NCBI GenBank assembly: GCA_964610475.1
Contig: CAZSZQ010000002.1
Coordinates: 1-59,449, forward strand
Length of the DNA: 59,449 nucleotides
Direction of reading: 5' to 3'
Source of the DNA: an uncultured Desulfatiglans sp.
GTDB taxonomy: Bacteria > Desulfobacterota > DSM-4660 > Desulfatiglandales > HGW-15
Shown here: one piece after another, positions 1 to 59,449 of the stretch
Numbering within the stretch: position 1 is the first letter of the stretch
How the letters are laid out: each line of letters starts with the position of its first letter
Position numbers and translations under genes: made by a program
Notes under the pieces: model-generated
Seen by the model: only the letters and a program-made list of their open reading frames with translations
What the model was told of the DNA's origin: nothing
The model's database searches: none

Positions 1-14
1 AATCGGAATAAATA

Positions 15-1403
15 ATGATATTAAAAAAGGAAGATTTAGTTGAATTATATGTTGACAGTCTGGCCTTTGGAGGTGAGGGCATTGCCAGGATAGAGGGTTT
101 TGTTGTCTTTATCAGCCGCGCAATAACGGGTGACAGGGTAATTGCCCGGATAAAAAAAAAGAAAAAAGGCTATGCAACTGCTGTTATCTCTGAGATGCTT
201 ACACCTTCTTCTGACAGGATCAAGGCCCCATGCCCCTATTATGAATACTGCGGCGGGTGCCAGTATCAGCATATGCTCTATTTGAGCCAGATTAAATATA
301 AAAAGGAACATGTAGTAGATTCTATAAATAGGTTAGGGGGCATGGAGGGTGTTTTTGTCCATGATGTTATTCCTTCTGAGGATATATATGGCTATCGTAA
401 CAAGATGGAGTTTTCATTTTCAGACAAAAAGTGGGTATTACCTGAAGATTATTATAAAGGGGTCACAGGTGAGGATTTTGCACTAGGGCTGCATGTGCCC
501 GGCACCTTTAACAGGGTGATAGATATTGATGCCTGTCTTCTTCAGAATCTGACTGGTAATGATATCTTACAGGAAGTAAAGGCGTATGTAAAAAAGGCAG
601 GACTGCCGGTTTACAATCTGAAGACCCATGAAGGGTTCTGGCGTTTTCTTACCCTCAGATATTCAAATACCTTTGACCAGTGGATGGTAAACATTGTTAC
701 TTCAGTCAGTGACTCTTATCATATAAAGGCCCTTGCGAATATCCTGCATGAAAAATTTTCAAATATTAAAACCATAGTGAATAACATAAGCAGCAGAAGG
801 GCAGCAACGGCTGTAGGGGAACAGGAGATAATCGTAACAGGGGAAGGTTATATCAATGAAATGATAGGCCCTTACACATTCAGGGTATCACCCAATTCAT
901 TTTTCCAGACCAATACAAAAGGCGCTGAAAAGCTCTACAACCTGGTCCTTGAATATGCCGGTCTGACCGGATCTGAAAAAGTGCTTGACCTGTTCTGCGG
1001 TACAGGGACCATCTCGATTTATCTTTCAGGATATGCCGGTGAGGTGCTGGGTATGGAGATTTCAGAAAGCGCTGTAAACGATGCTAACCTGAACTGCGGG
1101 ATCAATAATATACCAAACTGCGGGTTTATCCTGGGAGATATCAGGGAAACCATCGGTAGTATATCGTATAAGCCTGATCTTATTATTGTTGACCCGCCCA
1201 GAACCGGCATACATAAGGATATCATGAAAACCATCATGGAAATAGGGGTGGAAAAGGTAGTTTATGTATCATGCAACCCTGCAACACTGGCAAGGGATCT
1301 CTGTGATATGAAAGAGAAATACGAGGTGCTTGAAGTGCAGCCGGTTGATATGTTTCCACACACCTATCATGTTGAATCTGTTGCTAAAATAAGGATGAAA
1401 TAA
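15..1403 (+). CDS. rlmD: 23S rRNA (uracil-5-)-methyltransferase, RumA/RlmD family (TRAM domain + Fe-S Cys cluster + SAM MTase)
   Basis: N-terminal TRAM-like segment; Cys cluster CPYYEYCGGCQYQH; SAM motif VLDLFCGTGTISIYLS; catalytic DPPRTG and YVSCNPATLARD motifs. Confidence 0.85.
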   Translation: MILKKEDLVELYVDSLAFGGEGIARIEGFVVFISRAITGDRVIARIKKKKKGYATAVISEMLTPSSDRIKAPCPYYEYCGGCQYQHMLYLSQIKYKKEHVVDSINRLGGMEGVFVHDVIPSEDIYGYRNKMEFSFSDKKWVLPEDYYKGVTGEDFALGLHVPGTFNRVIDIDACLLQNLTGNDILQEVKAYVKKAGLPVYNLKTHEGFWRFLTLRYSNTFDQWMVNIVTSVSDSYHIKALANILHEKFSNIKTIVNNISSRRAATAVGEQEIIVTGEGYINEMIGPYTFRVSPNSFFQTNTKGAEKLYNLVLEYAGLTGSEKVLDLFCGTGTISIYLSGYAGEVLGMEISESAVNDANLNCGINNIPNCGFILGDIRETIGSISYKPDLIIVDPPRTGIHKDIMKTIMEIGVEKVVYVSCNPATLARDLCDMKEKYEVLEVQPVDMFPHTYHVESVAKIRMK

Positions 1404-1490
1404 TAAGAAAGTTTCTTGACTTTTAATGTGTATTATTTACACTCGGAGATTCTAACCAGTAAGAAATTCAGGAGGTAATGTTATTAACAA

Positions 1491-2480
1491 ATGAAGAAGA
1501 TCAGAATACTCGGTACAGGATCATATGTCCCTCCAAAAAGACTTACAAATGATGGCATCAAAAATATGGGGCTTGACACCTCTGATGAATGGATAACACA
1601 GCGCACCGGGATCAGGGAAAGAAGGATTGCCGAACAGGATGTGGCAACCTCAGATCTCGCCCTTGAGGCATCAAAAAATGCCCTTGATATGGCTGGTCTT
1701 TCGCCTGATGATATTGATCTTATTATTCTGGGTACCATTACCCCTGATACAAACTGTCCGTCTGCATCCAACTGGCTCCAGGCCAAACTCAATGCTAAAA
1801 ATGCGGTTAATTTCGATATTACCGCAGCCTGTTCAGGTTTTATATATGCAATGCATACCGCATCACAGTTCATACATGCGGGTTCAGCAAAAAACGCACT
1901 TGTGATCGGCGCTGAGGTAATGTCAAGGGTGGTTAACTGGAAAGACCGGACAACCTGTATCCTGTGGGGTGACGGTGCAGGGGCGGCAATTTTAACCGCT
2001 GATAATAATGGCCATCAGCTGTTATCCACCCATATTCATACGGATGGTGAAAACGGCAGGGATCTCCTGGTGCCGGGCGGCGGTTCAAAGGTTACACCGA
2101 TTACAAAGGAAAGCGTTGAAAGAGGAGATCACTATCTGACAATGATTGGCGCCAATGCCAGTTTCAGGGTAGCGGTGCGACATTTTGTGGATTCTATCAT
2201 GGAGTCATTAAATTATAATAATCTTACTGTTGAGGATGTGCGCTGGTTTATCCCTCATCAGGCTAATTTCAGGATGTTTGCCTCAATAGCCAAAACAATA
2301 GGTGTGCCTGTTGAAAGGTTTTATATTACACTTGACCGTTATGGTAACTCCTCTTCGGCATCATGCGCCATAGCCCTTGATGAAGCGGTAAGAGACAGCA
2401 GCATTAAGGACGGCTATCATATTTGTATGCCGGTATTTGGCGGGGGATTAACCTGGGGAAGCGCACTAATAAGGTGGTAA
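1491..2480 (+). CDS. fabH: 3-oxoacyl-ACP synthase III (KAS III)
   Basis: Start MKKIRILGTGSYVP with RBS aggagg upstream; active-site AACSGF (Cys), HQANFRM (His), GNSSSAS (Asn); typical 329 aa length. Confidence 0.9.
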   Translation: MKKIRILGTGSYVPPKRLTNDGIKNMGLDTSDEWITQRTGIRERRIAEQDVATSDLALEASKNALDMAGLSPDDIDLIILGTITPDTNCPSASNWLQAKLNAKNAVNFDITAACSGFIYAMHTASQFIHAGSAKNALVIGAEVMSRVVNWKDRTTCILWGDGAGAAILTADNNGHQLLSTHIHTDGENGRDLLVPGGGSKVTPITKESVERGDHYLTMIGANASFRVAVRHFVDSIMESLNYNNLTVEDVRWFIPHQANFRMFASIAKTIGVPVERFYITLDRYGNSSSASCAIALDEAVRDSSIKDGYHICMPVFGGGLTWGSALIRW

Positions 2481-2589
2481 AAAAAGAGGTTAGGGGTAAG
2501 AGGCAAGGGGTTATTGATTAGAGCATTCAAATCACAAATTTGTGATCCTTTTAAAACCTCTGTGCACTCTGTGCCTCTGTGGTGAGCTA

Positions 2590-4329
2590 TTATTTTTCAA
2601 GAGCCTTTTTCATATGTAAAAGAAAGTCTCCAGCGCTGATTTTTGCCTCAATACGAAGTTCAGAGATCTCGTTTCCCTCTTTATCAAAAAATATGATGGT
2701 TGGGGCACCGTCTATATTGTAACGTTTTCTTATTTTTTCCTGTTCAGGCTGTTTACCGGTTATATCGAGCCTAAGTGTAGTAAAATTTTTACTAAAAAGA
2801 ACAACTTCCGGTTTGTTGAAAACGGTTTTTTCCATATGTTTACAGGGGAGACACCAGTCAGCATATACATCCAGGATTACCGGCCTTGCATTTTGTTTTG
2901 CCTCTTCAAAACAGGTTTCATTATAGGGCACCCATTTGACATGATCCTTAATGTCTATTGCAGTAAGAATATATAAGCCTGCAGAGAGTATAATTATCAC
3001 ACTGACTATCTTCTTCATCACACCATATGATTTATGCCTTGTGTCTGTTTTATCCGGCCACCCTATGTGAATAGCCGCGGTAAGTGCTAATACTCCAAAT
3101 ACCGGATAGTATATATTGGGATTTTTTATCAGGGCGCTCAAAAAATAATATCCCATGGAAATCATGACCCACCCCATTACCTTTTTTACCCAGAGCATCC
3201 AATCCCCTGATTTTGGGAGGCGGTCTATGGCGCTTGAAAAGACTGCAAGTATACATAATGGGAGCCCGAGGCCTAAGCTTAAAACAAAAAAGTAAACAAA
3301 ACCGATAAAGGGGTCCCCTTTCTGACCCACATAGGTCAAAAGCCCTAAAACAAAGGGTCCAAGGCAGGGGGCTGCAACAATCCCAAGTGTAAGCCCCATA
3401 AAGAATGTGCCGAAATAGCCGCTGAAGTTCTTTGAGGCGATATTTGTCAGTGCGGAAGGCAAGTGAATCTCCCAGAGGCCAAAAAAGCTTAAACCCATAG
3501 AAAACATGATAATGGCAATAATAATCAGAACTATTTTATACTGGAGTAATGCCCCGAGCATCCCTCCCGTAAGGGCCGCGGTAACTCCAAGTATGGAATT
3601 TGTTACCGCAAGACCTGAGACATACAGTAAGCCAAGGATTATTGTATGGCTTCCGCTTTTGTTTTCTCTTCCGCCGAAATATGAAACAGTGATAGGTATA
3701 AGGGGGTAAACGCAGGGGGTGAGGTTTAAGGCAAGTCCTCCCAGAAAAATCCACAGGATTGCCCATAAGATACCTGAGTCATATCTTACGTCAGATGCAC
3801 TTATCCTCCGGCTTAAAAAAAATATATCCCGGTTAATTTGATTTGTTACTGTACCGGGGGGAACAACACTCAGTTTTATTTCTAACGGAATATTATCCGG
3901 GGCAAGACATGAGACAGCAGAGCATGCCTGATAACTCAGATTCCCGGTTATTGTTTGCAGCCCTTCCGGTACTTCATTTTCCAATTTAACTGTACCCCTT
4001 ATAAAAAAGGTCCCGGTGTAAACATCTAAAGGGTTGGGTGCATATTCGAATTTTACTTTTCTCGTTTCAGGAAACAGGAAATTATCTATTTTGAAGCCTT
4101 CTGAATCCTGAAATGATATTTCCGTAGGTATCAGAAATTCTTCTTTTGTTGCAGCATGAATATACCAGTTTTTTGCTACTTCAAGTTTAAACAGAACAGG
4201 GTAGGATTTGTTTATCTCATATTTGTCAGTTGAGTGGATAATCTCAACAGTTACCTTGGTATTGTTTGCGCTAACCGGAAAAGGTAAAAAAAGAGATAAG
4301 ATGAATAAAAATATATACGCTTTTTTCAT
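2590..4329 (-). CDS. dsbD: thiol:disulfide interchange protein DsbD (N-terminal periplasmic domain + CcdA-like TM core + C-terminal thioredoxin domain)
   Basis: Signal peptide; YQACSAVSCLAP in the N-domain; TM-core motifs LTPCVYPLIP and AAPCLGPF; C-terminal thioredoxin motif WCLPCK. Confidence 0.85.
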   Translation of the reverse strand: MKKAYIFLFILSLFLPFPVSANNTKVTVEIIHSTDKYEINKSYPVLFKLEVAKNWYIHAATKEEFLIPTEISFQDSEGFKIDNFLFPETRKVKFEYAPNPLDVYTGTFFIRGTVKLENEVPEGLQTITGNLSYQACSAVSCLAPDNIPLEIKLSVVPPGTVTNQINRDIFFLSRRISASDVRYDSGILWAILWIFLGGLALNLTPCVYPLIPITVSYFGGRENKSGSHTIILGLLYVSGLAVTNSILGVTAALTGGMLGALLQYKIVLIIIAIIMFSMGLSFFGLWEIHLPSALTNIASKNFSGYFGTFFMGLTLGIVAAPCLGPFVLGLLTYVGQKGDPFIGFVYFFVLSLGLGLPLCILAVFSSAIDRLPKSGDWMLWVKKVMGWVMISMGYYFLSALIKNPNIYYPVFGVLALTAAIHIGWPDKTDTRHKSYGVMKKIVSVIIILSAGLYILTAIDIKDHVKWVPYNETCFEEAKQNARPVILDVYADWCLPCKHMEKTVFNKPEVVLFSKNFTTLRLDITGKQPEQEKIRKRYNIDGAPTIIFFDKEGNEISELRIEAKISAGDFLLHMKKALEK

Positions 4330-4402
4330 AATAGTTATGGAGATTTTTCAGCACACAAAAGGCATTTGAGCCTGTTTACCCGTTAATGTGCGGGCAAACC
4401 CA

Positions 4403-4960
4403 TTATTTTATAAATTCAACAAGATCGCCGGGTGAAAAATCCAGGTTGGAAAAAATCTTACTTTCGATTTTCCTGCATATCCTGAAGTTTTCTTCTATTC
4501 TTTGTACTAATATCATTTCATTTTTTGCATACCTGTCCAACAGATATGCAAGCCTTTTTTCAAGAGTAACAACCTCATTATTGTTAACCCTTTTATCTGA
4601 ATAATAGATTATCTCCTTTTCTGTAACTTTGCCGTAAAGTTCATAACTCTCAAGACGTATGTGCTCGCCGACAATCTCGGCAATTTCCAAAAAATCGTTT
4701 TCAATACAGATATCCCTTCCCATTCTTGCATGATCTTCGGGTGACCCGAGGCACATCGTTTTTGCTATGTCATGCATCAATGCCCCGGCGGTTATCTTTT
4801 CCAGCGAAATATCTGTTCCGGATTTTTTAATCCCTTCGGCAATAATACGGGCAACCTTTTCAACCTTGATTGAATGGGCCTTGATATTATCAAGCATTCC
4901 ATAGGAATTCATCAATGAAATACATCTTTCGGCATCCGGAATCATTATATTTTCCATCAA
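4403..4960 (-). CDS. HD/HDIG-domain metal-dependent phosphohydrolase
   Basis: H...HD signature (AHSIKV ... LMHDIAK) in a 185-aa single-domain protein. Confidence 0.65.
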   Translation of the reverse strand: MMENIMIPDAERCISLMNSYGMLDNIKAHSIKVEKVARIIAEGIKKSGTDISLEKITAGALMHDIAKTMCLGSPEDHARMGRDICIENDFLEIAEIVGEHIRLESYELYGKVTEKEIIYYSDKRVNNNEVVTLEKRLAYLLDRYAKNEMILVQRIEENFRICRKIESKIFSNLDFSPGDLVEFIK

Positions 4961-5045
4961 TCGTTTATATTTAAGGCCTGATGGTTATTATCTGATCTTA
5001 ATATTATTATGATTTGTCTCTTGGTTCTATTAAATAAGGTACAGG

Positions 5046-5717
5046 TTATTGTTTAGGCCTGCTCATGTATTCTTTTACAATATCGAGCATTTCACTCGTT
5101 TTAAACGGTTTGGCAAGTGTAGGGTATCCATATCTGGCAATGTCCATATCCAGTTCTTCCCTGAGCCTTTTTATTCCGAAAAAACCGCTTATATATATCA
5201 CCTTAATATCAGGATTGATTTCCCGAATCTTTCTGATTAATTCAAGGCCGCTCATTTTAGGCATTACAACATCGGTAAATACGAGGTCGGGCAGGAACTG
5301 CTTATATTCCTCAAAACCGTTTAGACCGTCGACAGCAACTTTTACCTCATAACCTTCCATCCTGAAAATGTCCCTGAAGATTTCCTGCAGGCCGAATTCA
5401 TCTTCCACAACAAGGATCTTGATTTTGTCATGAGCCTGGCCGGCTTTATTATTATTATCAAAAATTGTTGCTATTTCACTGTCTTCCATCTGATTTATAA
5501 GATTACTCAGCCTGTTGAGGCTTTGTTGGGTTTTCACTGCCAAATGCAGGTTTTCAGGATTAAGATCGGGATGATATACTTTGCTTAAGAGACGATGGCT
5601 TGATCTGATGTATGAAACAACCGATCTCTCTCCCAGTTCATTATAAATTTCTCTAGCCTTGTCATAAAGGTTAAGAAAAGTGAGTTCCTTTTTGAGTTCT
5701 ATCAGGTTGTCAGTCAA
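5046..5717 (-). CDS. J-domain (DnaJ-like) protein fused to a response-regulator receiver domain
   Basis: N-terminal HPD motif (KVYHPDLNP). C-terminal REC domain: ILVVEDE acidic pocket, phospho-acceptor in LVFTDVVMP, conserved K in LAKPF. Confidence 0.75.
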   Translation of the reverse strand: MTDNLIELKKELTFLNLYDKAREIYNELGERSVVSYIRSSHRLLSKVYHPDLNPENLHLAVKTQQSLNRLSNLINQMEDSEIATIFDNNNKAGQAHDKIKILVVEDEFGLQEIFRDIFRMEGYEVKVAVDGLNGFEEYKQFLPDLVFTDVVMPKMSGLELIRKIREINPDIKVIYISGFFGIKRLREELDMDIARYGYPTLAKPFKTSEMLDIVKEYMSRPKQ

Positions 5718-5846
5718 TATAAACCTCTATAGAAATATAAACAAAAAACATGACATTCTGGCATATTGGAAAAAATAAAGCAATATCATTAAATGAAAAT
5801 ATGCATCAAAAATTACCGTGTTTAATCTGCTGACAGGATTACATCC

Positions 5847-5875
5847 TTGACAGCATATCTACTTTTCCATATCCT
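5847..5875 (+). promoter_or_regulatory. candidate sigma-70 promoter for waaA
   Basis: TTGACA (5847-5852), 17-nt spacer, TATCCT (5870-5875), about 50 nt upstream of the ATG at 5924. Confidence 0.35.
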
Positions 5876-5923
5876 GAATATCGAATAAGCTTTTAACTGA
5901 TAACCGGAACTGATATAAGCAAC

Positions 5924-7240
5924 ATGAATATTTTTTACTTCTTTTACAGGGTTCTATCCGTACTTCTAATAACAATCATTCTATTCCCGTTTTTAATGTT
6001 TGTTTTTTTTAATGGGAAGTACAGAAAGCATCTTACCGAGCGCCTTGGATTTATCTCTGATGAGTGTCTGAATCAGCTATGCGTCAAACCGAAAATATGG
6101 ATCCACGCAGCGTCTCTAGGAGAAGTAAAGGTGGCAGACTCGATAATTTCCGCTCTTAAAAAAATTTTACCCGACTGTTCCGTTATTCTATCCACCATCA
6201 CTGAGCATGGAAGAAACCTTGCGGTCGAAATGCTGGGCAATCAGGCCCAGGTTATTTATGCACCTATAGATCTTTTTCTTTCAGTCAGAAAGGCACTGCA
6301 CAGGATAAATCCCGATGTGCTTATTTTTCTTGAAACCGAGATATGGCCGTCATGGATAATAGAAGCGCACATGGCGGGAATCAGGATCGTTCTCCTTAAT
6401 GGCAGAATATCCAAAAGGTCACTTAAGCGCTATAGGCTGTTCAAACCTGTTTTAAAAAACATTTTGTCATATTTTGATATCCTGAGCATGATAAGTGAAG
6501 AGCATAAAAGGCATATCGAACTTATCGGCGCTGATCCTGAAAAGGTTGTTGTTACCGGAAATGCCAAATATGATATGTTGATCCATAAGACAGTATCCGG
6601 GATGCATGAGGAAATTCGAAGGCTTCTTGATATCGGCTTTGATACACCAGTCATAGTCGCAGGAAGCACCCGAACCGGCGAGGAAGAAATAATTATAGAA
6701 GCATACAAAAAAATCGTTGAACATTTTTCAGAGTCAGTACTGATATTAGCGCCCAGACATATCGAAAGGGTAAAAGATATTATTGAGCTTCTTCAGAAAG
6801 AAGGCCTCAAATATCACCTTCGCAGCGAATTTCGGTTGCCCGGAACAATAAGAAATCATAATATCCTTGTAATAGATTCCTATGGGGAGTTGTTCAATTT
6901 TTACAGCGCTGCGGATATAGCCTTTTGCGGGGCAAGCCTTGTCCCATTGGGGGGGCAAAACCCCCTTGAGCCTGCTGCCTGGGGAATACCTGTTTTTCAC
7001 GGTCCTTATATGGACGACTTTCTGGATGCGATGAATCTGTTAAAAAAATACGATGCCAGCGTTGAAGTCACCGGCCCGAAAGACCTTGCAGAAAAATTGG
7101 TTTATTATTTAAACAACCCTGTATTATTGAGAGAAAAAGGCCTGTCAGGTAAAAAAGCATTAATGGAGAACGAGGGTTCTTCAGTAAGGAATGCAAATAT
7201 TATTGTTCAAATTATCGGTTCTCTCAGCAGGTCGTTATAA
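5924..7240 (+). CDS. waaA: 3-deoxy-D-manno-octulosonic acid (Kdo) transferase
   Basis: N-terminal membrane anchor; hallmark IWIHAASLGEV motif; glycosyltransferase-N/GT-B layout; 438 aa. Confidence 0.85.
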   Translation: MNIFYFFYRVLSVLLITIILFPFLMFVFFNGKYRKHLTERLGFISDECLNQLCVKPKIWIHAASLGEVKVADSIISALKKILPDCSVILSTITEHGRNLAVEMLGNQAQVIYAPIDLFLSVRKALHRINPDVLIFLETEIWPSWIIEAHMAGIRIVLLNGRISKRSLKRYRLFKPVLKNILSYFDILSMISEEHKRHIELIGADPEKVVVTGNAKYDMLIHKTVSGMHEEIRRLLDIGFDTPVIVAGSTRTGEEEIIIEAYKKIVEHFSESVLILAPRHIERVKDIIELLQKEGLKYHLRSEFRLPGTIRNHNILVIDSYGELFNFYSAADIAFCGASLVPLGGQNPLEPAAWGIPVFHGPYMDDFLDAMNLLKKYDASVEVTGPKDLAEKLVYYLNNPVLLREKGLSGKKALMENEGSSVRNANIIVQIIGSLSRSL

Positions 7241-7243
7241 CTG

Positions 7244-7276
7244 AAAAGCCCTGCCATTTTCCGGCAGGGCTTTTTG
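7244..7276 (+). terminator. rho-independent terminator after waaA (possibly bidirectional)
   Basis: Stem GCCCTGCC (7248-7255) / GGCAGGGC (7263-7270), 7-nt loop, T5 tail; A-run on the 5' side could serve the convergent gene. Confidence 0.75.
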
Positions 7277-7338
7277 ACTCAACTCAGGAAATTTATTGTA
7301 GTTCAGATAGATTTATAAATACAGGCTATCTTAAAAAG

Positions 7339-9366
7339 CTATTTCCATTTTTTACCACACATTCTGTTCAGCTGCCATTCTATCCACCAGTCAAAAAATG
7401 AAGCACGGTTAATACCTGTTGTAACAGCAAAATCGGAATTGTAGTTTACCACTGCCCACACAGTCCTGGAATAAGGATCGATTCCATATGTACCAAGTTT
7501 ATATCCCGGTTTATAGGGTCCTATTTTGAACTCTTTTTTCCCGCCAAAATTTAAATCAACGGCATTCCGCCACCTGCCTTTGGAATCAAGCACTGCAATA
7601 CCGAACAATCCTCCCCTGAAATGCCACCCATTCTGGAATTTATATGACATTGACAGGACATATGTGTCGGTTTGTTCTGTACCAAACTCCGCCATTCCCC
7701 ATAAAGACAGAATATCGCTTCCAAACATATATTTTTGTTTTAGAGGCCTTTCAACCCATCCGGTATTGACCGATTTAACAAGCGGACGGGGTGCGCTAAG
7801 TATTATGTCATCGCCGGTATCATCCGGTGTGCCTTTATTGTCAATCTCAGCAGGCGTATAGTCAGTTGCAGTGCTGTTATTGACACCGTTCAGTATTTTA
7901 GCGATTGTGCTATTAAAGCTGTCCTCAACAACTGTGTATGAATTGCCCTGAGCAATAAGGAAATGTTTGCCATTATTGCTGTAACCCCAGGTTTCTTTTT
8001 TAACAATATTACCGGCTGAACCGGAATAGTAATCAACCGTTACTCTTGGACCGTCTACAGTATAGATATAATAGCCGATATTAAGTATTTCCTGAGAGAT
8101 CTGTGTCTCCCGGTCTTTTGCCTTACCGAAAGCAGTCAGTGGTGCAGGACCATATAACTCTGTACCTACTCCGGTGGTTATGATTTGTTCAACATCTGAC
8201 AAACCGTCGGGACTTTCAACAAGGGCGCGGTTATGAATGGGATCGTGGCCGGTAATCATATATTTTACACCGTTGTCCATCAGGCTGGCATAGAATATAT
8301 TCTGATCGTCGGAGACGGAATCCGGGCTGTCGCCGAATATGCTGTCCGGGCCCTCTTCACCCATTAGACCTTTGTGAGAAAAAACAAATGCATGCTCGGT
8401 GCCGCGGGTAGTAATGTCCAGCTGCCGGCTGATCCAGTCCTGTTGATCACCAGGCAAAAACCTGGTTTCAACCGTTTCAGAGGAACCCTCTTCCATATTG
8501 ACTGTGGCATATTCTTCAATTGGCCAGATTCCTTCAAACCCGTAAAAATTTGTCGTCGGATTTCCTGTAACATCATCTATGCGAAACCATGTATTTGCAG
8601 GGATTGTAACCACTCCTCCCCCTTCCGTAAAAGTCAGGTCCGAGTTCATCTTGTATATATCCCATAATATATAGAAATAACTCTGACCATATACCGGATG
8701 GCCTGATATATTCTGAACACCGGCTGAGGATACCGGCTCAGCATCAATAATGACAAATCTCGCGGTGCTGCCGTTTTTACCATAATCAAAGGAGTAGCTC
8801 AGCCCGTTCAACTCATCAATCGAAGGACTGTTGAAATTAGCTGCATCATAGATATTATCCAGTCCCTGTGTCTGGGGAAAGGCATCAAGATAGGCCGGTA
8901 TATTCATATTAAAATCAGGGTCCAGGCCGTATAAAGCCCCATGTGTATCATGGTCGCCGCGTAAAGGAAAGAATCCAATCCCTGCATCATAAAGAGGCTG
9001 AGCAGCCTCTGCCCTTGAATACATGGCTGCATCTCCTCCTCTGTCCGACAGATCTCCCACCTGTATCACAAATTTGACGCCATATTCAATGAACCTGTTG
9101 TTCAGTGCAAGGGCAGTTGCCGCACTCACATGATCCGGGTTCATTCCCTCGGGATCTTCGCTCAGGGTCCATCGGGTATCTCCAATAACACCGAAAGACC
9201 AAGCTTTTCCGGTTTGATACCGCTCTCTCTCCTGGGCCGGCGTAACTGTTGTGAAAACAAGCGCCAGAACTATACTTATAAACATTGTTCTGGCAACCTC
9301 TGTAATAATATCATGTTGATATTTTTCATACATATGTTGAATTATTTTATACACCCGCATTTTCAT
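7339..9366 (-). CDS. large secreted/membrane-anchored calcineurin-like metallophosphoesterase
   Basis: N-terminal hydrophobic anchor; metallophosphatase motifs GVIGDTRW, VGDLSDRG, LRGDHD; long C-terminal extension of unknown function. Confidence 0.65.
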   Translation of the reverse strand: MKMRVYKIIQHMYEKYQHDIITEVARTMFISIVLALVFTTVTPAQERERYQTGKAWSFGVIGDTRWTLSEDPEGMNPDHVSAATALALNNRFIEYGVKFVIQVGDLSDRGGDAAMYSRAEAAQPLYDAGIGFFPLRGDHDTHGALYGLDPDFNMNIPAYLDAFPQTQGLDNIYDAANFNSPSIDELNGLSYSFDYGKNGSTARFVIIDAEPVSSAGVQNISGHPVYGQSYFYILWDIYKMNSDLTFTEGGGVVTIPANTWFRIDDVTGNPTTNFYGFEGIWPIEEYATVNMEEGSSETVETRFLPGDQQDWISRQLDITTRGTEHAFVFSHKGLMGEEGPDSIFGDSPDSVSDDQNIFYASLMDNGVKYMITGHDPIHNRALVESPDGLSDVEQIITTGVGTELYGPAPLTAFGKAKDRETQISQEILNIGYYIYTVDGPRVTVDYYSGSAGNIVKKETWGYSNNGKHFLIAQGNSYTVVEDSFNSTIAKILNGVNNSTATDYTPAEIDNKGTPDDTGDDIILSAPRPLVKSVNTGWVERPLKQKYMFGSDILSLWGMAEFGTEQTDTYVLSMSYKFQNGWHFRGGLFGIAVLDSKGRWRNAVDLNFGGKKEFKIGPYKPGYKLGTYGIDPYSRTVWAVVNYNSDFAVTTGINRASFFDWWIEWQLNRMCGKKWK

Positions 9367-10272
9367 TCCCCTCCCAATTGATATTACTAAAACTAATTTT
9401 TTATTATCTGTTTTGAGATCATACTCGCCTGGAAAATTACTGTATTTTTATCTGATCACCTCCCTTCCATGCAGTCCAGGCTTGGTTCTTTCTCTTCATG
9501 CAGACAAATACGGCCTGCATGTATTTATTTAAAAGTGAATATGAATCAAACAATTCATGAAAGAAAAAATCTCTTTCCATATATTTAATATTCACCACGA
9601 TAGTTCGTTATGAATAGATTTTGCATGAACTGTACCATCAACAAAAATTTTAAAGCTAAGCATGTAATCAATGCGAAATACCCGCTGATGAACTTTGGAA
9701 ATTACAAAGGAAATGCAGGTTCAGTTTGTTTGCAATGCAAATATCTTTATATTTGAAGGTTGTGTTGAAAAGGGGGCATTATAGATAATGCAGACGAAGA
9801 ACTTCTATCTATCAAAAAATAGACCCATAAATTTTTTACATGTAAGGATATTTTCTCTGATTTCTGCTATCTTACAGTATCCATATCATCGTCACCAGCC
9901 TGATGACAAAACTCACCCAGGTTGAATGCACACCGGTAATCTGTGAGACTGATGTTCTATGACGGTTTTCGCGCCTTCTCTTCTATCTTCCTCAGCTGGC
10001 TGGAGGGATTCAGGGAGGGGGAGTTTGCTTCTCACTGTGAGAAATAAGTGCATATCTTTATTAATCTGTGAAAACTATTAGGGGAATACTAAAATAGACT
10101 GGTATTATGGAGTAAGAAGACTGTTATTTTTTACCGTGTCTAAAAATACTAATGGCAAGTTAAACTATTGACTATTTAGAGAAATATAAGTACATTGCCC
10201 TGAAATTTTCTATTGCAAGAATATTTTCCTATGTCTTTTTTTAAACAATAACCTGTAAATGAAAGGAATATT

Positions 10273-10491
10273 TTGAGTAGAACAGACCTAATAGAACTTG
10301 AAGGCCTTGTTACAAGAGTAATGGGGCGCGGAACAATGGAAATACAATGTGATAATAATGTCATTGTACACGGGGTGCTGTCCGGGCGTATGAAAAAAAA
10401 CAGGATCAAGGTAATTCAGGGAGACAGGGTTAAGGTAAGCGTTTCGCCATACGATACATCGCATGGTCTTGTAACCTATCGTTTTAAATAG
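10273..10491 (+). CDS. infA: translation initiation factor IF-1
   Basis: 72-aa S1-like OB-fold sequence (IELEGLV..., GRMKKNRIKVIQGDRVKVSVSPYD...G.VTYRFK); TTG start. Confidence 0.9.
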   Translation: MSRTDLIELEGLVTRVMGRGTMEIQCDNNVIVHGVLSGRMKKNRIKVIQGDRVKVSVSPYDTSHGLVTYRFK

Positions 10492-10680
10492 CAGCTCATA
10501 TCACCCGGAAGACCCGATTCCAGGAGATTTTCAAAATTGTATGCTGTGATATCCCTGCATTTCTACTATTCACAGGGATATATATTGTTCAATATTAATT
10601 ATCTTCCCTTTCACCGGACCTATTTTGTATACAATTAAAAATATTAAAAAAAGATTTGCCGTACCGATTGATGTTACAGG

Positions 10681-11781
10681 GTGCTTCTGTTGAGAATTAC
10701 ATTACTCAAATATATATCAAAAGAAACATGGGCAATTTTTCTGACATGCCTGATAGTCTTTGTATTTATTTTTATAGCTTCCTACATGCTGACTCTCACA
10801 GATCTCATGGTAAATTACGGTATCGGTTTAAGGGAGTTGTTCAGGCTGATTATCTGCAAGATCCCGGGGGGTATTCTTTTTGTAATGCCGGTTGCATGCC
10901 TGACGGCTGTGCTCCTTTCCTTTATAAGGATGTCGACTGATAACGAAATAATTGCACTTTATTCATCAGGGATAAGCCTTTTTCAGTTAATGACTCCCGT
11001 AGTATTATTCTCGTTTATCTGTCTCTTATTTGCAGGCTTTTTAACCCTGTTCTGGGCTCCTTATGGAAACAGAACATATGAATCGGTCCTGAAAAATATT
11101 GTTAAAACCGGAGCTGCAAGTGAAATAAAAGAGAGGGTTTTTTTTGAACAGAACGGTCTGGTTTTTTATATAAACAGTTATTTACCGAAAGACAGGGTCA
11201 TGAAGGATGTCTTTGTAGCGGATAAAGAGAGGGGAAGGGAAATAACTATAATAGCAAAACAAGCAAAGTTTATCCCAAGCAAGAATGGCATTGTCATACG
11301 GTTTATAGACGGCACAATGTTTACCGACGAAAAGGGAGGGGAATATAGTGTTTCGAGTTTTTCCCCAGGCTTTTTGGACTATCCTGTAGAAATAGACAGT
11401 ATGACAGAATCCTCAGCAGACCGTGCAAAAGAACTGGATGAGATGTATTTCACGGAATTGAATGAATTTATCAGAACACCTTCCGGATCCAGGGAAGGGC
11501 AGGGTCAGGCAAGGTTAACATTATATGAAATGTTCTCAATACCGGCTGCCATATTTGTAATAGGGATAGCCGGCGCTCCTCTGGGCGCCCAGATAAGATC
11601 CCAGGGAAGGGTTAAAGGCATTATTATTAGCTTTCTGCTGTTTCTCTGTTACTATATTACCCTGATGACCGTGAGGTACCTTTGCGAAAACGGCACAATT
11701 ATTCCGGAAACAGGAGTATGGTTACCCGTATTGTTGCTATCTATTATTTGTTTTTTTCTTTTTATCAGATCTGCCGATTGA
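10681..11781 (+). CDS. LptF/LptG (YjgP/YjgQ) family LPS export permease
   Basis: N-terminal LLKYISKE motif; 3 TM + periplasmic beta-jellyroll region + 3 TM layout. Exact start uncertain (GTG 10681 or TTG 10690). Confidence 0.75.
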   Translation: MLLLRITLLKYISKETWAIFLTCLIVFVFIFIASYMLTLTDLMVNYGIGLRELFRLIICKIPGGILFVMPVACLTAVLLSFIRMSTDNEIIALYSSGISLFQLMTPVVLFSFICLLFAGFLTLFWAPYGNRTYESVLKNIVKTGAASEIKERVFFEQNGLVFYINSYLPKDRVMKDVFVADKERGREITIIAKQAKFIPSKNGIVIRFIDGTMFTDEKGGEYSVSSFSPGFLDYPVEIDSMTESSADRAKELDEMYFTELNEFIRTPSGSREGQGQARLTLYEMFSIPAAIFVIGIAGAPLGAQIRSQGRVKGIIISFLLFLCYYITLMTVRYLCENGTIIPETGVWLPVLLLSIICFFLFIRSAD

Positions 11782-12124
11782 ACCGTCTTAAAATACAGAC
11801 CGGCCGTTATATGTTTATGGTCTATCAGGTCTGTATCATGATGTCATTAATACCTTTTATGTATTATCTTTGCAGTTTGTCTGCATTTTATATTTATATT
11901 AATTATCAACAGGTTACGTCAAATTAATGGCGTGAATTTACTTCTCCTGGCAAAGAATTGGCTATGATCCCATTTCTCGGTGGCTTAACGTATTATATCA
12001 ATCTGTTATTACTGGTATTTTTATAAATCAATCAAATTGGCATGAATATTGATAAGTAAAAAATAACGGGAATATAAAAACCGGTTAAAGAAAATTAATT
12101 AATTTATCAAAATAACAGATAAAC

Positions 12125-12556
12125 ATGAAAGAAAAAGACAAATCAATAACTGCCGACTATCAGGACACTGACCTCAACAGTCAGAAGCTCGTGCAGTTTT
12201 CCATGCCCAAAAATGGTGAAAGCTCCTCCATTTTAAGGATAAAACAGATTATAGATGAAACAACAGATACGATCTTCTCTCTGCATAAGAAAGATTTGCT
12301 TGCCAATCCTATAACCTATATTGTTCCTGCCGTATGGGGCAGAATTAAAAAAGGAGAGCTTAACCCGAAGCAGAAAAATATCTTCTTATCCATAGAGACG
12401 ATGGTGAGGAATGTAATAGAAATTATGGAATTTGATGAGCTTACTGATTCACAGCGTTTTTCAATTGAGTATCTGATACGAGGCCTTGTCATCTCAAAAA
12501 TCACCTATCTGATTGCCTCATCAAAATCAAATGACAAGGATATTGTTTATGATTGA
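12125..12556 (+). CDS. hypothetical protein
   Basis: 143-aa ORF with no recognisable motif; followed by a hairpin (12565-12594). Confidence 0.4.
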   Translation: MKEKDKSITADYQDTDLNSQKLVQFSMPKNGESSSILRIKQIIDETTDTIFSLHKKDLLANPITYIVPAVWGRIKKGELNPKQKNIFLSIETMVRNVIEIMEFDELTDSQRFSIEYLIRGLVISKITYLIASSKSNDKDIVYD

Positions 12557-12735
12557 TCTGAAATAACCCGTCAGGTAGTAACTCCTGATGGGTTAAATTC
12601 TATCACCTCTGATATTATCCCCTAAAAGTAAATCGAAAAAAAAATTGCATTATTTATTACATTTTTGTAATCACTATATGCCTGTATTTTTTTATGAGAT
12701 TTAAACAATTAATATGAGTGAGTTGAGTATATTCA

Positions 12736-14277
12736 ATGTCTGAAAAAAACATGATCCCCAAACCGGATGAAATTAAATGCCTGTATGAGATTACAAAGGC
12801 CATTCACAGCACACTTGATCTTAGAAAGGCATTATACAAGGTTCTTGATCTTCTTGAAGAATATCAGGGTATGAACAGGGGGTCTATCTCTCTTTTAAAC
12901 CGGGAAACAGGTGAGATACATATTGAGGTTGCCCATGGTATATCGTCCAGTGCAAAGATAAAAGGACGTTATAAGCTGGGCGAAGGGGTTACCGGCAGGG
13001 TTATAGAAACCGGAAGACCCGTGGCAATACCAAGGCTGGACGAGGAGCCACTGTTTCTTGACCGTACAGGATCAAGAAGCAGGATTGATAAGTCAAAAAT
13101 AGCATTTTTCTGTGTTCCGATAAAAGATAGCACCCGGGTTATCGGCGCCCTGAGTGTTGACCGCCTTTTTGAAGAAAATGAATCACCTGAGGAGGATGTC
13201 AGGTTTTTATCTATAATAAGCATCCTGATTGCCCAGAAGGTGGCAATGCTTGAGCAGATAAACAAGGAAAGAGAACAGCTTAACACAGAAAATATAAGAT
13301 TAAAAAAAGAGCTTGGTAAAAAATACAGTTTCAGCAACATTATAGGCAACAGCCATAAGATGCAGGAGGTATTTCACCTGATAAGCCAGGTGGCCAAAAG
13401 TAATGCAAATGTTCTTCTGCTGGGTGAAAGCGGGACAGGAAAAGAGCTTGTGGCCAATGCAATACATTATAACAGCCTGAGAACATCCAGTCCTTTTATT
13501 AAAATCAACTGCGCTGCGCTTCCCGGCAATCTCGTTGAGGCCGAGCTTTTCGGCTATATGAAGGGGGCATTTACAGGCGCTAGTATGCAGAAGGCAGGCA
13601 AATTTGAGCTGGCCAATAACGGGACTATTTTTCTTGACGAGATAGGTTCTCTTCTTCTTGAGAGTCAGGGGAAATTGCTCAGGGTGATCCAGGAAAGAGA
13701 GCTGGAAAGACTTGGAGGAACCAGGGTAATAAAGGTAAATGTCCGTATTATTGCGGCTACAAATATCGATCTTTCCGAGGCGGTTGAGAAGGGCGCCTTC
13801 AGGGAAGACCTGTTTTACCGGTTGAATGTATACCCCATTTATCTGCCTGCCTTAAGGGAAAGAGAGGCTGACATCCTTATGCTTGCCGATTTTTTTCTTG
13901 ATAAGTATTCGGTAGAATATGGCAAAGATATAAAAAGGATTTCCACGCCTGCGATTGATGCATTGATCAGGTACCACTGGCCCGGAAATGTCAGGGAGCT
14001 GGAAAACTGCATTGAGAGGGCAGTGCTCCTGTGTGACGGGCAGGTTATCCACAGCTATCATCTGCCGATGACCCTCCAGACAGCCGAGGATACCGGAACC
14101 CAGCAATCAATGTCACTTGATGATTCGATAGCACGTTTTGAAAGAGATCTGATAATAGATTCATTGAAAAGCAGCCGGGGAAACATGAGAAAAGCAGCCC
14201 AGGTCCTGAAGACGACAGAAAGAATATTCGGATATAAAGTGAAGAAATATGCGATCAATCCCAAGCATTATAAATAG
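12736..14277 (+). CDS. sigma-54-dependent transcriptional activator with N-terminal GAF domain (NifA-like architecture)
   Basis: GAF-like N-terminus; AAA+ Walker A GESGTGKE; GAFTGA sigma-54 contact loop (KGAFTGA); RVIAATN; C-terminal Fis-type HTH. Confidence 0.9.
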   Translation: MSEKNMIPKPDEIKCLYEITKAIHSTLDLRKALYKVLDLLEEYQGMNRGSISLLNRETGEIHIEVAHGISSSAKIKGRYKLGEGVTGRVIETGRPVAIPRLDEEPLFLDRTGSRSRIDKSKIAFFCVPIKDSTRVIGALSVDRLFEENESPEEDVRFLSIISILIAQKVAMLEQINKEREQLNTENIRLKKELGKKYSFSNIIGNSHKMQEVFHLISQVAKSNANVLLLGESGTGKELVANAIHYNSLRTSSPFIKINCAALPGNLVEAELFGYMKGAFTGASMQKAGKFELANNGTIFLDEIGSLLLESQGKLLRVIQERELERLGGTRVIKVNVRIIAATNIDLSEAVEKGAFREDLFYRLNVYPIYLPALREREADILMLADFFLDKYSVEYGKDIKRISTPAIDALIRYHWPGNVRELENCIERAVLLCDGQVIHSYHLPMTLQTAEDTGTQQSMSLDDSIARFERDLIIDSLKSSRGNMRKAAQVLKTTERIFGYKVKKYAINPKHYK

Positions 14278-14283
14278 CCTATA

Positions 14284-15162
14284 ATGATTAACCAGTTAAT
14301 ACAGGTTGTAGCGCCCATTTTTACCGTTATTGCGGTTGGGTATATCTGGTCATTGAGCCGCGGTAAATACGAGCTTGAGTTTATAACATCCATTGCTATA
14401 AACCTCGGATGCCCGTGCTTGGCATTTTCCACCTTAACAAGTATTGAAATCAATCATGTTCTGCTTGGCAGCATTTCGCTTGCTACAGTATTAGCTTTAA
14501 TTTTATTCGGATTAATAGGAATATTAATTCTCAGGATTTCAGGCCTCTCAACAGACGGATATCTCCCGCCATTGATGTTTGCAAATATAGGGAACATGGG
14601 CCTCCCGGTATGTCTTTTTGCATACGGGCAGGAAGGTCTTGCCCTGGCAATAATTATTTTTGCAGTTGTAATGGCAGGGCAGTTTACTGTTGCTGTCTAT
14701 CTATATTCCGGACATTTTTCTTTTCTTTCGATATTTAAAAGCCCGGTGGTAATATCCATTATAATATCATCGGTTTTACTGGTGTCAGGCATAAAACCGC
14801 CGCAATGGATAGCAGAGTCGACAAAGCTGATTGGTAATATCACCATACCCGTTATGCTTATTACCCTTGGAGTATCACTTCAGAGGATGAGAGTTTTAAA
14901 CACCGGCAAGGCTCTTTTTTTATCTGCTGTAAGAACAGGTATGGGATTTGGAGTAGGAATCCTGGTCTCTTATCTTTTCGGGTTTAGCGGTACAGCGCGA
15001 GGTGTTTTCATACTTCAATGTTCTATGCCTGTTGCAGTGCTTAATTATCTGTTTGCAGAACAATATGGTAAAAACCCGAAAGAGATTTCTGAAATAATAA
15101 TAGTATCAACTCTGTTGTCAATTATTATACTGCCCTTGATCCTTCAATTCTTAAAACACTAG
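14284..15162 (+). CDS. AEC (auxin efflux carrier) family transporter
   Basis: 292-aa polytopic membrane protein with the typical AEC N-terminus (QVVAPIFTVIAVGYIW). Confidence 0.7.
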   Translation: MINQLIQVVAPIFTVIAVGYIWSLSRGKYELEFITSIAINLGCPCLAFSTLTSIEINHVLLGSISLATVLALILFGLIGILILRISGLSTDGYLPPLMFANIGNMGLPVCLFAYGQEGLALAIIIFAVVMAGQFTVAVYLYSGHFSFLSIFKSPVVISIIISSVLLVSGIKPPQWIAESTKLIGNITIPVMLITLGVSLQRMRVLNTGKALFLSAVRTGMGFGVGILVSYLFGFSGTARGVFILQCSMPVAVLNYLFAEQYGKNPKEISEIIIVSTLLSIIILPLILQFLKH

Positions 15163-15238
15163 AGGGAATGTTATGCTGCTGTTTCATTTTAATATTCATC
15201 TTTTTCCGGATCGAAGTGTATCCTGAGAGACTGACTTT

Positions 15239-16408
15239 ATGAAATATGATTTTGACAGGATAATCAGTCGTGAAAGAAGCGGTTCCGTAAAATGGGATTT
15301 GCGTGAAACGCGTGGAGATAATGATCTTATACCCATGTGGGTTGCCGATATGGATTTTAAGGCGCCTCCCGAGGTGATAAAAGCGCTGGTTAAAAAGGCG
15401 GAACATGGTATATTCGGATATACATACCAGTCTGACTCTTACAGGGAAGCAGTAGTAAAATGGATGAATAAAAGACACAACTGGGAGATCAAAAATGACT
15501 GGATTACTACCACGCCGGGTGTTGTTCCGGCCCTGAGCATTGCAGTAAACACTTATACCGGTCCCGGCGACAGTATTGTTATACAGCCTCCGGTATACCA
15601 TCCCTTTAAAAAAATTATAGAGGCCAACAACAGGGTGGTGATTGAAAACAAACTGATCTTCAGGGACAATTATTACCGGATGGACTTTGAAAACCTTGAG
15701 GAAATTTTTAAAAAAGGCGCTTCAATGTTTGTCCTTTGCAGCCCTCACAATCCCGTAGGAAGAGTATGGAGCGGTGAAGAACTTGAAAGGCTTGCTAAAC
15801 TGATTTCAAAATATGATATCTTGATTATCTCAGATGAGATACATGCTGACCTGATAATGCCAGGGTATAAACAAAAGGTAATGGCACAAATTTCACCGGG
15901 TATAAGTAAGAGAACTGTGACGCTTACTGCCGCCAGTAAAACCTTTAATCTTGCCGGGCTTTCCTGTTCAAATATTATAATTGAAGATCCTGGGCTCAGA
16001 GATGCTTTTAAAAAGACATTAAATAAAATCTCTATTTCTATGCCGAATATTTTTGGCCTTGTTGCCACTGAAGCAGGATATAATTATTGTGAAGACTGGC
16101 TTGATCAGGTGCTTTTTTATATTAACGGTAATTATCAGTTTCTTAAGACTTATATCGATGAAAAAATACCAAAAATAAATATAACAAGCCTTGAAGGCAC
16201 TTATCTGGTATGGCTTGATTTTTCCAGATTTGGTTTATCGGACACGGATCTTGACGAAATTCTATTTAAAAGGGCAAAGGTATGGCTTGACAATGGCAGG
16301 CAGTTCGGTACGGGAGGGGAAGGATTCCAGAGGATCAATCTTGCCTGCCCCAGAATTATTCTTAAACAGGCACTCGACAGATTGGAACAGGCCTTTAATT
16401 TTTCTTGA
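15239..16408 (+). CDS. PatB/MalY-type PLP-dependent C-S lyase (cystathionine beta-lyase-like aminotransferase class I/II)
   Basis: N-terminus MKYDFDRIISRERSGSVKWD is typical of the family; PLP-lysine motif SASKTFNLAGL. Confidence 0.85.
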   Translation: MKYDFDRIISRERSGSVKWDLRETRGDNDLIPMWVADMDFKAPPEVIKALVKKAEHGIFGYTYQSDSYREAVVKWMNKRHNWEIKNDWITTTPGVVPALSIAVNTYTGPGDSIVIQPPVYHPFKKIIEANNRVVIENKLIFRDNYYRMDFENLEEIFKKGASMFVLCSPHNPVGRVWSGEELERLAKLISKYDILIISDEIHADLIMPGYKQKVMAQISPGISKRTVTLTAASKTFNLAGLSCSNIIIEDPGLRDAFKKTLNKISISMPNIFGLVATEAGYNYCEDWLDQVLFYINGNYQFLKTYIDEKIPKINITSLEGTYLVWLDFSRFGLSDTDLDEILFKRAKVWLDNGRQFGTGGEGFQRINLACPRIILKQALDRLEQAFNFS

Positions 16409-16487
16409 AATATGATCAATGTGATTTAAATTTGGTTGAAATATTTAAATTGGTTGTTAGACTGTAAAAAATATTGATTTCTATTTA

Positions 16488-17468
16488 ATGGGGGTTTTAC
16501 CTATGTCTACAGATTATTTGAACAGACTGAACAGGATGATAGATGAAAACTTCAGCAGACGAAATTTTCTTAAATTCCAGATGAAAGGGCTGTTGTTCAT
16601 TGCCGCCGGTTCTTCCGGCATATTAATTCCCAAAAGAACTCTTGCAGAACCTGTACCTGATATAGCGGTTGTAAAGGGGGATGCGGCAAAGGCTGCGAGA
16701 GCTGCTGTGGAGCTTCTTGGCGGCATGAAAAAATTTGTAAAAAATGGCAGCAAGGTACTGATAAAACCCAATATGAGCTTTCCCAATCCCCCGGCGATGG
16801 CCACGGGGACTCATCCTGATGTAGTGAAAGAGATAGCTATCATGTGTAATGAGGCAGGCGCTGCAAATGTTTTAATCGCTGATTACCCGCTTTTTGATAC
16901 AGACACTTGCCTTAAACGGTCCGGAATACCTGATGCTTTAAAAGACCTTGAAAACATTAAAGTGATAGGCGCTTCAAGCGACAGGTTCTATAAAGATACG
17001 GAGTTTCCAGGCGCCAAAAAGATGAGCAGGAACGGTGTGTTCCAGGAGGCATTAAAGTCGGATATTATTATTGCAGTTCCAGTTGCAAAAACTCATACTG
17101 CAACCGGAGTGAGTCTTGCAATGAAGGGCATGATGGGCCTGGTCTGGGACCGCGCCGGTATGCATACAAAAGAACTCTCCTCATCAATTGTGGATATGTG
17201 CACAGTACTTAAAGCGCAACTGACAGTGATAGACGCAACCAGAGTGCTTTCAACTAATGGCCCCAGAGGACCTGGCAAGGTGCTCAAGGAAGATACCATT
17301 ATCGCGTCCAAAGATATGGTGGCGGCAGATGCATTTGCTGTTTCAAGATTTCCATGGTATGGAAAAAGGTATAAACCTGCCCAGGTAGCCTATATTCGTG
17401 AGGCCCATGAAAGAGGTCTTGGGAGAATGGATATAGAGAACCTTTCCATAAAGGAGATCCAGGTCTGA
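16488..17468 (+). CDS. DUF362-domain protein with twin-arginine-like signal
   Basis: SRRNFLKF Tat-like motif plus hydrophobic stretch; VLIKPNMSFP motif typical of DUF362. Confidence 0.7.
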   Translation: MGVLPMSTDYLNRLNRMIDENFSRRNFLKFQMKGLLFIAAGSSGILIPKRTLAEPVPDIAVVKGDAAKAARAAVELLGGMKKFVKNGSKVLIKPNMSFPNPPAMATGTHPDVVKEIAIMCNEAGAANVLIADYPLFDTDTCLKRSGIPDALKDLENIKVIGASSDRFYKDTEFPGAKKMSRNGVFQEALKSDIIIAVPVAKTHTATGVSLAMKGMMGLVWDRAGMHTKELSSSIVDMCTVLKAQLTVIDATRVLSTNGPRGPGKVLKEDTIIASKDMVAADAFAVSRFPWYGKRYKPAQVAYIREAHERGLGRMDIENLSIKEIQV

Positions 17469-17552
17469 TTTCTGCTTCCGGTTTTATGCAAACCGGATCA
17501 GTACCAGTGAAGATGCAGGGCACTGATCCGGTAACCTTTATAAAGGATACAT

Positions 17553-19310
17553 ATGAGATTTCGTTCAATAATACAGTTGACAAGCCTGATATGTTTTTTA
17601 TTTCTGATGATGAGCGCCATCTATTCAGGGATAGATCTCGTAGCCCCTGATCTCTACCTCAGAATGGATCCCATTCTAATTTTTGGATCGGCCCTGAGCG
17701 GCAGGATTTTTCTTTTTACTTTTCTCCCTGCCGTAATAGTTATAATAATCACCATTTTTTTCGGAAGGATATTCTGCGGTTATTTCTGCCCGATGGGAAT
17801 TACCATTGACTGCAGTGACAGGCTTCAGGATATCAAAAAAAAGACGGGCACTGGCAGGGCAGGCCTTTACAGGCTCAAATATTTTATATTATTTTTTATC
17901 ATAGGGTCAGGTATACTTGGTGTTTCTTCTGTCTTTATCGGGGCGCCTTTATCCCTTGTTACCAGATTTTATGCCCTGCTTGTCTATCCGATCATTGCCC
18001 TTGCAGGCAAGATAGGCCTGGAGATATTACATCCGGTTGCCGAACATTTTGAAATGTATGGACTGTTATATGCTGATATTTCCGCACCAAGATATTCGGC
18101 CATTTTCTTTATCCTGCTGTTTTTTACCGGGGTGTTTTCAGCAGGAAAAATTAACTCAAGATTCTGGTGCCGCCATTTATGCCCATCAGGTGCTGTTCTT
18201 GCGCTTTTTGCACCATTATCGCTTGTAAAGAGATGTGTATCGGACGATTGTATCAGATGCGGGAAGTGTGTCAGAGCATGCCCCATGGGTGCCATTGACA
18301 TGGAATCACCCGGCAGCACCTCCTTTAAGGAATGCATAGGATGTTTAACCTGTAAAAATGTATGTCCGGTCAATGCAGTAAGTTTTAATTTAAAAGTCCT
18401 GAAAAAAAAGGATATCCCGGATTTTATACCCGAAAGGCGGGCCCTGCTGTATTCCGGCGTCGCAGGGGCTGTGTTTGCATCTGTTAATCTCGCTGGGCTT
18501 TATTCAGTATACGGTAAACCCGGAGTCGGACGGGTTTCGCCAAAGGATCTTGTAAGGCCTCCCGGGTCAAGGCCTGAAGATGATTTTCTGTCTCTGTGTG
18601 TACGTTGCGGTGAATGTATGGCCGCTTGCCCTAATAATGCACTTCAGCCGATATGGTTTAAGGCAGGTACGGAAGCTCTTTTCAGCCCCTCACTCGTACC
18701 GAAAAGAGGGGCATGCAACCCGGAGTGCAATAACTGCGGAACAGTATGCCCCACGAGTGCTATCAGGCCCCTTGAAGTGTCAGACAGAATATGGGCAAAG
18801 ACAGGCACTGCAAGAATAATGCGGGAGATGTGTCTGGCATGGGAGCATCAGAAACGGTGCATGGTATGTGATGAGGTGTGCCCGTATAGCGCTATCAAGT
18901 TCAGAGATGAACCTGGAAACCCTGTACCTGTTCCGGAGGTTTTGGAAGAAAGATGTTCAGGGTGCGGGTTCTGCGAGCATCATTGCCCGGTTCAGAATCA
19001 GTCTGCCATTTACGTTACTCCAATGGGTGCTTTGAGGCTGAATCAAGGTTCATACATGCAACAGGGCAGGTCACAGGGCTTAAATATTTCACTTGGCCAT
19101 AAAGGGAAAAAGGAGCAGGCCGGAGGAATGGGTTATCATGAAGATGCTACCCAGGTTATGGAAGGGGATGCCCCTGGGTTTGAGAACAAGGCGCCGGGTT
19201 TTGAAGATAATGCACCGGGCTTTGAAGATGAGAGTCCCGGATCAGAAGATGAATCTCAAGGTTTTAATGAAAAACCTGATGAAGGACCTGCTCCCGGATT
19301 TACAGAGTAA
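17553..19310 (+). CDS. integral-membrane polyferredoxin (NapH/MauN-like 4Fe-4S binding protein) with an acidic repeat tail
   Basis: TM segments with CGYFCPMG and CRHLCPSG motifs; several CxxCxxCxxxCP ferredoxin motifs; C-terminal APGFE-type repeats. Confidence 0.75.
   Translation: MRFRSIIQLTSLICFLFLMMSAIYSGIDLVAPDLYLRMDPILIFGSALSGRIFLFTFLPAVIVIIITIFFGRIFCGYFCPMGITIDCSDRLQDIKKKTGTGRAGLYRLKYFILFFIIGSGILGVSSVFIGAPLSLVTRFYALLVYPIIALAGKIGLEILHPVAEHFEMYGLLYADISAPRYSAIFFILLFFTGVFSAGKINSRFWCRHLCPSGAVLALFAPLSLVKRCVSDDCIRCGKCVRACPMGAIDMESPGSTSFKECIGCLTCKNVCPVNAVSFNLKVLKKKDIPDFIPERRALLYSGVAGAVFASVNLAGLYSVYGKPGVGRVSPKDLVRPPGSRPEDDFLSLCVRCGECMAACPNNALQPIWFKAGTEALFSPSLVPKRGACNPECNNCGTVCPTSAIRPLEVSDRIWAKTGTARIMREMCLAWEHQKRCMVCDEVCPYSAIKFRDEPGNPVPVPEVLEERCSGCGFCEHHCPVQNQSAIYVTPMGALRLNQGSYMQQGRSQGLNISLGHKGKKEQAGGMGYHEDATQVMEGDAPGFENKAPGFEDNAPGFEDESPGSEDESQGFNEKPDEGPAPGFTE
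19164..19307 (+). repeat. in-frame degenerate 21-nt tandem repeat encoding an APGFE(D/N)x acidic tail
   Basis: Translated tail reads DAPGFENK-APGFEDN-APGFEDE-SPGSEDE-SQGFNEK...APGFTE. Confidence 0.7.
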
Positions 19311-19360
19311 TTGAATAAAAATCCTTTCTTTGCTTTGTGCTGGTAGCTGATTGCTGAAAG

Positions 19361-21685
19361 CTAATTCTTTTTTCTCCATATTACACCATCAGCCGTATCT
19401 GTTACTTCAACTCCTTTTATTTTCAGGAGTTCATCACGGATACGGTCAGATGTTTCCCAGTCCTTTGCCCTCCGTGCCTCTTCTCTTTTATTAATAAGTT
19501 CGATTACTTCCTTGTCGGATATGTTTGCTTCCAGATCAAATACCGCAATTATAGAATTTATTTCATTAAGGCATGCGATGATCTTTTGTCTGTCACTCAG
19601 AGAAAGGCCGCTGTTGTCCATGATAATGTTTAATTTATTCATAAATATAAATACCGCAGCAAGTGCAGGCGCAGTATTCAGGTCATCATCCATGAAATCA
19701 TTAAAGGTGCTCCTTAGATCATAAATATGCTGATCTATATCCAGATTGGATTCAGTTGTATTGCAGCCGTATAATCTCGCAATAAACTTATCCATATTTG
19801 AAAGGGTCTTTTTTGCTGTATCCAGTTTTTTCCATGAGAAACTCATCGGCTTTCTGTAGTGACTGCATAAAAGCCAGTATCTTATTTCTCTGCCGCTGTA
19901 TCCTTTTTTAAGTATACTTTTTATGTGATAGGACGAATCACTTACCTGAGATGACTTTTTACCATCTATCATCACAAGTTCGTTATGAAGCCAGTATCTG
20001 GCAGGGGATTTTCCTGTGACAGCTTTTCCTATGGCAATTGTATTTTCATGATGTGGAAATACAAGGTCTATTCCGCTTGTGTGGATATCATAGGTTTCAC
20101 CAAGATATTTCATAGACATCGCAGGGCATTCGAGGTGCCAGCTCGGTCTGATATTTCCCCACTTTGTCTGGTAAAAGATACCCTTTTTTAGCTCATTAAG
20201 TGTTGATCTTTTTAAAAGGGTAAAATCCCTGGGGTTATCCTTTTCATACTGTTCAAGATCAACTGTTTTACCGAGTTTTATCTTGTTAAGATCAATACGG
20301 CTGAGTTTGCCGTACTCCCTGAATCTGGCTATATTGAAATACAGTGACCTGAATTTTTCATATGCATATCCCTTTTCAAGGAGTTGACCGGCGAGCTCTA
20401 TCATATCATCAATATGTTCGGATGCCTTAGGGTATGCAGCAGCCCTTTTTATTCTTAAGATATCAAGGTCTTCCATGAATTCATTATAAAAGCCTTCCGT
20501 AAATTCCTTTAAGGGTTTTCCAGCCTTTTCGGCCCCCTGAATGGTTCTGTCATCAAGGTCGGTAACATTCAGTATATGGGTAACTTCAAACCCCTTTGTT
20601 TCGAGATAACGTCGCAGGAGGTCGGAAAAAACAAATCTCCTGCATTCACCTATATTAATGGGCTGGGCAAGGGTAGGGCCGCATGTATAAATCCTGACCC
20701 TGTTTTTATCAAGCGGGGTAAACTCCTCTTTTTTCCTGGTTACAGTATTATACAGGAGCTGGCCTGTTATTTTTTTATCTTCAAACAGGGCAGTACTGAG
20801 GTACCGTTCTCCACCGTCTGGAATAATAACAACGATAGTCCCCCTGTCCATTTCTTTCGCCACCCTTATTGCAGCAGCCATAGCAGCACCTGAACTCATG
20901 CCGCAGAAAATTCCCTCCTTTTTGGCAAGGAGCCGGGATGTCTGATATGCTTCTTCATCATCCACCCTTATAATACGGTCTACCCTGTTCTTGTCATATA
21001 TCCCAGGAGTATATGATTCCTTCATGTTTTTTAGCCCCTGTATCTTGTGACCAAGATAAGGTTCCATAGCTATTATCTGTATTTTACTGTCAAGTTCCTT
21101 TAACCGTCGCGATAATCCCATCAATGTTCCGCTGGTACCAAGGGATGCTACAACTGCATCTAATTCATGGTTGGTCTGTTCCCATATCTCCAGTGCAGTA
21201 CTGTTATAATGAGCCTTCCAGTTGGATTCATTATTGTACTGGTCAGCGAGCCAGTAATTTTCAGGCTCTTTCCTGATCAGGTCGTATACAAATTCTATAG
21301 CTCCATCCGTTGAAAGGTGTGGAGGTGTAAATTTGAGTTCCGCTCCCATGGCCCGGAGGATCTTTTTTCTCTCTTCGCTTACTGCTTCAGACATCACAAG
21401 CATAATCCTGTAACCTTTGACTGCCGCAACCATGGCAAGGCCTATACCCGTATTGCCGCTTGTGGCCTCAAGGATAGTCTTGTTTTTAGTCAGTTCGCCG
21501 TTTTTTTCGGCATCTTCAATCATTTGGAGTGCGGGGCGGTCTTTTACCGACCCGCCGGGGTTAAAGGATTCAAGCTTTGCCAGAATTTTAACATTTTTAT
21601 TGGGATTGAGCCTGTTAACGGGAATGACAGGTGTGTTTCCAATAAGATCAAGGATATTATCCGGTGTTTTATATACGTTATCCAT
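19361..21685 (-). CDS. fusion protein: intact CysK/CysM-type PLP cysteine synthase + full-length cysteinyl-tRNA synthetase-like body with degenerate HIGH and KMSKS motifs
   Basis: N-half has PLP lysine SVKDR, TSGNTG loop and GTSGT. C-half aligns to CysRS (YTCGPT, WHLECPAMSMKYLGETYDIHTSGIDLVFPHHEN, C-terminal EARRAKDWETSDRIRDEL). HIGH reads NIGE and KMSKS reads GKKSS. Confidence 0.8.
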   Translation of the reverse strand: MDNVYKTPDNILDLIGNTPVIPVNRLNPNKNVKILAKLESFNPGGSVKDRPALQMIEDAEKNGELTKNKTILEATSGNTGIGLAMVAAVKGYRIMLVMSEAVSEERKKILRAMGAELKFTPPHLSTDGAIEFVYDLIRKEPENYWLADQYNNESNWKAHYNSTALEIWEQTNHELDAVVASLGTSGTLMGLSRRLKELDSKIQIIAMEPYLGHKIQGLKNMKESYTPGIYDKNRVDRIIRVDDEEAYQTSRLLAKKEGIFCGMSSGAAMAAAIRVAKEMDRGTIVVIIPDGGERYLSTALFEDKKITGQLLYNTVTRKKEEFTPLDKNRVRIYTCGPTLAQPINIGECRRFVFSDLLRRYLETKGFEVTHILNVTDLDDRTIQGAEKAGKPLKEFTEGFYNEFMEDLDILRIKRAAAYPKASEHIDDMIELAGQLLEKGYAYEKFRSLYFNIARFREYGKLSRIDLNKIKLGKTVDLEQYEKDNPRDFTLLKRSTLNELKKGIFYQTKWGNIRPSWHLECPAMSMKYLGETYDIHTSGIDLVFPHHENTIAIGKAVTGKSPARYWLHNELVMIDGKKSSQVSDSSYHIKSILKKGYSGREIRYWLLCSHYRKPMSFSWKKLDTAKKTLSNMDKFIARLYGCNTTESNLDIDQHIYDLRSTFNDFMDDDLNTAPALAAVFIFMNKLNIIMDNSGLSLSDRQKIIACLNEINSIIAVFDLEANISDKEVIELINKREEARRAKDWETSDRIRDELLKIKGVEVTDTADGVIWRKKN

Positions 21686-21791
21686 TTTGAATATCTATTA
21701 ATAATATGAGTGTTCGGATTTTACAAACAGGTGAACGATAGTATTAAAATAATATGCCCTTTTCAACAGGTAAATTTTTTTACAAGATTAC

Positions 21792-21819
21792 TTGACAAAT
21801 TATTATTTGGAATTATGTT
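21792..21819 (+). promoter_or_regulatory. candidate sigma-70 promoter for groES-groEL
   Basis: TTGACA (21792-21797), 16-nt spacer, TATGTT (21814-21819). No CIRCE inverted repeat seen in the leader. Confidence 0.3.
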
Positions 21820-21997
21820 TGTGCAGTTTTAATCTCATCATTAACAGATGAAATTTCTTTAACATTTACAGCACATAAAAGGCGGGGACAGATCAGCAAA
21901 AAATGTGCCCGTGTTTTGAATAAAAGAATACGAAAAAGGAGGTATATTTCCTTTAATTTTTTCAAATTTACTAAATCTTTAAGGAGGAAAATTTAAT

Positions 21998-22285
21998 ATG
22001 AAAATCAGACCATTACACGATCGAGTAATAGTAAAAAGGATTAAAGAGGAAGAGACAACAAAGGGTGGTATCATAATACCTGATACCGCAAAGGAAAAAC
22101 CCTCTGAGGGAAAGGTAATTGCAGTAGGAAACGGCAAGATTCTTGAAAATGGTGAAGTCAAGGCACTTGAAGTCAAAAAGGGAGACAAGATTCTTTTTGG
22201 AAAATATGCCGGTACCGAAATCAAGATCGAGGGTGAAGAACACCTTATAATGCGCGAAGACGACATAATTGCTATTGTGGAATAG
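21998..22285 (+). CDS. groES: co-chaperonin GroES
   Basis: [14 protein letters not shown]...[13 protein letters not shown]; 95 aa; RBS aaggagg. Confidence 0.97.
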
Positions 22286-22311
22286 GAATAAAAATAAAAG
22301 AAGGAGATTAA

Positions 22312-23970
<1,659 letters not shown>

Positions 23971-24006
23971 GATCCTGTTCCATATTTTTAAAAGTAGTAA
24001 TTATAA

Positions 24007-24039
24007 GCTGTATCCGGTTTGCCGGATGCAGCTTTTTTT
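24007..24039 (+). terminator. rho-independent terminator after groEL
   Basis: Stem GCTGTATCCGG / CCGGATGCAGC (one G:T pair), loop TTTG, T7 tail. Confidence 0.75.
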
Positions 24040-24242
24040 ATGGCAACATCATGGATTTATTAAAGAAAATAAGACTCTTTTTTGAAATTGATACGTGATT
24101 TTTTCTGTTTGATGCAGCCTGATGGTTATGAGGTGCAGGATTCGGGTTATAACCTGACAGTGTGCTGTGTTGCGTTTTACATTTTTTAAATATGAAGATT
24201 TGAGGCCGGCGATTAAAATCGGTGTTCTTCTTTTATTACTTA

Positions 24243-24271
24243 TTGACACACAACGGTCTCCTTCATATACT
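24243..24271 (+). promoter_or_regulatory. near-consensus sigma-70 promoter for selenoprotein paralog 1
   Basis: TTGACA (24243-24248), exactly 17-nt spacer, TATACT (24266-24271). Confidence 0.55.
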
Positions 24272-24312
24272 GGGTTCTGAAGATAGAACAGTTATCAATT
24301 ATTTAACAACAT

Positions 24313-26040
24313 GTGAAATGGAGGCGCAAATTGACTAGAAAGATTTTTTCTATAATGTTAACTATTTTTTTCATTGCTGCCTGTTCGACACAAGATTCTA
24401 CGGAAAAAAATCCGGGAGTTTCAATACCAGTTGCTCCGCAAAATAAAATCAGTGTGTTGAATCCGACTCCGCCCAGTAAAATGGTTGATCGCATACCGCT
24501 TACACCAAGGCTCGATACGCTTGAAGGTAAGACGATATTCCTGGTGGATATCGGTTGGGGAGGTGCCCAGGCGGCTCCCAGCATTTATGAGGAAATGAAA
24601 GCCTGGTTTGGCCAGAATATGCCGAGTGTGAAGATAGAAATCCGAAAAATAAAGGGCTTTTACATGCAGGATCAGCCGGAACTCCTTAAGGAGATATCCG
24701 AAAAGGGTAATGCCGCCATGTTCGGCATTGCAGGCTGAGACAGCTGTACATCGGCCGTGAGCCGAAATTGTCAACAACTGGAACAGCAGTACAATATCCC
24801 CACTGTCGGGGGTTCTGCAGCCAATATTATCGATTATGCCATTAATTACAACTTCAAGTATACAAACGGATCACCTATCAGGTATATAGCCTTTCCTTTC
24901 CCGGTAGCGGGTCAGCCCCAATCTGTCCATCATAAATATATCTTTGAGAGCAATGATGTGGTAAGCGGTAAACCCATGATGCAGGCATTTATAGATGCAT
25001 TGACTGCTCCTCTTACCGAGAAAGAGAAATACAAAGGGCCGGTGCCTGAGGCTGAAATCGCACAAGAACCAGGCGAACCACACCTTATCGGGCCGGACAC
25101 CGAAGAGAACCTGCAACAGCTTTTCATAGATAAAGATTGGACAGACTATCTGCCGATTGTCCTTCCGACCGAGGAAAGGGTGGCAAAGATGCTTGAAGGC
25201 ACTACCCGCAAACCCGAAGAGGTTATAAAGGTATTGGACTGGCCCGGCGGCAGACGGGAGGTTACTGTAGAAAGGGTGGCAACATGCGCTGTTATGTCAG
25301 GAGCCAGGCCGGAACATCTTCCTGTAATCCTTGCACTGGCCAACCATATACCCTTTGGAAATTCAACCTCTTCCATGGCCAACATGATCCTGGTCAACGG
25401 TCCCATACGGGATGAAATAGGTATGAATTACGGCCACAACGTTATGGGACCCCATAATCTGGCCAACTCGGTTATAGGCCGCAGTTACACGATAATGTCA
25501 AAAACCATCGGTGGACTGCACAGTAAAAAGACAACCTGGAGCACCCTTGGGAGCACCATGCAGTACAACAATGTCTGCATCGCAGAAAATGAGGAGGCGC
25601 TGCCGGAAGGTTGGAAACCTTTTCACGTGCAGGCGGGGTTTAAACCAAATGATAGTGTTTTAACCGTGGCAACCGGGTGGTCATACATCTCATGCGTAAC
25701 AGAGGCCCAGAGGGAGTATCCGGTATATATGTGGATGGGCGACCTGATGAAAGCCCTTACTATGCCAAGACCCACGGTCATTATGGATCCTTCTGTTGCA
25801 AAACTTTTGAAGGATACCTATAAATATGATACCAAAGAGCAGCTTGCTAAGTGGTTTGCAGAAAATGTTGAAAAGATAAGGCAACCCTCAGGTGAGGTGA
25901 CGAAGCCCTTCCAGGAGGCATCAATTAATATAATCGTTACCGGTGGCGGCGGCCAGACAACATGGTTTGTGACGGATTTCGGGCTGAGCCGGAATATGGT
26001 TACGCAGGGAGGAAGTACACTCATAGACGACTGGAGGTAG
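24313..26040 (+). CDS. paralog 1: UxxC (UDSC) selenoprotein N-module fused to a conserved C-module of unknown function; predicted lipoprotein; TGA 24736-24738 read as Sec
   Basis: Track ORFs 24313-24738 and 24757-26040 share a frame, separated only by a TGA and 6 sense codons. The downstream piece has no SD. Likely true start is TTG 24331, 6 nt after GGAGG, giving MTRKIFSIMLTIFFIAAC (lipobox IAAC). Homologous along its length to 32997-34754. Confidence 0.8.
24741..24780 (+). promoter_or_regulatory. SECIS-like stem-loop downstream of UGA (paralog 1)
   Basis: Apical hairpin TCGGC-CGTGA-GCCGA (24751-24765) begins 12 nt after the UGA. Outer helix CAGCTGT (24741-24747) / ACAACTG (24774-24780) pairs 6 of 7. 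Confidence 0.6.
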
Positions 26041-26056
26041 TATAAAAAATAGGGTT

Positions 26057-26100
26057 CAAGGGCTGGAGTGAAAAACAGACTGCACAGCCCTTGCCCTTTT
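26057..26100 (+). terminator. candidate terminator between convergent genes
   Basis: 9-bp stem CAAGGGCTG / CAGCCCTTG with a 19-nt loop, followed by CCCTTTT. Confidence 0.4.
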
Positions 26101-26152
26101 GAAAGATTCACTGCCCTGGTATAAAAAACCGGAGAGGGGCATTTTAATAATT

Positions 26153-27115
26153 TTAGACAGCCTCAATTGTTGAAGGCGGTTTTGTAGCGATATTATATGT
26201 AACGCTAACAATACCGGGTACCTCACTTATTATATCGGCAGCAAGTTTTTCAAGCAGATCAAATGGAAGACGTGTGGGTGAGGCAGTACGGGCATCCACA
26301 CTGTTCCAGCATCTGACCTCTATCTGTTGCCCAAAATCGCGCTGTCCGTTGCGCATGCCGGTAACCCTGTCTTCATGAAGAATTCCCATATACTGAAAGG
26401 CCCCGGAGTTTTTCAGCCACTTTTCCACAACAGCTGTTGCTTTACGAACAGTCTCTATTCTCTCTGGTGTTGCCTCTCCTATAACCCTCGCTGCCAGGGC
26501 CGGTCCCGGAAAGGGGATGCGGTCAAAGAGTGCGGAAGGCAGGCCAAGAGCCTTCCCAATGATCCTGACACCGTCTTTACGCAGTTGTATCATCGGCTCA
26601 ATAATCCCGTAGCCGAATGATTCCATAGGATCTATTCCCAGCTGCTCAAAGACATTATGCTGACGCTTAATGCCTGCAACGGTTTCATCCACGTCCGTAA
26701 GAATTGTTCCCTGAAGAAGAAATTTTGCGCCGCTTTCTTTAACAATACGGCCAAAGACCTTCCTGTAAAAGGCTTCCCTGATAGCCTCCCTCTTTTGTTC
26801 AGGATCAGTTACTCCTCTGAGTTCTGAGAAGAATTCATCTCTTGCATCAATAACATCCACTCTGACACCGAGATCCCTGAAAAAGGCAACAACCTCCCCA
26901 GGTTCTCCCTGACGCATGAGGCCATTCTCAATAAAGACCGTCTTCAGTTTACTCCCCAGTGCCCGATGACCCAGCATCGTCACTGTGGATGAATCAACAC
27001 CCCCCGACAAAGCGTTTATTGCCATGCTGTCTCCAACAATCTCTTTGATTTCCTTTATCTTTGCCTCAATGAACTTTTCGGGGTTAATTTCCTGTACTTT
27101 GATTTCCTTGATCAT
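26153..27115 (-). CDS. stand-alone GMP synthase-type ATP pyrophosphatase (GuaA C-terminal/subunit B-like PP-loop protein), no GATase domain
   Basis: PP-loop SGGVDSS; dimerisation/C-terminal motif ATKPPSTIE; 320 aa. No glutamine amidotransferase domain is encoded adjacent. Confidence 0.75.
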   Translation of the reverse strand: MIKEIKVQEINPEKFIEAKIKEIKEIVGDSMAINALSGGVDSSTVTMLGHRALGSKLKTVFIENGLMRQGEPGEVVAFFRDLGVRVDVIDARDEFFSELRGVTDPEQKREAIREAFYRKVFGRIVKESGAKFLLQGTILTDVDETVAGIKRQHNVFEQLGIDPMESFGYGIIEPMIQLRKDGVRIIGKALGLPSALFDRIPFPGPALAARVIGEATPERIETVRKATAVVEKWLKNSGAFQYMGILHEDRVTGMRNGQRDFGQQIEVRCWNSVDARTASPTRLPFDLLEKLAADIISEVPGIVSVTYNIATKPPSTIEAV

Positions 27116-27759
27116 CCTTTACCCTCCCTTTCGGTGTACAGCATATTATTTGTTTTTTATAAAAATATCGTCCTATGCCTTGTTAATCGAGTTCCATCTG
27201 CAATAATTACTTTACTTGCGTGTTTTGCTACGATAACTATTTATTATGATGATGTAAAGTTTATTACACACAAGTAATGCCTCGGGCCAGTACATTTAGA
27301 CCAGGTGACATTACCCGGTTTGATCCTAACGCTCTTAAATCAGCATGGCTGCCCTGTATCTGTATTTTAAAACAAGGATGAAATATTCATAATGCCCATA
27401 AAGGAGTACATGGAATATTTCTATTCTCTTTTGATACGATGTGTATAGCCGCAGAAAGTTTATCAATGAAAAACTGCTTGATGAATGATGGGCCTGTTTT
27501 ACCAGGTTTTATGAAAACGACTCTGTTATATTTAATGTCTCCGTGTATTTTCACCAGGATGAAGCATATTATCAATCTAAAGGGGTAAAGTTTTAATAAA
27601 TAATTATAGCCAAAAAAAGGACATCTAATTCATTAGTGTGTCTTCTCCTTTGGCAATTTGTATCTTTCAGATCCCGGTTTTACTTACTATTATTACTCAC
27701 TGATGTTTATGAATGCATCAGCTTTTCGTCAGGTTTTTATTTGACTTTCAATGATCCTC

Positions 27760-27805
27760 TATACTAATTAATAATAGTATACTTCTATACATTACTATAG
27801 GTATA
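27760..27805 (+). promoter_or_regulatory. two tandem TATAC...GTATA inverted repeats (operator candidates) upstream of the dehydratase/ADP-forming ligase operon
   Basis: TATACT-N10-AGTATA at 27760-27781 and TATAC-N10-GTATA at 27786-27805. The same arms occur in the tetR promoter at 40393-40412. Confidence 0.35.
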
Positions 27806-27842
27806 AATCTTGAATTATTAGATCCTGCCAAAGAGGTAAGTT

Positions 27843-29015
27843 ATGACTGAAAAAAAGGTGGTGATGCCTGAAACGACAATCTCTCAGGAAATGATAGAGA
27901 ATATGCGCGCTAAACTGGGCCTTAAGTTAAGAGTTGACGATAGCACTCATAATGAGTACGCCACTCGAATGGCAATCCTGAAATTCACTGAAGGCATAGG
28001 AGATCCGAATCCTTTATGGACCGATGAAGAGTATGCAAATAAAAGCCGGTTTGGCAGTATCATCGCACCTCCGTCCTTCGTATGGGCATGTTTTGCTCAT
28101 GTAATGTTCGGGTGGAGAGGGCTTGGAGGTTTTCATGCAGGATGCGATGTGGAATTCATAAAGCCGATATTCATAGGTGACAAAATATCAGCAGAGTGTA
28201 TATTTAAAAGTTTTGATGGACCTAAAGAAAGCAGCTACGCTGATGAAACCGTAATAGATCATTTTGAGAATCAATATTGGAACCAAAATGGAGATTTGAT
28301 TGCAAGGTATCATTGGTGGGTAGTTCATTTTGCCAGGGGAAAAGCGCGGAAGAAAAAGAAGTTTACAGACCTTGAATTGCCACACCCGTGGACTGAGGAC
28401 CAATTACAGCAAATCGAGCAGGAAATTCTTTCTGAGAAAATCAGGGGTTCCAAACCTCGCTATTGGGAGGATGTTGAAATTGGCGATGAGTTTGGCCCGG
28501 TAATAAAGGGACCCCTTGGTGTAACTGATGAGATAGCTTATATCATTGGTGGCGGGGTACCTATTCCGAGATTGCAGGCCCATGGTGTTGCTCTGCAATC
28601 CTATAAAAAACACCCTGCCTGGATGTTCCGTGATCCTAATACCATGGGATACGAGCCGATCTTTGCTGTTCATTATAATAAATCAGCGGCAAACGCAATG
28701 GGGCTTCCACAGCCCTATGATATAGGTATGCAGAGGCATTGCTGGGGTGTACATTTAATAACAAACTGGATGGGAGATGATGCCTGGCTAAAGAGAAGTT
28801 ATACGGAATATAAAAAGTTTGTATATTTATCGGATGTGGTCCGGTTAAAAGGTAAAGTTGTAGACAAATTTATTGATGACGAAGGGGACTATTGCGTGCG
28901 TGTCGATAGATTTACCATAAATCAAAGGAATGAAAACGTGATGCCAGGTTATGCAATTGTTGCTCTTCCCTCAAAAATTGAAAAGTCGTCTCCCCTGGAT
29001 AGAAGAATAACTTAA
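27843..29015 (+). CDS. double hot-dog MaoC-like acyl dehydratase / enoyl-CoA hydratase
   Basis: 390 aa with an N-terminal MaoC-N-like segment (FTEGIGDPNPLWTDEEYA...IAPPSF) and a second hot-dog half. RBS aagagg. Family-level call only. Confidence 0.55.
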   Translation: MTEKKVVMPETTISQEMIENMRAKLGLKLRVDDSTHNEYATRMAILKFTEGIGDPNPLWTDEEYANKSRFGSIIAPPSFVWACFAHVMFGWRGLGGFHAGCDVEFIKPIFIGDKISAECIFKSFDGPKESSYADETVIDHFENQYWNQNGDLIARYHWWVVHFARGKARKKKKFTDLELPHPWTEDQLQQIEQEILSEKIRGSKPRYWEDVEIGDEFGPVIKGPLGVTDEIAYIIGGGVPIPRLQAHGVALQSYKKHPAWMFRDPNTMGYEPIFAVHYNKSAANAMGLPQPYDIGMQRHCWGVHLITNWMGDDAWLKRSYTEYKKFVYLSDVVRLKGKVVDKFIDDEGDYCVRVDRFTINQRNENVMPGYAIVALPSKIEKSSPLDRRIT

Positions 29016-29062
29016 TATAAGGTCTTTTTAATCAGACCAAAATAAATGTGAGGGTGATATTC

Positions 29063-31276
29063 ATGTTAGAAAACAATATACTCGATAAATTTTTTCATCC
29101 AAAGTCAATAGCTGTAATAGGAGCATCTGAAAATGTATTATCATATGGATCACGCTATATTCAGGCATTGATCGATTTCGGGTACAAAGGAAAGATATAT
29201 GCGGTCAATCATAATGGGGAAAAGGTACTTGGCCATAAAATTTACAGGAATATTGCTGACGTCCCAAAACCGGTTGACCTGGTATTTATTACAATCCCTG
29301 CCCGATTCGTTGTTGATGTCATAAAGGAGTGCATTGCAGAAGGTATCAAAGCTGCTGTTATATTTACAGCTGGATTCGGTGAAACCGGGGAAGAAGGCCT
29401 GAATATTGAGAACGAGATTGTTAAAGAGGCCGAAGGCAGGATGCGAATTATAGGGCCGAATTGCTTCGGTACATATTGTCCCAGCGGCGGAATTACATTA
29501 CTTAATGGAAATAACTTTTCAAAGGAACCCGGGTCAGTGGCATTGACTGCGCAAAGCGGCCAATTGTCCGAGGTTTTAATACCTCGGGCCCAGGGAGAAG
29601 GTCTCAGACACTCTAAATTTATCAGTTATGGGAATGCAAGCGATATTAATGAGGCAGATCTTCTTGAATATTTAATGAATGATAAAGATACAAAAATAAT
29701 TACATCTTATCTGGAAGGCGTTAAGGATGGCCGCCGTTATTTTAACATAACCCGAAAGAATCCGGGGAAAAAGCCGATTATCATCTGGAAAGTCGGTCTG
29801 AGTCAAATCGGTGCCGCTGCTTCCTCTTCACATACTGGCTCTCTTGCAGGAACAAGCGCGGCATGGGATGCCTTTTTTCATCAGACGAATGCAGTTAAGG
29901 TTACCAACCTGGATGAACTTATCGACACAATAACATCTTTTTCCTGTATGCCGGACGGTTGCGGACCAAGAGTGGCCTATGTCAGTGGCGGAGGTGCAGG
30001 CACTGTTATTGGAGCTGATGCATGTGAAGCTGCGGGAATGGAGATGCCGCAATTTTCTCCCAATACAGAGAAACAACTGCGTGAACTTTTTCCAAGCATT
30101 GGCACATCCCTGAGGAATCCAATTGATATTGGAAATCCCCACCCACAGTTAGACCTTTTAAAGTCGCTTCTGGAAATTATGTCCGCAGACAAAAATGTTG
30201 ATGTAATAGTGGTAAGAGGAATATTGTTCTCTGTAAAAACGAGTCAGATATTCAGCGGCACGACCGCACCTTCTGAAAATGATCAGCGCGACTTACTTGA
30301 TATTCCGGTTAAAGTGATGAAGAAATATAAAAAACCTATAACCATTATTTTACCGGAATATGTGACAAGCGTAGAAGCTGTAGATATTGAAGAAGATAGA
30401 AGAAAAATCCGTGATTATTTCTTTACTCACGGTATTCCGGTTTATCTCTCGGAACAGAGAGCCTTTGGCGCCCTTGCCCATCTCGCCAAATACAGACAGG
30501 TCAACGGGAAAACTGTAAAAGCTGTTGTTGCCGGAAAAAATGAAAATGAGAGGGCAATAACAAATGGCAGAAAACAGTTATTAAGTATTTTAGGAGAAAC
30601 AGAAAACTCAATACTGGATGAGATACAATGTAAAACCGTATTAAAAAGCATGGGAATAAAAGTATCCGAACCGGTATTGACCGGGTCAAAAACCGAAGCT
30701 GTCTCTGTGGCAAAGAAAATGGGATACCCGGTTGTAATGAAAGTAATTTCACCGCAAATCACTCATAAAAGCGATATTGGCGGAGTTAAACTGAATCTCA
30801 TGAACGATAGTCAGGTCAGGACAGCTTATACTGAAATCATGAAAGCAGCCGCAAAAAAGGCATCAAAAGCAACAATTGATGGCGTATCCATTCAAAAAAT
30901 GGCAAAGCCGGGACTTGAGCTTGTAATAGGCATGACAAAAGATCCGCAGTTCGGACCAATGCTGATGTTTGGTTTGGGAGGGATATTTATAGAAGTATTA
31001 AAAGATGTTTCCTTCAGGATTCTACCTCTATCAAGGAAAGATGCCCTAGATATGATACGTGGGATCAGGTCATATCATCTGCTTGAAGGGTTCAGGGGCC
31101 AACCAGAAATTGATATTAAATATCTGGAAGAATTGTTGCTGAAACTTTCCGGATTTATTATGGATACTCCTGAGATAAAGGAGATGGATATTAATCCGTT
31201 GATTGCTTATGAAAAAGGAGTTATTGCCGTTGACGCAAGAATTATTCTGGAAGAGAGAGAAGTGAGTCAAAAATAA
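29063..31276 (+). CDS. ADP-forming (NDP-forming) acyl-CoA synthetase, fused alpha/beta domains
   Basis: CoA-binding start FFHPKSIAVIGAS; GPNCFG; TAQSGQL; phospho-His loop SSSHTGSLAG; C-terminal ATP-grasp. ATG 29063 follows GAGGG; the track ORF starts at GTG 29048. Confidence 0.85.
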   Translation: MLENNILDKFFHPKSIAVIGASENVLSYGSRYIQALIDFGYKGKIYAVNHNGEKVLGHKIYRNIADVPKPVDLVFITIPARFVVDVIKECIAEGIKAAVIFTAGFGETGEEGLNIENEIVKEAEGRMRIIGPNCFGTYCPSGGITLLNGNNFSKEPGSVALTAQSGQLSEVLIPRAQGEGLRHSKFISYGNASDINEADLLEYLMNDKDTKIITSYLEGVKDGRRYFNITRKNPGKKPIIIWKVGLSQIGAAASSSHTGSLAGTSAAWDAFFHQTNAVKVTNLDELIDTITSFSCMPDGCGPRVAYVSGGGAGTVIGADACEAAGMEMPQFSPNTEKQLRELFPSIGTSLRNPIDIGNPHPQLDLLKSLLEIMSADKNVDVIVVRGILFSVKTSQIFSGTTAPSENDQRDLLDIPVKVMKKYKKPITIILPEYVTSVEAVDIEEDRRKIRDYFFTHGIPVYLSEQRAFGALAHLAKYRQVNGKTVKAVVAGKNENERAITNGRKQLLSILGETENSILDEIQCKTVLKSMGIKVSEPVLTGSKTEAVSVAKKMGYPVVMKVISPQITHKSDIGGVKLNLMNDSQVRTAYTEIMKAAAKKASKATIDGVSIQKMAKPGLELVIGMTKDPQFGPMLMFGLGGIFIEVLKDVSFRILPLSRKDALDMIRGIRSYHLLEGFRGQPEIDIKYLEELLLKLSGFIMDTPEIKEMDINPLIAYEKGVIAVDARIILEEREVSQK

Positions 31277-31300
31277 TATACCCGGAAGAAATCGAGATAG

Positions 31301-32344
31301 TTACTCCTCTATCTTTTTGGTCACAACACCTGTTCGTATGGCATAGGTTGGACAGAAGAGAGTATGTTTACCTGCCCCACCAGCGACCACAACAATTAGA
31401 TCCTCAGGCTTCTGGATTACAGGGATCAGATCTTCTTCCCCATAAGAGGTAAACTGCAGCTCCTGATGCTTTTTCGAATAATTTTTTTTCGGGATTCGTG
31501 CATTCCTGTGGATGTATTCCTTTAATTGTGCCTTTGAATAGCCGCCGTTCGCTATGATACGGGCGTGTTCAGGAGCGGGAATGAGAAGCGGCTCACCGCT
31601 CTGGTAGAGAATGTTATTATTGCCCTGGGTTGCGATGGATGCAGCATAGGTCACGAGCAGATTCTCGGCATCATCAGCCGTATGATCATTGATATTGTGC
31701 GGATTTTCTACCCCATTCACAGTGACCACGCTGTCGGTCTTTTCATACCCCATCTCCACGTGGAGAGGCTCCCACGGATTTTCTTCCTCGTTTTCTGCGA
31801 TGCAGAAAGAGTACTTGCTTGGTTGTCCATGAGTGGAAAGATCGAAGGTTCCCGGGAGACCTCCTCCTATATTAAGAAGTATGAGGCGCACAGCCCTTCC
31901 AATAGTGGCGTTAGCCCGGTTCGCCGGGCCAAATAGATTACATCCACAGTTCATACCTATGCTATGCCGGATAGGACCGTTTACAATAACAATTGGCGCT
32001 ACGGGATGGGTTGTTGCCTGAATGTTATGTAGCCCGAGAGAGGGTTCCGCCAGGGCCTGTACTGCCGCCACAAGAACAGGCATATATTCGGGGAGACATC
32101 CTGCCATTACAGCATTGATAGCTACAAGACTCACTGTGGCATCGTTCCCGGAGGGGGGTAGAATGCCGAGAACTTCTTCGGGATTCTTTTTGGTCCCCTT
32201 GAGCATTCTGGTCACTCGCTCCTCCGTAGGAGGGATTACAGGTAACCCGTCAGTCCATCCACGCTCGTGATAGATGTTATAGATCTCTTCCGGGTTATCG
32301 GGAACTTCCAGCATATTTATATTAAATTTTCCGCTATCTGTCAT
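31301..32344 (-). CDS. paralog 3, C-module as a stand-alone protein (conserved domain of unknown function)
   Basis: Aligns with the C-terminal roughly 350 aa of 24313-26040 and 32997-34754. Shared motifs: GWTDGLPVIPPTEERV, INAVMAGCLPEYMPVL, NGPIR, ANATIGRA, CIAENEEE. RBS AGGAGA. Confidence 0.75.
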   Translation of the reverse strand: MTDSGKFNINMLEVPDNPEEIYNIYHERGWTDGLPVIPPTEERVTRMLKGTKKNPEEVLGILPPSGNDATVSLVAINAVMAGCLPEYMPVLVAAVQALAEPSLGLHNIQATTHPVAPIVIVNGPIRHSIGMNCGCNLFGPANRANATIGRAVRLILLNIGGGLPGTFDLSTHGQPSKYSFCIAENEEENPWEPLHVEMGYEKTDSVVTVNGVENPHNINDHTADDAENLLVTYAASIATQGNNNILYQSGEPLLIPAPEHARIIANGGYSKAQLKEYIHRNARIPKKNYSKKHQELQFTSYGEEDLIPVIQKPEDLIVVVAGGAGKHTLFCPTYAIRTGVVTKKIEE

Positions 32345-32382
32345 TATTATCTCCTGAGCAGATCTATCTTTTTTTGACTTAA

Positions 32383-32952
32383 TTATCGGGCCCCCTGAGC
32401 ATTAGCATTTCCAACATTTCCAACAAGAGTGCAGATAATTTCTTTAATGGCGCCATCTGCCTTTTTAATGATCTCCGTGTCATTATTGAGGGCGATGGGG
32501 TGGGTTACGACGACGAGTGGCATGTCGGTTAACCTTTTTGCCTTGGCTGTAGTCCTCAGAAGGGCCGAAAAGCTTGTGGTGCAGACTGTTGTGGTAGGAA
32601 GGTTTCTCTTTTCGAGTTCAATGGAACTCTGGATACACCAGAGCGAACATCCCCCTCAATCTCCGGTGCCGATGACTGCACCATCACAGGTAGTAACGAT
32701 ATGATCAACAACTTCCGGCTCAATTACTTTTTTGGTGTCTCCTCTGTCACTTATCCATTCAATTCCTGACACTCCATATTGATCAGTGAGCAGTTCAGAG
32801 ACTCTTTTAAGAAAAATGTCACCTCCCAGTTTCCCGTTCCAGATTACAGCAAGCCGTTTCCCCTGGAGTGAGGTGAGACGCATGGCTGCCGCCACAGACT
32901 TTTTGACTCTCTTTACTCCAGTGGGAATATACACCATTATCTTTTCACCCAT
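32383..32952 (-). CDS. paralog 3, N-module: 189-aa UxxC (UGGC) selenoprotein; TGA 32656-32658 read as Sec
   Basis: Track ORF stops at TGA after ...AVIGTGD. The frame stays open for 90 more codons (GGCSLWCIQSSIELEKRNLP...) to TAA 32383-32385, and that extension is homologous to the post-Sec region of paralog 2. Otherwise 270 nt would be unexplained. RBS AGGAGG before ATG 32952. Confidence 0.75.
32627..32643 (-). promoter_or_regulatory. SECIS-like hairpin downstream of UGA (paralog 3)
   Basis: mRNA CUCUGG-UGUAU-CCAGAG, a perfect 6-bp stem starting 12 nt after the UGA. Confidence 0.6.
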
Positions 32953-32996
32953 GAATTTTCCTCCTGCTGTCTAAAACCATTTGCAACGGTTTTCTA

Positions 32997-34754
32997 TCAT
33001 CTCATTTTTACCACCTTTAATTTCTCAGTCCAGTCCACCGGAAGCTCAATACGCTTACTTGTAGTATAACCCAGACACCCGTTGCTGATAAATATATGAG
33101 CATTTGTTCTCCAGGGATCTCCGCTGACAGTGATTACGAAATCATCAGGCGAGCATACAATCGGCACCAGTCGATCAGGATCTTCAGACTCACAGAACTG
33201 TGGTCCAAGTACCCCTTCCTCTACATAATCGCAGAGTGAGACATGGTCAGGAGCAAAATTTGTCCATCCCCAGTTTAACTTTTCAACTTTCCATGCGGGT
33301 ATTCTAGCGTGATCATAAAGGTACTGTTTTACATCTTTTTTCGACCAGCCGCCTTTTGCGATTGTTTCGGCCAGCACGGGAGTAAGTATGAGATGAGGTC
33401 TTTGACTGCAGCCGATTGCAGGTCTGGGAAGGACCGTAAACCATATCTCCCATCCCATATAGCCGGTAAAACGGTCGGCGATATAGGTAAGTATTTCTTC
33501 CGGCTTCTGTCCGTATGCCCCGGTAATTACTCCTCCGCTGACATGTCTTGCTACGGTTACAACATTTTCACCTGCCTTAAAGCCCTGGTCAACACTCAGG
33601 GGATGCCATCCTATGCGTGCAATTGTGTCTTCATTCTCGGCCAGGACCACTTTCCATGTACCGCCAAAGGTCGCCATATCAGTTTGATGAAGATGAAATC
33701 CGGCTACATTCCTTAACATGAGTCTCCAGAAACGACCTATTGTTGTGTTCGCCTGAAATCCGTCACGCAATGCCCCCTGTTCGTAATTGAAGTCAAGCTC
33801 TTTAATTATGGGACCATTGAGGGTGATCAGCGTTTCCGAGCCGGGAGTATTGCCGCTGTGCTCAACACCATATTGCGGATCTGCCATTGCCTCCGTAAGA
33901 GCAATAAGCACCGGCATATATTCCGGTCTGCATCCGGCCATTACTCCGTTTACAGCGGTATTCCATATGGTTGCCTGTCGGCTGTCAGGAAGTAAAACCC
34001 CGATCACTTCCTTGGGTGCCCTGTCCGTAAAGGACATGAACCGTTCAACATTTTCCAGTGTCGGAGGAATAATCGGCAAAGAATCGTTCCACCCTCTGGA
34101 TAAAAAGAATCTGTTTACCTCTTCATATGAACCCTCAAAAACGATGCTTTCAAAAGTTGGCTCAGGTCTCTCTTTCTTGAGCAAAGGTACCTGCCCGGTC
34201 AACCCCTCAATAACTAAAGGTAATGTAGTGGTTTCGATGTTTGTCTTCAATTCTTCCGGGGTCTGTGTGTCAACATGACCGGGTATCATGGCAATAGCCA
34301 TATTGGGAAATCCGACGCCGCTCGCGACTGCCTGAGCACCCCTAACAAAGGATTCACAGATTAGAGGCACAACCGGAACACCGGCTTTTTCTACCACTGC
34401 ACTCGCCCGCATCACGGCAGACGTACAGCTTCCTCAGCATCCCACTGCTGATATTACTGCATCACAACCATATTTCTCCAGCCTGGCCGGTAACTCAGCC
34501 AGTACCTTTGCTTCATCTTTGTCATGAATATTTCCGAAATTATCATAGCTGACGAATTTGAGCTCTGAAAATTCCTTTGATAACCGGTCCTGAATTATCT
34601 TAAAAATACTGTCACCACGGAATACATAGTCCCATAACAGACCGACTGTCTTTCCGTTGAGTGTATCGAGGCGTTTTGAGATGCTTGTCGCTTTTATTGT
34701 TTTTTTCCCTTTGGGCCAGACCACCTTGTAGATACCTTTATTGGCCGCTTCCAT
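32997..34754 (-). CDS. paralog 2: UGSC selenoprotein N-module fused to the conserved C-module (585 aa); TGA 34434-34436 read as Sec
   Basis: Track ORFs 34434-34754 and 32997-34415 share a frame (339 nt offset), separated by a TGA and 6 sense codons. Junction reads AVISAVGC-U-GSCTSAVMRAS. No SD precedes the downstream piece. RBS GGGAGG before ATG 34754. Confidence 0.8.
34404..34423 (-). promoter_or_regulatory. SECIS-like hairpin downstream of UGA (paralog 2)
   Basis: mRNA CGUCUGC-CGUGAU-GCGGGCG, 7 bp including two G:U pairs, starting 10 nt after the UGA. Loop CGUGA(U) matches the paralog 1 loop CGUGA. Confidence 0.55.
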
Positions 34755-34877
34755 TCGAATCGCCTCCCGTATTTCTTATTTCATGTGATTCATGAGATGC
34801 TTTTGCTGCTTTTTTCTATGACGTTTATAACCTCAATCTTTAAGTGCATCTTAATCCGGAGAAGACTGTTTTAATTA

Positions 34878-35816
34878 TTAATTTGAATTTTTGTTTAAAG
34901 TCTGTAGGAATCTTTGCGCCGCCACTGCGGCGATAGCCCCGTCGCCCACTGCTGCAGATATCTGCTGGGGAGAATACTGCCGCAGGTCACCAGCCGCAAA
35001 TATACCCGGAACAGTTGTCTCCATATTTTGATTTATTTCAATTCGGCCTGAGGCATCGAGGGGCACAATACCATCGAAATAGGCCGTATTAGGCACAATC
35101 CCGATATGAACTAGGACTCCCTCTACCTGGAGAGTCTCTTTTTGGGATGTGCCGATATCTTCCAGTACAATACCTTTTACATTATTTTCGCCTGTAATCT
35201 CAATAACCTTTTGCCCGCGGCGAATCTCGATTTTTGGGTCGAAAGCTGCTCTTTCCTGATAGATTGGTGTGGCGGTCAGATTAGGCAGGGCTTCTATAAT
35301 TATTACTTTTGATGCAAGTTTGGACATATAAAGCGCCTCGGTTATACCTGCGTCTCCTCCTCCGCATACGGCCAGCACGCGGTTTTCGAACTGTCCCCCT
35401 TCACAGAGCGCACAATGTATCACGCCCCGCCCGTAAAATTTATCTTCGCCCGGAACATTCAGTTTTCTTGATGATGATCCACAGGCTATGATTATGGCCA
35501 TTGAAGTGTAATTTGTTCCATTTTTACATTTTACATTGAAGCAACTGGAATATGAAGCAATGTCCGTCACTTCACCCTGTTCCAGTTCTACATCATATTT
35601 CATGGCCTGACCTATCATCTCGGTGGCGAGTGCTGTCCCTTCTATTCCTTCGGAAAAACCGGGATAATTTTCAACCCAGGCGATATTCAGCAACTGCCCG
35701 CCAAACTGATCTTTTTCCACTAATAAAACCCGGTATTTGGCCCTGGCCAGATAAATACCGGCGGTTATTCCGGATGGCCCTGCTCCAATAATAATTACAT
35801 CGTAATCTGTTACCAC
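34878..35816 (-). CDS. thioredoxin-disulfide reductase-like FAD/NAD(P)H flavoprotein
   Basis: GAGPSG FAD motif; GGQL...ENYPGF; redox-active CALCEG (canonical TrxB has CATCDG); second dinucleotide motif GGGDAG; GDLR near the C-terminus; 312 aa. Confidence 0.85.
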   Translation of the reverse strand: MVTDYDVIIIGAGPSGITAGIYLARAKYRVLLVEKDQFGGQLLNIAWVENYPGFSEGIEGTALATEMIGQAMKYDVELEQGEVTDIASYSSCFNVKCKNGTNYTSMAIIIACGSSSRKLNVPGEDKFYGRGVIHCALCEGGQFENRVLAVCGGGDAGITEALYMSKLASKVIIIEALPNLTATPIYQERAAFDPKIEIRRGQKVIEITGENNVKGIVLEDIGTSQKETLQVEGVLVHIGIVPNTAYFDGIVPLDASGRIEINQNMETTVPGIFAAGDLRQYSPQQISAAVGDGAIAAVAAQRFLQTLNKNSN

Positions 35817-35878
35817 AGCTATAAACTCGTACTAGAATTTTAGTATTGTCCCGTTTTACTTTAATTTAGTAATTTCTT

Positions 35879-37438
35879 TTACTCTTTTTTATCAATAAGT
35901 TCTTTGCAATTTTTCTTTAGTATTGCTTTATCGATTTTTCCCACTGCATTTTTAGGTAACTCGTCTAAAAAATCTATGGACCGGGGTTTTTTATACCCGG
36001 CCAACCGGGAGGCGCAAAACTCCATCAGTTCTTTTTCGCCTATTTTATCTCTAAATTCCGTCTCCAGTGCGATAACCGCCTTTACTGATTCTCCCCATTC
36101 CCTGTCCGGTATGCCTATAACAGCAGCTTCATAGACTGCGGGGTGCTGGTATAACACCTCTTCAACCTCTCTGGTTGAAACATTTTCTCCCCCGCTGATT
36201 ATTATGTCTTTTTTCCTATCAACAATAAAGATATAACCGTCCTGGTCCCTGTAGCCTATATCACCCGTATAAAGCCAGCCATCTTTAAAGGTTTCTGCCG
36301 ATTCCTTGGGCAACTTCCAATAGGACCGGGCGATGTTATCGCCCTTACCCGTAATTTCGCCAATCTGCCCATCAGGGACTTCCTTTCCTTCCATATCAAC
36401 AATAGCAATTTCAACGCCCATGGCATCTTTTCCTACTGAACCGAGTTTTTCTGCCATAGTACCTTCAAGGGAGTGTTCACTACTGCGGAAATGAAGGAGG
36501 GCGCCATTAGCTTCAGTAGCACCCAGACCTGTTGTAAGCCGGTGAGATCCAAGAATTTTCATAGCTGCTTTAAGCTGTTCTTTGGGAATCGGAGCCCCTG
36601 CGTACATGATGAGTCTAATGCTTTCAAGATTATAGGATGATATATTGGGATCAGAGATAATTCTCCCGAGTACTGTTGGGACCAGGTTGATAAATGTAAT
36701 TTTTCTATTTTGTATAATTTTATACATCGGATCCAGATCGAATCTGGGCATCAGGACAGTCGTACCTCCCCGGTAAACCATACTCAACATGGGCCATAAC
36801 CCGCCAAGGTGGAAGAGCGGCATTGCAAGAAGACTGATATCTTCAGGAACAAGATCCAGTTCAAGGCACATCGTGTTGGTATTTGCCATTATGTTCCGAT
36901 GTGTTGATATAACGCCCCTTGGAAAGCCCGTGGCTCCGCTTGTGAACATAATCATGGCCATATCATCGGGCTCTACTGTTACAAGGGGTTCAGAATCTGA
37001 AGCACTTGAGATAAGATCTTCATAGGAGAGCACATTATCTCCGTAATTTCCCGTTGATATGTAATGGTTGATCCCGGCAATGTTCTTCCGTATTTTTTGA
37101 ACAGTTGCTTCCATTTCTTTGTCATAGATAAGAAGAGTCACTTCAGCATTTCTGAGAACATAGGATGCTTCATCACCGGAGAAGCGTGCATTTACCGGAA
37201 CGGCGATTGAACCGATCTTTGCAATGGCAAAATAGAATTCTATGAAATGGTGGGAGTTGTATCCCATAAAGGCTATCTTATCACCCTTGGTTATTCCTAT
37301 CCCCAGAAGGGCATTTGCCAGCCTGTTAACTCTTTGATTAATTTCTCGATAATTATACTCTTTTTCTCCGTCAATAACCGCTACCTTCCGGTTGCGAATC
37401 CTCGCTTCTCTAAGTATTATGTCACCGATCAGCATCAT
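35879..37438 (-). CDS. AMP-forming acyl-CoA ligase (adenylate-forming superfamily)
   Basis: AMP-binding motif FTSGATGFPRG; YGATE-like GLGATE; TGDIGYRDQDGY; C-terminal LPKNAVGKIDK. Confidence 0.85.
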   Translation of the reverse strand: MMLIGDIILREARIRNRKVAVIDGEKEYNYREINQRVNRLANALLGIGITKGDKIAFMGYNSHHFIEFYFAIAKIGSIAVPVNARFSGDEASYVLRNAEVTLLIYDKEMEATVQKIRKNIAGINHYISTGNYGDNVLSYEDLISSASDSEPLVTVEPDDMAMIMFTSGATGFPRGVISTHRNIMANTNTMCLELDLVPEDISLLAMPLFHLGGLWPMLSMVYRGGTTVLMPRFDLDPMYKIIQNRKITFINLVPTVLGRIISDPNISSYNLESIRLIMYAGAPIPKEQLKAAMKILGSHRLTTGLGATEANGALLHFRSSEHSLEGTMAEKLGSVGKDAMGVEIAIVDMEGKEVPDGQIGEITGKGDNIARSYWKLPKESAETFKDGWLYTGDIGYRDQDGYIFIVDRKKDIIISGGENVSTREVEEVLYQHPAVYEAAVIGIPDREWGESVKAVIALETEFRDKIGEKELMEFCASRLAGYKKPRSIDFLDELPKNAVGKIDKAILKKNCKELIDKKE

Positions 37439-37487
37439 TTTCTATTTCCAGTTTTTTTGACTGTTGATATATAATTCCAGTCCTGTT

Positions 37488-39053
37488 TTATTGACTTAAA
37501 GCCTTTAATTCCTTTTCCCGTTCCTTGAGGAGTTTTCTCTTGATTTTCCCATCCGGTGTTTTTGGCAGATCTGCTATGAAATCGATTTCCCGCGGATACT
37601 CGTGTTTGCTCAGTCTGGTTTTCACAAAAGCCTTGATTTCTTCTTCAAGATCTTCAGATTCTGTATAGCCTTTTTTGAGTACGATGATGGCCTTGACAAC
37701 TTCACCCCTGTTTTTATCAGGACTCCCGACGACGGCGCATTCTTCAACAGCAGGATGTTTGTTAATAGCTCCTTCTACCTCAATAGGGCCAATGGTATAG
37801 CCGGCTGAGATAATAACATCATCAATTCTTCCCACATACCATAAATATCCGTCTTCATCGATATAAGCGCTATCACCTATCTTGAACCATGCATTATTTC
37901 TCCAGAGGGCAACCTGACCGGTCGTTCCGGGAGGAACTTCTTTTTCGTTTTCATCAAGGATGGCTATTTTGATACCACCTAACATTAATTTACCTAAACT
38001 TCCCGGTTTAATAACCCAATTGTCAAAGGCCATGAAATCAAGGGCAATAGGACCTGCCTCAGTGGTACCATACTGAGCCGCAGGATAAATGCCCCATTCA
38101 CGGTGAAGGGCAGCAACTGTATCCTTTGTCATGGCTTCGCCCGTATAATTGATTGTCCTGAGCCTGACTTTGTATTTATCAACATTTGGAGATTCCATAA
38201 TGAGGCGGTAATGAGAGGAAATGGCTGCCATAATTGTAACTCCCCATTCCTCCAGGGCTTCAAGTACCATGTCCGTATCGAACTTGCCGGAAAAAGTACC
38301 AAGTGCCCTCCCATGGATAAGAGGAGCTATGGTGCCATACCATATACCGTGTCCCCAGCCGGGTGATGAAGGACAGAAATAAATGTCATCAGGTCTAAGT
38401 CCATTTCCGAGTTTCATGACCACTCCTGCGACTGAGATAGCACCATGTTTGTAAAGGATGGATTTTGGCTCTCCGGTAGTGCCGCTCGAAAATTGCATCA
38501 TGCAGACGGTGTTTACATCTGTTTTCCATTCATAGCTGTCGGAACACTTCGATAACTCTTCCATAAGGTCATCTGCATAAATAATCCTGAGGCCAAGTTT
38601 CTCGGCAAGCTCCTTATCAATATTTTTTGTCATGGCCTTTGTTGTTATAATTGCCTTTGCATTTGATCTTAAAAGTCTGAAATTTATTGCTTCCGGCCCA
38701 AAAAGAGGAAAACACATTACAGCTACTGCCCCTCTTCTGAATGTACCGAACATGCTTATGTAAAGCTCAATGGAGGGGAAGAGCAATATAACAACCTTAT
38801 CTCCTGATTTTATTTCTTTTTCTTGAAGGTAGTTGGCAAAGCGTCGAGTATACTCTGAGAACTGCCCGAATGTATACATTTCCGATCTTCCATCGGAAAA
38901 TTTTATGCGTATCGCAGTTTCATCCTTGGGATGTCGATCAATACATTCATGGGCAATGTTAAAATGCTCTTTTGTGCCGTCAAAAAGGGACCATCTTTCT
39001 TTCCAGTTGAACTTTTCTTTAGCGTCATCGTAGCTGATATAGTCAAGACTCAT
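37488..39053 (-). CDS. AMP-forming acyl-CoA synthetase (medium-chain/acetyl-CoA-synthetase-like)
   Basis: FSSGTTGEPK; QYGTTE; GDSAYIDEDGY; LPKTPDGKIKR. Confidence 0.85.
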   Translation of the reverse strand: MSLDYISYDDAKEKFNWKERWSLFDGTKEHFNIAHECIDRHPKDETAIRIKFSDGRSEMYTFGQFSEYTRRFANYLQEKEIKSGDKVVILLFPSIELYISMFGTFRRGAVAVMCFPLFGPEAINFRLLRSNAKAIITTKAMTKNIDKELAEKLGLRIIYADDLMEELSKCSDSYEWKTDVNTVCMMQFSSGTTGEPKSILYKHGAISVAGVVMKLGNGLRPDDIYFCPSSPGWGHGIWYGTIAPLIHGRALGTFSGKFDTDMVLEALEEWGVTIMAAISSHYRLIMESPNVDKYKVRLRTINYTGEAMTKDTVAALHREWGIYPAAQYGTTEAGPIALDFMAFDNWVIKPGSLGKLMLGGIKIAILDENEKEVPPGTTGQVALWRNNAWFKIGDSAYIDEDGYLWYVGRIDDVIISAGYTIGPIEVEGAINKHPAVEECAVVGSPDKNRGEVVKAIIVLKKGYTESEDLEEEIKAFVKTRLSKHEYPREIDFIADLPKTPDGKIKRKLLKEREKELKALSQ

Positions 39054-39165
39054 TCTTTCCCTTTTATGTTCACATTTAAAAAACTATTTACTTTCACAGG
39101 AGTTTTTATTCTGAGTGAGAATAATGTTTATAGGTATACAAAAGGCCTACTAGTGTCAATATTTT

Positions 39166-39365
39166 ATTTTTGAATATTTACATGGAGCTGATTGATCTGA
39201 GGCTGACAGCACTCTGACAAGATCAAAGGCCTGATCTTTGATAGGGTCAACTGCAGCAAGGATAAGAGGCATATACTGGTATAGACAACCGGCTATTACA
39301 GCGTTAAAATAATTGGCTGGATCTGTAGGTTTTTTATGTCCTTTTTTCCGTTCTTCTATTAAGTC
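39166..39365 (-). pseudogene. decayed fragment of a fourth copy of the conserved C-module
   Basis: Minus-strand translation reads LIEERKKGHKKPTDPANYFNAVIAGCLYQYMPLILAAVDPIKD. It matches PTEERV...KKNPEEV...INAVMAGCLPEYMPVLVAAV of 31301-32344. It has an internal deletion, no start codon, and stops on both sides. Confidence 0.5.
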
Positions 39366-39489
39366 TTATGTGGATATTTCAGAATAAATCATATAATAGA
39401 TGCCGGTATCCGGGGAAATATACAGCATTTAGTATAAACATGGTTTAACATTGGTAAAAGAACAGGTATAACGTGAATAAGAGCGCATC

Positions 39490-40344
39490 ATGAAAAGAAA
39501 CAGATCAAGCATAACCGCATTACGGGTTGCAATGCGGCGTGCAGCACACCAGATCATGGATGATCCCAGGATATTCTATGATCCACTAGCATTCCGAATT
39601 CTGGGTGCTGAAAATCAGTCGGCGAAATATTTGGATCCAAGGATGCTGGTGCAGACGCCGGCAGAATCCAAATATAGAGCGTATCTGGCTGCCCGTGCCA
39701 GATACGCTGAAGAAGAGTTGCAAATTGCCATTAATAGAGGAATTCAGCAATATGTTATTCTTGGTGCAGGACTTGATACATTCGCTTATCGAAATCCATA
39801 CCCTGACAATGCATTGCATGTCTTTGAAGTGGATCATCCTGCTACTCAGATATGGAAGCAAGAACGTCTTAAGGAGGCTGGCATCCCAATTCCCCAAACA
39901 CTCACCTTCACCCCCGTCGATTTTGATACTGAGACTCTTGATGAGGGGTTACGGCGAGTAGCTTTCGATACCGGCAAATGTACTTTCTTTTCATGGCTAG
40001 GGGTTACTTCTTATATAACAAGAAGCGCAGTAAATAGGATTCTGCAATTCGTCGCAACCATGCCGCTCGGAAGCGGAATAGTATTCGATTTTATGATTTC
40101 ACCTTTACTTCTTAATCCAAATTCTCGAAGTGTTTTCAATAAATTGGCACATCGTGTCGCTTTAGAAGGGGAGCCATTTCAGAGTACCTTTGATCCTTCC
40201 TTACTTAAAAACAATCTGCAAATAATGGGATTCGGACAGACTGAAGAGCTAGGTCCCAAGGAACTGAATGATCAATACTTCCGGGGACGAAAAGACGGAT
40301 TGAAAGTCGGCAGTCTGTCACATTTAATGAATGCGAGGGTCTAA
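39490..40344 (+). CDS. class I SAM-dependent methyltransferase (leucine carboxyl / O-methyltransferase-like family)
   Basis: ALRVAMRRAAH...DPLAFRILG; VILGAGLDTFAYR; FEVDHPATQ motifs typical of this family. Confidence 0.75.
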   Translation: MKRNRSSITALRVAMRRAAHQIMDDPRIFYDPLAFRILGAENQSAKYLDPRMLVQTPAESKYRAYLAARARYAEEELQIAINRGIQQYVILGAGLDTFAYRNPYPDNALHVFEVDHPATQIWKQERLKEAGIPIPQTLTFTPVDFDTETLDEGLRRVAFDTGKCTFFSWLGVTSYITRSAVNRILQFVATMPLGSGIVFDFMISPLLLNPNSRSVFNKLAHRVALEGEPFQSTFDPSLLKNNLQIMGFGQTEELGPKELNDQYFRGRKDGLKVGSLSHLMNARV

Positions 40345-40382
40345 TTACTGATAATTAACATCCGAAAATTAAAACTTATTTC

Positions 40383-40412
40383 TTGACAATTGTATACTCG
40401 GCATCTAGTATA
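40383..40412 (+). promoter_or_regulatory. sigma-70 promoter of tetR with an overlapping inverted-repeat operator
   Basis: TTGACA (40383-40388), 17-nt spacer, TAGTAT (40406-40411). Inverted repeat TATACT-N8-AGTATA (40393-40412) covers the spacer and -10. Confidence 0.45.
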
Positions 40413-40519
40413 TGGACTCTTTGTCTAATATGAATTTTTTCTTGATAAACCCGCTGTTCATCCGGAGAGGGAAAAATTCTGGATTGACACCAGGTAATTA
40501 ATAAATAAAAGGCCGTAAA

Positions 40520-41167
40520 ATGGGTGTTGCGGAAAGAAGAGTCAGAGAAAAGCAGCAGCGCAGGGATTTGGCGATTCAGGCAGCTATGGAAATATATAAT
40601 GAAGATGGATACTACGCCGTCACCATGGAAAAGATTGCAGAACGCGCTGAAATCAGCAGAGCGACTCTTTATCTCTATTTTAAAAATAAAGATGAAATAT
40701 TTATCAGCGCCATAAAGGAATATATGGATTATTTTTGTTCGCTGCTGGATGATGTATATACCCGGTGTAGATCCATCCATGAAAAGTTACTTGATGCATT
40801 ATGGGAGTGTTTCATCAAATTCTACCAGAAAGACCCTGTTGCATTCAATGTGTCCATGTATTTTCATCAGAATGAAGCAGTAAGAAATCTACCTGAAGAG
40901 CTACGCAGACTCTTATATGAGGCAGGGTCAAATGCCGTTACTTATCAACACAAGATAGCAGAATATGGTGTTGAACAGGGTATCTTTATTGACTGCAATT
41001 CCAGGACCCTGGCGGAAGTAATATGGAGTTCATTTCTTGGCATAATGCAGGTGGAAAGGAGCAAGGGCGAGATTACAGGCAAAACACATATTGAGACTAC
41101 ACGTGATCTTGCACTTGAGGTGCTGGCCAGGGGTATATTGAGGGATAAAAATCATATAGCGGTATAA
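40520..41167 (+). CDS. TetR/AcrR family transcriptional regulator
   Basis: N-terminal HTH TMEKIAERAEISRATLYLYFKNKDEIF; 215 aa. Confidence 0.85.
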   Translation: MGVAERRVREKQQRRDLAIQAAMEIYNEDGYYAVTMEKIAERAEISRATLYLYFKNKDEIFISAIKEYMDYFCSLLDDVYTRCRSIHEKLLDALWECFIKFYQKDPVAFNVSMYFHQNEAVRNLPEELRRLLYEAGSNAVTYQHKIAEYGVEQGIFIDCNSRTLAEVIWSSFLGIMQVERSKGEITGKTHIETTRDLALEVLARGILRDKNHIAV

Positions 41168-41215
41168 TATATTTAAATAACAAGCTCAGGTAAACATGAG
41201 GAGGAAAATGAATAG

Positions 41216-41716
41216 ATGAAGCATCTTATCCGATTAAAGGTGAATGGTGACACCTATACTGTCGCGTGTGAGTCATCCCGCACTCTTAATGAGGTCCTTA
41301 GAGAAGACCTTGGTTTGACAGGCACCAAGCTGGGATGCAGTGACGGGGACTGCGGGGCCTGCACTGTTATGATTGATGGGAATTCTGTCAGTTCATGCCT
41401 GACACTGGCTGCATCCTGTGAAGGAAAGGAAATAACCACAGTAGAAGGGCTGGCAAGATCAGGGGAGGAGCTGCATCCCATACAGGAAGCCTTTATAGAA
41501 AAAGGGGCAATTCAGTGCGGTTTCTGTACAGCCGGGATGGAGATGTCGGCCTTGAATCTGTTGAGTAAAAACAGTTCACCCACAGAAGAGGAAATCCGGA
41601 CAGCAATATCCGGAAACCTTTGCCGGTGCACAGGTTACTATAAAATAGTTGAGGCAATAGACAGTGCTGCTGAAAAAATTAGAAAGAAACAAAAAAAAAT
41701 TAAGAAGAGGATATAA
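41216..41716 (+). CDS. molybdenum hydroxylase small subunit, two [2Fe-2S] clusters (CoxS/XdhC-type)
   Basis: GCSDGDCGACTV; QCGFCTAGM; CRCTGY. Confidence 0.9.
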   Translation: MKHLIRLKVNGDTYTVACESSRTLNEVLREDLGLTGTKLGCSDGDCGACTVMIDGNSVSSCLTLAASCEGKEITTVEGLARSGEELHPIQEAFIEKGAIQCGFCTAGMEMSALNLLSKNSSPTEEEIRTAISGNLCRCTGYYKIVEAIDSAAEKIRKKQKKIKKRI

Positions 41717-41719
41717 AAA

Positions 41720-42592
41720 ATGGGTCTTTCCAGATTTGATTACTATGCTCCTGAAACAATAAAAGAGGCATGTAAACTGGCCTCTGAAATGGGTAAAGGC
41801 GCAATGTTTATGGCCGGTGGCACCGATCTTTTAATAAAAATCAAAAGAAAGCTGCTCAAAGCCACGGCTGTTATTGATATAAAAAAAATAAAAGGGCTGG
41901 ACGAAATATCCTTTGACAGGAGAAAAGGGCTCACGATCGGCTCTGCAGTAACTCTAACAGCAATCGAAAACCATACTCTGATAAAGGAAAAATATCCTGC
42001 CATAGCTGATGCAGCACATGCTACAGCCAATGTCCAGATTAGAAACATGGCGTCAATTTCAGGGAACCTTTGCAATGCCGCTCCATCGGCGGAAAACGCC
42101 CCGGTTCTAATGGCTATGAGTGCGCATGTAATGCTTGCTTCTCAGGACGGAACAAGGTCATTGCCGCTGGATGGATTTTTTAAGGGCCCTGGTAAAACAG
42201 TTATAAAACAGGGTGAGATCCTTACATCGATTACCGTGCCTGTGCCTCCCAATGGCTCAGGAACTTCATACCAGCATATATCCGCCAGGAGCAAGGTGGA
42301 TATCTCCGCGGTCAATGTCGGCGCCATGCTTATCATGTATGGCGATATCTGCGAGGATGCAAGGATATTCCTGGGCGCTGTTGCCCCCACTCCCATGATG
42401 GCAAAAAACGCACAAAAGGTCCTGAAGGGCAAAAAATTAACCGAGGAACTCCTTCAGACAGCAGGTTTAGAGGCGTCCAAAGAATGCAGTCCCATTACAG
42501 ATATGCGTGCAACTGCTGAATATAGAAGACTCATGGTTGCAGTTTTAACTGGTAGAGCAATTGATGAATCAAGAAGCAGGGCTGCAAGGTAA
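41720..42592 (+). CDS. molybdenum hydroxylase FAD-binding medium subunit (CoxM-type)
   Basis: FAD_binding_5 motif MAGGTDLL; C-terminal CO-dehydrogenase flavoprotein domain (TDMRATAEYR). Confidence 0.85.
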   Translation: MGLSRFDYYAPETIKEACKLASEMGKGAMFMAGGTDLLIKIKRKLLKATAVIDIKKIKGLDEISFDRRKGLTIGSAVTLTAIENHTLIKEKYPAIADAAHATANVQIRNMASISGNLCNAAPSAENAPVLMAMSAHVMLASQDGTRSLPLDGFFKGPGKTVIKQGEILTSITVPVPPNGSGTSYQHISARSKVDISAVNVGAMLIMYGDICEDARIFLGAVAPTPMMAKNAQKVLKGKKLTEELLQTAGLEASKECSPITDMRATAEYRRLMVAVLTGRAIDESRSRAAR

Positions 42593-42627
42593 ATCATGCT
42601 CTGGATTAATGAAGGGAAAGGAAAACA

Positions 42628-44898
42628 ATGGATAAATACAATATAATCGGTAAAAGTGTACCACGTACTCATGTTAAGGATAAGGCAACAGGCGCTGCAC
42701 TCTATACAGATGATATGAAGCTCCCCGGCATGCTGCATGGTCGGCTTCTCAGGAGTCCTTATGCCCATGCGCGTATCCTGAATATCGATACCAGTAAAGC
42801 AGAAGCACTCCCCGGAGTAAAGTGTGTGATTACAGGAGCAGATCTTCCTGATATAAGCTTCGGAAACTGGCGTCTTTTTCCGGATACACAGGATGAGCAT
42901 GGACTGGAAAAGAAGAAGGTCAGGTTTATTGGTGATGAAGTAGCGGCAGTTGCTGCAATTGATAAGGATATTGCCGAAGAGGCCCTGGACCTCATAAAAG
43001 TTGATTATGAAGAACTCCCGGCTTCATTTAACCTTGATGCGTCACTTGCTGACGGAGCACCTGTAATTCACGATCTACATAAGAATAATATCAGCGTTGT
43101 AAGAAAAATTACTTACGGTGATCTGGATAAGGCATTTGATGAATGTGATTATATAAGGGAAGATACTTTTAATGTACACGAGGTCAGTGCATGCTATCTG
43201 GAACCTTGCTCTACATTGGCTAAATGTGATGCAGATGGGAAGATAACAATCTGGACATCAACACAAGTTCCATACATTGTTCAATGCCTTCTGGCAAGCG
43301 TGCTGGGGATGAGAGAGAATGACATAAGGGTCATAAAACCGAATGTCGGTGGTGGATTCGGTGCAAAAATGGAGATGCGGAAGTGGGAAGTCTGCGCCGC
43401 TTTCATGGCCAGAAAGACCGGAAAACCTGTCAAATTCACACTCTCGCGGGAAGAAGAGTTTGCTACAGGCAGAAGAAGACATCCCATGAGGCTATTCTCT
43501 AAAATTGGACTCAAGAAGGATGGAACACTTATAGCCAAGGACTTAAAAATCCTGCTTGACGGAGGCGCCTATAACGCCATGGGACCAACAGCCACATTTC
43601 TGTGCGGTAATTGTGGTCTTATGATGTATCGTTATAAAAGTTATAGATTCCTCGGACAGCATGTATACACCAATAAGCCTCCTGCAAGCGCGATAAGAGG
43701 ATTTGGTTCTCCCCAGTCATATTTTGCTACGGAATCACAGATGAACATTGTTGCTGAAGAGCTTGGTATTGACCCCATTGAATTAAGAAAAAAGAACGCA
43801 ATGAAAGCGGGTGATGAAATCCCTGAGCTTTCCAGAATAGGAAGCTGTGGTTTTTCTGAATGCCTTGATAAAGTAGTGAAAGAAAGCGGATTTCATGAAA
43901 AAAGAAAAAATCCTAAAAAAGGCAGGGGAATAGGTATAGGATGCTACAGTTATATTTCCGGAGGTGTCTTTAACTGGTTTAATACCCAGTATCCATTCTC
44001 TGCTGCTGAAATAAGGGCGTTTTCTGACGGTACAGTCCACTTGTTGACCATGGCTGCTGATATAGGGCAGGGATCGGATACTGTCCTTCCACAAATCTTG
44101 GCTGAAGAACTGGGTATTAAGATGGAGGACATAAGGATAACTTCCGCTGATACGGCTATGACACCTCAGGCCGACCTGGGTTCATGGGGCAGCAGAGTAA
44201 CACTCATGGCAGGTAACGCTGTAATTGATGCAGCAAGAAAACTCAAAGAGATCCTTTTTGGTGTGGTCGCCGCCCACTTTAAATTTAATATTATTCACGA
44301 ACTTGACTTCAAAGACGGACGTATATTCTCACAGGTCAGACCCGATAAAGGTATGACTTTTAGTGAAGCAGTAGAACTTGCACAAAGGACACAGAGAGGG
44401 GAACCAATTGTAGTAAGGGGATTCTATACCCCAAGAGGAAAAGGTATGGTAACACCGGCTTTCAGTTTCGGTGCCCAGGTAGCTGAAGTGGAAGTGGATG
44501 AAAAGACCGGCATTGTGGATGTTAAAAAGGTATGGACTGCCCATGACTGCGGAAAAGTCCTAAATCCTGTTTCTGTTGAAGGTCAACTCGAAGGATCAAT
44601 ACATATGGGCCTCGGTTATGCACTTTCCGAACAGTTTGCCATGGAGGATGGCAAAACCCTTAACACGACTTTCCTAGACTATAAAATGCCGAGTGCCCTT
44701 GATATGCCTGCGAGTAAATCGATTTGTATTGATGTTTACGAACCGGAAGGGCCGTTCGGTGCCAAGGAAGCAGGAGAAGGTCTTGTAGGCCCTGTTGCTC
44801 CGGCGATTGCTGACGCAGTTTACAATGCGGTCGGTTACCGAAACAAAGATCTTCCCATTTCTCCTGAAAAGGTGTTGAAGGACATAAAAAATAAATAG
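42628..44898 (+). CDS. molybdopterin-binding large subunit of the xanthine dehydrogenase / aldehyde oxidoreductase family
   Basis: GRLLRSPYAHARI; VGGGFGAK; AIRGFG; catalytic-Glu region FGAKEAGEG. Substrate is not inferable. Confidence 0.9.
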   Translation: MDKYNIIGKSVPRTHVKDKATGAALYTDDMKLPGMLHGRLLRSPYAHARILNIDTSKAEALPGVKCVITGADLPDISFGNWRLFPDTQDEHGLEKKKVRFIGDEVAAVAAIDKDIAEEALDLIKVDYEELPASFNLDASLADGAPVIHDLHKNNISVVRKITYGDLDKAFDECDYIREDTFNVHEVSACYLEPCSTLAKCDADGKITIWTSTQVPYIVQCLLASVLGMRENDIRVIKPNVGGGFGAKMEMRKWEVCAAFMARKTGKPVKFTLSREEEFATGRRRHPMRLFSKIGLKKDGTLIAKDLKILLDGGAYNAMGPTATFLCGNCGLMMYRYKSYRFLGQHVYTNKPPASAIRGFGSPQSYFATESQMNIVAEELGIDPIELRKKNAMKAGDEIPELSRIGSCGFSECLDKVVKESGFHEKRKNPKKGRGIGIGCYSYISGGVFNWFNTQYPFSAAEIRAFSDGTVHLLTMAADIGQGSDTVLPQILAEELGIKMEDIRITSADTAMTPQADLGSWGSRVTLMAGNAVIDAARKLKEILFGVVAAHFKFNIIHELDFKDGRIFSQVRPDKGMTFSEAVELAQRTQRGEPIVVRGFYTPRGKGMVTPAFSFGAQVAEVEVDEKTGIVDVKKVWTAHDCGKVLNPVSVEGQLEGSIHMGLGYALSEQFAMEDGKTLNTTFLDYKMPSALDMPASKSICIDVYEPEGPFGAKEAGEGLVGPVAPAIADAVYNAVGYRNKDLPISPEKVLKDIKNK

Positions 44899-44909
44899 GA
44901 GGATAATTA

Positions 44910-46367
44910 ATGAATCTGAAAGTAAGGCTCTCCGGGATTGTAGGAGAGAACAATTATTCCGATGACAAAGAGCAGTTGAAGGTATACTCCCGCGATTTCA
45001 GTTACGCCCCTTCAGGTATGCCCAACTATATTGTAAAACCGGCAAGTTCTGAAGAGGTCTCTGCTGTTGTCAAATTGTGTAATGAATTCAGGGTGCCTGT
45101 TGTGCCATGCAGTTCAAAGCTCCATTTTTATGGCGCCACCATCCCGAAAGAAGGTGGCGTGATGCTTGATTTGAGCCGGATGGATAAAATTTTTGAGATA
45201 GACCCTGATAACAGAAGGGTAAGGTTTGAGGCTGGCGTTACATGGCAGAAACTTACAGAGGAATTGGAAAAGGCCGGATACAGGGTTATCATGCCTCTTG
45301 CTCCGCCGGCAGAGCGTTCTGTTCTTACCGATTTTCTGGAGCGTGAGGAACCTACAAACCAGGTTTATGATTACGGTGAGCCCCTTCAGGCAATGGAGGT
45401 CGTATGGCCAACAGGCGAGATATTCAGGATGGGGTCGGCCAGTGTAAACGGCTATCCTGATTCTGCCTCAAAGGGCGGAAACCCGTCCGGGCCGGGGCTC
45501 GACTTTTACAGATTTTTCCAGTGCGCGCAGGGCACAATGGGTGTTGTTACATGGACAAACCTAAAGATAGAATCAATACCTAAAATAGACAAGGTGCTTT
45601 TTGCACCGCTCGATGATATCGAATATGGAATAGATTTCCTTTACCGTATAATGCCCCGCCGGATCGGTCAGGAGGTCCTGCTACTGAATGATGTTGATCT
45701 GGCTGCAATCCTCTCTGAAAAATGGCCGGACGATTTTAACAGGCTCAGTGCGGAACTCCCGCCATGGACGCTTGTTCTGGTTATAAGCGGTCTTTTAAGG
45801 CGCCCTGAAGAAAAGATCGCCTATGAGGAGCATTTTCTGGCAGACTTAATAAAGAATGAATTTACTGATCTTCGTCTCGAAGAAAATCTTCCTGGCTTTT
45901 CCGGCATAAGAAAAAAAATGCTTAATGTCCTGAGAAAGCCCTGGCCAAAGGATCTCCCTTACTGGAAAAGCAGGGTCAAGGGGGCGTGTCAGAATCTTTT
46001 CTTCCACACACGCCCTGAAAGGGTGCCTGAATTTATATCAATTATTGAGGATATTTCAACGCAGTACGGATACCCGATAGATGAAATAGGTATGTATATT
46101 CAGCCGATAGAACATAACAGGGCATGCAGGCCGGAATTCTCATTTTTCTATAATCCTGAAAATGAAGGTGAAACTGCGGTTATAGCTGATCTTTACAAAG
46201 AGGCCGCCAGGGTATTTCTAAATGAGGGAGCTGTTTTTTCCAGACCGTATGGCGACCTGGCACCTATTGTATATGAAAAGGCCGCTTCCTATGCCTTCGC
46301 ATTAAAAAGGCTTAAGAAGACCTTTGATCCAAACAATATAATGAACCCTGGAAGGCTGTGCTTTTAA
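44910..46367 (+). CDS. FAD-binding (PCMH-type, GlcD/GlcE-like) oxidoreductase
   Basis: N-terminal FAD_binding_4-like segment (IVKPASSEEVSAVVKLCNEFRVPVVP ... LDLSRMDKIFEIDP); divergent glycine-rich loop. Confidence 0.65.
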   Translation: MNLKVRLSGIVGENNYSDDKEQLKVYSRDFSYAPSGMPNYIVKPASSEEVSAVVKLCNEFRVPVVPCSSKLHFYGATIPKEGGVMLDLSRMDKIFEIDPDNRRVRFEAGVTWQKLTEELEKAGYRVIMPLAPPAERSVLTDFLEREEPTNQVYDYGEPLQAMEVVWPTGEIFRMGSASVNGYPDSASKGGNPSGPGLDFYRFFQCAQGTMGVVTWTNLKIESIPKIDKVLFAPLDDIEYGIDFLYRIMPRRIGQEVLLLNDVDLAAILSEKWPDDFNRLSAELPPWTLVLVISGLLRRPEEKIAYEEHFLADLIKNEFTDLRLEENLPGFSGIRKKMLNVLRKPWPKDLPYWKSRVKGACQNLFFHTRPERVPEFISIIEDISTQYGYPIDEIGMYIQPIEHNRACRPEFSFFYNPENEGETAVIADLYKEAARVFLNEGAVFSRPYGDLAPIVYEKAASYAFALKRLKKTFDPNNIMNPGRLCF

Positions 46368-46378
46368 GGAGGAAAGGG

Positions 46379-47713
46379 ATGTCAAAAGAATTAAAAGTGA
46401 GATATTACAGGCCCAGAGAAGAGTTCAGGCTTGATATAACCGATATGGAAAATTTTGTTTTTGATATGAGCAAGTGCATCAAATGCAAGGGATGCACATG
46501 GGTTGAGCATACTTATATGCCCGGTGTAAAATATACGACCCGTTGTCCAAGCGCCACCAGATTTGTCTTTGACTCATACGGCGCATACGGGAAGATGCGA
46601 ATAGGACATGCAATGGCGGAAGGGATGCTGGGCTGGAATGAAAAAGCACTTGAAATCATGTATGCATGCACACTATGCGGCGCATGTGATGTGGGGTGCA
46701 AGAGAAATCTGGACCTCGAAATAGGACTCACACTTGAGGCATTGAGGGTAAAGGCTGTAAAGGACGGCGCAGGGCCTATGCCTGAACACAGGAAGATGGC
46801 AGAAAAGATTATCAGGTCCCACAACTGTTATGGCGCTTCACATGAAAAGAGGATGGGCTGGATAACCAAACAGATTACTCCGGCCAAAAAGGCGGATATA
46901 CTCTATTATGCAGGTTGCAATGCCTCATATGTGAACAAAGAGATTGCCAGGGCTACAGTAAAGATATTCAGGGCATGCGATGATAAATACATGCTTATGC
47001 CTGATGAATGGTGCTGCGGTAATAAAATATTTTCTGTGGGCATGTTTGATGAAGCCAAAGCCATTGCCGAACGGAATATAGCAGAGGTAAGAAAGACCGG
47101 CGCAAAGATTATGGTTGTAAGCTGCGCCGAAGGATACCGCATGTGGAAGGTGGATTATCCGAAACTCCTCAATATTGCTACGGACGACCTCGGCTTCAGG
47201 GTGATGCACCTCATGGAATATGCGAATGAAAAGATCAAGGATGGAAGCCTTAAACTGAAAAAAAATATGGATTTGCGTGTGGCATATCATGACTCATGCA
47301 GTGTAAGCCGCCTGTGCGATCCATGGACGCCCTATGAGGGAAAAAGGGGCTGGATGGGCTGTGTTGAACCGAGGCTTAAAAGACGCCGCGGCACAACAGG
47401 ATTATACAGAGAGCCGAGAGAAATACTAAAGTCAATACCCGGCGTTGAGTTTGTCGAGATGCCGAGGACAAGGGAAAACTCATTCTGCTGCGGCGCAGGG
47501 CGTGGTACACAGGAGGCTTTTCCGGAGTTTTCCTCATGGTCTGCAAATCAGAGGTTAGAGGAAGTGAAGGATGTGGGGGCTGAAACCCTTGTATCAGCAT
47601 GTCCATGGTGCAAGGATAATTTTACCGGTGCACTTAATGCACAGGGTGAAAATATTCCGGTGCTTGATATTTCCGAAATAATATTTGCTGCCATAGAAGG
47701 TCAGGAGGTTTAA
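46379..47713 (+). CDS. Fe-S oxidoreductase with two ferredoxin-type Cys clusters and CCG domains (GlcF/HdrD-like)
   Basis: CIKCKGC...C and CTLCGACDVGC motifs; two CCG-type motifs (WCCG, FCCGAG). ATG 46379 follows AGGAGG; the track ORF begins at 46358. Confidence 0.75.
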   Translation: MSKELKVRYYRPREEFRLDITDMENFVFDMSKCIKCKGCTWVEHTYMPGVKYTTRCPSATRFVFDSYGAYGKMRIGHAMAEGMLGWNEKALEIMYACTLCGACDVGCKRNLDLEIGLTLEALRVKAVKDGAGPMPEHRKMAEKIIRSHNCYGASHEKRMGWITKQITPAKKADILYYAGCNASYVNKEIARATVKIFRACDDKYMLMPDEWCCGNKIFSVGMFDEAKAIAERNIAEVRKTGAKIMVVSCAEGYRMWKVDYPKLLNIATDDLGFRVMHLMEYANEKIKDGSLKLKKNMDLRVAYHDSCSVSRLCDPWTPYEGKRGWMGCVEPRLKRRRGTTGLYREPREILKSIPGVEFVEMPRTRENSFCCGAGRGTQEAFPEFSSWSANQRLEEVKDVGAETLVSACPWCKDNFTGALNAQGENIPVLDISEIIFAAIEGQEV

Positions 47714-47714
47714 T

Positions 47715-49319
47715 ATGCCTATATCAAGTGAAATATACGCTGTATTGGAATCTATTGCAGGCGAAGAATATATATCAAATGATCCTGTCATTTGCGAGGG
47801 TTACAGGAGCGGGCCGGGCGGCTATGAAAACAGTATGGGATATGAGCGTGTAATGACCCATGTCCCCGGCTGTGTGATCATGCCAAAGACTACCGAAGAG
47901 GTTCAGAAAATAGTAAAGGTATGCTACCGCAACGATATACCCTATGTCCCATACAGTACGGGGTTTTACGGACCAAAGTCCCATCCCCATGTGGAAGAAG
48001 CATTACTGATAGACCTTAAAAGGATGGATGATTTTATACTGGATGAAAAACATTATTATGTAGAGGTGGGCCCCGGTGTTATCTATTCGCCCATTCAGGA
48101 AGAATGCATGAAGCATGGAGCCTATGTGGTTATAGGAGGCGGCGGTGCACAGGCCTCTGCCATAGCCAATCTAATAGGTGACGGATGGTCGCCCTTAAGC
48201 CACCGGATAGGCCTCCCTCACAGGCGTATACTGGGTACAGAGGTGGTTCTGCCTGACGGAGAGCTTTTAAAACTGGGCTCACTGGCGACCGGTGATGACC
48301 CATTCTGGGGGGAAGGCCCCGGCCCTGATCTGAGAGGTCTTTTAAGAGGGTATACAGGTGTAAGAGGATGTCTTGGCATTGTAACGAGGATGGCCATAAA
48401 GACACTGCCCTTCCAGCCGGAGAGGCTTGTACCTGAAGGAATATCACCTGAGACCTCTCTTACGCTTCCTGAAAAAAGGGTAAAGTGGATAAATTTCACA
48501 GTTCCTTCCAAGGAAGCACAGGTTACTGCCATGAAAAATATAGGCCATGCAGAGATTGCCGGTGCGGTCACAAAGGTGCCCCTGTTCTGGCGCGCAATTG
48601 CAAAGGCGGAATGCAAGGAAGAGTTCTGGGACATATGGAGTAAGGAAAATGAAGAGAGCATTGCCGGCTTCTTTATCGTGCGTGTACTCCTTATCGGGTA
48701 CACATCAGAGGAACAGATGGAATATGACGAAAGGGTACTGATTGACATCATGAAGGAGGTGGGAGGAGTTGCAAGACGTACAAAGCCCTCTGACGAATCA
48801 TGGATAAAAAATGCCGACTCAGCCGGTATGTGGCTCATGTGCGGCGGTTATGTATCTGTTGATTATGTTATTGAAACCCTGTCACAGTCAACCGAACACG
48901 GAGAATCATATGCAAAGGTTAAAAAGGACTTTACCCCGCCCCTTATGCCTGATTATGGTGACCCTGGATGGTTCCAGAGTTTTGAGATTGGGCATCAGGG
49001 ATATTCGGAGTTTTTAGTATACTGGGATCCGGATGACAACTGTGACGGCGTGGACCAGTTTTATCTGGAGACATCCAAGATGAACATAAGGGAGAGATAT
49101 TATACATCCCTGCTTGGTCCCCACCAGCCGCTTTATCTCACAGGACCGAAGTATGGGCCCGATTATCATATATTTATGTTGAAGATTAAAAACGAATTTG
49201 ATCCAAAATGGATGTCCCATCCTCCTGTACCTCTTGCACATGATGTGTATGTAAGCAGGGCGCCCTGGATGCAGCATATGGTTGACTGGGAGGTTCCGGA
49301 TGAATTACAGCGACCATAA
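47715..49319 (+). CDS. FAD-binding (PCMH-type) oxidoreductase, second subunit
   Basis: VIMPKTTEEVQKIVKVCYRNDIPYVP ... IDLKRMDDFILDE is an FAD_binding_4-like layout; translationally coupled to the upstream gene. Confidence 0.6.
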   Translation: MPISSEIYAVLESIAGEEYISNDPVICEGYRSGPGGYENSMGYERVMTHVPGCVIMPKTTEEVQKIVKVCYRNDIPYVPYSTGFYGPKSHPHVEEALLIDLKRMDDFILDEKHYYVEVGPGVIYSPIQEECMKHGAYVVIGGGGAQASAIANLIGDGWSPLSHRIGLPHRRILGTEVVLPDGELLKLGSLATGDDPFWGEGPGPDLRGLLRGYTGVRGCLGIVTRMAIKTLPFQPERLVPEGISPETSLTLPEKRVKWINFTVPSKEAQVTAMKNIGHAEIAGAVTKVPLFWRAIAKAECKEEFWDIWSKENEESIAGFFIVRVLLIGYTSEEQMEYDERVLIDIMKEVGGVARRTKPSDESWIKNADSAGMWLMCGGYVSVDYVIETLSQSTEHGESYAKVKKDFTPPLMPDYGDPGWFQSFEIGHQGYSEFLVYWDPDDNCDGVDQFYLETSKMNIRERYYTSLLGPHQPLYLTGPKYGPDYHIFMLKIKNEFDPKWMSHPPVPLAHDVYVSRAPWMQHMVDWEVPDELQRP

Positions 49320-49369
49320 AAAATGTTTATGGTCGTGTTTTCAGCCACCAATTGGATCTTAGGGGCACA

Positions 49370-49428
49370 GCAAGTGTCATGCCATAACCATGGTAAAGGC
49401 GAACCGCGGCCCATACGGGCATGCTTGC
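49370..49428 (+). other. stable intergenic stem-loop (possible terminator or leader structure)
   Basis: GCAAG-tgt-CATGCC (49370-49383) pairs with GGCATGCTTGC (49418-49428), 11 bp with a 3-nt bulge. A T6 run lies about 14 nt downstream. Confidence 0.25.
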
Positions 49429-49474
49429 AGCATCTCTCTGTGTTTTTTATTTAACCAAACGGTTTGCAAGGATT

Positions 49475-49756
49475 ATGAAATTTAAAAAAATCAAAATAAA
49501 ACTCAAATCAAGCTTTGCTGTGGGCGTTACCGAAGAATTTCTTGCCAGCTTTCAGGATGGTCATGAGATAATAATGGAGCTTGATAAAGGATCAACCGTG
49601 CTGGATCTCTTAAACAGGCTTTCTTCTATAGGATCTCCACATGAATGGGATGATATGCTGCTTCATGTATTTGTAAACAGGGTGCTTCAAGGCATGGATT
49701 ATGTTCTTCAGGATAATGATGAGATAAACCTGCATCTGCCTGTTTCCGGCGGGTAA
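49475..49756 (+). CDS. MoaD/ThiS-family ubiquitin-like sulfur-carrier protein (C-terminal GG)
   Basis: 93 aa from MKFKKIK; ends ...INLHLPVSGG-stop. The earlier ATG at 49421 lies inside the stem-loop and is unlikely to be the start. Confidence 0.55.
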   Translation: MKFKKIKIKLKSSFAVGVTEEFLASFQDGHEIIMELDKGSTVLDLLNRLSSIGSPHEWDDMLLHVFVNRVLQGMDYVLQDNDEINLHLPVSGG

Positions 49757-49966
49757 TATCTTCGGATACCGGGTCAGCTATTGTATGAATAGGCAGTAAA
49801 AGGGGGAAAAACAAGATCCATAGGAAGGTAGGAAACTCAGAAAGACAGCAGTAACAACAGGATGCTGAGTACGCACCTCAGTTTGCACCCTGACAAGATG
49901 ACAAGACAAGAATACGTCTCAGTAAATGGCATGATAATTTTAAATAAAAAATCTATTTAAAATCTA

Positions 49967-51043
49967 TCAATTTTTAAACCTGTTCAGAGCAGTAAGAAGC
50001 CTGCCTGATTCTTTTTGGGTGGATATCTGCTTCATCAGTTTTGCCGCTATTTCCTGGGCAGCCTTTTTCTCATCCTTTGTTAAATCGCCGTCAGCCTCTT
50101 TTACAAGTGATTCTGCCTCCTTGAGCCCGTTTGCCTCTGCAACCAGAAGCCATGCATAACCCATCTGTTTATCGGAAGCAGTGCCTGTGCCAAGGTAGTA
50201 GAGCACTGAAAGGTCAAACTGGGCTATTGCAAGATTATGTTCCGCCGCCTTTTTCATCCATTCAAAACCTTTTTCAGTATCCTGTTCCACGCCAAGGCCG
50301 CTTATGTATTTTCTTGCAGTATTGTATTGTCCCCAGGCATCACCATTTTCTGCACTCTCTTTAAAAAGGTAAAAGGCGATACTATCACTCTGTTTTACCA
50401 AATAGCCTTCACTGTATAACTCAGCCAGAAACCTCTGCGCCAGGGCATTCCCGTCTTTAACGGCTATGATGAGGATTTGTAACATTTTTTGGGCTTTTAC
50501 ATTATCGGTATCTGCATCAAGAATTTGTTTCTTGATAATACAGCATACATCATGACTGAGTTTATCTCCCTGATTACCGGATATCAGAAAGTATTTAAAT
50601 GCCATGATCAGATCATAAGGGAAGTCTTGAGGAATAATTATACCGCCATATTCCACCTCTGTAGTAATATCCTCAAAAATACTGCCGCCTTTCAGGTATA
50701 TTGTACCTAAAAGAAAAGAGGCATCAGGGTTACCTTTACCTGAGGCATTCTCAAATAATTTAATACAGTTGGAAAAGTTTCTTTTTACAACCTTTCCCTG
50801 GCCAAACATCATCCCGATCTCGAACTGGTCAGCAGGACTACTTTTCATGGCCGTGTTAAAGAGCTCTTCTTCAGTGAGATTTAAAAATTTTATTTCAGGG
50901 CTATATGTATTGGTAAGAAGGTTTTTTATTTCATTTTTCGGACTGTATGACGGAACTTTTTTTGTTTCATAGGAAAATGCCCCATTACAGTAGACAAATA
51001 CAACAGCAGTAACAACAAGCAGAACATGAGAAAACTTTTTCAT
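49967..51043 (-). CDS. secreted Sel1-repeat (TPR-like) protein
   Basis: Signal peptide; repeated Sel1-like units (e.g. A..G...AQ..L...Y..G.GV..D...). Confidence 0.75.
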   Translation of the reverse strand: MKKFSHVLLVVTAVVFVYCNGAFSYETKKVPSYSPKNEIKNLLTNTYSPEIKFLNLTEEELFNTAMKSSPADQFEIGMMFGQGKVVKRNFSNCIKLFENASGKGNPDASFLLGTIYLKGGSIFEDITTEVEYGGIIIPQDFPYDLIMAFKYFLISGNQGDKLSHDVCCIIKKQILDADTDNVKAQKMLQILIIAVKDGNALAQRFLAELYSEGYLVKQSDSIAFYLFKESAENGDAWGQYNTARKYISGLGVEQDTEKGFEWMKKAAEHNLAIAQFDLSVLYYLGTGTASDKQMGYAWLLVAEANGLKEAESLVKEADGDLTKDEKKAAQEIAAKLMKQISTQKESGRLLTALNRFKN

Positions 51044-51422
51044 TTATTTAAAATCTCCCTTTATAATTCATCCTAATCTCTGAATTAGGCAATATGTTAA
51101 ATACCGTATTCAATGCAAAATTCAATCCAAAAATAAATAGCAATTAAATCAATATGATACAAATTTTGTGTATTTAAAAAAAATTGGACTATGAAAAAAT
51201 ATTCTTAATTAATATGTAAATAAATACTAAAATCAAGTATTGATTTACATATATGGCATTATATCAGTATTATTCCCGCATCCTCTTTATTGCCTTCAGG
51301 AAGCATAGCAAAAACTGCTTTATCAAGGCTGTATTTTACCATTTGTTATGTCTTGACCTGCAGGGAATATTTCTCTATGGTTTTTATATTGATAATAAGA
51401 TTTTCAAATCAGGAGTCACAGT

Positions 51423-52940
51423 ATGATATATATTACAAATAAAAAATATTCCCGCAGGCAATTCATCAAACAAACGGCAATAGTTACCGCAGGGTTATCT
51501 CTTGGCCCTTATATTCGTCCTGTAAGGGCGCAGGCGTATGCTCCGCTGATGAAAAGGGGCATGGGAAGGCTTGGTTTTGAGGCCACAACACTTGGTCTGG
51601 GAGGCCAGGCCTCACTCCAATGGACACCTGCTGATGTTGACCCGGTAAATATTATTCTCAAGGCCTTTGAATCTGGGATTAATTATTACGATACATCCAA
51701 CTTTTATGACGGCAGCCAGCTCAACTACGGGAAGGCATTCCGGAAATTGAACCTGATCCCGGGCCAACCCGGTTACAATGAGAAATTACGCAGTTCTATA
51801 TTTTTAACAAGTAAAACATGCCTGCGTTTCGGCAAGGGCGGATGGAAGAACGATGTGATGTACAATCTCACTAATGGCACCGGAACACATGCCGTAAGTG
51901 ATCTTAAAAGAACGCTGTCACAGATTTTTGGTGATGGAAAAGGATCTTATCCAAAGGGGGCCTACCTGAATATGGTGCTTATGCATGCCGTAACCAGTGC
52001 CGAAGACATGGATGCACTTTATACAGGCTATGAAGACACAGACTCAAAGGCTGAAACAATAGGCACACTTGCAACACTTATAGATTTCCGTGACGGCACA
52101 AATTTGACCGGACTTAATCCTGAAGAGGAAAAACTTATCCGGCATATCGGTTTTTCTGGCCATGCATCCCCTGCTGTTATGATGGGGATGATTCACCGCG
52201 ACACAAAAAAAGTCCTTGAAGGCATGCTTGTTGCCATTAATGCGAATGACCGGAATTATTTTAATATGCAGTACAACATAATTCCGGTTGCTGAAGCCAA
52301 CAATATGGGAGTGATAGGCATGAAGGTCTTTGCTGATGGCGCGATGTATGAAAAACCCGCTGTCATGACCCAGGGACCGCACATGGTTATCCGCAAGGTT
52401 GGGAGCAAAAATCTGCCCAGCAGAAAGCTCGTTGAATATTCTCTGACAACACCTGGCATTCATAATGTAATAATTGGTATAGGGCAAATCGATAATGATC
52501 CCAAAAATTGCCAGCTTACAGAAAACCTGCTTTCCGCGCAGATCAAACCCGATGCATTTACTATATCGGATCGAAGAGAAATCGAAAAACTCGCGCTGAT
52601 TGCCAAAGAGGGTAAAACGAACGGGTTTTTTCAGGTTGAAAAACAGGGGCTGAGCGCTGTGAGGGAATTTTCTATAATTCAGGAAAAACAAGACCGGAGA
52701 AGGATGGCCAGGCTTAAATGGCAGAGTGCCTATGCAGGGGATGAACCTATCGATCGTTATGAGATATGGCGCGACAACAGAAGGGCAGGGCAGGTTGCAT
52801 ATAAGCCTCAGACAACAAGAGAGCCCATCGTATACGAAGAGACGCTTTCAGACAACAATGCTCATAATTACAGGATATTGACTGTTGATGCTGCAGGACG
52901 TACAGCCAGGACAGAGGAGATAATGCTATCCGGTATATAA
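51423..52940 (+). CDS. aldo/keto reductase with Tat signal and a C-terminal Fn3-like domain
   Basis: SRRQFIK twin-arginine motif plus AxA site (VRAQA); AKR core (LGLGGQ..., INYYDTS, GFSGH). The last roughly 90 aa are beta-rich and Fn3-like. Confidence 0.75.
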   Translation: MIYITNKKYSRRQFIKQTAIVTAGLSLGPYIRPVRAQAYAPLMKRGMGRLGFEATTLGLGGQASLQWTPADVDPVNIILKAFESGINYYDTSNFYDGSQLNYGKAFRKLNLIPGQPGYNEKLRSSIFLTSKTCLRFGKGGWKNDVMYNLTNGTGTHAVSDLKRTLSQIFGDGKGSYPKGAYLNMVLMHAVTSAEDMDALYTGYEDTDSKAETIGTLATLIDFRDGTNLTGLNPEEEKLIRHIGFSGHASPAVMMGMIHRDTKKVLEGMLVAINANDRNYFNMQYNIIPVAEANNMGVIGMKVFADGAMYEKPAVMTQGPHMVIRKVGSKNLPSRKLVEYSLTTPGIHNVIIGIGQIDNDPKNCQLTENLLSAQIKPDAFTISDRREIEKLALIAKEGKTNGFFQVEKQGLSAVREFSIIQEKQDRRRMARLKWQSAYAGDEPIDRYEIWRDNRRAGQVAYKPQTTREPIVYEETLSDNNAHNYRILTVDAAGRTARTEEIMLSGI

Positions 52941-53101
52941 CTAAGGTACAAATATTATAGCTATTTAGCTTTTATTAAATCTTAAAGTTGTATTCTGCGA
53001 TCGTTTTTTTGAACTTTAAAAAATTATTAAGGTGCTTTGGTCATTATTAAATATTTTTCAGACAGGTCGCTTTAGATAAAGACCACCATTTAGGGTTCGT
53101 T

Positions 53102-53545
53102 TTACCACTTGCAGCCATCACCTGTGATAGCGTCCTTGATAAGTAAGGGAACCGCAAAAAGCCCTGCCCCCGCATAAGCAGTGAGGCAGTCCGGGGGGAG
53201 TGACGCCTCGTATTTCTTTATGTAATCTATTCTCCATTCTAACCTTTTGATTTGCAATTCATCCTCTGACATCTCTCCAAACACCTGCTCAAAACGATTA
53301 ACAGCCTCCAGGCCATATGATGCGGTCAAGTAGGTTGTAAGAGATTTATCCCCGAAAGATTCTGAACCTGGAACCCCCTCGCCTATGGTTGTCACAAAAG
53401 TATCAATTTTGAACTCCGGTATCTTTCCAAAATCCCTTTCCATGCGGTAAGGAGCCTCCAGGTCGAATAATGGATTTGCATCGGTTGCAAGAGGATTGCC
53501 TTCAGGAGCTACTGAAGCAGGGGCTGCTAAGGTTTCGGATTTCAC
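53102..53545 (-). CDS. hypothetical protein (last gene of the ABC/FG-GAP operon)
   Basis: 147-aa ORF, 12 nt downstream of the preceding gene; no recognisable motif. Confidence 0.4.
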   Translation of the reverse strand: MKSETLAAPASVAPEGNPLATDANPLFDLEAPYRMERDFGKIPEFKIDTFVTTIGEGVPGSESFGDKSLTTYLTASYGLEAVNRFEQVFGEMSEDELQIKRLEWRIDYIKKYEASLPPDCLTAYAGAGLFAVPLLIKDAITGDGCKW

Positions 53546-53557
53546 AATAGTATCAGC

Positions 53558-53878
53558 TTAGGACTTGTTGTCGACAATGCTGGTGCGTTGGGTGAAGGAT
53601 TGAGAATTTTGAATAGGCAGGTCTGTGGCAGGCATTGGTGAAATCTCTTTTATGTCCATCATGTCATGAGAAGAATCAGGAAGCGTGGTCAATGACACAA
53701 ACAGAGGTGTGCTGATTGAGGAGGTCGAAGATTCGACAACTATGCGATTTGTAGCCACGATCCACAATATTAATGCGGGGAACAGGTGCATTACTATCGA
53801 AAAGACGATCGCCGTCATAACTTCCCGCGATGGTCGCGCTACCAGCATCGGCTGTTTGAAAGACTGCAATTGCGGCAT
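53558..53878 (-). CDS. hypothetical single-pass membrane protein
   Basis: 106 aa with one TM segment (AIVFSIVMHLFPALILWIV) and a Ser/Thr-rich tail. Confidence 0.35.
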   Translation of the reverse strand: MPQLQSFKQPMLVARPSREVMTAIVFSIVMHLFPALILWIVATNRIVVESSTSSISTPLFVSLTTLPDSSHDMMDIKEISPMPATDLPIQNSQSFTQRTSIVDNKS

Positions 53879-53894
53879 GTTTTTCTCCCAGGCG

Positions 53895-54686
53895 CTACAG
53901 TATATCCTTTTTCCTAAAAAGCAGAATTGAAAGGATTGAAAAAATCAGAACATAGATTAGTGAATAAAAAGTAAGTCTATGTAAGGGTTCCCATATTGCC
54001 GGTAGCCCATAAGTGATTTTACTCATCATTTCCATGCCCGCGTTTAAAAATTGATTCGGTGTAAAATTAACAAGTTCGTCAAATGGGAGTAGAAGATAAA
54101 AGGCAAAAAACAAAATCAGGGTTGATGCATTAACCCATAAAGGGCTTTTAACGAGCGTTGAAAAAAAGAAGGCGATTGAACACCATGCAAAAACAGGCAA
54201 AACCGCAAAACAGAAGCCTGCTGTATAATGCTTAAGCAGTTGTGAAAAGGAATAAATTATATATTCATCCTCTGATAACGATTCCAAACCTATAAGGCAA
54301 AATCCTGTCCCCAGACTGACCACGAATAAGAGAAAAAGAAGAACAAAAGCGATACTGAATAAAGACAGGAGTTTCCCTGAAATCATATGACCTCTGGGTA
54401 TCGGCCGGACACAGATAAGGTCAAGGTTTCCCTGAGATCTTTCGGATGCTATTGCGGAACCTGACAATATGATCATAATCAATGTCAAAAGGTTTACCCC
54501 TGTTGATACCATGAAAGAAGCAAGCTGGAATCCGCTCATTTGAGCACCTGTATAGCCTGCAACCCTCAGGCGTATCCAGCCCAGTCCTGCAAGAAATATG
54601 ATGAATCCCAAAATCAGTATTAAGAAATAACGCTGACTCATTAGTTTATATAACTCGGTTTTAAGCACTATAATTGTTTTTTTCAT
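53895..54686 (-). CDS. ABC-2 type transporter permease
   Basis: 263 aa with 6 predicted TM segments, located in an operon with the ABC ATPase. Confidence 0.6.
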   Translation of the reverse strand: MKKTIIVLKTELYKLMSQRYFLILILGFIIFLAGLGWIRLRVAGYTGAQMSGFQLASFMVSTGVNLLTLIMIILSGSAIASERSQGNLDLICVRPIPRGHMISGKLLSLFSIAFVLLFLLFVVSLGTGFCLIGLESLSEDEYIIYSFSQLLKHYTAGFCFAVLPVFAWCSIAFFFSTLVKSPLWVNASTLILFFAFYLLLPFDELVNFTPNQFLNAGMEMMSKITYGLPAIWEPLHRLTFYSLIYVLIFSILSILLFRKKDIL

Positions 54687-54693
54687 GATTGTT

Positions 54694-56220
54694 TTACTTT
54701 GTTATCAGGATTTTCAGTTGGCTTTTTTCCACATCCTGTTCAATTGTCCTGTCACTATAATCTATAATCAGGTCCATCTTATCATCACCATTCAATGATA
54801 CCGGACTTACAGCAGAACCATCCTGTGGAAGGGAAATTTCAAATTCTACATCAGGTTTTTGTCTGGAAAAAAGGCTTTCACTGCTGCCAAAGTAAATGTT
54901 CAATTCTTTATTTGATCTGCATGTCAATATGTCGATCTTTCCATCGCCATTGTAATCATTAAAATCATTTACCGGTACTGTGGCGCCACCGCTATATGAA
55001 AATTCTATTGAAAGATCTGTTTTAAAGTCAGGCGTGGAAGAATATTTACCGGATGAATCGGAATTGTAGATGAGTACTTCAAAGGTAGCACGTTGCATGA
55101 GAAGCATCTTTACAATCTTTAATACCCCAAGTTTAATGCTTGGGACAATCATATCCATATTATTATCATTGTTAAGGTCCCTTAATTCCGACCCGAGCTG
55201 CAGACCTTCACATACGATGATCTGGTCAGGTGTTTTATCAAATATTGCCCCGGTGTCTGATCCTGATTTTTTGCCAAGATAAATCTGTAACTGTGATGTT
55301 GGGTTTAACATGCCAGCCTGTGTATCCATCTTATGGGCGATTATATCGATTAGCCCATCATTATTTATATCCGCTATTTTGTTAATGGTTACCTGCTCCT
55401 TCTTATTTTTACCGCCTACCGAAATCTGGAGGAGTCCCCTTTTATTTTCTATAATATTGACTATCTTGTACTGCCCGGGATCATTTGAAAATCCGCCATT
55501 TACACCCTGGAAGAATACATAAAGGTTGTCTTCATCTAAGGCTATGATGTCAGACCGGTTGTCCTGATTATAATCTTTGAATAAAAAGGTGGCAGTCGTA
55601 TACCGGGCAGAAACAGAATTACCTATTCCATTCTCCCGTCTTGAACCTGATATTTCCCCTGTTACAGGTGCAATAATCTTTGAATTATATTGATAATTGC
55701 CTGTTTCATTTTTGTAAAATATCCCATAACCATCAAATAGGGGGATGAATAAATCATCGATTTTATCGTCATTCAAGTCACGCACAAAATTCCAGGCGCT
55801 GATTGAGTCTTTATTTGGCACAACAAAAATAGAGTCAGCATCCAGAAGCTTATGGATGGACAGGTTGAATTCACCATTTTCAAGTTGATAGTAATATATG
55901 CCGTCTTTCAGGATACAGACTATCTCTTTATTAGAATCTTTACTTACATCACCGATATCAAAAAGAATCACTCTGTTATCAAATTCCCATGTTTGGTCTG
56001 CTTTTTGGGAGAAGCCGTCATCATGTTGAAGAAAGATGCTCATCATACGTTTTTTTTCTTCTGTTTCATGAACTATAATAACATCCGGCTTCCGGTCATT
56101 ATTTAAATCTTCAACAAGATGGTAGTTAAACTTCCCTTCTATTTCCAGATCATAGACATTGAAAAAATTCTGGTTTTTTTTTCTAATGCCATTCCCGGCA
56201 AGAGTAAAAACAGTAAACAT
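54694..56220 (-). CDS. FG-GAP/VCBS repeat (beta-propeller) protein, no obvious signal peptide
   Basis: Seven Ca-binding-like DxNxD motifs: DLNNDRKPD, DLNDDKIDD, DYNQDNRSD, DINNDGLID, DLNNDNNMD, DYNGDGKID, SLNGDDKMD. Confidence 0.7.
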   Translation of the reverse strand: MFTVFTLAGNGIRKKNQNFFNVYDLEIEGKFNYHLVEDLNNDRKPDVIIVHETEEKKRMMSIFLQHDDGFSQKADQTWEFDNRVILFDIGDVSKDSNKEIVCILKDGIYYYQLENGEFNLSIHKLLDADSIFVVPNKDSISAWNFVRDLNDDKIDDLFIPLFDGYGIFYKNETGNYQYNSKIIAPVTGEISGSRRENGIGNSVSARYTTATFLFKDYNQDNRSDIIALDEDNLYVFFQGVNGGFSNDPGQYKIVNIIENKRGLLQISVGGKNKKEQVTINKIADINNDGLIDIIAHKMDTQAGMLNPTSQLQIYLGKKSGSDTGAIFDKTPDQIIVCEGLQLGSELRDLNNDNNMDMIVPSIKLGVLKIVKMLLMQRATFEVLIYNSDSSGKYSSTPDFKTDLSIEFSYSGGATVPVNDFNDYNGDGKIDILTCRSNKELNIYFGSSESLFSRQKPDVEFEISLPQDGSAVSPVSLNGDDKMDLIIDYSDRTIEQDVEKSQLKILITK

Positions 56221-56236
56221 GTGATTATTTCATTTT

Positions 56237-56989
56237 TCATTTGTCCACTCCTTTTGTCAGCCGAAAAAAGTATTCTTCAAGACCATCAGGATTGGTTTTT
56301 ATTAGTTCTTCCATATGGCCGCATCCGATAATTTTACCATTGTTTATTATGACAACTTTATTGCAGATGTGTTCAACTTCTCTTAAAAGATGGCTTGATA
56401 AAAAAATGGTTTTATTCTCATAGACAGAAAGTTGTGTAATTAGTGCCCTTATTTCAAATATTCCGGCAGGGTCCAGGCCATTAGTAGGTTCATCAAGGAT
56501 TAAAATCTCAGGGTCAGCTAATAAAGCCTGGGCAATACCGAGCCGTTGGAGCATTCCCCTGGAATAGGTGGATACCTTGTCTTTGGAACGTTCAGTAAGA
56601 CCAACAATCTTCAATACCTCATCTATTCGTCTTGAAAAATCTGTAAGTTCTGAGTATTCAGCAAGGATTTTTAGATTTTGAAAGGCAGACAGGTATGGAT
56701 AAAACCCTGGTGATTCCAGCATTACTCCTATTTTTTTTACGGCATTGTAAAAATCTTTTTGTATGTCAAAGCCACAGATTCTTAAGGTTCCGGATGTGGG
56801 GTGAATGAGCCCTGTAATCATCCTTATGGTTGTTGTTTTCCCTGCCCCATTTGGCCCAAGAAATCCATAGATTTGTCCTTTTTCAACTACAAGGTCAAGG
56901 TTATCGACAGCCAAAAATGATTTGTATTTTTTCGTCAATTTCAGGCATTCAATCGCTGGTTCATGTGTCATCTCTTCTCCCACTCTCAA
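56237..56989 (-). CDS. ABC transporter ATP-binding protein
   Basis: Walker A GPNGAGKTT; signature YSRGMLQRL; Walker B ILILDEP. True start may be ATG 56971 (MTHEP). Confidence 0.9.
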   Translation of the reverse strand: MRVGEEMTHEPAIECLKLTKKYKSFLAVDNLDLVVEKGQIYGFLGPNGAGKTTTIRMITGLIHPTSGTLRICGFDIQKDFYNAVKKIGVMLESPGFYPYLSAFQNLKILAEYSELTDFSRRIDEVLKIVGLTERSKDKVSTYSRGMLQRLGIAQALLADPEILILDEPTNGLDPAGIFEIRALITQLSVYENKTIFLSSHLLREVEHICNKVVIINNGKIIGCGHMEELIKTNPDGLEEYFFRLTKGVDK

Positions 56990-56992
56990 TTA

Positions 56993-57595
56993 TTAAGAAT
57001 CTGAACTCTCAGGAAACTTTAATGCCTTCCGCGTAACATGCCGGTAAGAGAATATCTGCCACAGGATCAATAAAATAATAAGGGTTGACGATGATACAGG
57101 TAAATCATTAAGCTCAAAATACTCATCATAACCTTCTTTTTGGGTAACAAGGGCGTTATGGTCAATTATGTCAAAACCCATGCCAATCGATGCAGTATTG
57201 CGCTTTTGCCCCGGTTTAACGCTATCAGCAGATTTTTTTTCAACATGAATATTGAAAAGAGAAATAATCAAAAGAAAAAGCAGAATGGTCATGGTAGATA
57301 GATATGTGGATTTCAAGGCCCTGCCCACAATCTGGACCTCGCGTTCGTCCCGTTCCTTTATTCCTGAAAGTTTTGACAAGACATCATTCCTAATGCCTTT
57401 TGAAAAGAACATGGCGATGGTTAAAAAAAATGTAATCAGGGTCCATAAGAGTGCAGGCACTAAAGTCCATAACTCAAGAATACCATTTTGAGGTATTATT
57501 TTGTTATATAATAATCCTATAACTAAAAAGCCTATCAGCGCGAGAGGGAAGGTATAAAAAACAAATCCTATAACTGTCTTTTTTAACAAATTCAT
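56993..57595 (-). CDS. hypothetical polytopic membrane protein
   Basis: Start MNLLKK at 57595 follows GGAGGA and lies 1 nt after the stop of the HTH gene. Four predicted TM segments. Confidence 0.5.
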   Translation of the reverse strand: MNLLKKTVIGFVFYTFPLALIGFLVIGLLYNKIIPQNGILELWTLVPALLWTLITFFLTIAMFFSKGIRNDVLSKLSGIKERDEREVQIVGRALKSTYLSTMTILLFLLIISLFNIHVEKKSADSVKPGQKRNTASIGMGFDIIDHNALVTQKEGYDEYFELNDLPVSSSTLIILLILWQIFSYRHVTRKALKFPESSDS

Positions 57596-57596
57596 C

Positions 57597-57818
57597 TTAA
57601 TCCTCCACAAAAAAAATAGAATGAATATCCACTTCAAAATACCGTGCAAGTCTGAAGGCCAGCTCCAGAGAAGGGTTGTAGGCCCCCTTTTCCATTGCGT
57701 TTATTGTCGCCCTTGTAACACCAACTGCATCGGCTAAGGCCTGTTGCGTCAGCCTTTTTTCAGTTCTTAACTCATAAATATTATTTCTGATGTTAAATTG
57801 AGACCCTATGTTAACCAT
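57597..57818 (-). CDS. small XRE/Cro-family helix-turn-helix transcriptional regulator
   Basis: LTQQALADAVGVTRATINAMEKG HTH motif; roughly 73 aa from MVNIG. Confidence 0.8.
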   Translation of the reverse strand: MVNIGSQFNIRNNIYELRTEKRLTQQALADAVGVTRATINAMEKGAYNPSLELAFRLARYFEVDIHSIFFVED

Positions 57819-57887
57819 TCTATATTCCCCTGTATGACAAAAAGCTTGATCCTCCATGTAAAGTTGACCTTACATTAATGCTCAGTT

Positions 57888-57909
57888 GATGTCAAGTTGA
57901 TTTGACATC
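57888..57909 (-). promoter_or_regulatory. perfect inverted repeat (operator candidate) in the promoter region of the XRE operon
   Basis: GATGTCAA-GTTGAT-TTGACATC, with 8-bp perfect arms, each containing a TTGACA-like hexamer. Confidence 0.4.
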
Positions 57910-58074
57910 ATGTAAAAAATTTTAAATGTTTTTTTAAGGCAAGAAATCTTAAATACAGGTACAGAGAGTAGTCAGGCTGAAGATTCCTTCTTTTTGAGGA
58001 ACTTAAAAAAACTCCGATAAGTCATTCGCCTGAAATCTGAAGGCTCCATCCATGAAACAATCCATTGATGGCTG

Positions 58075-58710
58075 TTAATCACATGGACATGGGGCATTGT
58101 CTGCATATGTATCATTATGTTCTTTGCTGCAATAAACCATTTTATCTCTGTTATTAGCCGGCAAAGAGTCATATACTGCCCGGCTTACAGAGTCCCGAAT
58201 AATGTCTGACATCTCCTGACTTAACTGCCCCTGTAAAAGAGGTATGGGATCAGTTTTCAGGTCTCCCTTTAATTCAAAAGATGAAAAGGTGATTAAGTCT
58301 TTCTGAAATTCAATACATTGATTCATTCCTTCTCCGCCGAGTTTAATTTTGAATTCAAATTCAGCTTCAAGGTTAAGTTCTTTATCATGAACCGGAAATG
58401 CTGATGTTAATGAGACCTGGTAGCAAAACTTTATTAATAATCTTGCCTTTATATCAGTAACGGCTTTTCCTGTTATAAAGCCATCCTCAACATTCCATTC
58501 CTTGACTTTTATTGCATTATCCATATTTAAGATATTGTAATAATAGCAATACTGGAACTGAAAATCACACCCTATATTACAGGGTTTTTTTACAATCCGG
58601 ATGAATTCCGGGTTTTTATTTTGAGATATGTACATATCTTCTGCATGGATGCCAGGAGATAAAAAGCCAATAAATATACTTAAAACGAAAAATCTTAAAA
58701 TGGCAGGCAT
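58075..58710 (-). CDS. hypothetical secreted Cys-rich protein
   Basis: Signal peptide MPAILRFFVLSIFIGFLSPGIHA; no recognisable domain. Confidence 0.4.
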   Translation of the reverse strand: MPAILRFFVLSIFIGFLSPGIHAEDMYISQNKNPEFIRIVKKPCNIGCDFQFQYCYYYNILNMDNAIKVKEWNVEDGFITGKAVTDIKARLLIKFCYQVSLTSAFPVHDKELNLEAEFEFKIKLGGEGMNQCIEFQKDLITFSSFELKGDLKTDPIPLLQGQLSQEMSDIIRDSVSRAVYDSLPANNRDKMVYCSKEHNDTYADNAPCPCD

Positions 58711-58892
58711 GGTGACTACTCCTTAAAAAAAGGTGATTTTCCTTCTGGCAATATAAGATAGATTATCATAAACCATATGACAGTGCAAACATCATTGGGT
58801 TGTTTTTTAATCCGGAATATATTATACAGAAATCGTTTGTCTTTTACATACAGGTTTTGGCATATATTGATTCTTTTAGAGGAAGGGAAAAA

Positions 58893-59449
58893 ATGATGAG
58901 CATGAAAAACAGAGTTTTTAATACTTTAATAGTTTTATCTGCAATTGTCCTTGTGTTATTTTTATGTTGTGGAATAGCCTCATCTGCAAATGACAGGAAG
59001 ATAATTATAGATAAAAACCTTAAACCAGGCATGATATTAAAAGAAGCTATTGAACTGCTCGGTCCGCCTGAGAGTATAAAATTAAGTAATGCCGGCACAA
59101 TTATCATACCCTATGACACACTTGGTCTTTCTATTGAGGTTGTAAGTGATGGAAAAACAATCGATTCCATTCACATAGAATCTTCCTTTAAAGGCAGTTT
59201 TGCCTCAGGGCTTGAGATAGGCGCAGAGACTCAAAAAATTATTTCCGTTTACAACCAGCCTGACATATTCACTGGGGAGAAAATGGAATATTCTTCCATT
59301 GGCAGGATATTTCAAATCCATCAGGGTAAAGTTACAGGTGCAGATCTCTACTCAGATGATAGTAAATTGTATCACCGGATCGCAATGAAAGAACCGGAAC
59401 AACCTGCAGAAACCCGTGCGACAGTTCGAACAGAAATAAGCAAAGAGGT
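58893..59449 (+). CDS. hypothetical exported protein, 3'-truncated by the window end
   Basis: ATG 58893 preceded by ggaaggg. Signal-like MMSMKNRVFNTLIVLSAIVLVLFLCCGIASSA. The frame is open to the last base by my hand translation. It is absent from the ORF track, presumably because it has no stop. Confidence 0.5.
   Translation, partial: MMSMKNRVFNTLIVLSAIVLVLFLCCGIASSANDRKIIIDKNLKPGMILKEAIELLGPPESIKLSNAGTIIIPYDTLGLSIEVVSDGKTIDSIHIESSFKGSFASGLEIGAETQKIISVYNQPDIFTGEKMEYSSIGRIFQIHQGKVTGADLYSDDSKLYHRIAMKEPEQPAETRATVRTEISKE

Follow-up and report, generated by a model that had tools for sequence, protein, structure and literature searches.

Three predicted two-part selenoenzymes of the UGSC family, with an orphan partner domain, at a Desulfatiglans locus

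The DNA analysed here (the window, 59,449 nt in full) contains a locus that is predicted to encode three paralogous two-part selenoenzymes, P1, P2 and the pair N3/C3. Each consists of a UGSC domain with a single in-frame TGA in its translation and of a conserved second domain, the C-module. The two parts are fused in P1 and P2, while N3 and C3 are separate adjacent genes. P1 was delimited by translation, Pfam match and C-module comparison. The features of the locus are as follows.

24313-26040, plus strand: P1, UGSC domain (about 24454-24915) fused to a C-module (about 25087-26037); Sec codon 24736-24738
24751-24765, plus strand: SECIS-like hairpin of P1, 5 bp stem UCGGC/GCCGA, loop CGUGA, beginning 12 nt past the UGA
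27843-29015, plus strand: MaoC/FAS1-type double hot-dog (de)hydratase, in a convergent unit at 27843-31276
29048-31276, plus strand: ADP-forming acyl-CoA synthetase, in the convergent unit with the MaoC gene
31301-32344, minus strand: C3, free-standing C-module (347 aa) that follows N3 after 38 nt
32383-32952, minus strand: N3, stand-alone UGSC selenoprotein gene, 189 codons; Sec codon 32656-32658, motif D-U-G-G-C
32626-32644, minus strand: SECIS-like hairpin of N3, GCUCUGG/CCAGAGU, loop UGUAU
32997-34754, minus strand: P2, fusion of UGSC domain and C-module, 585 codons; Sec codon 34434-34436, motif C-U-G-S-C
34396-34429, minus strand: SECIS-like hairpin of P2, core stem 34405-34422 with 6 bp including 2 G-U pairs, loop CGUGAU
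34878-35816, minus strand: TrxR-like flavoprotein of the low-molecular-weight type, CALC redox motif, just under the TIGR01292 cutoff
35879-37438 and 37488-39053, minus strand: two AMP-forming acyl-CoA ligases at the head of the minus-strand operon
39183-39308, minus strand: what is left of another, fourth C-module; 42 aa (FNAVIAGCLYQYMPLILAAV...) with 38% identity to residues 76-117 of C3 (E 4e-5)

The gene order and neighbour identities given in the initial annotation (two AMP-forming ligases, a CALC TrxR-like protein, a MaoC double hot-dog protein and an ADP-forming synthetase) were borne out. The decayed fourth C-module that it had placed at 39166-39365 is real but tiny, being confined to 42 codons.

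The same annotation had claimed that the three paralogs carry a TGA at one shared column and that homology persists beyond it. Translations and Pfam agree with both points. The residues around the TGA are FGIAG*DSCTSAV in P1, SAVGC*GSCTSAV in P2 and IGTGD*GGCSLWC in N3, giving the motif variants UDSC, UGSC and UGGC, respectively. All three proteins exceed the gathering score of 25 bits of PF24696: P1 over residues 48-201 (39.9 bits, E 6e-10), P2 over residues 11-175 (115.5 bits, E 4e-33) and N3 over residues 7-177 (134 bits, E 8e-39). Since the model covers each TGA, the homology continues past the stop in all three. The label that had been suggested for them, 'UGSC family (seleno)protein', is therefore correct. 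The equivalog cutoff of NCBIfam NF041046 (125 bits) is not reached by any of them (29.7, 69.9 and 111.4 bits); they are divergent or fused UGSC subfamilies outside that narrow equivalog.

In UGSC ORFs from 80 unrelated genomes of many phyla, a TGA occupies the U column in 77 of 83 cases. Others, among them those of Natrialba and Sphingomonas, have Cys instead, as do full-length homologs of the P2 type, so that the Cys orthologs that the earlier work had proposed to look for do exist. Among 26 aligned UGSC members, U/C is invariant at column 99, and the second Cys of UxxC is kept in at least 90% of UGSC sequences. Some paralogs (SGGSTT, loci L081 and L012) have Ser/Thr in place of both U and C, which indicates that the UGSC/C-module pair can exist without redox chemistry.

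A hairpin of 5–7 bp had been reported 10–12 nt after each TGA; we measured a spacing of 11–12 nt and stems of 5–7 bp at P1, P2 and N3. Single hairpins beat shuffled sequence only modestly (z -0.9 to -1.5). Across 46 distinct sites, the family hairpin is 89.8% paired, compared with 25–50% for slid controls. Compensatory changes occur at 7 of 7 base pairs among 46 UGSC members, with 24 double-change cells observed versus 6.1 in shuffles; none of 500 shuffles matched the observed value. Covariation thus strongly supports a predicted family-wide hairpin. The N3 hairpin lies in the register of the family consensus UCGUGG/CCACGA and differs from it by compensatory changes, while the core of the P2 hairpin is lengthened by a lower helix, its register being unchanged in P2-type orthologs.

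Could the TGAs be true stops, left by pseudogenes, split genes or assembly errors, with no selenoprotein made at all? No selA, selB, selD or tRNA-Sec gene was found within the 59-kb window, and public gene callers split the genes at the TGA; both would fit such a reading. However, the TGA sits at one column in the orthologs of many phyla, with Cys in the rest, the covarying hairpin keeps a constant spacing to it, coding homology runs beyond it, and NCBI, Pfam and the literature have curated the proteins as selenoproteins. Moreover, the three TGAs of P1, P2 and N3 are the only plausible read-through candidates in the window, which also makes it unlikely that the genetic code is reassigned or that the TGAs arose from random errors in sequencing. 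We consider true stops hardly credible. The reading of the TGAs as Sec, which had been proposed before, appears well supported by the SECIS covariation and the Cys orthologs.

UGSC-containing proteins entered the lists of selenoproteins, without an assigned function, in about 2005–2008 (PMC2398784, PMC1976440, PMC13188914), and a fusion to an unknown domain ('Unknown_1') was recorded in 2008 (PMC2398784). They are among the most abundant predicted selenoproteins of aquatic metagenomes; in the GOS data, 255 Sec forms were found versus 21 Cys forms, and UGSC was the top family in non-marine samples (PMC2398784). P2-type fused homologs already carry the NCBI name 'UGSC family (seleno)protein'. 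Given these records, P1, P2 and N3 are further members of an already catalogued family. The claim of an uncharacterised system goes too far for the family and the fusion; the function is still listed as unknown in a 2026 review (PMC13188914). With the catalogued family (PF24696, NF041046; the 'UGSC-containing protein' of Zhang and Gladyshev) the three share U-x-x-C, the SECIS hairpin and Cys orthologs. The locus differs in having three paralogs plus a remnant, one predicted exported lipoprotein and a partner C-module that has no family model.

This C-module, of about 350 aa, comprises about 7,500 clusters at 50% identity. As the initial annotation had stated, it accompanies each UGSC domain of the locus, and the three copies share the conserved motifs given there; pairwise identity among the copies of P1, P2 and C3 is 31–36%. 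No relatives were found in Pfam, NCBIfam or the PDB, nor any recurrent weak match to a family, and no signature of a cofactor or an active site could be recognised in the module. The Cys that it conserves best is that of the AVMAGC motif, present in at least 90% of sequences and absent from P1.

The proposed physical link between the two modules is real and extends far beyond this contig. When loci were chosen by the C-module, a UGSC gene adjoined it in 72 of 80; when they were chosen by the UGSC DNA motif alone, a C-module adjoined in 57 of 58. The pairing is thus close to obligate in both directions. About a third of the pairs are fusions. Where the genes are separate, one for an amidohydrolase-like DUF6282 protein often sits between them.

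The wider neighbourhood is less constant. Against TIGR01292, the TrxR-like protein aligns over positions 1-300 of 300 with 318.9 bits (equivalog cutoff 343.45). It resembles TrxB in this full-length match, in its FAD and pyridine-nucleotide domains and in a C-A-L-C at the canonical position; unlike TrxB, it has no HRRxxxR NADPH-specificity motif that we could recognise in the sequence, and no thioredoxin gene lies near its gene. Orthologs with 48–75% identity directly adjoin UGSC genes in Desulfobacterota, Chloroflexota and bins labelled Acidobacteriota and Betaproteobacteria. That they travel with UGSC genes suggests that UGSC, rather than thioredoxin, is the substrate of the TrxR-like protein. 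The gene is present in 9 of 87 loci and in none of 120 short metagenome loci.

The two CoA ligases are conserved in loci L081, L083 and L084, and the MaoC gene and ADP-forming synthetase recur in L081, L083, L085 and L012. Overall, these enzymes were found in 4–9 of 87 loci and 0–2 of 120 metagenome loci. Kept in close relatives only, they are lineage-specific context and not part of the core. Neighbourhood conservation, then, holds near-obligately for the C-module and across several phyla for the TrxR-like gene, but not for the ligases. In 55 loci, the neighbours included TctC (12), MmgE/PrpD (4), acyl-CoA dehydrogenases (4), CoA-transferase III (3) and TRAP DctPQM transporters; the neighbourhood is enriched for carboxylate uptake and acyl-CoA metabolism.

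An AlphaFold model of a fused Cys homolog was compact and confident (pLDDT 85, pTM 0.87). In it, the UGSC domain (about 180 aa) consists of repeated strand-helix units in a Rossmann/flavodoxin-like alpha/beta arrangement, and the Sec of U-x-x-C would lie at the end of a beta-strand. The Foldseek matches were the FtsZ N-domain, the MetH B12 domain and SGNH and SIS folds. A thioredoxin fold, suggested for UGSC in 2008, was rejected on the basis of this model, with no thioredoxins among the Foldseek matches.

On the sequence level, 15 of 26 UGSC sequences matched the GrdB model TIGR01917 (best E 1e-5). The other selenoprotein B models were matched by fewer of the 26 (TIGR01918 by 7, GrdH by 6, GrdF by 6 and PrdB by 3). 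All these matches fall within the Sec-bearing region, and any other family was matched by at most two sequences. Where shown, the scores are 13–19 bits versus cutoffs of 65–775, weak but recurrent, and the family cutoffs of TIGR01917, TIGR01918 and TIGR04483 are not reached by the UGSC sequences. We interpret this as remote homology to selenoprotein B, not membership.

Selenoprotein B (GrdB, GrdF, GrdH, PrdB) shares with UGSC the U-x-x-C redox motif, a similar Sec-region sequence and the reliance on a second, substrate-binding polypeptide; its operons, like this locus, contain a thioredoxin-reductase-type gene and have ties to activated acyl metabolism. In contrast to the pyruvoyl PrdA/GrdE partner of selenoprotein B, the partner of UGSC is the orphan C-module: Pfam and NCBIfam scans of the cluster genes and 150 neighbour ORFs revealed no PrdA/GrdE, GrdA or GrdC/D. 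The analogy to glycine and D-proline reductases drawn in the initial annotation gains support from the selenoprotein B matches. UGSC is also frequent among haloarchaea and among aerobic bacteria from soil, freshwater and groundwater, beyond the amino-acid-fermenting anaerobes of selenoprotein B.

Most likely, the UGSC/C-module pair reduces small organic acids in a selenium-dependent way. The mechanism that we infer, with a probability of roughly 45%, resembles that of selenoprotein B: a UxxC reductase, here with a partner that is not a pyruvoyl protein. The UGA codon would be decoded as Sec with help from the SECIS hairpin, which lies in the coding sequence within 30 nt after it. The C-module would bind the substrate, a small molecule of the carboxylic-acid type or the CoA ester of one, and the selenolate on the UGSC domain would attack its electrophilic centre. 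The adduct would be resolved as a selenenylsulfide by the Cys three residues after Sec, as in selenoprotein B, and the CALC flavoprotein of the operon, or a general thiol system where that gene is absent, would re-reduce it. Substrate or product may, in this lineage, be handled by the pair of CoA ligases together with the MaoC (de)hydratase and ADP-forming acyl-CoA synthetase. We favour this mechanism because of the PF24696 membership, the TGA/Cys column, the covarying hairpin and the C-module coupling, together with the selenoprotein B matches, the adjoining TrxR-like orthologs, the carboxylate and acyl-CoA neighbours and the compact, confident model. Counted against it are the sub-cutoff selenoprotein B scores, the lack of a pyruvoyl partner, GrdA and GrdC/D, a C-module without active-site signature whose AVMAGC Cys is missing from P1, the absence of the TrxR-like gene from most loci, the Ser/Thr paralogs and the lipoprotein forms.

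It is also possible, but unlikely, that UGSC is a mere thioredoxin-like electron carrier. Its UxxC, a classic redox-carrier motif, would then shuttle electrons from the TrxR-like protein or cellular thiols to the C-module, the actual enzyme, which would act through its own AVMAGC Cys or a bound cofactor, and Sec would never meet the substrate. The conservation of that Cys, the TrxR-like gene directly beside UGSC in a cluster without a thioredoxin gene, and the tight 1:1 pairing and fusions would suit such a dedicated donor. However, P1 retains U despite having lost the AVMAGC Cys, the fold is Rossmann/flavodoxin-like, and the sequence resembles the catalytic selenoprotein B, not the carriers GrdA or Trx.

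The exported forms bear on another alternative. The P1 N-terminus, judged from its sequence, resembles a lipoprotein signal peptide (MTRKIFSIMLTIFFIAA|C), and a homolog in locus L085 has a lipobox as well; these forms would act extracytoplasmically, separated from NAD(P)H and CoA. This would suit a non-redox enzyme, working without external reductant, in which Sec/Cys is a covalent nucleophile: an isomerase/racemase, a hydrolase, or an acyl or selenoester transferase on an organic acid, cyclic amide or CoA ester. Most loci indeed have no dedicated reductase, G-D-U-G-S resembles a small-x-nucleophile-x-small elbow, the frequent DUF6282 neighbour is amidohydrolase-like, and in Foldseek the fused model had weak matches among SGNH esterases and acyltransferases, the C-module among Toblerone-fold cyclic amide hydrolases. 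Yet these matches are weak indeed (TM 0.2–0.43, E 2.6e-3 or higher), the widely kept resolving Cys would be superfluous for a lone nucleophile, the pair repeatedly has a specific TrxR-like gene as its neighbour in different phyla, and the only recurring sequence similarity is to a reductase, selenoprotein B. We regard a non-redox enzyme as quite unlikely.

If the reductase reading is extended to the family as a whole, the pairs might form an unrecognised, widespread selenoenzyme class, distantly related, as a sister group, to the selenoprotein B reductases of the Stickland type but with the pyruvoyl partner replaced by a fold without solved relative. Such a class, which we propose only tentatively, would work on imported carboxylic acids in aerobic and anaerobic heterotrophs and include periplasmic lipoprotein versions and redox-dead paralogs. 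The present locus, with its three paralogs, TrxR-like gene, two CoA ligases, MaoC and ADP-forming synthetase, would then be a near-complete pathway in which to find the substrate. The UGSC family, in which the Sec domain forms a virtually obligate unit of two parts with a large orphan domain, has become experimentally approachable: its Sec domain is remotely related to the catalytic selenoprotein B, and some lineages add a TrxR-like reductase, an amidohydrolase-like DUF6282 protein and CoA-activating enzymes. If borne out, this would mean new selenoenzyme chemistry beyond the classical fermenters and a function for the roughly 7,500 C-module clusters.

Two minor observations concern gene boundaries. 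Public gene calls cut UGSC genes in two at the TGA. The start of P1 is more likely the TTG at 24331, downstream of a GGAGG ribosome-binding site, a minor correction to 24313.

The initial annotation had described three paralogous genes interrupted by a TGA codon at the same aligned column, each linked to a conserved C-module, an orphan domain of about 350 aa. On translation, each of the three units contains a single in-frame TGA (asterisk).

P1, 24313-26040, plus strand: UGSC domain fused to a C-module; TGA at 24736-24738, FGIAG*DSCTSAV
P2, 34754-32997, minus strand: UGSC domain fused to a C-module; TGA at 34436-34434, SAVGC*GSCTSAV
N3, 32952-32383, minus strand: stand-alone UGSC gene; TGA at 32658-32656, IGTGD*GGCSLWC
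C3, 31301-32344, minus strand: stand-alone C-module, starting 38 nt past N3
Fourth C-module copy, 39308-39183, minus strand: 42 aa matching C3 residues 76-117

The fourth copy, which had been reported as decayed, is thus real but short. For Pfam and NCBIfam scans the selenocysteine position (U) of the N-modules was written as C. P1, P2 and N3 all passed PF24696 'UGSC family' (E 6e-10, 4e-33 and 8e-39, respectively), and in all three the match crosses the TGA, in line with the homology previously seen beyond this codon. NF041046 'UGSC family (seleno)protein' was the best NCBIfam match of all three, each time under the equivalog cutoff. Given these matches, the family label proposed earlier for the N-modules is correct. 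A scan of the window for further TGAs with long flanking ORFs in the same frame returned just these three plausible cases, and a reassigned TGA codon was therefore rejected.

The UGSC selenoproteins have been described as a family of unknown function since 2005-2008 (PMC1976440, PMC2398784, PMC9312934, PMC13188914), and P2-type fusions are already named 'UGSC family (seleno)protein' by NCBI. Judged by sequence, the genes in the window belong to this catalogued family, which is not new. New with respect to the literature searched are the near-obligate two-way coupling of UGSC to a large orphan domain, the SECIS covariation across the family, the predicted fold (Rossmann-like, not thioredoxin), a weak but recurring selenoprotein B similarity, the accessory cassette of a TrxR-like protein and DUF6282, and the exported and redox-dead forms. 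It is an abundant family that still lacks an explanation, and the locus in the window is a good experimental entry point.

Comparative sequence evidence argues strongly for the TGAs as selenocysteine codons. The 80 genomic loci retrieved via the C-module yielded 83 UGSC ORFs, 77 of which have TGA at the U column, while the remainder have Cys and, in one case, Ser. Cys is found in Natrialba asiatica, a Sphingomonas bin, a Binatia bin and others, and full-length P2-type homologs likewise carry Cys there (...GACGSCTPAV...), so that the Cys-containing orthologs that had been proposed as a check do exist. Cultured carriers of Sec forms include Hyphomonas neptunium and Robertmurraya sp. 2P01SA. The 30 nt 3' of the UGA form a conserved helix with the consensus UCGUGG-AGUAU-CCACGA, which codes for S-W-S-I-H-D. 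Covariation of this 7-bp helix was tested on 46 distinct sites, site 3 (N3) of the window among them, against 500 shuffles. Pairing was present in 89.8% of cells, compared with 25-50% when the 3' arm was slid, and all seven helix pairs showed changes on both sides. Double-change cells numbered 24 versus 6.1 in the shuffles, none of which scored as high. Part of the compensation is synonymous, for example UGG...GUC to UGC...GUG. In the window, the 5-7 bp hairpin noted earlier starts 11-12 nt past each of the three TGAs. Individually, these hairpins beat shuffles only modestly (3/3 sites), and it is the family-wide covariation that is strong. Site 3 (CUCUGG/CCAGAG) preserves the helix by three compensatory pairs, the site 2 hairpin of P2 has the register of other P2-type genes, and site 1 (P1) has a 5-bp stem with the loop at equal distance. 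Neither sel genes nor a tRNA were found within the window, where tRNA and Rfam scans were empty.

The linkage of N-module and C-module holds across genomes and in both directions. Among the 80 loci picked via the C-module, 72 have an adjoining UGSC, mostly directly upstream, and about one third of the pairs are fused. In the reverse direction, 120 metagenome loci were picked by the UGSC DNA motif alone, 58 of which extend at least 1.5 kb downstream. In 54 of these 58, a same-strand C-module lies no more than 2.5 kb away, and in three it is adjacent in another arrangement, for a total of 57/58; a single locus is without one. From this two-way coupling we conclude that, by genomic context, UGSC and the C-module make up a single functional unit. 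A 'UGSC/Unknown_1' fusion was recorded in 2008 (PMC2398784), in which Unknown_1 may correspond to the C-module, and the literature searched contained nothing relevant on a characterised partner of UGSC.

C-modules are widespread. A 90%-identity collection contains at least 8,000 homologs of C3; among the best 120 of these, every named entry is a 'hypothetical protein' and none carries a Pfam domain. A profile search over 1.84 billion representatives gave 7,554 clusters (50% identity) with a threshold of E ≤ 1e-3; tightening it to 1e-10 left 5,082. By length, the proteins fall into stand-alone modules (about 345-370 aa), fusions that gene callers cut off at the TGA (about 410-460 aa), full fusions (about 530-570 aa) and double modules (about 710-740 aa). 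Some members of the last group carry two C-modules in tandem (P0262, P0265, P0270, P0306, P0320, P0328). The three C-modules in the window are 31-36% identical to each other and share the invariant elements D32, LP, P39, AxxxVMxG, T112, NGP, N145-IGR, T171-x-G and ENE. In C3 numbering, N122-G123-P124, R150, E184-N185-E186 and K271 are among the invariant residues. Permissive scans (E ≤ 1) of 14 C-modules gave no recurrent Pfam or NCBIfam match, and profiles of the C-module and of UGSC found nothing meaningful among all PDB chain sequences (best E 0.56 and 0.25). Foldseek searches of the PDB with a model of C3 (pLDDT 80.6) and a fused model (pLDDT 85) returned weak, generic matches alone: Toblerone-fold hydrolases (E 7e-3, TM 0.2), FtsZ (E 4e-4, TM 0.3) and flavodoxin-like folds. 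Homology to any of these was not accepted on such matches.

The fused model is that of a Cys-containing homolog, P0129, which is 54% identical to P2, and it is confident (pLDDT 85, pTM 0.87). Its N-domain alternates strand-helix units, and its Foldseek matches are Rossmann- or flavodoxin-like folds (FtsZ N-domain, MetH B12 domain, SGNH, SIS) with no thioredoxins among them. The thioredoxin-like fold suggested for UGSC in 2008 is therefore unsupported by the model. When 26 UGSC sequences were scanned singly against NCBIfam, 15 matched TIGR01917, glycine reductase selenoprotein B (best E 1e-5); other matches were to TIGR01918 (7), GrdH (6), GrdF (6) and PrdB (3), while unrelated families were each matched by at most two. 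P2 itself also matches GrdH and TIGR01918. In Pfam scans of the same 26 sequences the GRDB family was absent from the matches; NCBIfam alone recovered it. Where coordinates are given, the matched profile positions are about 310-407 of 431, and these would cover the Sec of GrdB, which we take to lie near residue 350. The scores stay far under the cutoffs, and PrdA/GrdE, GrdA and GrdC/D, subunits known from the glycine and D-proline reductases, are all absent; the sequence relation to selenoprotein B is one of remote homology, not membership.

The neighbours of the UGSC genes in the window matched the identities proposed for them: two AMP-forming ligases, a TrxR-like flavoprotein (C-A-L-C centre; TIGR01292 318.9 bits versus a cutoff of 343.45), a MaoC/FAS1-type double hot-dog protein and an ADP-forming acyl-CoA synthetase (ACD). 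The gene set recurs in shuffled order in three close relatives with 70-88% identity (loci L081, L083 and L084), which have the TrxR-like gene, a P2-type fusion, N3, C3, both AMP ligases and MaoC alongside TRAP transporter genes, MmgE/PrpD and the amidohydrolase-like DUF6282. A more distant locus, L085, carries UGSC-DUF6282-C-module, with a LarA-like gene directly after the C-module, beside an ADP-forming synthetase, MaoC, TRAP and TctC. A four-gene cassette, TrxR-like - UGSC - DUF6282 - C-module, is shared by bins assigned to Dehalococcoidales (L001), Chloroflexota (L086), 'Acidobacteriota' (L012) and Desulfobacterota (L083), where the TrxR-like protein has 48-75% identity to that in the window. 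DUF6282 (FHVHAAPD motif) lies between the UGSC and C-module genes in several phyla, often with a TrxR-like gene before (L083:9105-9965, L085:7102-7986, L086:7101-7949, L001:1058-1909, L012:5827-6675); no such gene occurs in the window, and nothing relevant on it was found in the literature searched.

Of the families encoded by 150 immediate-neighbour ORFs (55 loci), TctC (12), SBP_bac_5 (6) and luciferase-like monooxygenases (5) ranked highest, followed by MmgE/PrpD (4), acyl-CoA dehydrogenases (4) and CoA-transferase III (3). Across 87 loci, ligases, MaoC, ACD and TrxR each turn up just 4-9 times, and the 120 short metagenome loci yield 0-2. CoA ligases, MaoC and ACD were weighed as core components and rejected because they are conserved in close relatives only. 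Gene context thus indicates a conserved core of the UGSC/C-module pair with the TrxR-like gene and DUF6282 as recurrent accessories, whereas the CoA enzymes are context specific to the lineage and point to the catabolism of organic acids.

The initial observations were therefore confirmed, and their interpretation as a thiol/selenol reductase is supported in part: the remote selenoprotein B similarity and the recurrent TrxR-like gene speak for it, while the acyl-CoA enzymes are not core. By analogy, the evidence best supports reading the pair as a two-part, selenoprotein-B-like reductase. This reading builds on the Sec decoding signals, the Sec/Cys exchange, the UxxC motif, the obligate pairing and fusion, a remote resemblance to selenoprotein B and a recurring dedicated reductase; the chemistry of each step and the class of substrate are what we infer. 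The C-module would provide the substrate site, and the UGSC selenolate would attack the substrate. The Cys of UxxC, kept in at least 90% of sequences, would resolve the adduct to a selenenylsulfide, which the TrxR-like flavoprotein or cellular thiols would re-reduce.

UGSC may instead be a carrier only, or the pair may be a non-redox nucleophilic enzyme. Counting against the two-part reductase and towards these rivals are the scarcity of the dedicated reductase gene, which most loci lack, and the resemblance of G-D-U-G-S to a nucleophile elbow. So do further fused paralogs of close relatives with U and the resolving Cys both replaced by S or T (L081:557-2281, AISGGSTTR; L081:14476-16197, GLTGTSSAR; L012:10127-11845, GMSGGSTTR), which seem to be redox-dead forms of this two-domain protein. 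Finally, some forms would work outside the cytoplasm. The N-terminus of P1 (24313-24390; likely start TTG 24331, preceded by a GGAGG site) has a predicted canonical lipoprotein signal peptide, MTRKIFSIMLTIFFIAA|C, with the lipobox IAA|C, and a Sec-containing fused homolog (L085:763-1419) has one with FLTA|C. These signals imply exported, lipid-anchored selenoproteins, which would be unusual.

The 'Acidobacteriota' locus L012 encodes, at 16401-17570, a MaoC protein 84% identical to that in the window and also carries a P2-type fusion besides the TrxR-UGSC-DUF6282-C cassette, which suggests either that genes were transferred recently or that a contig of some relative of the organism studied here was mis-binned. 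The window also encodes a stand-alone 320-aa PP-loop protein (26153-27115, minus strand) with a match to the C-terminal (synthetase) half of GMP synthase and a weaker one to the sulfur transferase LarE. In a single 774-aa ORF (19361-21685, minus strand), PALP, a PLP-dependent cysteine-synthase-like domain, is joined to the catalytic domain of a class I cysteinyl-tRNA synthetase and to a DALR domain. At 41216-49319 (plus strand) lies a molybdoenzyme cluster of the xanthine-dehydrogenase / 4-hydroxybenzoyl-CoA-reductase type (2Fe-2S, FAD and MoCo subunits), preceded by a TetR regulator and followed by two FAD_binding_4 (GlcD-like) genes and a CCG/4Fe-4S (GlpC-like) gene; L081 has a comparable Mo-enzyme set near its UGSC cluster.

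Follow-up and report, generated by a model that had tools for sequence, protein, structure and literature searches.

[quoted passage not shown] The GOS survey guessed a thioredoxin-like fold for UGSC and reported a 'UGSC/Unknown_1' fusion (PMC2398784), and a 2026 review still gives the function of the family as unknown (PMC13188914). In the published UGSC descriptions that we examined, we found no mention of an N-terminal export signal. Here we analyse a 59,449-nucleotide stretch of DNA from an uncultured Desulfatiglans sp. (the window), which carries three UGSC paralogs, and concentrate on paralog 1. We estimate a probability of roughly 0.7 that positions 24331-26040 form one monocistronic gene for a 569-residue exported selenoprotein. 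Judged by its sequence, the product would be a member of the known UGSC family that carries an export signal and is fused to a conserved C-terminal domain (the C-module).

The UGSC-family domain of paralog 1 covers residues 42-195 (24454-24915, + strand) and matches Pfam PF24696 straight across the UGA codon, with an E-value of 6.2e-10 and 39.9 bits against a gathering threshold of 25; the trimmed domain scores 43.2 bits. Against the NCBIfam equivalog NF041046, paralog 1 reaches 29.7-33 bits, under the 125-bit cut-off, and paralogs 2 and 3 (69.9 and 111.4 bits) also fall under it. The U-D-S-C of paralog 1 aligns with U-G-S-C in paralog 2 and U-G-G-C in paralog 3, such that the UxxC pair is retained and Gly is exchanged for Asp. 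Paralog 1 is therefore like the UGSC family in its PF24696 match, in the position of Sec within UxxC, and in the fusion to a domain of unknown function; it differs by having U-D-S-C for U-G-S-C, a low NF041046 score, and an N-terminal export signal. When we sought to identify 'Unknown_1' in the GOS supplements (PMC2398784), the C-module motifs had no match there. Pfam thioredoxin models did not match the UGSC domain even at E-values up to 10. In an AlphaFold2 model of a Cys-containing homologue (P0104), the UGSC domain was modelled at a pLDDT of 30-60, too poor to assign a fold, and a fold search with this model gave no match at E <0.1.

The coding sequence of paralog 1 runs on the + strand from TTG 24331 to position 26040 and contains 569 codons plus a TAG stop. 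It is a single reading frame with a lone in-frame TGA at 24736-24738, and the ORFs 24313-24738 and 24757-26040 on either side lie in the same frame. A Shine-Dalgarno GGAGG, read from the sequence, is found at 24320-24324 (+ strand) with a 6-nt spacer to the TTG at 24331-24333. Across 42 orthologues the aligned start codon is TTG in 34 and ATG in 8, the Shine-Dalgarno before it is mostly GGAGG with a 6-nt spacer (variants AGGA, GAGG and GGAG), and several orthologues have an in-frame stop immediately 5′ of it. Start codon, Shine-Dalgarno and N-terminal signal peptide are kept in 44/44 sequences of the paralog 1 group. The conservation of Shine-Dalgarno and start position in every orthologue bears out TTG 24331, the start chosen in the original prediction.

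A sigma-70-type promoter, with TTGACA (24243-24248), a 17-nt spacer and TATACT (24266-24271), matches at 11 of 12 positions on the + strand and is the top promoter-like site within 23900-26300. Its hexamers recur with at least 10 of 12 matches in 22 of the 42 orthologues, mostly 56-65 nt 5′ of the start, with a divergent spacer sequence between them. Upstream, a strong groEL terminator lies at 24005-24034. Downstream, a terminator-like hairpin is present as had been claimed, at 26051-26097 instead of 26057-26100, with a + strand dG of -22.7 kcal/mol and a z-score of -3.3. This hairpin is common to paralog 1 and the convergent gene 26153-27115; its U-tract has just 4 U on the + strand and is better on the - strand, so it probably also terminates the convergent gene. 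The conserved promoter, the upstream groEL terminator, the downstream hairpin with its convergent gene, and the lack of a conserved neighbour across 45 loci agree with the earlier proposal of a monocistronic gene with its own promoter.

The in-frame UGA would encode Sec136 of a redox motif, U-D-S-C (24736-24747, + strand), in which Cys139 is encoded at 24745-24747 and whose context is FGIAG-U-DSCTSAV. We find TGA at the identical site in 42/42 orthologous loci from Desulfatiglandales, Desulfobacterales and Acidobacteriota. The full-length homologue P0104 has Cys at this site (GISG-C-DSC). Among 97 cluster representatives with a complete N-module match, 82 stop exactly at the Sec site and 9 continue with Cys; Met, Leu or Gln also occur there in some variants, which are non-redox forms. 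Protein-level conservation (D-[SG]-C-[TI]-S-A) extends from the UGA up to the next potential start. A reassigned code with TGA as a sense codon was rejected because TGA terminates 7 of the 42 large ORFs in the window. None of selA, selB, selC, selD or tRNA-Sec was found within the 59-kb window, where an Rfam scan and a tRNA scan gave no matches; its three UGA-containing UGSC genes provide indirect support for Sec machinery.

The UGA is followed by a SECIS-like hairpin with the core UCGGC-CGUGA-GCCGA (24751-24765, + strand), which a possible 3-bp lower stem widens to 24748-24771. Its stem is 5 bp long and its loop reads CGUGA, which puts G and U at loop positions 2 and 3; it lies ~15-17 nt after the UGA (17 nt in the SECIS-model test), and the 40-nt fold has an MFE of -8.8 kcal/mol. 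The published bacterial SECIS model calls for a loop of 3-9 nt, a stem of 4-16 bp, G in loop position 1 or 2, a distance of 16-37 nt after the UGA, and an MFE of -7.5 kcal/mol or lower (PMC13188914), and the paralog 1 hairpin falls within all of these limits. Across the 42 orthologous loci, synonymous variation is almost absent precisely over the hairpin, with a codon entropy of no more than 0.17 bit at codons +5 to +8 compared to ~0.9-1.7 bit at flanking 4-/6-fold degenerate codons. Two changes in or adjoining the stem retain or lengthen the pairing. No covariation was seen in the stem among orthologues because the stem is invariant, and the support for a SECIS element is suppressed synonymous change, measured as codon entropy, rather than compensatory changes. 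Comparable hairpins follow the UGA in paralogs 2 and 3. Together, the conserved TGA, the frozen hairpin and the Cys homologue point to a single real selenoprotein, as originally predicted, and not to two genes. On this comparative evidence paralog 1 is a selenoprotein with the conserved UGA and Cys homologues expected of SelB-dependent decoding.

Translation of paralog 1 starts MTRKIFSIMLTIFFIAAC. A signal peptide, MTRKIFSIMLTIFFIAA, and then the lipobox Cys18 (I-A-A-C) occupy 24331-24384 on the + strand, with Cys18 encoded at 24382-24384. Our signal calls come from a hydrophobicity scan and a pattern rule after PROSITE PS51257. The maximum 12-residue Kyte-Doolittle (KD) value of the paralog 1 signal is 2.70, with two K/R among the first six residues, and in all 44 group sequences an n-region rich in K/R is followed by a hydrophobic stretch whose 12-residue KD is at least 2.1, so the predicted signal peptide is present and conserved. 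The N-termini of paralogs 2 and 3 are not hydrophobic (maximum 12-residue KD of 0.16 and 0.92), in agreement with the prediction that these proteins have no signal peptide. Since the signal is conserved in all 44 sequences and missing from paralogs 2 and 3, export of the paralog 1 protein appears well supported. A protein with such a signal should have its selenium redox site at work outside the cytoplasm.

The PS51257-type rule asks for K/R in the first 7 residues, an uncharged h-region, and [LIVMFWSTAG]2-[LIVMFYSTAGCQ]-[AGS]-C with the Cys at 15-35, a pattern to which paralog 1 conforms (MTRK-IFSIMLTIFF-I-A-A-C18). It is passed by 7 of the 44 sequences (WIN, which is the window, and L002, L004, L011, L016, L031 and L032). 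The other 37 fail it, and 9 of them have Tyr, Ser, Ile, Trp or Phe in place of the Cys; the failing relatives show AYS↓SE or AYA↓AE, as is usual for SPase I sites. The original prediction of a lipoprotein is thus fitting for the IAAC of the window, but the conserved trait of the group is export: with the lipobox absent from 37 relatives, lipidation is not a family trait, and most relatives resemble proteins cleaved by SPase I. The lipobox Cys is joined to the UGSC domain by a flexible tether, STQDSTEKNPGVSIPVAPQNK (24385-24447, + strand), in which 8 of 21 residues are Pro, Ser or Thr, as expected from the predicted Pro/Ser/Thr-rich linker. Compared with most orthologues, the tether adds 11-14 residues, and among close orthologues it occurs only in L002, L011 and L016, all three with an IAAC lipobox. 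The distant relatives L049 and L050 have the lipoboxes LAGC and LTSC followed by long linkers, and L048 has a Tat-like signal. We consider lipidation of the window protein probable, as a variant of a few lineages including this one, and UGSC proteins that bear export signals, whether Sec-type, lipoprotein or Tat-like, are widespread, with related versions in many anaerobes.

The C-module is a conserved domain of ~325 residues and unknown function (25063-26037, + strand). Its homologue in paralog 3 is a free-standing protein of 347 residues, with which a search returned >8000 relatives. The C-module matched no family in Pfam or NCBIfam and no relative in the PDB by sequence. An AlphaFold2 model of its paralog 3 homologue, with a pLDDT of 93.3, had no significant match among PDB folds. 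Its resemblance to cyclic amide hydrolases of the Toblerone fold and to class I fumarate hydratase was marginal (E of at least 1.6e-3, TM of 0.27 or less), and we do not take it as homology. In a 137-sequence alignment, the columns of the motif C-I-A-E-N-E-E (25576-25596, + strand), which holds the family-wide conserved Cys416 and an invariant Glu-Asn, are invariant or nearly so. The C-module also has invariant Asp, Thr, Asn and Lys residues, which line a pocket together with the Glu-Asn pair, Cys319 and Cys416. A second motif, the helix C-A-V-M-S-G-A (25285-25305, + strand), contains the group-specific Cys319 (25285-25287) and Ala325 (25303-25305), the latter in place of a Cys of the cytoplasmic group. 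At these two columns the exported group has Cys then Ala in 18/18 sequences, and the cytoplasmic group has Asn then Cys in 117/117; paralog 2 of the window has Cys at the AGC column, as in the cytoplasmic type. The change from AGC to SGA that had been pointed out for paralog 1 is therefore systematic.

Paralog 3 consists of two separate genes, one for the UGSC domain (32952-32383) and one for the C-module (32344-31301), and so is not a fusion. A thioredoxin-reductase-like gene lies directly 5′ of paralog 2 and likewise adjoins the homologous cluster in L053. The UGSC domain of paralog 2 has weak matches to five GrdB, GrdH, GrdF and PrdB models (E 1e-4 to 2e-3) over the region with its Sec, at 17.5-18.7 bits against cut-offs of 65-775, which suggests a resemblance to selenoprotein B and not membership. 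The UGSC domain of paralog 1 did not match the GrdB/PrdB models. From several single assemblies, 2-3 UGSC copies were recovered. The ORF at 2590-4329 encodes the DsbD-type system recognised earlier, with a DsbD_TM match at E 5e-44 and thioredoxin domains. Its part as the reductant of paralog 1, put forward earlier as speculation, found no support in gene neighbourhood: the DsbD gene of the window is 20 kb from paralog 1, and the 6-kb surroundings of 45 loci showed no recurrent gene of the DsbD, CcdA or thioredoxin-like kinds. These 45 loci held no conserved neighbour hinting at a reductant or a substrate; the only recurrent neighbour is a small Tat-signal protein, present at 8 of them.

We propose that translation would begin at TTG 24331, that the hairpin at 24751-24765 would direct SelB to recode UGA 24736 as selenocysteine, and that the chain would pass the Sec translocon by way of the N-terminal signal peptide. 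In this genome, given the I-A-A-C lipobox, Cys18 would most likely be lipidated and the signal removed by signal peptidase II, leaving a ~21-residue tether to hold the protein at the periplasm-facing membrane surface. The mature protein would then combine the UGSC domain (Sec136-x-x-Cys139) with the conserved, enzyme-like C-module of ~325 residues. The selenol/thiol pair could act as a built-in nucleophile or two-electron donor for the C-module reaction, ending as a selenenylsulfide that would be re-reduced by an extracytoplasmic reductant, and paralogs 2 and 3 may carry out equivalent chemistry in the cytoplasm beside the thioredoxin-reductase gene. That the pair serves the C-module in this way is a tentative proposal, to which we give somewhat less than even odds.

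Different readings of the locus can be weighed against the same data. Gene callers divide every orthologue at the TGA, post-TGA fragments of ~374-433 residues make up 119 of the best 120 database matches, and TGA is an ordinary stop in this genome, all of which would fit a UGA 24736 that ends a 135-residue exported N-terminal protein and is followed by a separate cytoplasmic protein from GTG 24757. We regard this as very improbable, however, since the Pfam UGSC domain runs across the UGA, the six codons from UGA to GTG are conserved as protein, and GTG 24757 sits in the hairpin loop without a Shine-Dalgarno; moreover, the Cys-containing homologues read straight through and the UGA aligns with the Sec of the UGSC-family UxxC. 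Initiation at a downstream start such as Met9 or Met51 would give a cytoplasmic protein reducible by the thioredoxin reductase near paralog 2. TTG is a weak start codon and in-frame ATGs occur at residues 9 and 51, but the chance of such a start is slight: Shine-Dalgarno and start position are conserved in 42/42 orthologues, 8 of them with ATG, Met9 is not conserved, and Met51 falls within the UGSC domain and has no Shine-Dalgarno. In addition, the hydrophobic segment is kept across phyla despite sequence drift, which argues that the segment is translated.

Export without a lipid, through an SPase I cut or an uncleaved N-terminal anchor with the IAAC of the window incidental, is a more substantial, though still unlikely, alternative. 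I-A-A↓C is also acceptable as a -3/-1 pattern for SPase I, 37 of the 44 sequences fail the lipobox rule with 9 having another residue at the Cys and then AYS↓SE or AYA↓AE, and the signal of the Cys homologue P0104 (AGAAPSQAQ↓Q) is of the classical SPase I kind. However, the window protein has lost AYS/AYA and has an 11-14 residue Pro/Ser/Thr/Glu tether after the Cys, the usual layout of a lipoprotein; L002, L011 and L016 likewise have IAAC together with a tether, and the distant L049 and L050 combine clear lipoboxes with long linkers. Somewhat less likely again, the protein could be exported with a UxxC that is not the donor of the C-module and instead acts on envelope proteins as a DsbA/DsbG-like oxidoreductase or forms a metal or chalcogen binding site. 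UxxC is typical of thiol-oxidoreductase-like selenoproteins, a thioredoxin-like fold was the guess of the GOS survey, variants with Met, Leu or Gln at the Sec site are non-redox, and proteins of the exported group no longer have the AGC Cys of the C-module, its presumed partner. Against this, the fusion or adjacency of UGSC and C-module is conserved in cytoplasmic and exported forms alike, which points to functional coupling, no thioredoxin-family model matched, and the exported group gains another conserved Cys six residues away. We retain an exported selenoprotein, probably lipidated in this lineage, as the preferred reading.

These observations indicate that a large UGSC branch consists of exported proteins in which UGSC is fused to a conserved domain without a recognised fold, with Sec kept in ~85% of cluster representatives. 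Database annotation breaks every orthologue in two at the TGA, with the result that no protein entry shows signal peptide and catalytic domain together. In contrast to the cytoplasmic forms, which adjoin thioredoxin reductase, the exported forms do not, and a single Cys is cleanly relocated between the two groups. The compartment of action, this contrast and the relocated Cys offer experimental handles on UGSC function. A further question that follows is how a selenenylsulfide formed outside the cytoplasm would be re-reduced. As a speculative extension that we think has only a modest chance of being right, signal-bearing UGSC/C-module fusions might constitute a widespread, unrecognised class of extracytoplasmic selenoenzymes of anaerobes (Desulfobacterota, Acidobacteriota and others), in which a GrdB/PrdB-like Sec-Cys module on a catalytic domain of novel fold would perform reductive chemistry outside the cytoplasmic membrane and be recharged by an envelope reductant such as DsbD or CcdA, or by ambient sulfide.

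Several known systems share features with paralog 1. The glycine reductase system is reduced via thioredoxin and thioredoxin reductase. The selenoprotein B components of glycine, sarcosine, betaine and D-proline reductase (GrdB, GrdF, GrdH and PrdB) are like paralog 1 in having Sec in UxxC, a motif that the GOS table lists for PrdB (PMC2398784). These systems are cytoplasmic, whereas paralog 1 is predicted to be exported and has an unrelated partner domain; domain searches found no GrdE- or PrdA-type pyruvoyl subunit with paralog 1. A precedent for predicted Sec-containing lipoproteins and substrate-binding proteins is the SAO system (SaoB, SaoX and SaoC), whose selenoproteins have Sec-type or lipoprotein signal peptides and whose database entries are truncated at TGA (bioRxiv 10.1101/2022.07.06.499078). 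SAO proteins differ from paralog 1 in their ABC substrate-binding folds, CU or CC motifs and Firmicutes operons, and have no homology to UGSC or the C-module. Among periplasmic selenoenzymes, the Tat pathway exports formate dehydrogenase (FdnG/FdhA) as well as the [NiFeSe] hydrogenase, a lipid-anchored protein in Desulfovibrio vulgaris. These cofactor-bearing enzymes cross the membrane in folded form, and their Sec is a ligand to a metal. Paralog 1 differs from them in that its n-region (M-T-R-K-I-F) lacks the twin-arginine motif (S/T-R-R-x-F-L-K), no cofactor motif is recognisable, and its Sec lies in UxxC; it would resemble them as a periplasmic-side selenoprotein of an anaerobe, and one of the Tat-exported enzymes is likewise a lipoprotein.

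The mechanical ORF list gives two ORFs, 24313-24738 and 24757-26040, which are one forward-strand frame cut in two. The frame starts at a TTG at 24331, preceded by a GGAGG Shine-Dalgarno sequence (24320-24324) with a 6-nt spacer, ends with a TAG at 26038-26040, and contains a single in-frame TGA at 24736-24738. Translation with read-through yields MTRKIFSIMLTIFFIAAC-STQDSTEKNPGVSIPVAPQNK-ISVLNP…FGIAG-U-DSCTSAV…LIDDWR. Paralog 1 is one polypeptide with selenocysteine at residue 136 inside a UxxC motif. The coordinates in the original prediction are correct and the gene it described is confirmed as a whole; its interpretation was largely right, with qualifications on the lipid anchor and on DsbD.

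Comparison with related proteins identifies the UGA at 24736-24738 as a predicted selenocysteine codon. The Pfam UGSC domain PF24696 matches residues 42-195 of paralog 1 (39.9 bits; gathering score 25), and the domain therefore crosses the UGA at residue 136. This UGA is aligned to the selenocysteine codon of U-G-S-C in paralog 2 and of U-G-G-C in paralog 3, both in the same window. The comparison drew on 47 loci whose products are close relatives (50-88% identical over the C-terminal part); the source assemblies belong to Desulfatiglandales, Desulfobacterales, and Acidobacteriota, and one is labelled Omnitrophota. In all 42 loci with upstream DNA included, a TGA is found at exactly the same position with the protein sequence kept on either side. 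Orthologues of paralog 1 are systematically mis-called in protein databases: 119 of the 120 best matches are fragments of 374-433 residues that start just past the TGA. The single exception, P0104, is a full-length homologue (585 residues, 57% identity) carrying Cys at the selenocysteine site (GISG-C-DSC). An exhaustive search with the N-terminal fragment returned 97 cluster representatives with a match reaching this site; 82 end exactly there, 9 continue with Cys, and 6 continue with another residue. TGA is otherwise an ordinary stop in the source genome, closing 7 of 42 large ORFs in the window.

Folding places a hairpin, UCGGC-CGUGA-GCCGA, at 24751-24765 (+), 15 nt after the UGA. In the published model of bacterial SECIS elements (PMC13188914), a stem of 4-16 bp closes a loop of 3-9 nt that has a G at position 1 or 2 with a G or U after it; the hairpin lies 16-37 nt from the UGA and has an MFE of at most -7.5 kcal/mol. 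The paralog 1 hairpin satisfies these constraints, with a spacing of 17 nt and an MFE of -8.8 kcal/mol over 40 nt. No covariation was found in the stem among the 42 sequences because the stem is invariant in them. The evidence for a putative SECIS is instead the missing synonymous change over the hairpin: codon entropy is ≤0.17 bit at the Ser-Ala-Val-Ser codons +5 to +8, each of them 4- or 6-fold degenerate, compared with roughly 0.9-1.7 bit for comparable flanking codons. Two rare substitutions affect the stem or its immediate edge, and both leave the pairing intact or lengthen it (a G-U pair in locus L033, an additional C-G pair in locus L042); a third, in L008, touches a loop base only. Paralogs 2 and 3 have hairpins at equal distance from their UGA codons with a G in loop position 1 or 2.

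The TTG start proposed originally at 24331 is borne out by the orthologues, in which the aligned start is TTG in 34 and ATG in 8 of 42. All 42 have a Shine-Dalgarno sequence before it, mostly GGAGG with a 6-nt spacer, and several have an in-frame stop within a few codons 5′ of it. Conservation of the weak TTG (window 24331-24333) in 34 of 42 orthologues despite a near-perfect Shine-Dalgarno sequence suggests that selection maintains a specific rate of initiation, perhaps one matched to slow selenocysteine decoding or export. The signal peptide, claimed for paralog 1 and not for its two paralogs, also held when we compared 44 sequences (the window, the 42 loci, and P0104). Every sequence has 1-4 Lys or Arg in the first six residues and a hydrophobic stretch with a 12-residue Kyte-Doolittle mean of 2.1-3.6, versus 0.16 and 0.92 for paralogs 2 and 3. 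No twin-arginine motif is present, so predicted export through the Sec pathway is well supported.

Of the prediction that the protein is a lipoprotein, export stands in 44/44 sequences and the lipid anchor is probable for this lineage. Under a PROSITE PS51257-style rule that asks for a Lys or Arg among residues 1-7 and a run of six uncharged residues ahead of the lipobox, the window sequence passes with F-I-A-A-C and Cys at position 18, one of only 7 of the 44 sequences to do so. Most of the 44 read …LIAVCSTAYS|SEK or …AAYA|AE, with a Val at -1 that is atypical for a lipobox, and 9 have no Cys at the lipobox position; all of these have a good -3/-1 SPase I site a few residues further on. Two changes are common to the window and loci L002, L011, and L016, namely an I-A-A-C lipobox and replacement of the AYS motif by a tether of 11-14 residues rich in Pro, Ser, Thr, and Glu. 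A lipobox Cys followed by a flexible tether is the usual lipoprotein layout. The distant relatives L050 (LTSC|TTDRKD…) and L049 (LAGC|AGETTTETVTTT…) show it again, independently. Given the lipobox, the tether, and this repeated layout, we consider it likely, at about two in three, that the window protein is lipidated. The export signal is conserved, and its lipidated form would be particular to the lineage.

Paralog 1 is an independent transcription unit. On its 5′ side is a strong groEL terminator (24005-24034), and the promoter proposed at 24243-24271 (+), TTGACA-17-TATACT, outscores every other promoter-like site of the region (11/12 positions). Of 42 orthologues, 22 have the same hexamers at ≥10/12, usually 56-65 nt 5′ of the start and with a diverged spacer. 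The terminator hairpin claimed downstream is present, placed here at 26051-26097 (ΔG -22.7 kcal/mol, z -3.3), between paralog 1 and a convergent GMP-synthase-like gene (26153-27115). Its U-tract is far better on the minus strand (UAUUUUUUAUA), so the hairpin probably serves both genes or mainly terminates the convergent one. No neighbour gene is conserved across 45 loci, and some single assemblies yielded two or three copies of the exported-type gene. The 5′-UTR (window 24272-24319, with the corresponding stretch of L001-L046) also contains a motif of ~20 nt, 3′ of the -10 box and 5′ of the Shine-Dalgarno sequence, with an approximate consensus of TTATCAAyGAAyTAsCAACC (window copy ttatcaattatttaacaac, about 24293-24311). 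The motif is kept among orthologues of different phyla, and an operator or a regulatory RNA element are possible roles for it. In 8 of 45 loci, a ~220-residue twin-arginine-signal protein (TIGR01409 match, no Pfam family) is encoded within a few kb of the exported gene (L008 3209-3871, L010 4804-5637, L016 8449-9111, L017 1005-1730, and in L020, L025, L043, and L044).

The N-module of paralog 1 belongs to the UGSC family by Pfam and, like those of paralogs 2 and 3, scores far under the NCBIfam equivalog cut-off. The UGSC domain of paralog 2 (34754-32997) has weak, mutually consistent matches to five selenoprotein-B models (GrdH, GrdB, GrdF, PrdB, and TIGR01918; E 1e-4 to 2e-3) over the selenocysteine-holding region, and paralog 1's own domain matches none of the five. 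This hints at distant kinship between UGSC and the selenoprotein B module of Stickland reductases, a lead rather than family membership. The C-module family is very large and unannotated, with >8000 matches in our search, none carrying a precomputed Pfam domain. The AlphaFold2 model computed for paralog 3's free-standing C-module protein is confident (pLDDT 93.3, pTM 0.92) and had no significant fold match in the PDB (best E 1.6e-3, TM 0.26). In this family Asp, Thr, Asn, Asn, Glu-Asn, and Lys residues are invariant and a Cys in C-I-A-E-N-E-E is nearly so; all are kept in the exported group, and together they suggest an enzyme active site. The reported change of AGC to SGA is real and is half of a clean Cys swap: cytoplasmic-type C-modules have Asn…Ala-Gly-Cys in 117/117, and close exported types have Cys…[Ala/Ser]-Gly-Ala in 18/18. 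The swapped positions (window 25285-25305, alignment A4 columns 329 and 335) are six residues apart in one helix region. Neither Cys is present in the distant exported forms L049 and L050.

A thioredoxin-reductase-like gene, just under the TIGR01292 cut-off (318.9 bits against 343), lies immediately 5′ of paralogs 2 and 3, in a window cluster (27843-39053) with two AMP-binding ligases, an ADP-forming acyl-CoA synthetase, and a MaoC-like hydratase. In two unrelated genomes (L052 and L053), a C-module gene is clustered with a TGA-containing UGSC gene and DUF6282; L053 adds a Pyr_redox_2 reductase and a 2-hydroxyacid dehydrogenase, and L052 a synthetase and a hydratase of the same kinds as in the window. 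These recurring clusters support a redox-enzyme role for the UGSC/C-module pair in the cytoplasm and suggest a reductive pathway, so far uncharacterised, that acts on organic acids or on CoA esters. No redox or CoA-type cluster partners were found near the exported form.

Other arrangements were also seen. Signal-bearing and signal-less forms occur together outside the window in L034, an Acidobacteriota locus, where two tandem full-length signal-less paralogs (76-3502) lie just 5′ of the exported copy. Both have A-G-A in the C-module, and the one N-domain inspected (1775-3502) has a UGSC-like region without a selenocysteine or Cys motif; they may be non-redox variants. The UGSC protein encoded in L048 (136-714) carries a Tat-like signal (MNRRKLLSLLGMSPAILAG…) and has the motif H-U-S-T-C; about ten cluster representatives resemble it, and some UGSC selenoproteins may thus be exported folded. 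By translation alone, a 774-residue ORF in the window (19361-21685, -) appears to fuse a cysteine-synthase-like PLP-dependent domain to a cysteinyl-tRNA-synthetase-like domain.

In the mechanism we propose for paralog 1, the selenocysteine-Cys pair would act on the periplasmic side as a nucleophile or electron donor for the C-module reaction, cycle via a selenenylsulfide, and be returned to the reduced state by an envelope system. The DsbD gene at 2590-4329 originally suggested for this step is genuine, and we found no link to paralog 1 beyond its presence in the same genome; DsbD as the reductant is speculation, and periplasmic sulfide in a sulfate reducer is, in our view, equally plausible.

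A 2008 study (PMC2398784) reported the UGSC selenoprotein family along with UGSC fused to an unknown domain, which may or may not be the C-module of the window. SaoB, SaoX, and SaoC are precedents for exported, even predicted-lipoprotein, selenoproteins. Tat-exported formate dehydrogenase and [NiFeSe] hydrogenase are further exported selenoproteins, so selenoprotein export as such has precedents. The apparent novelty, which the papers searched do not mention, is that a large, deeply conserved UGSC branch is extracytoplasmic and invisible to current annotation, a branch that includes both paralog 1 and distant forms with lipoprotein or Tat-like signals.

Follow-up and report, generated by a model that had tools for sequence, protein, structure and literature searches.

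The stretch 31301..32952 of the window (the whole 59,449-nucleotide stretch of DNA that was analysed) very probably encodes a widespread two-part selenoenzyme in the form of two genes, in the first of which an in-frame UGA is decoded as selenocysteine (Sec) and the second of which encodes a near-obligatory partner. The first gene belongs to the UGSC family, the next one codes for the near-constant partner of this family, and the unit formed by both is commonly met in nature in either of two interchangeable layouts, split or fused. Recoding signals, family membership and partnership are established by the comparisons presented here; which reaction is catalysed and which protein donates the electrons is what we infer, the most likely role being that of a two-part selenol/thiol reductase. 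Features of the locus are collected in Table 1, where the two parts of the enzyme are called the N-module (UGSC) and the C-module (partner).

Table 1. Position of the split UGSC/partner pair, its signals and other genes of the window.
Feature	Position	Strand	Details and basis
UGSC-family selenoprotein gene, paralog 3 N-module	32383..32952 (including TAA)	minus	189 aa including Sec99; translation
In-frame UGA, almost certainly decoded as Sec (D-U-G-G-C)	32656..32658	minus	site alignment by tblastn
AGGAGG ribosome-binding site (RBS) of the UGSC gene	32960..32965	minus	direct sequence reading
SECIS-like hairpin G-CUCUGG / UGUAU / CCAGAG-U	32626..32644	minus	folding and family alignment
Partner (C-module) gene	31301..32344	minus	347 aa; no Pfam/NCBIfam model
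AGGAGA RBS of the partner gene, within the 38-nt spacer	32350..32355	minus	direct sequence reading
Paralog 2, fused UGSC + C-module selenoprotein	32997..34754	minus	585 aa; UGA 34434..34436 (C-U-G-S-C)
Paralog 1, fused UGSC + C-module	24313..26040	plus	UGA 24736..24738 (G-U-D-S-C)
TrxR-like flavoprotein (Pyr_redox_2, C-A-L-C)	34878..35816	minus	directly upstream, same gene string

The UGSC gene starts at the ATG 32952..32950, downstream of an AGGAGG RBS read directly from the sequence, and its minus-strand ORF (32952..32659) extends over 98 codons up to the in-frame TGA 32658..32656. Translation beyond this UGA yields 90 further sense codons in frame before the TAA 32385..32383, just as the sequence-only reading of this DNA had described. 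That reading had also taken the UGA for Sec and the extension for the second half of the N-module, and both proposals are borne out by the hairpin and codon conservation described below and by the Pfam model UGSC (PF24696). The latter aligns to residues 7-177 of the read-through product with profile positions 2-171 of 172 (E 7.6e-39), crossing the UGA, and homology of 32383-32655 to other N-modules, which was specifically looked for, is found, as the alignment covers the part after the UGA. The 189-aa product belongs to the Pfam family (score 134 bits, cut-off 25), and with 111.4 bits (E 3.7e-32, profile positions 1-146 of 147) against the equivalog cut-off of 125 bits it stays under the NCBIfam model NF041046, so that it is a family member by Pfam and below the NCBI equivalog stringency; paralogs 2 and 1 score 69.9 and 29.7 bits with the same NCBIfam model. 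A word-index search with the 189-aa query returned only 4 matches, all of them N-terminal fragments, because databases truncate such genes at the UGA.

In paralog 3 the name-giving motif Sec/Cys-G-S-C reads U-G-G-C, with the UxxC spacing kept and Ser replaced by Gly. Since UGGC is also present in loci L021, L023 and L051, and UGAC in L018, L023 and L029 of the site alignment, the middle residues of the motif vary inside the UGSC family. The longer motif UxxCxxxC, proposed earlier from the sequence of paralog 3, is indeed present there (D-U-G-G-C-S-L-W-C), but its second Cys is lineage-specific and replaced by Ser in most members (consensus UxxCxxxS), and only UxxC is common to the family. The UGSC family was described by Zhang & Gladyshev in 2007 and 2008, and in the accessible text of these papers it is a stand-alone protein of unknown function, with 255 Sec and 21 Cys forms in the GOS data (PMC1976440, PMC2398784). 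The gene examined here resembles this known family in its full-length PF24696 match, in having Sec at the family position and Cys three residues later, and in the predominance of Sec over Cys forms, while it departs from a typical UGSC by its UGGC, an additional Cys at +7 and an NF041046 score under the cut-off. Neither the family nor its fusion with an uncharacterised domain is new: some fused proteins of ~468 aa are named 'UGSC family (seleno)protein' by NCBI, and the accessible part of PMC2398784 reports, in 2008, a fusion 'UGSC/Unknown_1' from which a functional link is argued, although Unknown_1 may differ from the C-module. The near-obligatory 345-aa partner, a split to fused ratio of ~60:40 and a clade with reverse gene order are without description in those portions of the UGSC papers that are accessible (PMC1976440, PMC2398784).

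In regard to the partner, its gene begins at the ATG 32344..32342, 38 nt past the TAA of the UGSC gene, and runs to 31301; its status as a separate gene with an AGGAGA RBS of its own, claimed earlier, agrees with our reading. When loci were collected with the C-module as seed, a tblastn screen found a UGSC-like match in 75 of 83 (two loci being near-identical copies). In the genome loci seeded in this way 95 C-module copies were classified, of which 24 are fused and 54 have an adjacent split UGSC gene (together 78), while 9 have UGSC farther away in the locus, 7 are without it and 1 lies at a contig edge. The opposite approach, in which UGSC-seeded metagenome contigs were obtained by scanning for a DNA pattern based on the SECIS codons, recovered the C-module on 50 of 51 contigs assessable on both sides and on 25 of 30 assessable downstream only. 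The survey of fused and split architectures that the sequence-only reading had suggested was thereby carried out, with 49 split and 33 fused cases among these contigs (~60% and ~40%, median spacer ~5 nt); among the best 150 cluster representatives of the C-module, 79 are stand-alone and 55 fused. Adjacency or fusion in 50 of 51 contigs strongly supports a functional link, as had been supposed from the fused and split copies of this locus, and the situation is that of a Rosetta stone: two genes match the halves of a fused protein, and their linkage is conserved. As the partner is near-constant and belongs to a very large family, two separate genes are to be seen as a frequent arrangement rather than as the outcome of a local break-up.

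How the two layouts arose can be approached with an NJ tree of the 95 C-modules (midpoint root, long branches, neither outgroup nor support values), on which the architecture switched at least six times and which includes a 14-member clade in reverse order, with the C-module preceding UGSC. Fitch parsimony places the fused form at the midpoint root and in the two deepest clades, a weak pointer to a fused ancestor. It could accordingly be proposed that the ancestor was fused and that the lineage of paralog 3 and its split relatives derive from at least one old split, in which case the 'fission' of the earlier reading would be right in deep time, though not at this locus. We regard such an ancient fission as possible but rather unlikely, given that its root is a midpoint one on a tree of the kind just described, that at least six switches are required anyway, that simply splitting a fused N-C gene cannot yield the reverse-order clade, that the UGSC models of Pfam and NCBIfam were built on proteins of ~150-170 aa, and that PMC2398784, in its accessible text, takes the fused form as derived. 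Interchangeable layouts of one unit, as stated at the outset, are the preferred description.

The UGA of the UGSC gene is almost certainly read as Sec. Its column in the tblastn site alignment holds TGA in 81 of 93 rows (a few of them duplicates or out of register by one to two codons) and Cys in 8, the Cys forms including the archaeal and Sphingomonas ones. An ortholog of the UGSC protein in locus L001 shares 79.6% identity over 186 aa, the part after the UGA included. Of the 90 post-UGA codons, 47 are identical between the window and this locus, 24 differ synonymously and 19 non-synonymously; the differences at codon positions 1, 2 and 3 number 11, 8 and 34, respectively, a distribution that shows purifying selection at the codon level 3' of the UGA. 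As expected of a selenoprotein gene, the UGA sits opposite Sec or Cys in homologous proteins, and coding conservation continues beyond it. Genes for tRNA-Sec, selA, selB and selD were not seen among the annotated ORFs of the window, which make up about half of its ORFs, nor did ARAGORN find a tRNA in the window; the Sec competence of the host is accordingly read only from the three UGA-containing paralogs.

Downstream of the UGA, the perfect hairpin CUCUGG-UGUAU-CCAGAG noticed earlier was found again, with its core at 32643..32627, whose arms are 32638..32643 and 32627..32632, starting 12 nt after the UGA; together with the flanking G.U pair 32644/32626 it has 7 bp and a spacer of 11 nt, occupying nt 15-33 after the U of the UGA. 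In paralog 3 it is encoded by the codons for L-W-C-I-Q-S. Folded alone (63 nt) it is thermodynamically unexceptional (z = -1.4, not significant), and Rfam gave nothing in 24000..35000 at E<=1 or in the whole window at gathering scores. Its significance comes from comparative data and not from single-sequence folding: a hairpin occupies the same columns and register at 78 homologous UGA sites, where 86.7% of the cells are paired versus 21-49% in slid controls. Both sides have changed in 37 cells, distributed over 7 of the 8 stem pairs, and the covariation value was reached in none of 500 shuffles. Paralog 3 itself differs from the family consensus on both sides of three pairs, with pairing kept, and a synonymous Val switch from GUC to GUG goes with a change from UGG to UGC on the opposite arm. 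The Cys forms of Methanobacterium are devoid of the hairpin. On this comparative evidence the hairpin appears to behave as a SECIS element. The SECIS of E. coli fdhF, the subject of Liu et al. 1998 and of Huttenhofer et al., is said to be a stem-loop ~11 nt after the UGA with G/U in its apical loop. The UGSC hairpin is like it in the 11-nt spacer, the stem of 7-8 bp, the small apical loop with GU and the location inside the coding sequence, while its sequence is unrelated and its link to SelB predicted only; the consensus loop of the family has 3 nt (GUG/GUA), that of paralog 3 has 5 (UGUAU). In the family the hairpin is built from the codons for T-S-W-S-V-H-D, which accounts in part for the conserved amino acids that follow Sec.

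The alternative that the UGA is a true stop, with a truncated or decaying 98-aa ORF and an open frame beyond it that is chance or relic, could appeal to the 98-aa protein called in the public record (P0415) and to the missing Sec machinery in the window. It is nevertheless highly improbable in view of codon-level selection in the post-UGA frame, a full-length PF24696 match across the UGA, a UGA column conserved between phyla and substituted by Cys only, and a conserved, co-varying hairpin. Decoding as Sec is thus retained.

The C-module family is large, with 5124 clusters of 50% identity at E<=1e-10 and more than 8000 matches in a word-index search, and the partner gene flags a large protein family that has neither a database model nor a structural relative. 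Pfam and NCBIfam scans of 34 C-module proteins at E<=5 revealed no consistent family, PDB sequences searched with profiles of the C-module and of UGSC gave chance matches only, and a confident AF2 model of the partner (pLDDT 91.4) found no fold match in the PDB with Foldseek (best E 0.03, TM<0.3). Weak Toblerone-, chorismatase- and YjgF-like hints were seen with this model, and no fold was assigned. The conserved Cys of the partner family (NAVMAGC) is Ala in paralog 1. A putative conserved pocket of the partner comprises D32, T112-H113, N122-G-P, R150, E184-N-E186, H195 and K271. Around the pair, the 128 sampled neighbour genes are heterogeneous, the commonest family, TctC, accounting for 13 of them, and no dominant third partner emerged from this survey. 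Catabolism of organic acids and CoA esters and carboxylate transport of the TctC type form the context that may hint at substrates. A TrxR-like gene that carries CxxC adjoins the unit in the window and also in L001, L003, L004 and L010, and was rejected as a general family feature because it is present in 5 distinct loci only.

Such a variable wider neighbourhood, and a partner in which no redox motif is recognisable across all paralogs, would suit two functionally independent genes, UGSC being a general thiol/selenol oxidoreductase and the next gene unrelated to it. This we consider very improbable, as the two are adjacent or fused in the great majority of UGSC-seeded contigs and C-module copies counted above, with spacers of ~5 nt, fusions recur independently, and N- and C-modules co-diverge between the paralogs; a partnership remains the reading of choice.

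The three paralogs of the window are ancient: their N-modules are 21-25% and their C-modules 31-32% identical. Both modules of paralog 3 have more similar counterparts among the split pairs of other phyla (N-module ~35%, C-module ~51%) than among their neighbours in the window. Its C-module is 50-94% identical to its 120 closest relatives, the best 120 of more than 8000 matches, from Thermodesulfobacteriota and Chloroflexota, and these are stand-alone proteins of 337-358 aa except three of 217-268 aa (63-77% query cover). Consequently, the 'natural domain fission' claimed earlier for paralog 3 is not upheld, and a recent local fission, by which a duplicate of fused paralog 1 or 2 gained a stop and a new start, is scarcely credible even though only 44 nt separate a fused from a split copy in the gene string, since paralogs 3 and 2 share only 22% (N-modules) and 32% (C-modules) identity, the C-module of paralog 3 has the mostly stand-alone relatives just mentioned, and the same split and fused gene pair already exists in the 88%-identical relative L001 and in the Chloroflexota locus L003. 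Paralog 2 is in frame across its UGA on translation, and paralog 1 has a lipoprotein-type signal at its N-terminus.

With regard to known selenoenzymes, a distant homology links UGSC to the Sec region of GrdB/PrdB, as seen from repeated, weak profile matches that centre on this region. TIGR01917 was matched by 17 of 31 UGSC proteins at E<0.1 (best 1.7e-6) and TIGR01918 by 8 of 31; all Grd/Prd scores (TIGR01917, TIGR01918, TIGR04483) lie at 13-18 bits versus curated cut-offs of 65-775, for instance 13.4 bits for paralog 3 with TIGR01917 and 17.5 for paralog 2 with TIGR01918, against a cut-off of 65. The GrdB motif, given correctly in the sequence-only reading, is UxxCxxC (PMC13188914), which is found neither in paralog 3 (UxxCxxxC) nor in the UGSC consensus (UxxCxxxS). 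Both systems would share the U-x-x-C chemistry and a second, substrate-binding polypeptide, the latter on the UGSC side by analogy. On the other hand, the Sec region is C-terminal in GrdB and N-terminal in the UGSC fusions, the C-module has no detectable similarity to GrdE, PrdA or any Grd/Prd subunit, and domains of a GrdE/PrdA-type pyruvoyl proprotein, GrdA or GrdC/D are found in none of the 20 neighbouring window ORFs. For UGSC a thioredoxin-like fold was suggested as likely in the accessible text of PMC2398784. As a stand-in for paralog 2 we used P0133, a fused homologue of the Cys type with 53% identity; its AF2 model (pLDDT 89, pTM 0.90) consists of alternating beta-alpha units, with the Sec-equivalent Cys105 in a loop after a beta-strand and the next helix beginning at Cys108. 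Foldseek with this fused model retrieved generic Rossmann/flavodoxin/FtsZ-like folds only (TM<0.45), and no thioredoxins in the top 50; here, too, no fold was assigned.

According to the model that we propose, the SECIS hairpin 11 nt past the UGA would direct Sec insertion into the first gene (189 aa, U-G-G-C), and the second gene, which starts 38 nt after the first, would use an RBS of its own for translation. The partner would bind the substrate, for which a small derivative of an organic acid is the probable candidate and which the Sec selenolate of the UGSC part could then attack or reduce, and the Cys at +3 would resolve the intermediate to a selenenylsulfide. A thioredoxin-type system could re-reduce the latter, with the adjacent TrxR-like flavoprotein as the candidate electron donor. 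Such a cycle would be analogous to that of the distantly related Sec domain of glycine/proline reductase B proteins; reduction of glycine reductase by a thioredoxin-type system is established. More tentatively, and with more doubt than confidence, UGSC and its partner, which occur in bacteria and, in the Cys form, in archaea, could constitute an unrecognised, very widespread two-component selenoenzyme, whose Sec subunit would be an offshoot of the GrdB/PrdB Sec domain and which, in organisms other than the classical Stickland fermenters, would reduce a small organic substrate or cleave it reductively. If so, the most abundant 'function unknown' selenoprotein family of aquatic and soil environments would gain a catalytic partner and a testable chemistry. 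As UGSC is almost never found unless the 345-aa protein is fused to it or encoded next to it, expression and assays should be done with both parts together, in the presence of a thioredoxin system.

At this locus, the main result is a correction of the annotation: the public record truncates three selenoprotein genes at the UGA, with 98-aa and 472-aa ORFs called separately. For finding further UGSC genes, the codons of the hairpin offer a simple DNA pattern.

Paralog 3 is a split pair on the minus strand, made up of a UGSC-type N-module (N3) and a C-module (C3), and its N-module is a new member of the UGSC family, slightly divergent in its UGGC motif and in one of the two layouts common to this family. 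When Sec was written as Cys for profile searches, the 189-aa product matched Pfam PF24696 ('UGSC family') with E 7.6e-39 and 134 bits. The match takes in residues 7-177 and profile positions 2-171 of 172 and is therefore continuous across the TGA. The extension past the TGA, which the sequence-only reading had assigned to the N-module, thus belongs to it. NCBIfam NF041046 ('UGSC family (seleno)protein') was matched with 111 bits, below the equivalog cut-off of 125. Zhang and Gladyshev described the 'UGSC-containing protein' as a selenoprotein of unknown function. They place it, with 255 Sec forms against 21 Cys forms, among the families most abundant in Global Ocean Sampling data (PMC1976440, PMC2398784). 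According to a 2026 review, it is still uncharacterised (PMC13188914).

Re-reading of the sequence found all coordinates and sequence statements of the sequence-only reading correct. The residues around the paralog 3 TGA translate as G-T-G-D-U-G-G-C-S-L-W-C.

Features of paralog 3 and of the two fused paralogs in the window
Feature	Position	Strand	Remark
RBS AGGAGG of paralog 3 N-module gene	32965..32960	-	upstream of ATG 32952
In-frame TGA of paralog 3 N-module	32658..32656	-	after 98 codons from ATG 32952
Hairpin G-CUCUGG / UGUAU / CCAGAG-U	32644..32626	-	11 nt past TGA of paralog 3
TAA stop of paralog 3 N-module	32385..32383	-	90 sense codons past TGA, frame unchanged
RBS AGGAGA of C-module gene	32355..32350	-	between N-module TAA and ATG 32344
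C-module gene, 347 aa	ATG 32344 to 31301	-	start 38 nt past N-module TAA
Paralog 2, both modules in single frame with one TGA, motif C-U-G-S-C	32997..34754	-	
Paralog 1, both modules in single frame with one TGA, motif G-U-D-S-C	24313..26040	+	

In the public record, the 98-aa pre-UGA ORF (window 32659..32952, minus strand) and the 472-aa post-UGA ORF (32997..34415, minus strand) are entered as proteins of their own (P0415 and P0125, respectively), so that the annotation there is wrong for the three selenoproteins. Paralog 1 starts with a lipoprotein-type signal (KWRRKLTRKIFSIMLTIFFIAAC|S; window 24313..24400, plus strand), and an exported or lipid-anchored fused UGSC selenoprotein would be unusual. 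The same paralog is devoid of the partner's conserved Cys, having VMSGA in place of VMAGC. Furthermore, a fourth C-module survives as a relic (…NAVIAGCLYQYMPLILAAV…; 39183..39308, minus strand), which has stop codons at its bounds and sits in the 436-nt spacer upstream of a CoA-ligase gene.

The paralog 3 UGA is almost certainly decoded as Sec, as judged from four independent lines of sequence evidence. From 83 loci gathered around C-module homologues, mostly from GTDB genomes, in which UGSC genes were then located, 93 tblastn site rows were obtained, 81 of them with TGA in the Sec column (a few rows being duplicates or 1-2 codons off); this column has Cys in Methanobacterium, Natrialba and Sphingomonas. 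Compared with the 88% identical relative L001, 47 of the 90 codons past the UGA are unchanged, 24 differ synonymously and 19 non-synonymously, with differences at codon positions 1/2/3 amounting to 11/8/34, a pattern matching that of the pre-UGA part (10/12/49). A hairpin occurs 13-15 nt past the UGA in all three window paralogs. In 78 UGA sites, aligned without gaps together with the following 45 nt (48 nt in total), a hairpin forms in one register, with columns 15-22 pairing with 26-33, and its consensus GUCGUGGA-GUG-UCCACGAC provides the codons for S-W-S-V-H-D. Paired cells account for 86.7%, compared to 21-49% with the 3′ arm slid by 1-3 columns; seven of the eight pairs show two-sided changes, and the covariation score was attained by none of 500 shuffles. 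A change from Trp UGG to Cys UGC on one arm is accompanied by a synonymous switch from Val GUC to GUG on the opposite arm; selection here acts at the RNA level. In paralog 3 itself, three pairs differ from the consensus on both sides with pairing kept (UCG-UGG...CAC-GA to CUC-UGG...CAG-AG). The Cys forms of Methanobacterium are without the hairpin. Sec recoding and the hairpin just past the UGA, both claimed from the sequence, are therefore upheld by the TGA column, the codon pattern and the covariation in a constant register, and the SECIS assignment holds. On its own, the paralog 3 hairpin is unexceptional (folding z = -1.4) and had no match in Rfam scans of the window, nor were tRNA-Sec (ARAGORN) or sel genes (annotated ORFs) seen in the window.

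Several deviating forms accompany the family. At L025 3656, L046 3500 and L071 3659, a sub-type G-H-U-G-S-S-(A/T)-P-W keeps the UGA, carries Ser for the +3 Cys and has a different G+C-rich hairpin in place of the usual one. Some fused UGSC and C-module proteins lack both Sec and Cys at the redox site (L001 10476..12197, L010 7420..8985 and protein P0188, with GLTGTSS, GMSGGST and GGGSSAP) and are presumably redox-dead or working differently. In L001 3629..4197, paralog 2 changes frame between its pre-UGA and post-UGA halves, owing to a frameshift or else to an error of assembly.

Among models of known selenoenzymes, that of GrdB, TIGR01917, is matched at E<0.1 by 17 of 31 UGSC proteins, with 1.7e-6 as the best value, and TIGR01918 by eight; some match GrdH, GrdF or PrdB models, and the matches are always centred around the Sec. 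UGSC is therefore remotely related to the Sec region of GrdB and PrdB, the B proteins of glycine and proline reductase, without belonging to that family. Its scores fall far below the family cut-offs. The GrdB motif is UxxCxxC (PMC13188914), as given in the sequence-only reading, whereas that of UGSC is UxxC(xxxC). None of GrdE, PrdA, GrdA or GrdC was found among 20 neighbouring window ORFs.

The link between the two modules is far more general than one locus could tell. A first tblastn screen gave a UGSC-like match at 75 of 83 C-module-seeded loci (two being near-identical copies). When 95 C-modules were classified copy by copy in deduplicated genome loci, window included, 24 were fused to UGSC, 40 directly followed a UGSC gene and 14 directly preceded one; a further 9 had UGSC in the vicinity, 7 lacked it, and 1 lay at the end of a contig. 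Several fusions were verified by direct translation, such as the single Sec-containing ORF of Robertmurraya. In the reciprocal direction, 120 metagenome contigs were collected by the DNA pattern of the UGA and hairpin codons. A C-module adjoins UGSC in 50 of the 51 with at least 700 nt on both sides, and is present in 25 of the 30 assessable on the downstream side only. Metagenome pairs with the C-module downstream were split in 49 cases, with a median spacer of about 5 nt, and fused in 33. The best 150 C-module cluster representatives include 79 stand-alone forms, 19 full-length fusions, 8 with two C-modules and 36 with a 55-120-aa N-extension, as expected for a fused gene cut at the UGA. The survey of fused and split architectures, proposed as a check, thus found both to be common, and given this co-occurrence in genomes and metagenomes the Rosetta-stone inference is right.

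The 'natural domain fission' of paralog 3 is, on the other hand, not established. Layout tracks clades on a neighbour-joining tree of the 95 C-modules (midpoint-rooted, no outgroup, no support values), requiring at least six switches between fused and split, and its root weakly suggests a fused ancestor; a 2008 study takes a fused form ('UGSC/Unknown_1', Unknown_1 not necessarily being this C-module) as derived (PMC2398784). A recent split at the paralog 3 locus is excluded, since the three window paralogs are old (N-modules 21-25% identical, C-modules 31-32%), N3 and C3 share more identity with split pairs found in other phyla (N3 about 35%, C3 up to 51%), the 120 closest C3 relatives among the matches listed (50-94% identity; Thermodesulfobacteriota, Chloroflexota) are all stand-alone, with 337-358 aa except three entries of 217-268 aa covering only 63-77% of the query, and the fused and split tandem also occurs in L001 and, rearranged, in a Chloroflexota genome. 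One clade of the tree has the gene order reversed. Its members (L014, L016, L037, L041, L056, L062, L078, L080, L083 and others) carry the motif U-G-S-C-x-x-C-S, with a hairpin pair switched from GG/CC to GC/GC.

Neither the 347-aa C-module nor 33 of its relatives, scanned at E<=5, matched any Pfam or NCBIfam model. The family is nevertheless large, with at least 8000 matches in a word-index search. When HMMER was run over all 1.84 billion cluster representatives, 7638 matched at E<=1e-3, of which 5124 remained at E<=1e-10 and 2358 at E<=1e-30. The AlphaFold2 model of C3 is confident (pLDDT 91.4, pTM 0.91), and its best Foldseek match in the PDB reached only E 0.03 and TM 0.27. Invariant polar residues (D32, T112, N122-G-P, N132, N145, R150, T171, E184-N-E186, K271), along with the nearly invariant C83, H113, H195 and H260, suggest an enzyme pocket. 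It is of moderate interest that this protein, which has neither a database model nor a structural relative, is the near-obligatory partner of a selenoprotein family that is abundant and of unknown function. Two tandem C-modules are present in P0245, P0251, P0255, P0297, P0313 and P0317 (about 710 aa), and in P0153 (861 aa) two follow a post-Sec UGSC piece.

As for the mechanism, the AlphaFold2 model of P0133, a Cys-type fused homologue 53% identical to paralog 2 (pLDDT 89, pTM 0.90), shows alternating beta-alpha units in the UGSC part, with Cys105 (Sec-equivalent) in a loop past a strand and Cys108 opening the next helix; this predicted placement is the one typical of redox-active pairs. Foldseek with the fused model returned generic Rossmann/flavodoxin-like matches only. 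We infer a two-part reductase, in which the partner would hold the substrate, the selenolate of the UGSC part would attack it, Cys+3 would resolve the intermediate into a selenenylsulfide, and a thioredoxin-type system could regenerate the reduced pair. A thioredoxin-reductase-like flavoprotein (motif C-A-L-C) and two acyl-CoA ligase genes lie directly upstream of the UGSC genes in the same gene string, and a MaoC-type hydratase, an ADP-forming acyl-CoA synthetase and a xanthine-dehydrogenase-type molybdoenzyme are found nearby. The flavoprotein recurs in only five distinct loci. Gene content in the wider surroundings is mixed, TctC-type carboxylate receptors being the commonest (13 of 128 neighbours).

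The gene groups flanking the UGSC genes in the window (40520..44898, plus strand; 35879..39053, minus strand) comprise a TetR regulator, two AMP-binding CoA ligases and a three-subunit molybdoenzyme of the xanthine-dehydrogenase / 4-hydroxybenzoyl-CoA-reductase type (Fer2_2, FAD_binding_5, MoCoBD), and resemble an island for the catabolism of organic or aromatic acids. Elsewhere in the window (19361..21685, minus strand), a 774-aa ORF combines a cysteine-synthase-like domain (PALP) with an entire cysteinyl-tRNA synthetase.

Follow-up and report, generated by a model that had tools for sequence, protein, structure and literature searches.

Grd systems depend on a thioredoxin-reductase-type electron supply, mammalian thioredoxin reductase carries a C-terminal Gly-Cys-Sec-Gly redox centre, and the upper stem-loop of E. 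coli SECIS elements starts 11 nt past the UGA. The UGSC selenoproteins are among the most abundant selenoproteins of aquatic metagenomes. The family has been known since 2005-2008 and is functionally uncharacterised (Zhang & Gladyshev, PMC2398784, PMC1976440; reviews PMC9312934, PMC13188914). The GOS survey counted 255 Sec forms versus 21 Cys forms (PMC2398784, PMC1976440), and the literature groups UGSC proteins with thioredoxin-like redox proteins (PMC2398784, PMC13188914). A fusion of UGSC to a conserved domain of unknown function, 'UGSC/Unknown_1', was reported in 2008 (PMC2398784). Both the family and its fused form are already described, and the GCUGSC motif discussed below is a trait of a subfamily, not a peculiarity of one gene.

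The gene analysed here lies on the minus strand of a 59,449-nt stretch of DNA (the window). Public gene calls divide it into products of 106 and 472 aa, bearing out the suspicion that conventional gene calling would split it. We conclude with high confidence that 32997-34754 is one gene encoding a 585-residue UGSC-family selenoprotein in which UGA-107 is read as Sec. Its features at the level of the reading frame are:

32997..34754, minus strand: fused UGSC selenoprotein gene, 585 aa, from ATG 34754-34752 to the genuine stop TGA 32999-32997
34763..34768, minus strand: Shine-Dalgarno sequence GGGAGG, 8 nt 5' of ATG 34754
34434..34436, minus strand: in-frame UGA, codon 107, read as Sec (TGA in 80 of 80 relatives, Cys in full-length homologs)
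34425..34439, minus strand: redox motif Cys106-Sec107-Gly-Ser-Cys110 (G-C-U-G-S-C); [G/A]-C-U-G-S-C holds without exception across 80 Sec forms
34396..34429, minus strand: bacterial SECIS-type hairpin, from folding and comparative data, 13 bp with a 2-nt bulge

The two ORFs (34754..34434 and 34415..32997) share a frame. The upstream one (34434..34754, where 34434 marks the lower edge of the stop codon) encodes 106 aa ending in ...DAVISAVGC, and the downstream one (32997..34415) encodes 472 aa from a GTG start; between them lie the TGA (34436-34434) and the six codons GGA AGC TGT ACG TCT GCC, followed by GTG ATG. This layout and the 585-aa joint product, both part of the original prediction, were confirmed from the sequence, and homologs align to residues 1-580 in a single frame.

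PF24696, the UGSC model of Pfam, aligns to residues 11-175 without a break at the TGA (E = 3.8e-33; 115.5 bits against a cutoff of 25), a signal beyond chance, and the isolated UGSC domain scores 119.4 bits against the same model (E = 2.3e-34). With the NCBIfam equivalog NF041046, built on the short stand-alone UGSC form, the fused protein reached 69.9 bits, below the cutoff of 125 (the stand-alone paralog scored 111.4 bits), so we assign it to the Pfam family and not to the narrow equivalog. Close homologs (P0046, P0089, P0095, P0104) bear the NCBI name 'UGSC family (seleno)protein'. The protein divides into two domains, the second with a single conserved Cys:

34206..34724, minus strand: UGSC domain, residues 11-183, supported by PF24696 and the AlphaFold2 model of a Cys homolog
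33000..34124, minus strand: C-terminal 'X' domain, residues ~211-585, 32% identical to the downstream 347-aa ORF
33930..33932, minus strand: Cys275, in the motif NGVMAGC, the only family-invariant Cys of the X domain

An AlphaFold2 model of the full-length Cys homolog P0009, 54% identical to the protein (pLDDT 91), served as a structural guide. Its UGSC domain is modelled as five beta-alpha units in a flavodoxin/Rossmann-like arrangement, with the Sec site between a strand and the N-terminus of a helix. The full-length model had no Foldseek match in PDB or BFVD at E <= 1e-3; weak matches of the N-domain were flavodoxin-like, SIS-like or FtsZ-like. With five beta-alpha units and no thioredoxin match, the homolog's predicted model does not bear out a thioredoxin fold, and the prediction for the UGSC domain is a flavodoxin-like rather than a thioredoxin-like fold. 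Sequence searches of the PDB, with a profile and also with the N-domain as query, gave no relative.

Neither the X domain nor X', the stand-alone paralog encoded downstream, matched any Pfam or NCBIfam model even at E <= 10. The X domain has many invariant polar residues, and the Cys275 column, which corresponds to C83 in the X' family, is invariant in alignments A1, A4 and A5. The best Foldseek match of a predicted X' model was class I fumarate hydratase (E = 1.3e-3, TM 0.25, rmsd 17 Å), a likeness that we take as a lead only. X is likely to be the 'Unknown_1' of Zhang & Gladyshev (2008) because it is by far the commonest fusion partner of UGSC; the part of the PMC2398784 sequence dataset covered here contained no motif matches.

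The surrounding genes comprise the rest of the operon, two genes at the start of the same-strand string, and a second fused copy on the other strand:

35879..39053, minus strand: genes for two AMP-forming acyl-CoA synthetases, first in the same-strand string (listed as context only)
34878..35816, minus strand: TrxB-like low-molecular-weight thioredoxin-reductase paralog (active site CALC), the next gene upstream in the operon
32383..32952, minus strand: stand-alone UGSC-family selenoprotein, 189 aa, motif D-U-G-G-C, directly downstream, TGA 32658-32656
31301..32344, minus strand: X' gene, which closes the operon; 347 aa, stand-alone C-domain paralog (1e-48 against the C-domain of the fused protein)
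24313..26040, plus strand: second fused UGSC copy, with hairpin UCGGC-CGUGA-GCCGA

The TrxB-like gene matched Pyr_redox_2 (5e-49) and scored 318.9 bits with TIGR01292, just below the cutoff of 343. Among 55 loci of relatives, the TrxB-like gene is present in 37, the X' gene in 30 and either in 48; in 26 of the 55 the gene immediately following the fused one is X', and the TrxB-like linkage is missing in about a third. The order of the acyl-CoA synthetase genes recurs in an 86%-identical relative (L106). Those neighbours that vary are of catabolic types, namely CoA ligases and transferases, Tct transporters and hydantoinase-like genes. A pyruvoyl-type partner (PrdA/GrdE) was found neither nearby nor among the conserved neighbours of 80 loci.

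These associations suggest an NAD(P)H-driven selenol/thiol reductase system. The N-terminal UGSC domain, predicted to be flavodoxin-like, bears the redox centre Gly-Cys-Sec-Gly-Ser-Cys, and the C-terminal X domain, of ~380 residues with one invariant Cys, would probably pair with X'. The neighbouring TrxB-like flavoprotein, using NAD(P)H, would reduce a selenenylsulfide of the UGSC domain (Sec107 with Cys110 or Cys106), and the resulting selenolate could then attack a substrate, or a Cys275-bound intermediate, held by X. Such a system would be a Sec-dependent reductase akin to the selenoprotein-B components of glycine and proline reductase, and its substrate, to judge by hints from the neighbouring genes, may be an organic acid or acyl-CoA. 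A catalytic role for X, a domain without a known fold relative, is a guess. We tentatively propose, as a possible but somewhat doubtful reading, that UGSC, X/X' and the TrxB-like protein make up a widespread, previously unrecognised NAD(P)H-driven Sec-dependent reductase, a third type of 'selenoprotein B'. Under that proposal, and jointly with it at the same tentative level, X might be catalytic and represent a new fold or a new family, with no more than a remote likeness to class I fumarate hydratase, and the substrate might be an imported organic acid or acyl-CoA. So conceived, the system would be present in at least 575 species representatives. In some paralogs (P0064 and two from L106) neither Sec nor Cys is left, so redox activity is not universal among members.

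The selenoprotein could instead be a general thiol/selenol antioxidant or redox carrier of the thioredoxin-like kind, with X in a structural or regulatory part. We think this unlikely, though it keeps some weight: the published placement of UGSC among thioredoxin-like redox proteins (PMC2398784, PMC13188914), the UxxC and GCUG motifs, the linkage to a TrxB-like reductase and the existence of stand-alone UGSC proteins all agree with it. Such a role sits less easily with the predicted fold, which is flavodoxin-like, or with catabolic variable neighbours. Nor does it fit X well, which is larger and more conserved than UGSC, is far more widespread (7450 clusters), and is the module fused to each of the other components (UGSC-X, X-UGSC, X-X and, in P0309, X-TrxB).

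The case for Sec itself, in the one-gene reading that we prefer, begins with the homologs. TGA occupies the aligned position in all 80 of the best genomic relatives, within the motif [G/A]-C-U-G-S-C-T-P-A-V; these 80 span at least eight phyla, and the relatives include Alpha- and Gammaproteobacteria, Methylomirabilota, Dehalococcoidia, Nitrospinota and Myxococcota. The same TGA is present in the close relatives L106, L107 and L108. Cys takes its place in five full-length homologs (P0009, P0010, P0011, P0016, P0024), which are uninterrupted proteins of 567-607 aa, and in about 20 metagenomic forms (L081-L104). Interchange of Sec and Cys at residue 107, proposed earlier as a check, is thus what the homologs display. 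About 87% of the top 120 clusters end exactly after the Sec position. The six codons following the TGA encode GSCT[P/S]A, and this linker, whose conservation the original prediction had named as one point to check, is no mere spacer: it is the most conserved stretch of the protein. The Cys directly before Sec, giving C-U-x-x-C (Cys106-Sec107-x-x-Cys110), was also correctly foreseen and proves common to the whole subfamily. In relatives' loci, selB adjoins the fused gene in nine cases and selA in seven.

Decoding of the UGA would rely on the hairpin that follows it. Its lower stem (nt 8-14/35-41) has 7 bp and its upper stem spans nt 15-20/27-32; GTG 34415, the start codon assumed by gene callers, falls within the apical loop CGUGAU (34416-34411). 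An earlier description of the upper part (CGUCUGC-CGUGAU-GCGGGCG, 10 nt after the UGA) held up and is extended here by the lower stem to 13 bp in total. For the window sequence, the centroid fold is identical to the consensus fold of the family. Stability of the hairpin alone was not significant against shuffled sequences (z = -1.3, 23/200); its significance rests on comparative data. Covariation, the check that had been suggested, came out in its favour: 81% of cells are paired in the consensus hairpin versus 29-46% in slid controls, and pair 15-32 switches from G-C to A-U in 15 sequences. At codons 6-10 past the UGA, which form the upper stem, third-position entropy is 0-0.10 bit in 78 Sec forms and 1.2-1.85 bits in 19 Cys forms that encode identical amino acids there, whereas flanking codons have similar third-position entropy in both sets. 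Mean MFE was -23.4 kcal/mol for Sec forms versus -16.1 kcal/mol for Cys forms at equal G+C. Judged from these alignments, conservation of the hairpin and selection on it at the RNA level are confined to forms in which the codon is UGA. The Sec-versus-Cys contrast at synonymous sites also offers a clean and generally applicable proof of a coding-region SECIS that needs no experiment.

No SECIS or other RNA family of Rfam was matched, either in the whole window at gathering thresholds or in the local region at E <= 10. The original prediction had also matched the loop to that of a first paralog, probably the plus-strand fused copy; the match stands for that copy, whose loop is CGUGA, and does not extend to the stand-alone copy (32952..32383), whose loop is UGUAU. 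In outline, translation would start at ATG 34754, preceded by a good ribosome-binding site; a stem-loop beginning 8 nt after the UGA, with its apical loop CGUGAU 18-23 nt past the UGA, would recruit SelB and Sec-tRNA(Sec) at UGA-107; and, once Sec is inserted, translation would run on to the stop at 32997.

If the TGA were a true stop, 32997-34754 would hold two genuine separate genes, for a 106-aa protein and a 472-aa protein starting at GTG 34415 or ATG 34412. Public annotation and a mechanical ORF listing describe the locus in this way, and the window is without Sec machinery: selA, selB, selC and selD are absent from the 59 kb, and ARAGORN found no tRNA or tRNA-Sec in it. Two genes would, however, have to share a single Pfam domain across the stop and to be separated by 'intergenic' codons for the six most conserved residues of the family, in a protein whose Cys homologs are continuous. 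The second would also have to be translated without a ribosome-binding site from a start codon within the SECIS loop. Inspection of the sequence upstream of GTG 34415 found no Shine-Dalgarno at a useful distance; the sole purine run before it, GAGGAAG, lies 13 nt upstream and is the UGA-GGA-AG itself. This asymmetry with ATG 34754 and its GGGAGG had been predicted and was confirmed. Neither half, in the predicted model, would make a complete fold, and we consider two genes very improbable. A pseudogene or sequencing error, with a TGC or TGT Cys codon mutated or misread as TGA, is a negligible prospect even though Cys forms one base change away exist in the family, given the same TGA in 80 of 80 independent genomes and in L106, L107 and L108, a hairpin frozen in Sec forms alone, and two further UGSC genes in the window with an in-frame TGA at the homologous position. 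Genome-wide reassignment of TGA was rejected as well: TGA is the ordinary stop of 5 of 37 window ORFs, including the fused UGSC gene itself, so the code is not reassigned.

Read as one selenoprotein gene, the locus corrects an annotation: a pair of 'hypothetical proteins' gives way to a single selenoprotein. The same fault affects two other UGSC genes of the window. Beyond the published accounts, new elements are an X domain without Pfam, NCBIfam or PDB relatives, a UGSC domain predicted to be flavodoxin-like and not thioredoxin-like, and the observation that most loci place UGSC, the C-domain and the TrxB-like flavoprotein side by side, with fusions in several pairings. Fusion and neighbourhood data thereby link UGSC with an uncharacterised domain family of very large size and with a thioredoxin-reductase paralog of its own, and the three-component system is a concrete target for in vitro reconstitution.

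With the described UGSC family (PF24696) the fused protein shares a 115-bit match, U-G-S-C at the same column and an excess of Sec over Cys (~87% of top clusters). As a feature added to those of the family, this subfamily has Cys right before Sec (GCUGSC), and the structure predicted here departs from the published thioredoxin-like guess. The hairpin resembles E. coli-type SECIS elements (fdhF/fdnG; bSECISearch, PMC9312934) in lying within the coding sequence directly 3' of the UGA, in its small apical loop with G-U, in the bulge under the upper stem and in the start of the upper stem-loop 11 nt after the UGA. It differs in its family-specific sequence, CCCGC-CGUGNU-GCGGG, a putative SelB site without an Rfam match.

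GrdB, GrdH and PrdB resemble the protein in a weak co-linear HMM similarity over ~100 residues around Sec and in the UxxC motif (Table 2, PMC2398784). The Sec region gave weak matches to GrdH and GrdB HMMs (E = 7e-4 and 1.6e-3), and scores with the selenoprotein B models TIGR01918 and NF040795 were 17.5 bits against a cutoff of 65.45 and 18.7 against 775; PF07355 did not match even at E <= 10. Unlike the Grd and Prd systems, this one has no pyruvoyl proprotein GrdE/PrdA and no GrdA/C/D genes nearby, and X, its partner domain, bears no relation to the subunits of Grd or Prd. Compared with mammalian thioredoxin reductase, the motif here is internal, at a predicted strand-to-helix junction of a flavodoxin-like domain, a second Cys follows in UxxC spacing, and there is no homology to the thioredoxin reductase C-terminus. 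The two do have in common the G-C-U-G tetrapeptide with Cys beside Sec, which by analogy could form a vicinal selenenylsulfide.

In the public record for the same contig, the fused UGSC-X gene (32997..34754, minus strand) is listed as two separate products, a 106-aa and a 472-aa half. The features of this gene and its downstream neighbors are:

34754 to 34434, minus strand: first ORF of the fused gene, ATG 34754 to TGA 34436-34434, 106 codons, ending ...DAVISAVGC
From GTG 34415 (by ORF listing), minus strand: second ORF of the fused gene, same frame as the first
Residues ~211-585 of the fused protein: C-terminal X domain
32383-32952, minus strand: stand-alone UGSC selenoprotein, 189 aa, TGA 32658-32656, motif D-U-G-G-C, hairpin GCUCUGG-UGUAU-CCAGAGU
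31301-32344, minus strand: X', a separate 347-aa gene after the stand-alone UGSC gene

Readthrough of the first TGA gives a 585-codon frame, M1...G-C106-[TGA107]-G-S-C110-T-S-A-V-M-R-A-S..., that ends at TGA 32999-32997. GGGAGG lies 8 nt upstream of ATG 34754 and no comparable Shine-Dalgarno precedes GTG 34415, as the original prediction had stated; its other statements on the sequence (frame, TGA, linker, hairpin) are likewise correct. GTG 34415-34413 falls within the apical loop of the selenocysteine insertion sequence (SECIS) hairpin.

With Cys put in place of stop codon 107, the Pfam UGSC family PF24696 covered residues 11-175, across that codon (E = 3.8e-33). A search of 5.8 billion proteins gave 4387 relatives; about 104 of the 120 top clusters were ~468-aa products starting 'M[L/M]RASA...' right after the TGA position, and the other 16 were full-length proteins of 555-607 aa. 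Full-length proteins had Cys at the TGA position (GCCGAC, GACGSC, ACCGSC), a few having Leu at the selenocysteine (Sec) column or no redox residues at all. When a single genome per species was scanned, at least 575 loci turned up, the best 80 of which came from Alpha-, Beta- and Gammaproteobacteria, Methylomirabilota, Dehalococcoidia, Nitrospinota, Myxococcota, Acidobacteriota, Verrucomicrobiota and Actinomycetota. All 80 matched residues 1-580 in a single frame and had TGA within [G/A]-C-U-G-S-C-T-P-A-V-[L/M]-R-A, so that the six-codon 'linker' is the conserved active-site motif and not a dispensable stretch between two genes; the refuting condition named in the original prediction was checked here, and the outcome favored the prediction. 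Sec/Cys interchange at residue 107, for which a test had been proposed, was observed. Reassignment of TGA in this genome was ruled out; of the window's 37 long ORFs, 5 end in TGA, the fused gene among them. The homolog evidence shows that UGSC-X is one gene encoding a single Sec-containing polypeptide, which confirms the original observation and supports its selenoprotein interpretation.

The 66 nt from the UGA align gap-free between the window and the 80 relatives. In the consensus hairpin, nt 4/8-14 pair with 35-41/45 as the lower stem, there is a 2-nt bulge, and nt 15-20 pair with 27-32 as the upper stem, which is capped by the loop CGUG[U/C/A]U. The centroid fold of the window sequence is exactly this structure, with 13 bp, four of them G·U. 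Paired cells made up 81% of the alignment, versus 29-46% with partners slid 1-3 columns. Pair 15-32 changes from G-C to A-U in 15 sequences, and the five top pairs of the upper stem are constant throughout. Because invariance within a coding region is ambiguous, Cys-form genes were retrieved with a degenerate pattern (~20 true family members) and compared at synonymous sites. Third-position entropy at codons 6-10 downstream of the UGA (P-A-V-L/M-R, covering the upper stem and loop) was 0.10, 0, 0, 0 and 0 bit among 78 distinct Sec forms; 19 distinct Cys forms that code for these residues gave 1.85, 1.68, 1.61, 1.24 and 1.53 bits. At codons 2-5 and 11-16 the two sets were alike. Mean folding energy of nt 4-48 was -23.4 kcal/mol in Sec forms versus -16.1 in Cys forms, at equal G+C. 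These differences show RNA-level selection on the hairpin, tied to the UGA. The window hairpin keeps all frozen bases except C18, which is U, reflecting a Pro-to-Ser change in this lineage; the U can still pair with G, and UCC stands at that codon in the 86%-identical relative contig. Taken alone, the window hairpin's stability did not significantly exceed that of shuffled sequences (z = -1.3), and Rfam scans gave no matching model.

Of the 80 loci, 9 have selB (TIGR00475) and 7 have selA (TIGR00474) next to the fused gene, both scoring above cutoff. Several Gamma- and Alphaproteobacterial genomes have both right beside that gene (L009 2577-4946; L006 3522-5450), which hints that the fused protein may be their main or sole selenoprotein.

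Structure was assessed with an AlphaFold2 model of P0009, a Cys homolog 54% identical to the fused protein (pLDDT 91, pTM 0.92). The N-domain in this model has five beta-alpha units, with Cys/Sec between a strand and a helix N-terminus, and its layout is predicted to be flavodoxin/Rossmann-like, not Trx-like as guessed in 2008; Foldseek matches were flavodoxin-like or SIS-like and weak only. In NCBIfam, residues 70-169 showed a faint, co-linear resemblance to the stretch around Sec in selenoprotein B of the GrdH/GrdB/PrdB type (E = 7e-4, 1.6e-3). Membership of the GrdB/PrdB family was rejected, scores being far below family cutoffs. Cys directly precedes Sec in 80/80 Sec forms versus the equivalent position in 2/22 Cys-form loci, most of which have Ala, Ser, His or Asn there; within this subfamily the vicinal Cys therefore goes along with the use of selenium. 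The GCUG tetrapeptide is reminiscent of the mammalian TrxR C-terminus, a lead only.

For the X domain, no Pfam, NCBIfam or PDB sequence relative was found, and no fold match at E ≤ 1e-3; class I fumarate hydratase was the best structural lead (TM 0.25). X is 32% identical to X', many of its polar residues and a single Cys, Cys275 (NGVMAGC), are invariant, and it belongs to a very large family (7450 clusters at 50% identity).

The minus-strand order in the window is two acyl-CoA ligases, a TrxB-like flavoprotein (318.9 bits on TIGR01292, cutoff 343; CALC motif), fused UGSC-X, the stand-alone UGSC selenoprotein and X', and is identical in the 86% relative. The last two genes, directly downstream of the fused gene, are an unfused counterpart of the UGSC-X pair. 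Of the relatives' loci, 55 had 3 kb or more on either side; in these, the TrxB-like gene occurred in 37 (33 within 2.5 kb), X' in 30 (26 directly downstream on the same strand), and at least one of them in 48. Observed architectures were X alone, UGSC-X, X-UGSC (the product ending at the Sec column), X-X tandem and X-TrxB (P0309; TIGR01292 331 bits). These data show a three-module genetic association of UGSC, X and TrxB-like proteins. Other neighbors were variable and catabolic (TctABC transporters, CoA transferases, CoA ligases, MaoC dehydratase, hydantoinase-like genes).

Gene callers break a third UGSC-X fusion in the window (24313-26040, plus strand) into two ORFs, 24313..24738 and 24757..26040. 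The TGA in its frame lies at 24736-24738, within the motif G-U-D-S-C, and is followed by the hairpin UCGGC-CGUGA-GCCGA; the loop match (CGUGA) stated in the original prediction holds for this gene and fails for the stand-alone copy at 32383-32952 (loop UGUAU). In the third fusion the X-domain Cys is replaced (…VMSGARPEH), and its lipoprotein-signal-like N-terminus (…LTIFFIAAC|STQ) suggests an exported selenoprotein. The relative contig (L106) encodes two further full-length paralogs (588-2312 and 14507-16228; 574 and 573 aa) that have wholly lost the redox motif (…ISGGST…, …LTGTSS…) and may be non-redox subunits; one adjoins a MaoC dehydratase, as in the window 27843-29015 region. The region is redox-gene-rich and from a Gram-negative anaerobe-like bacterium: it has a DsbD homolog (2590-4329) and a set of Mo enzyme genes of the xanthine-dehydrogenase/CO-dehydrogenase type, with 2Fe-2S, FAD and MoCo subunits, after which come FAD_binding_4 and CCG-domain (GlpC/HdrD-like) proteins (41216-49319, plus strand). 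A 774-aa ORF (19361-21685, minus strand) is an unusual fusion of a PLP-dependent (PALP, cysteine-synthase-like) domain, a class I cysteinyl-tRNA synthetase catalytic domain and DALR.

UGSC-containing proteins have appeared on lists of selenoproteins from the Sargasso Sea, Olavius and GOS analyses onward (PMC1976440, PMC2398784); GOS had 255 Sec versus 21 Cys sequences, and a 'UGSC/Unknown_1' fusion was already noted there (PMC2398784). Reviews of 2022 and 2026 still gave UGSC no function (PMC9312934, PMC13188914). The fused protein passes PF24696 membership but, at 69.9 bits, falls short of the narrow NF041046 equivalog cutoff of 125; the gene is a misannotated, so far unlisted member of a known family, and itself no surprise to a specialist. 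What is new is the Sec-versus-Cys synonymous-site proof of the SECIS, the predicted non-Trx fold, the recognition of the X family as a large orphan family, and the linkage and fusions of UGSC, X and TrxB-like proteins. Such a three-component system makes the long-standing question of UGSC function approachable by experiment. NAD(P)H electrons would pass via the TrxB-like FAD/CxxC center to a selenenylsulfide in GCUGSC, and the resulting selenolate would serve catalysis at the X/X' pair. The main rival on function is that the UGSC protein acts as a general redox carrier or antioxidant. The proposed UGSC/X/TrxB system would share its logic, though not homology, with glycine and proline reductases.
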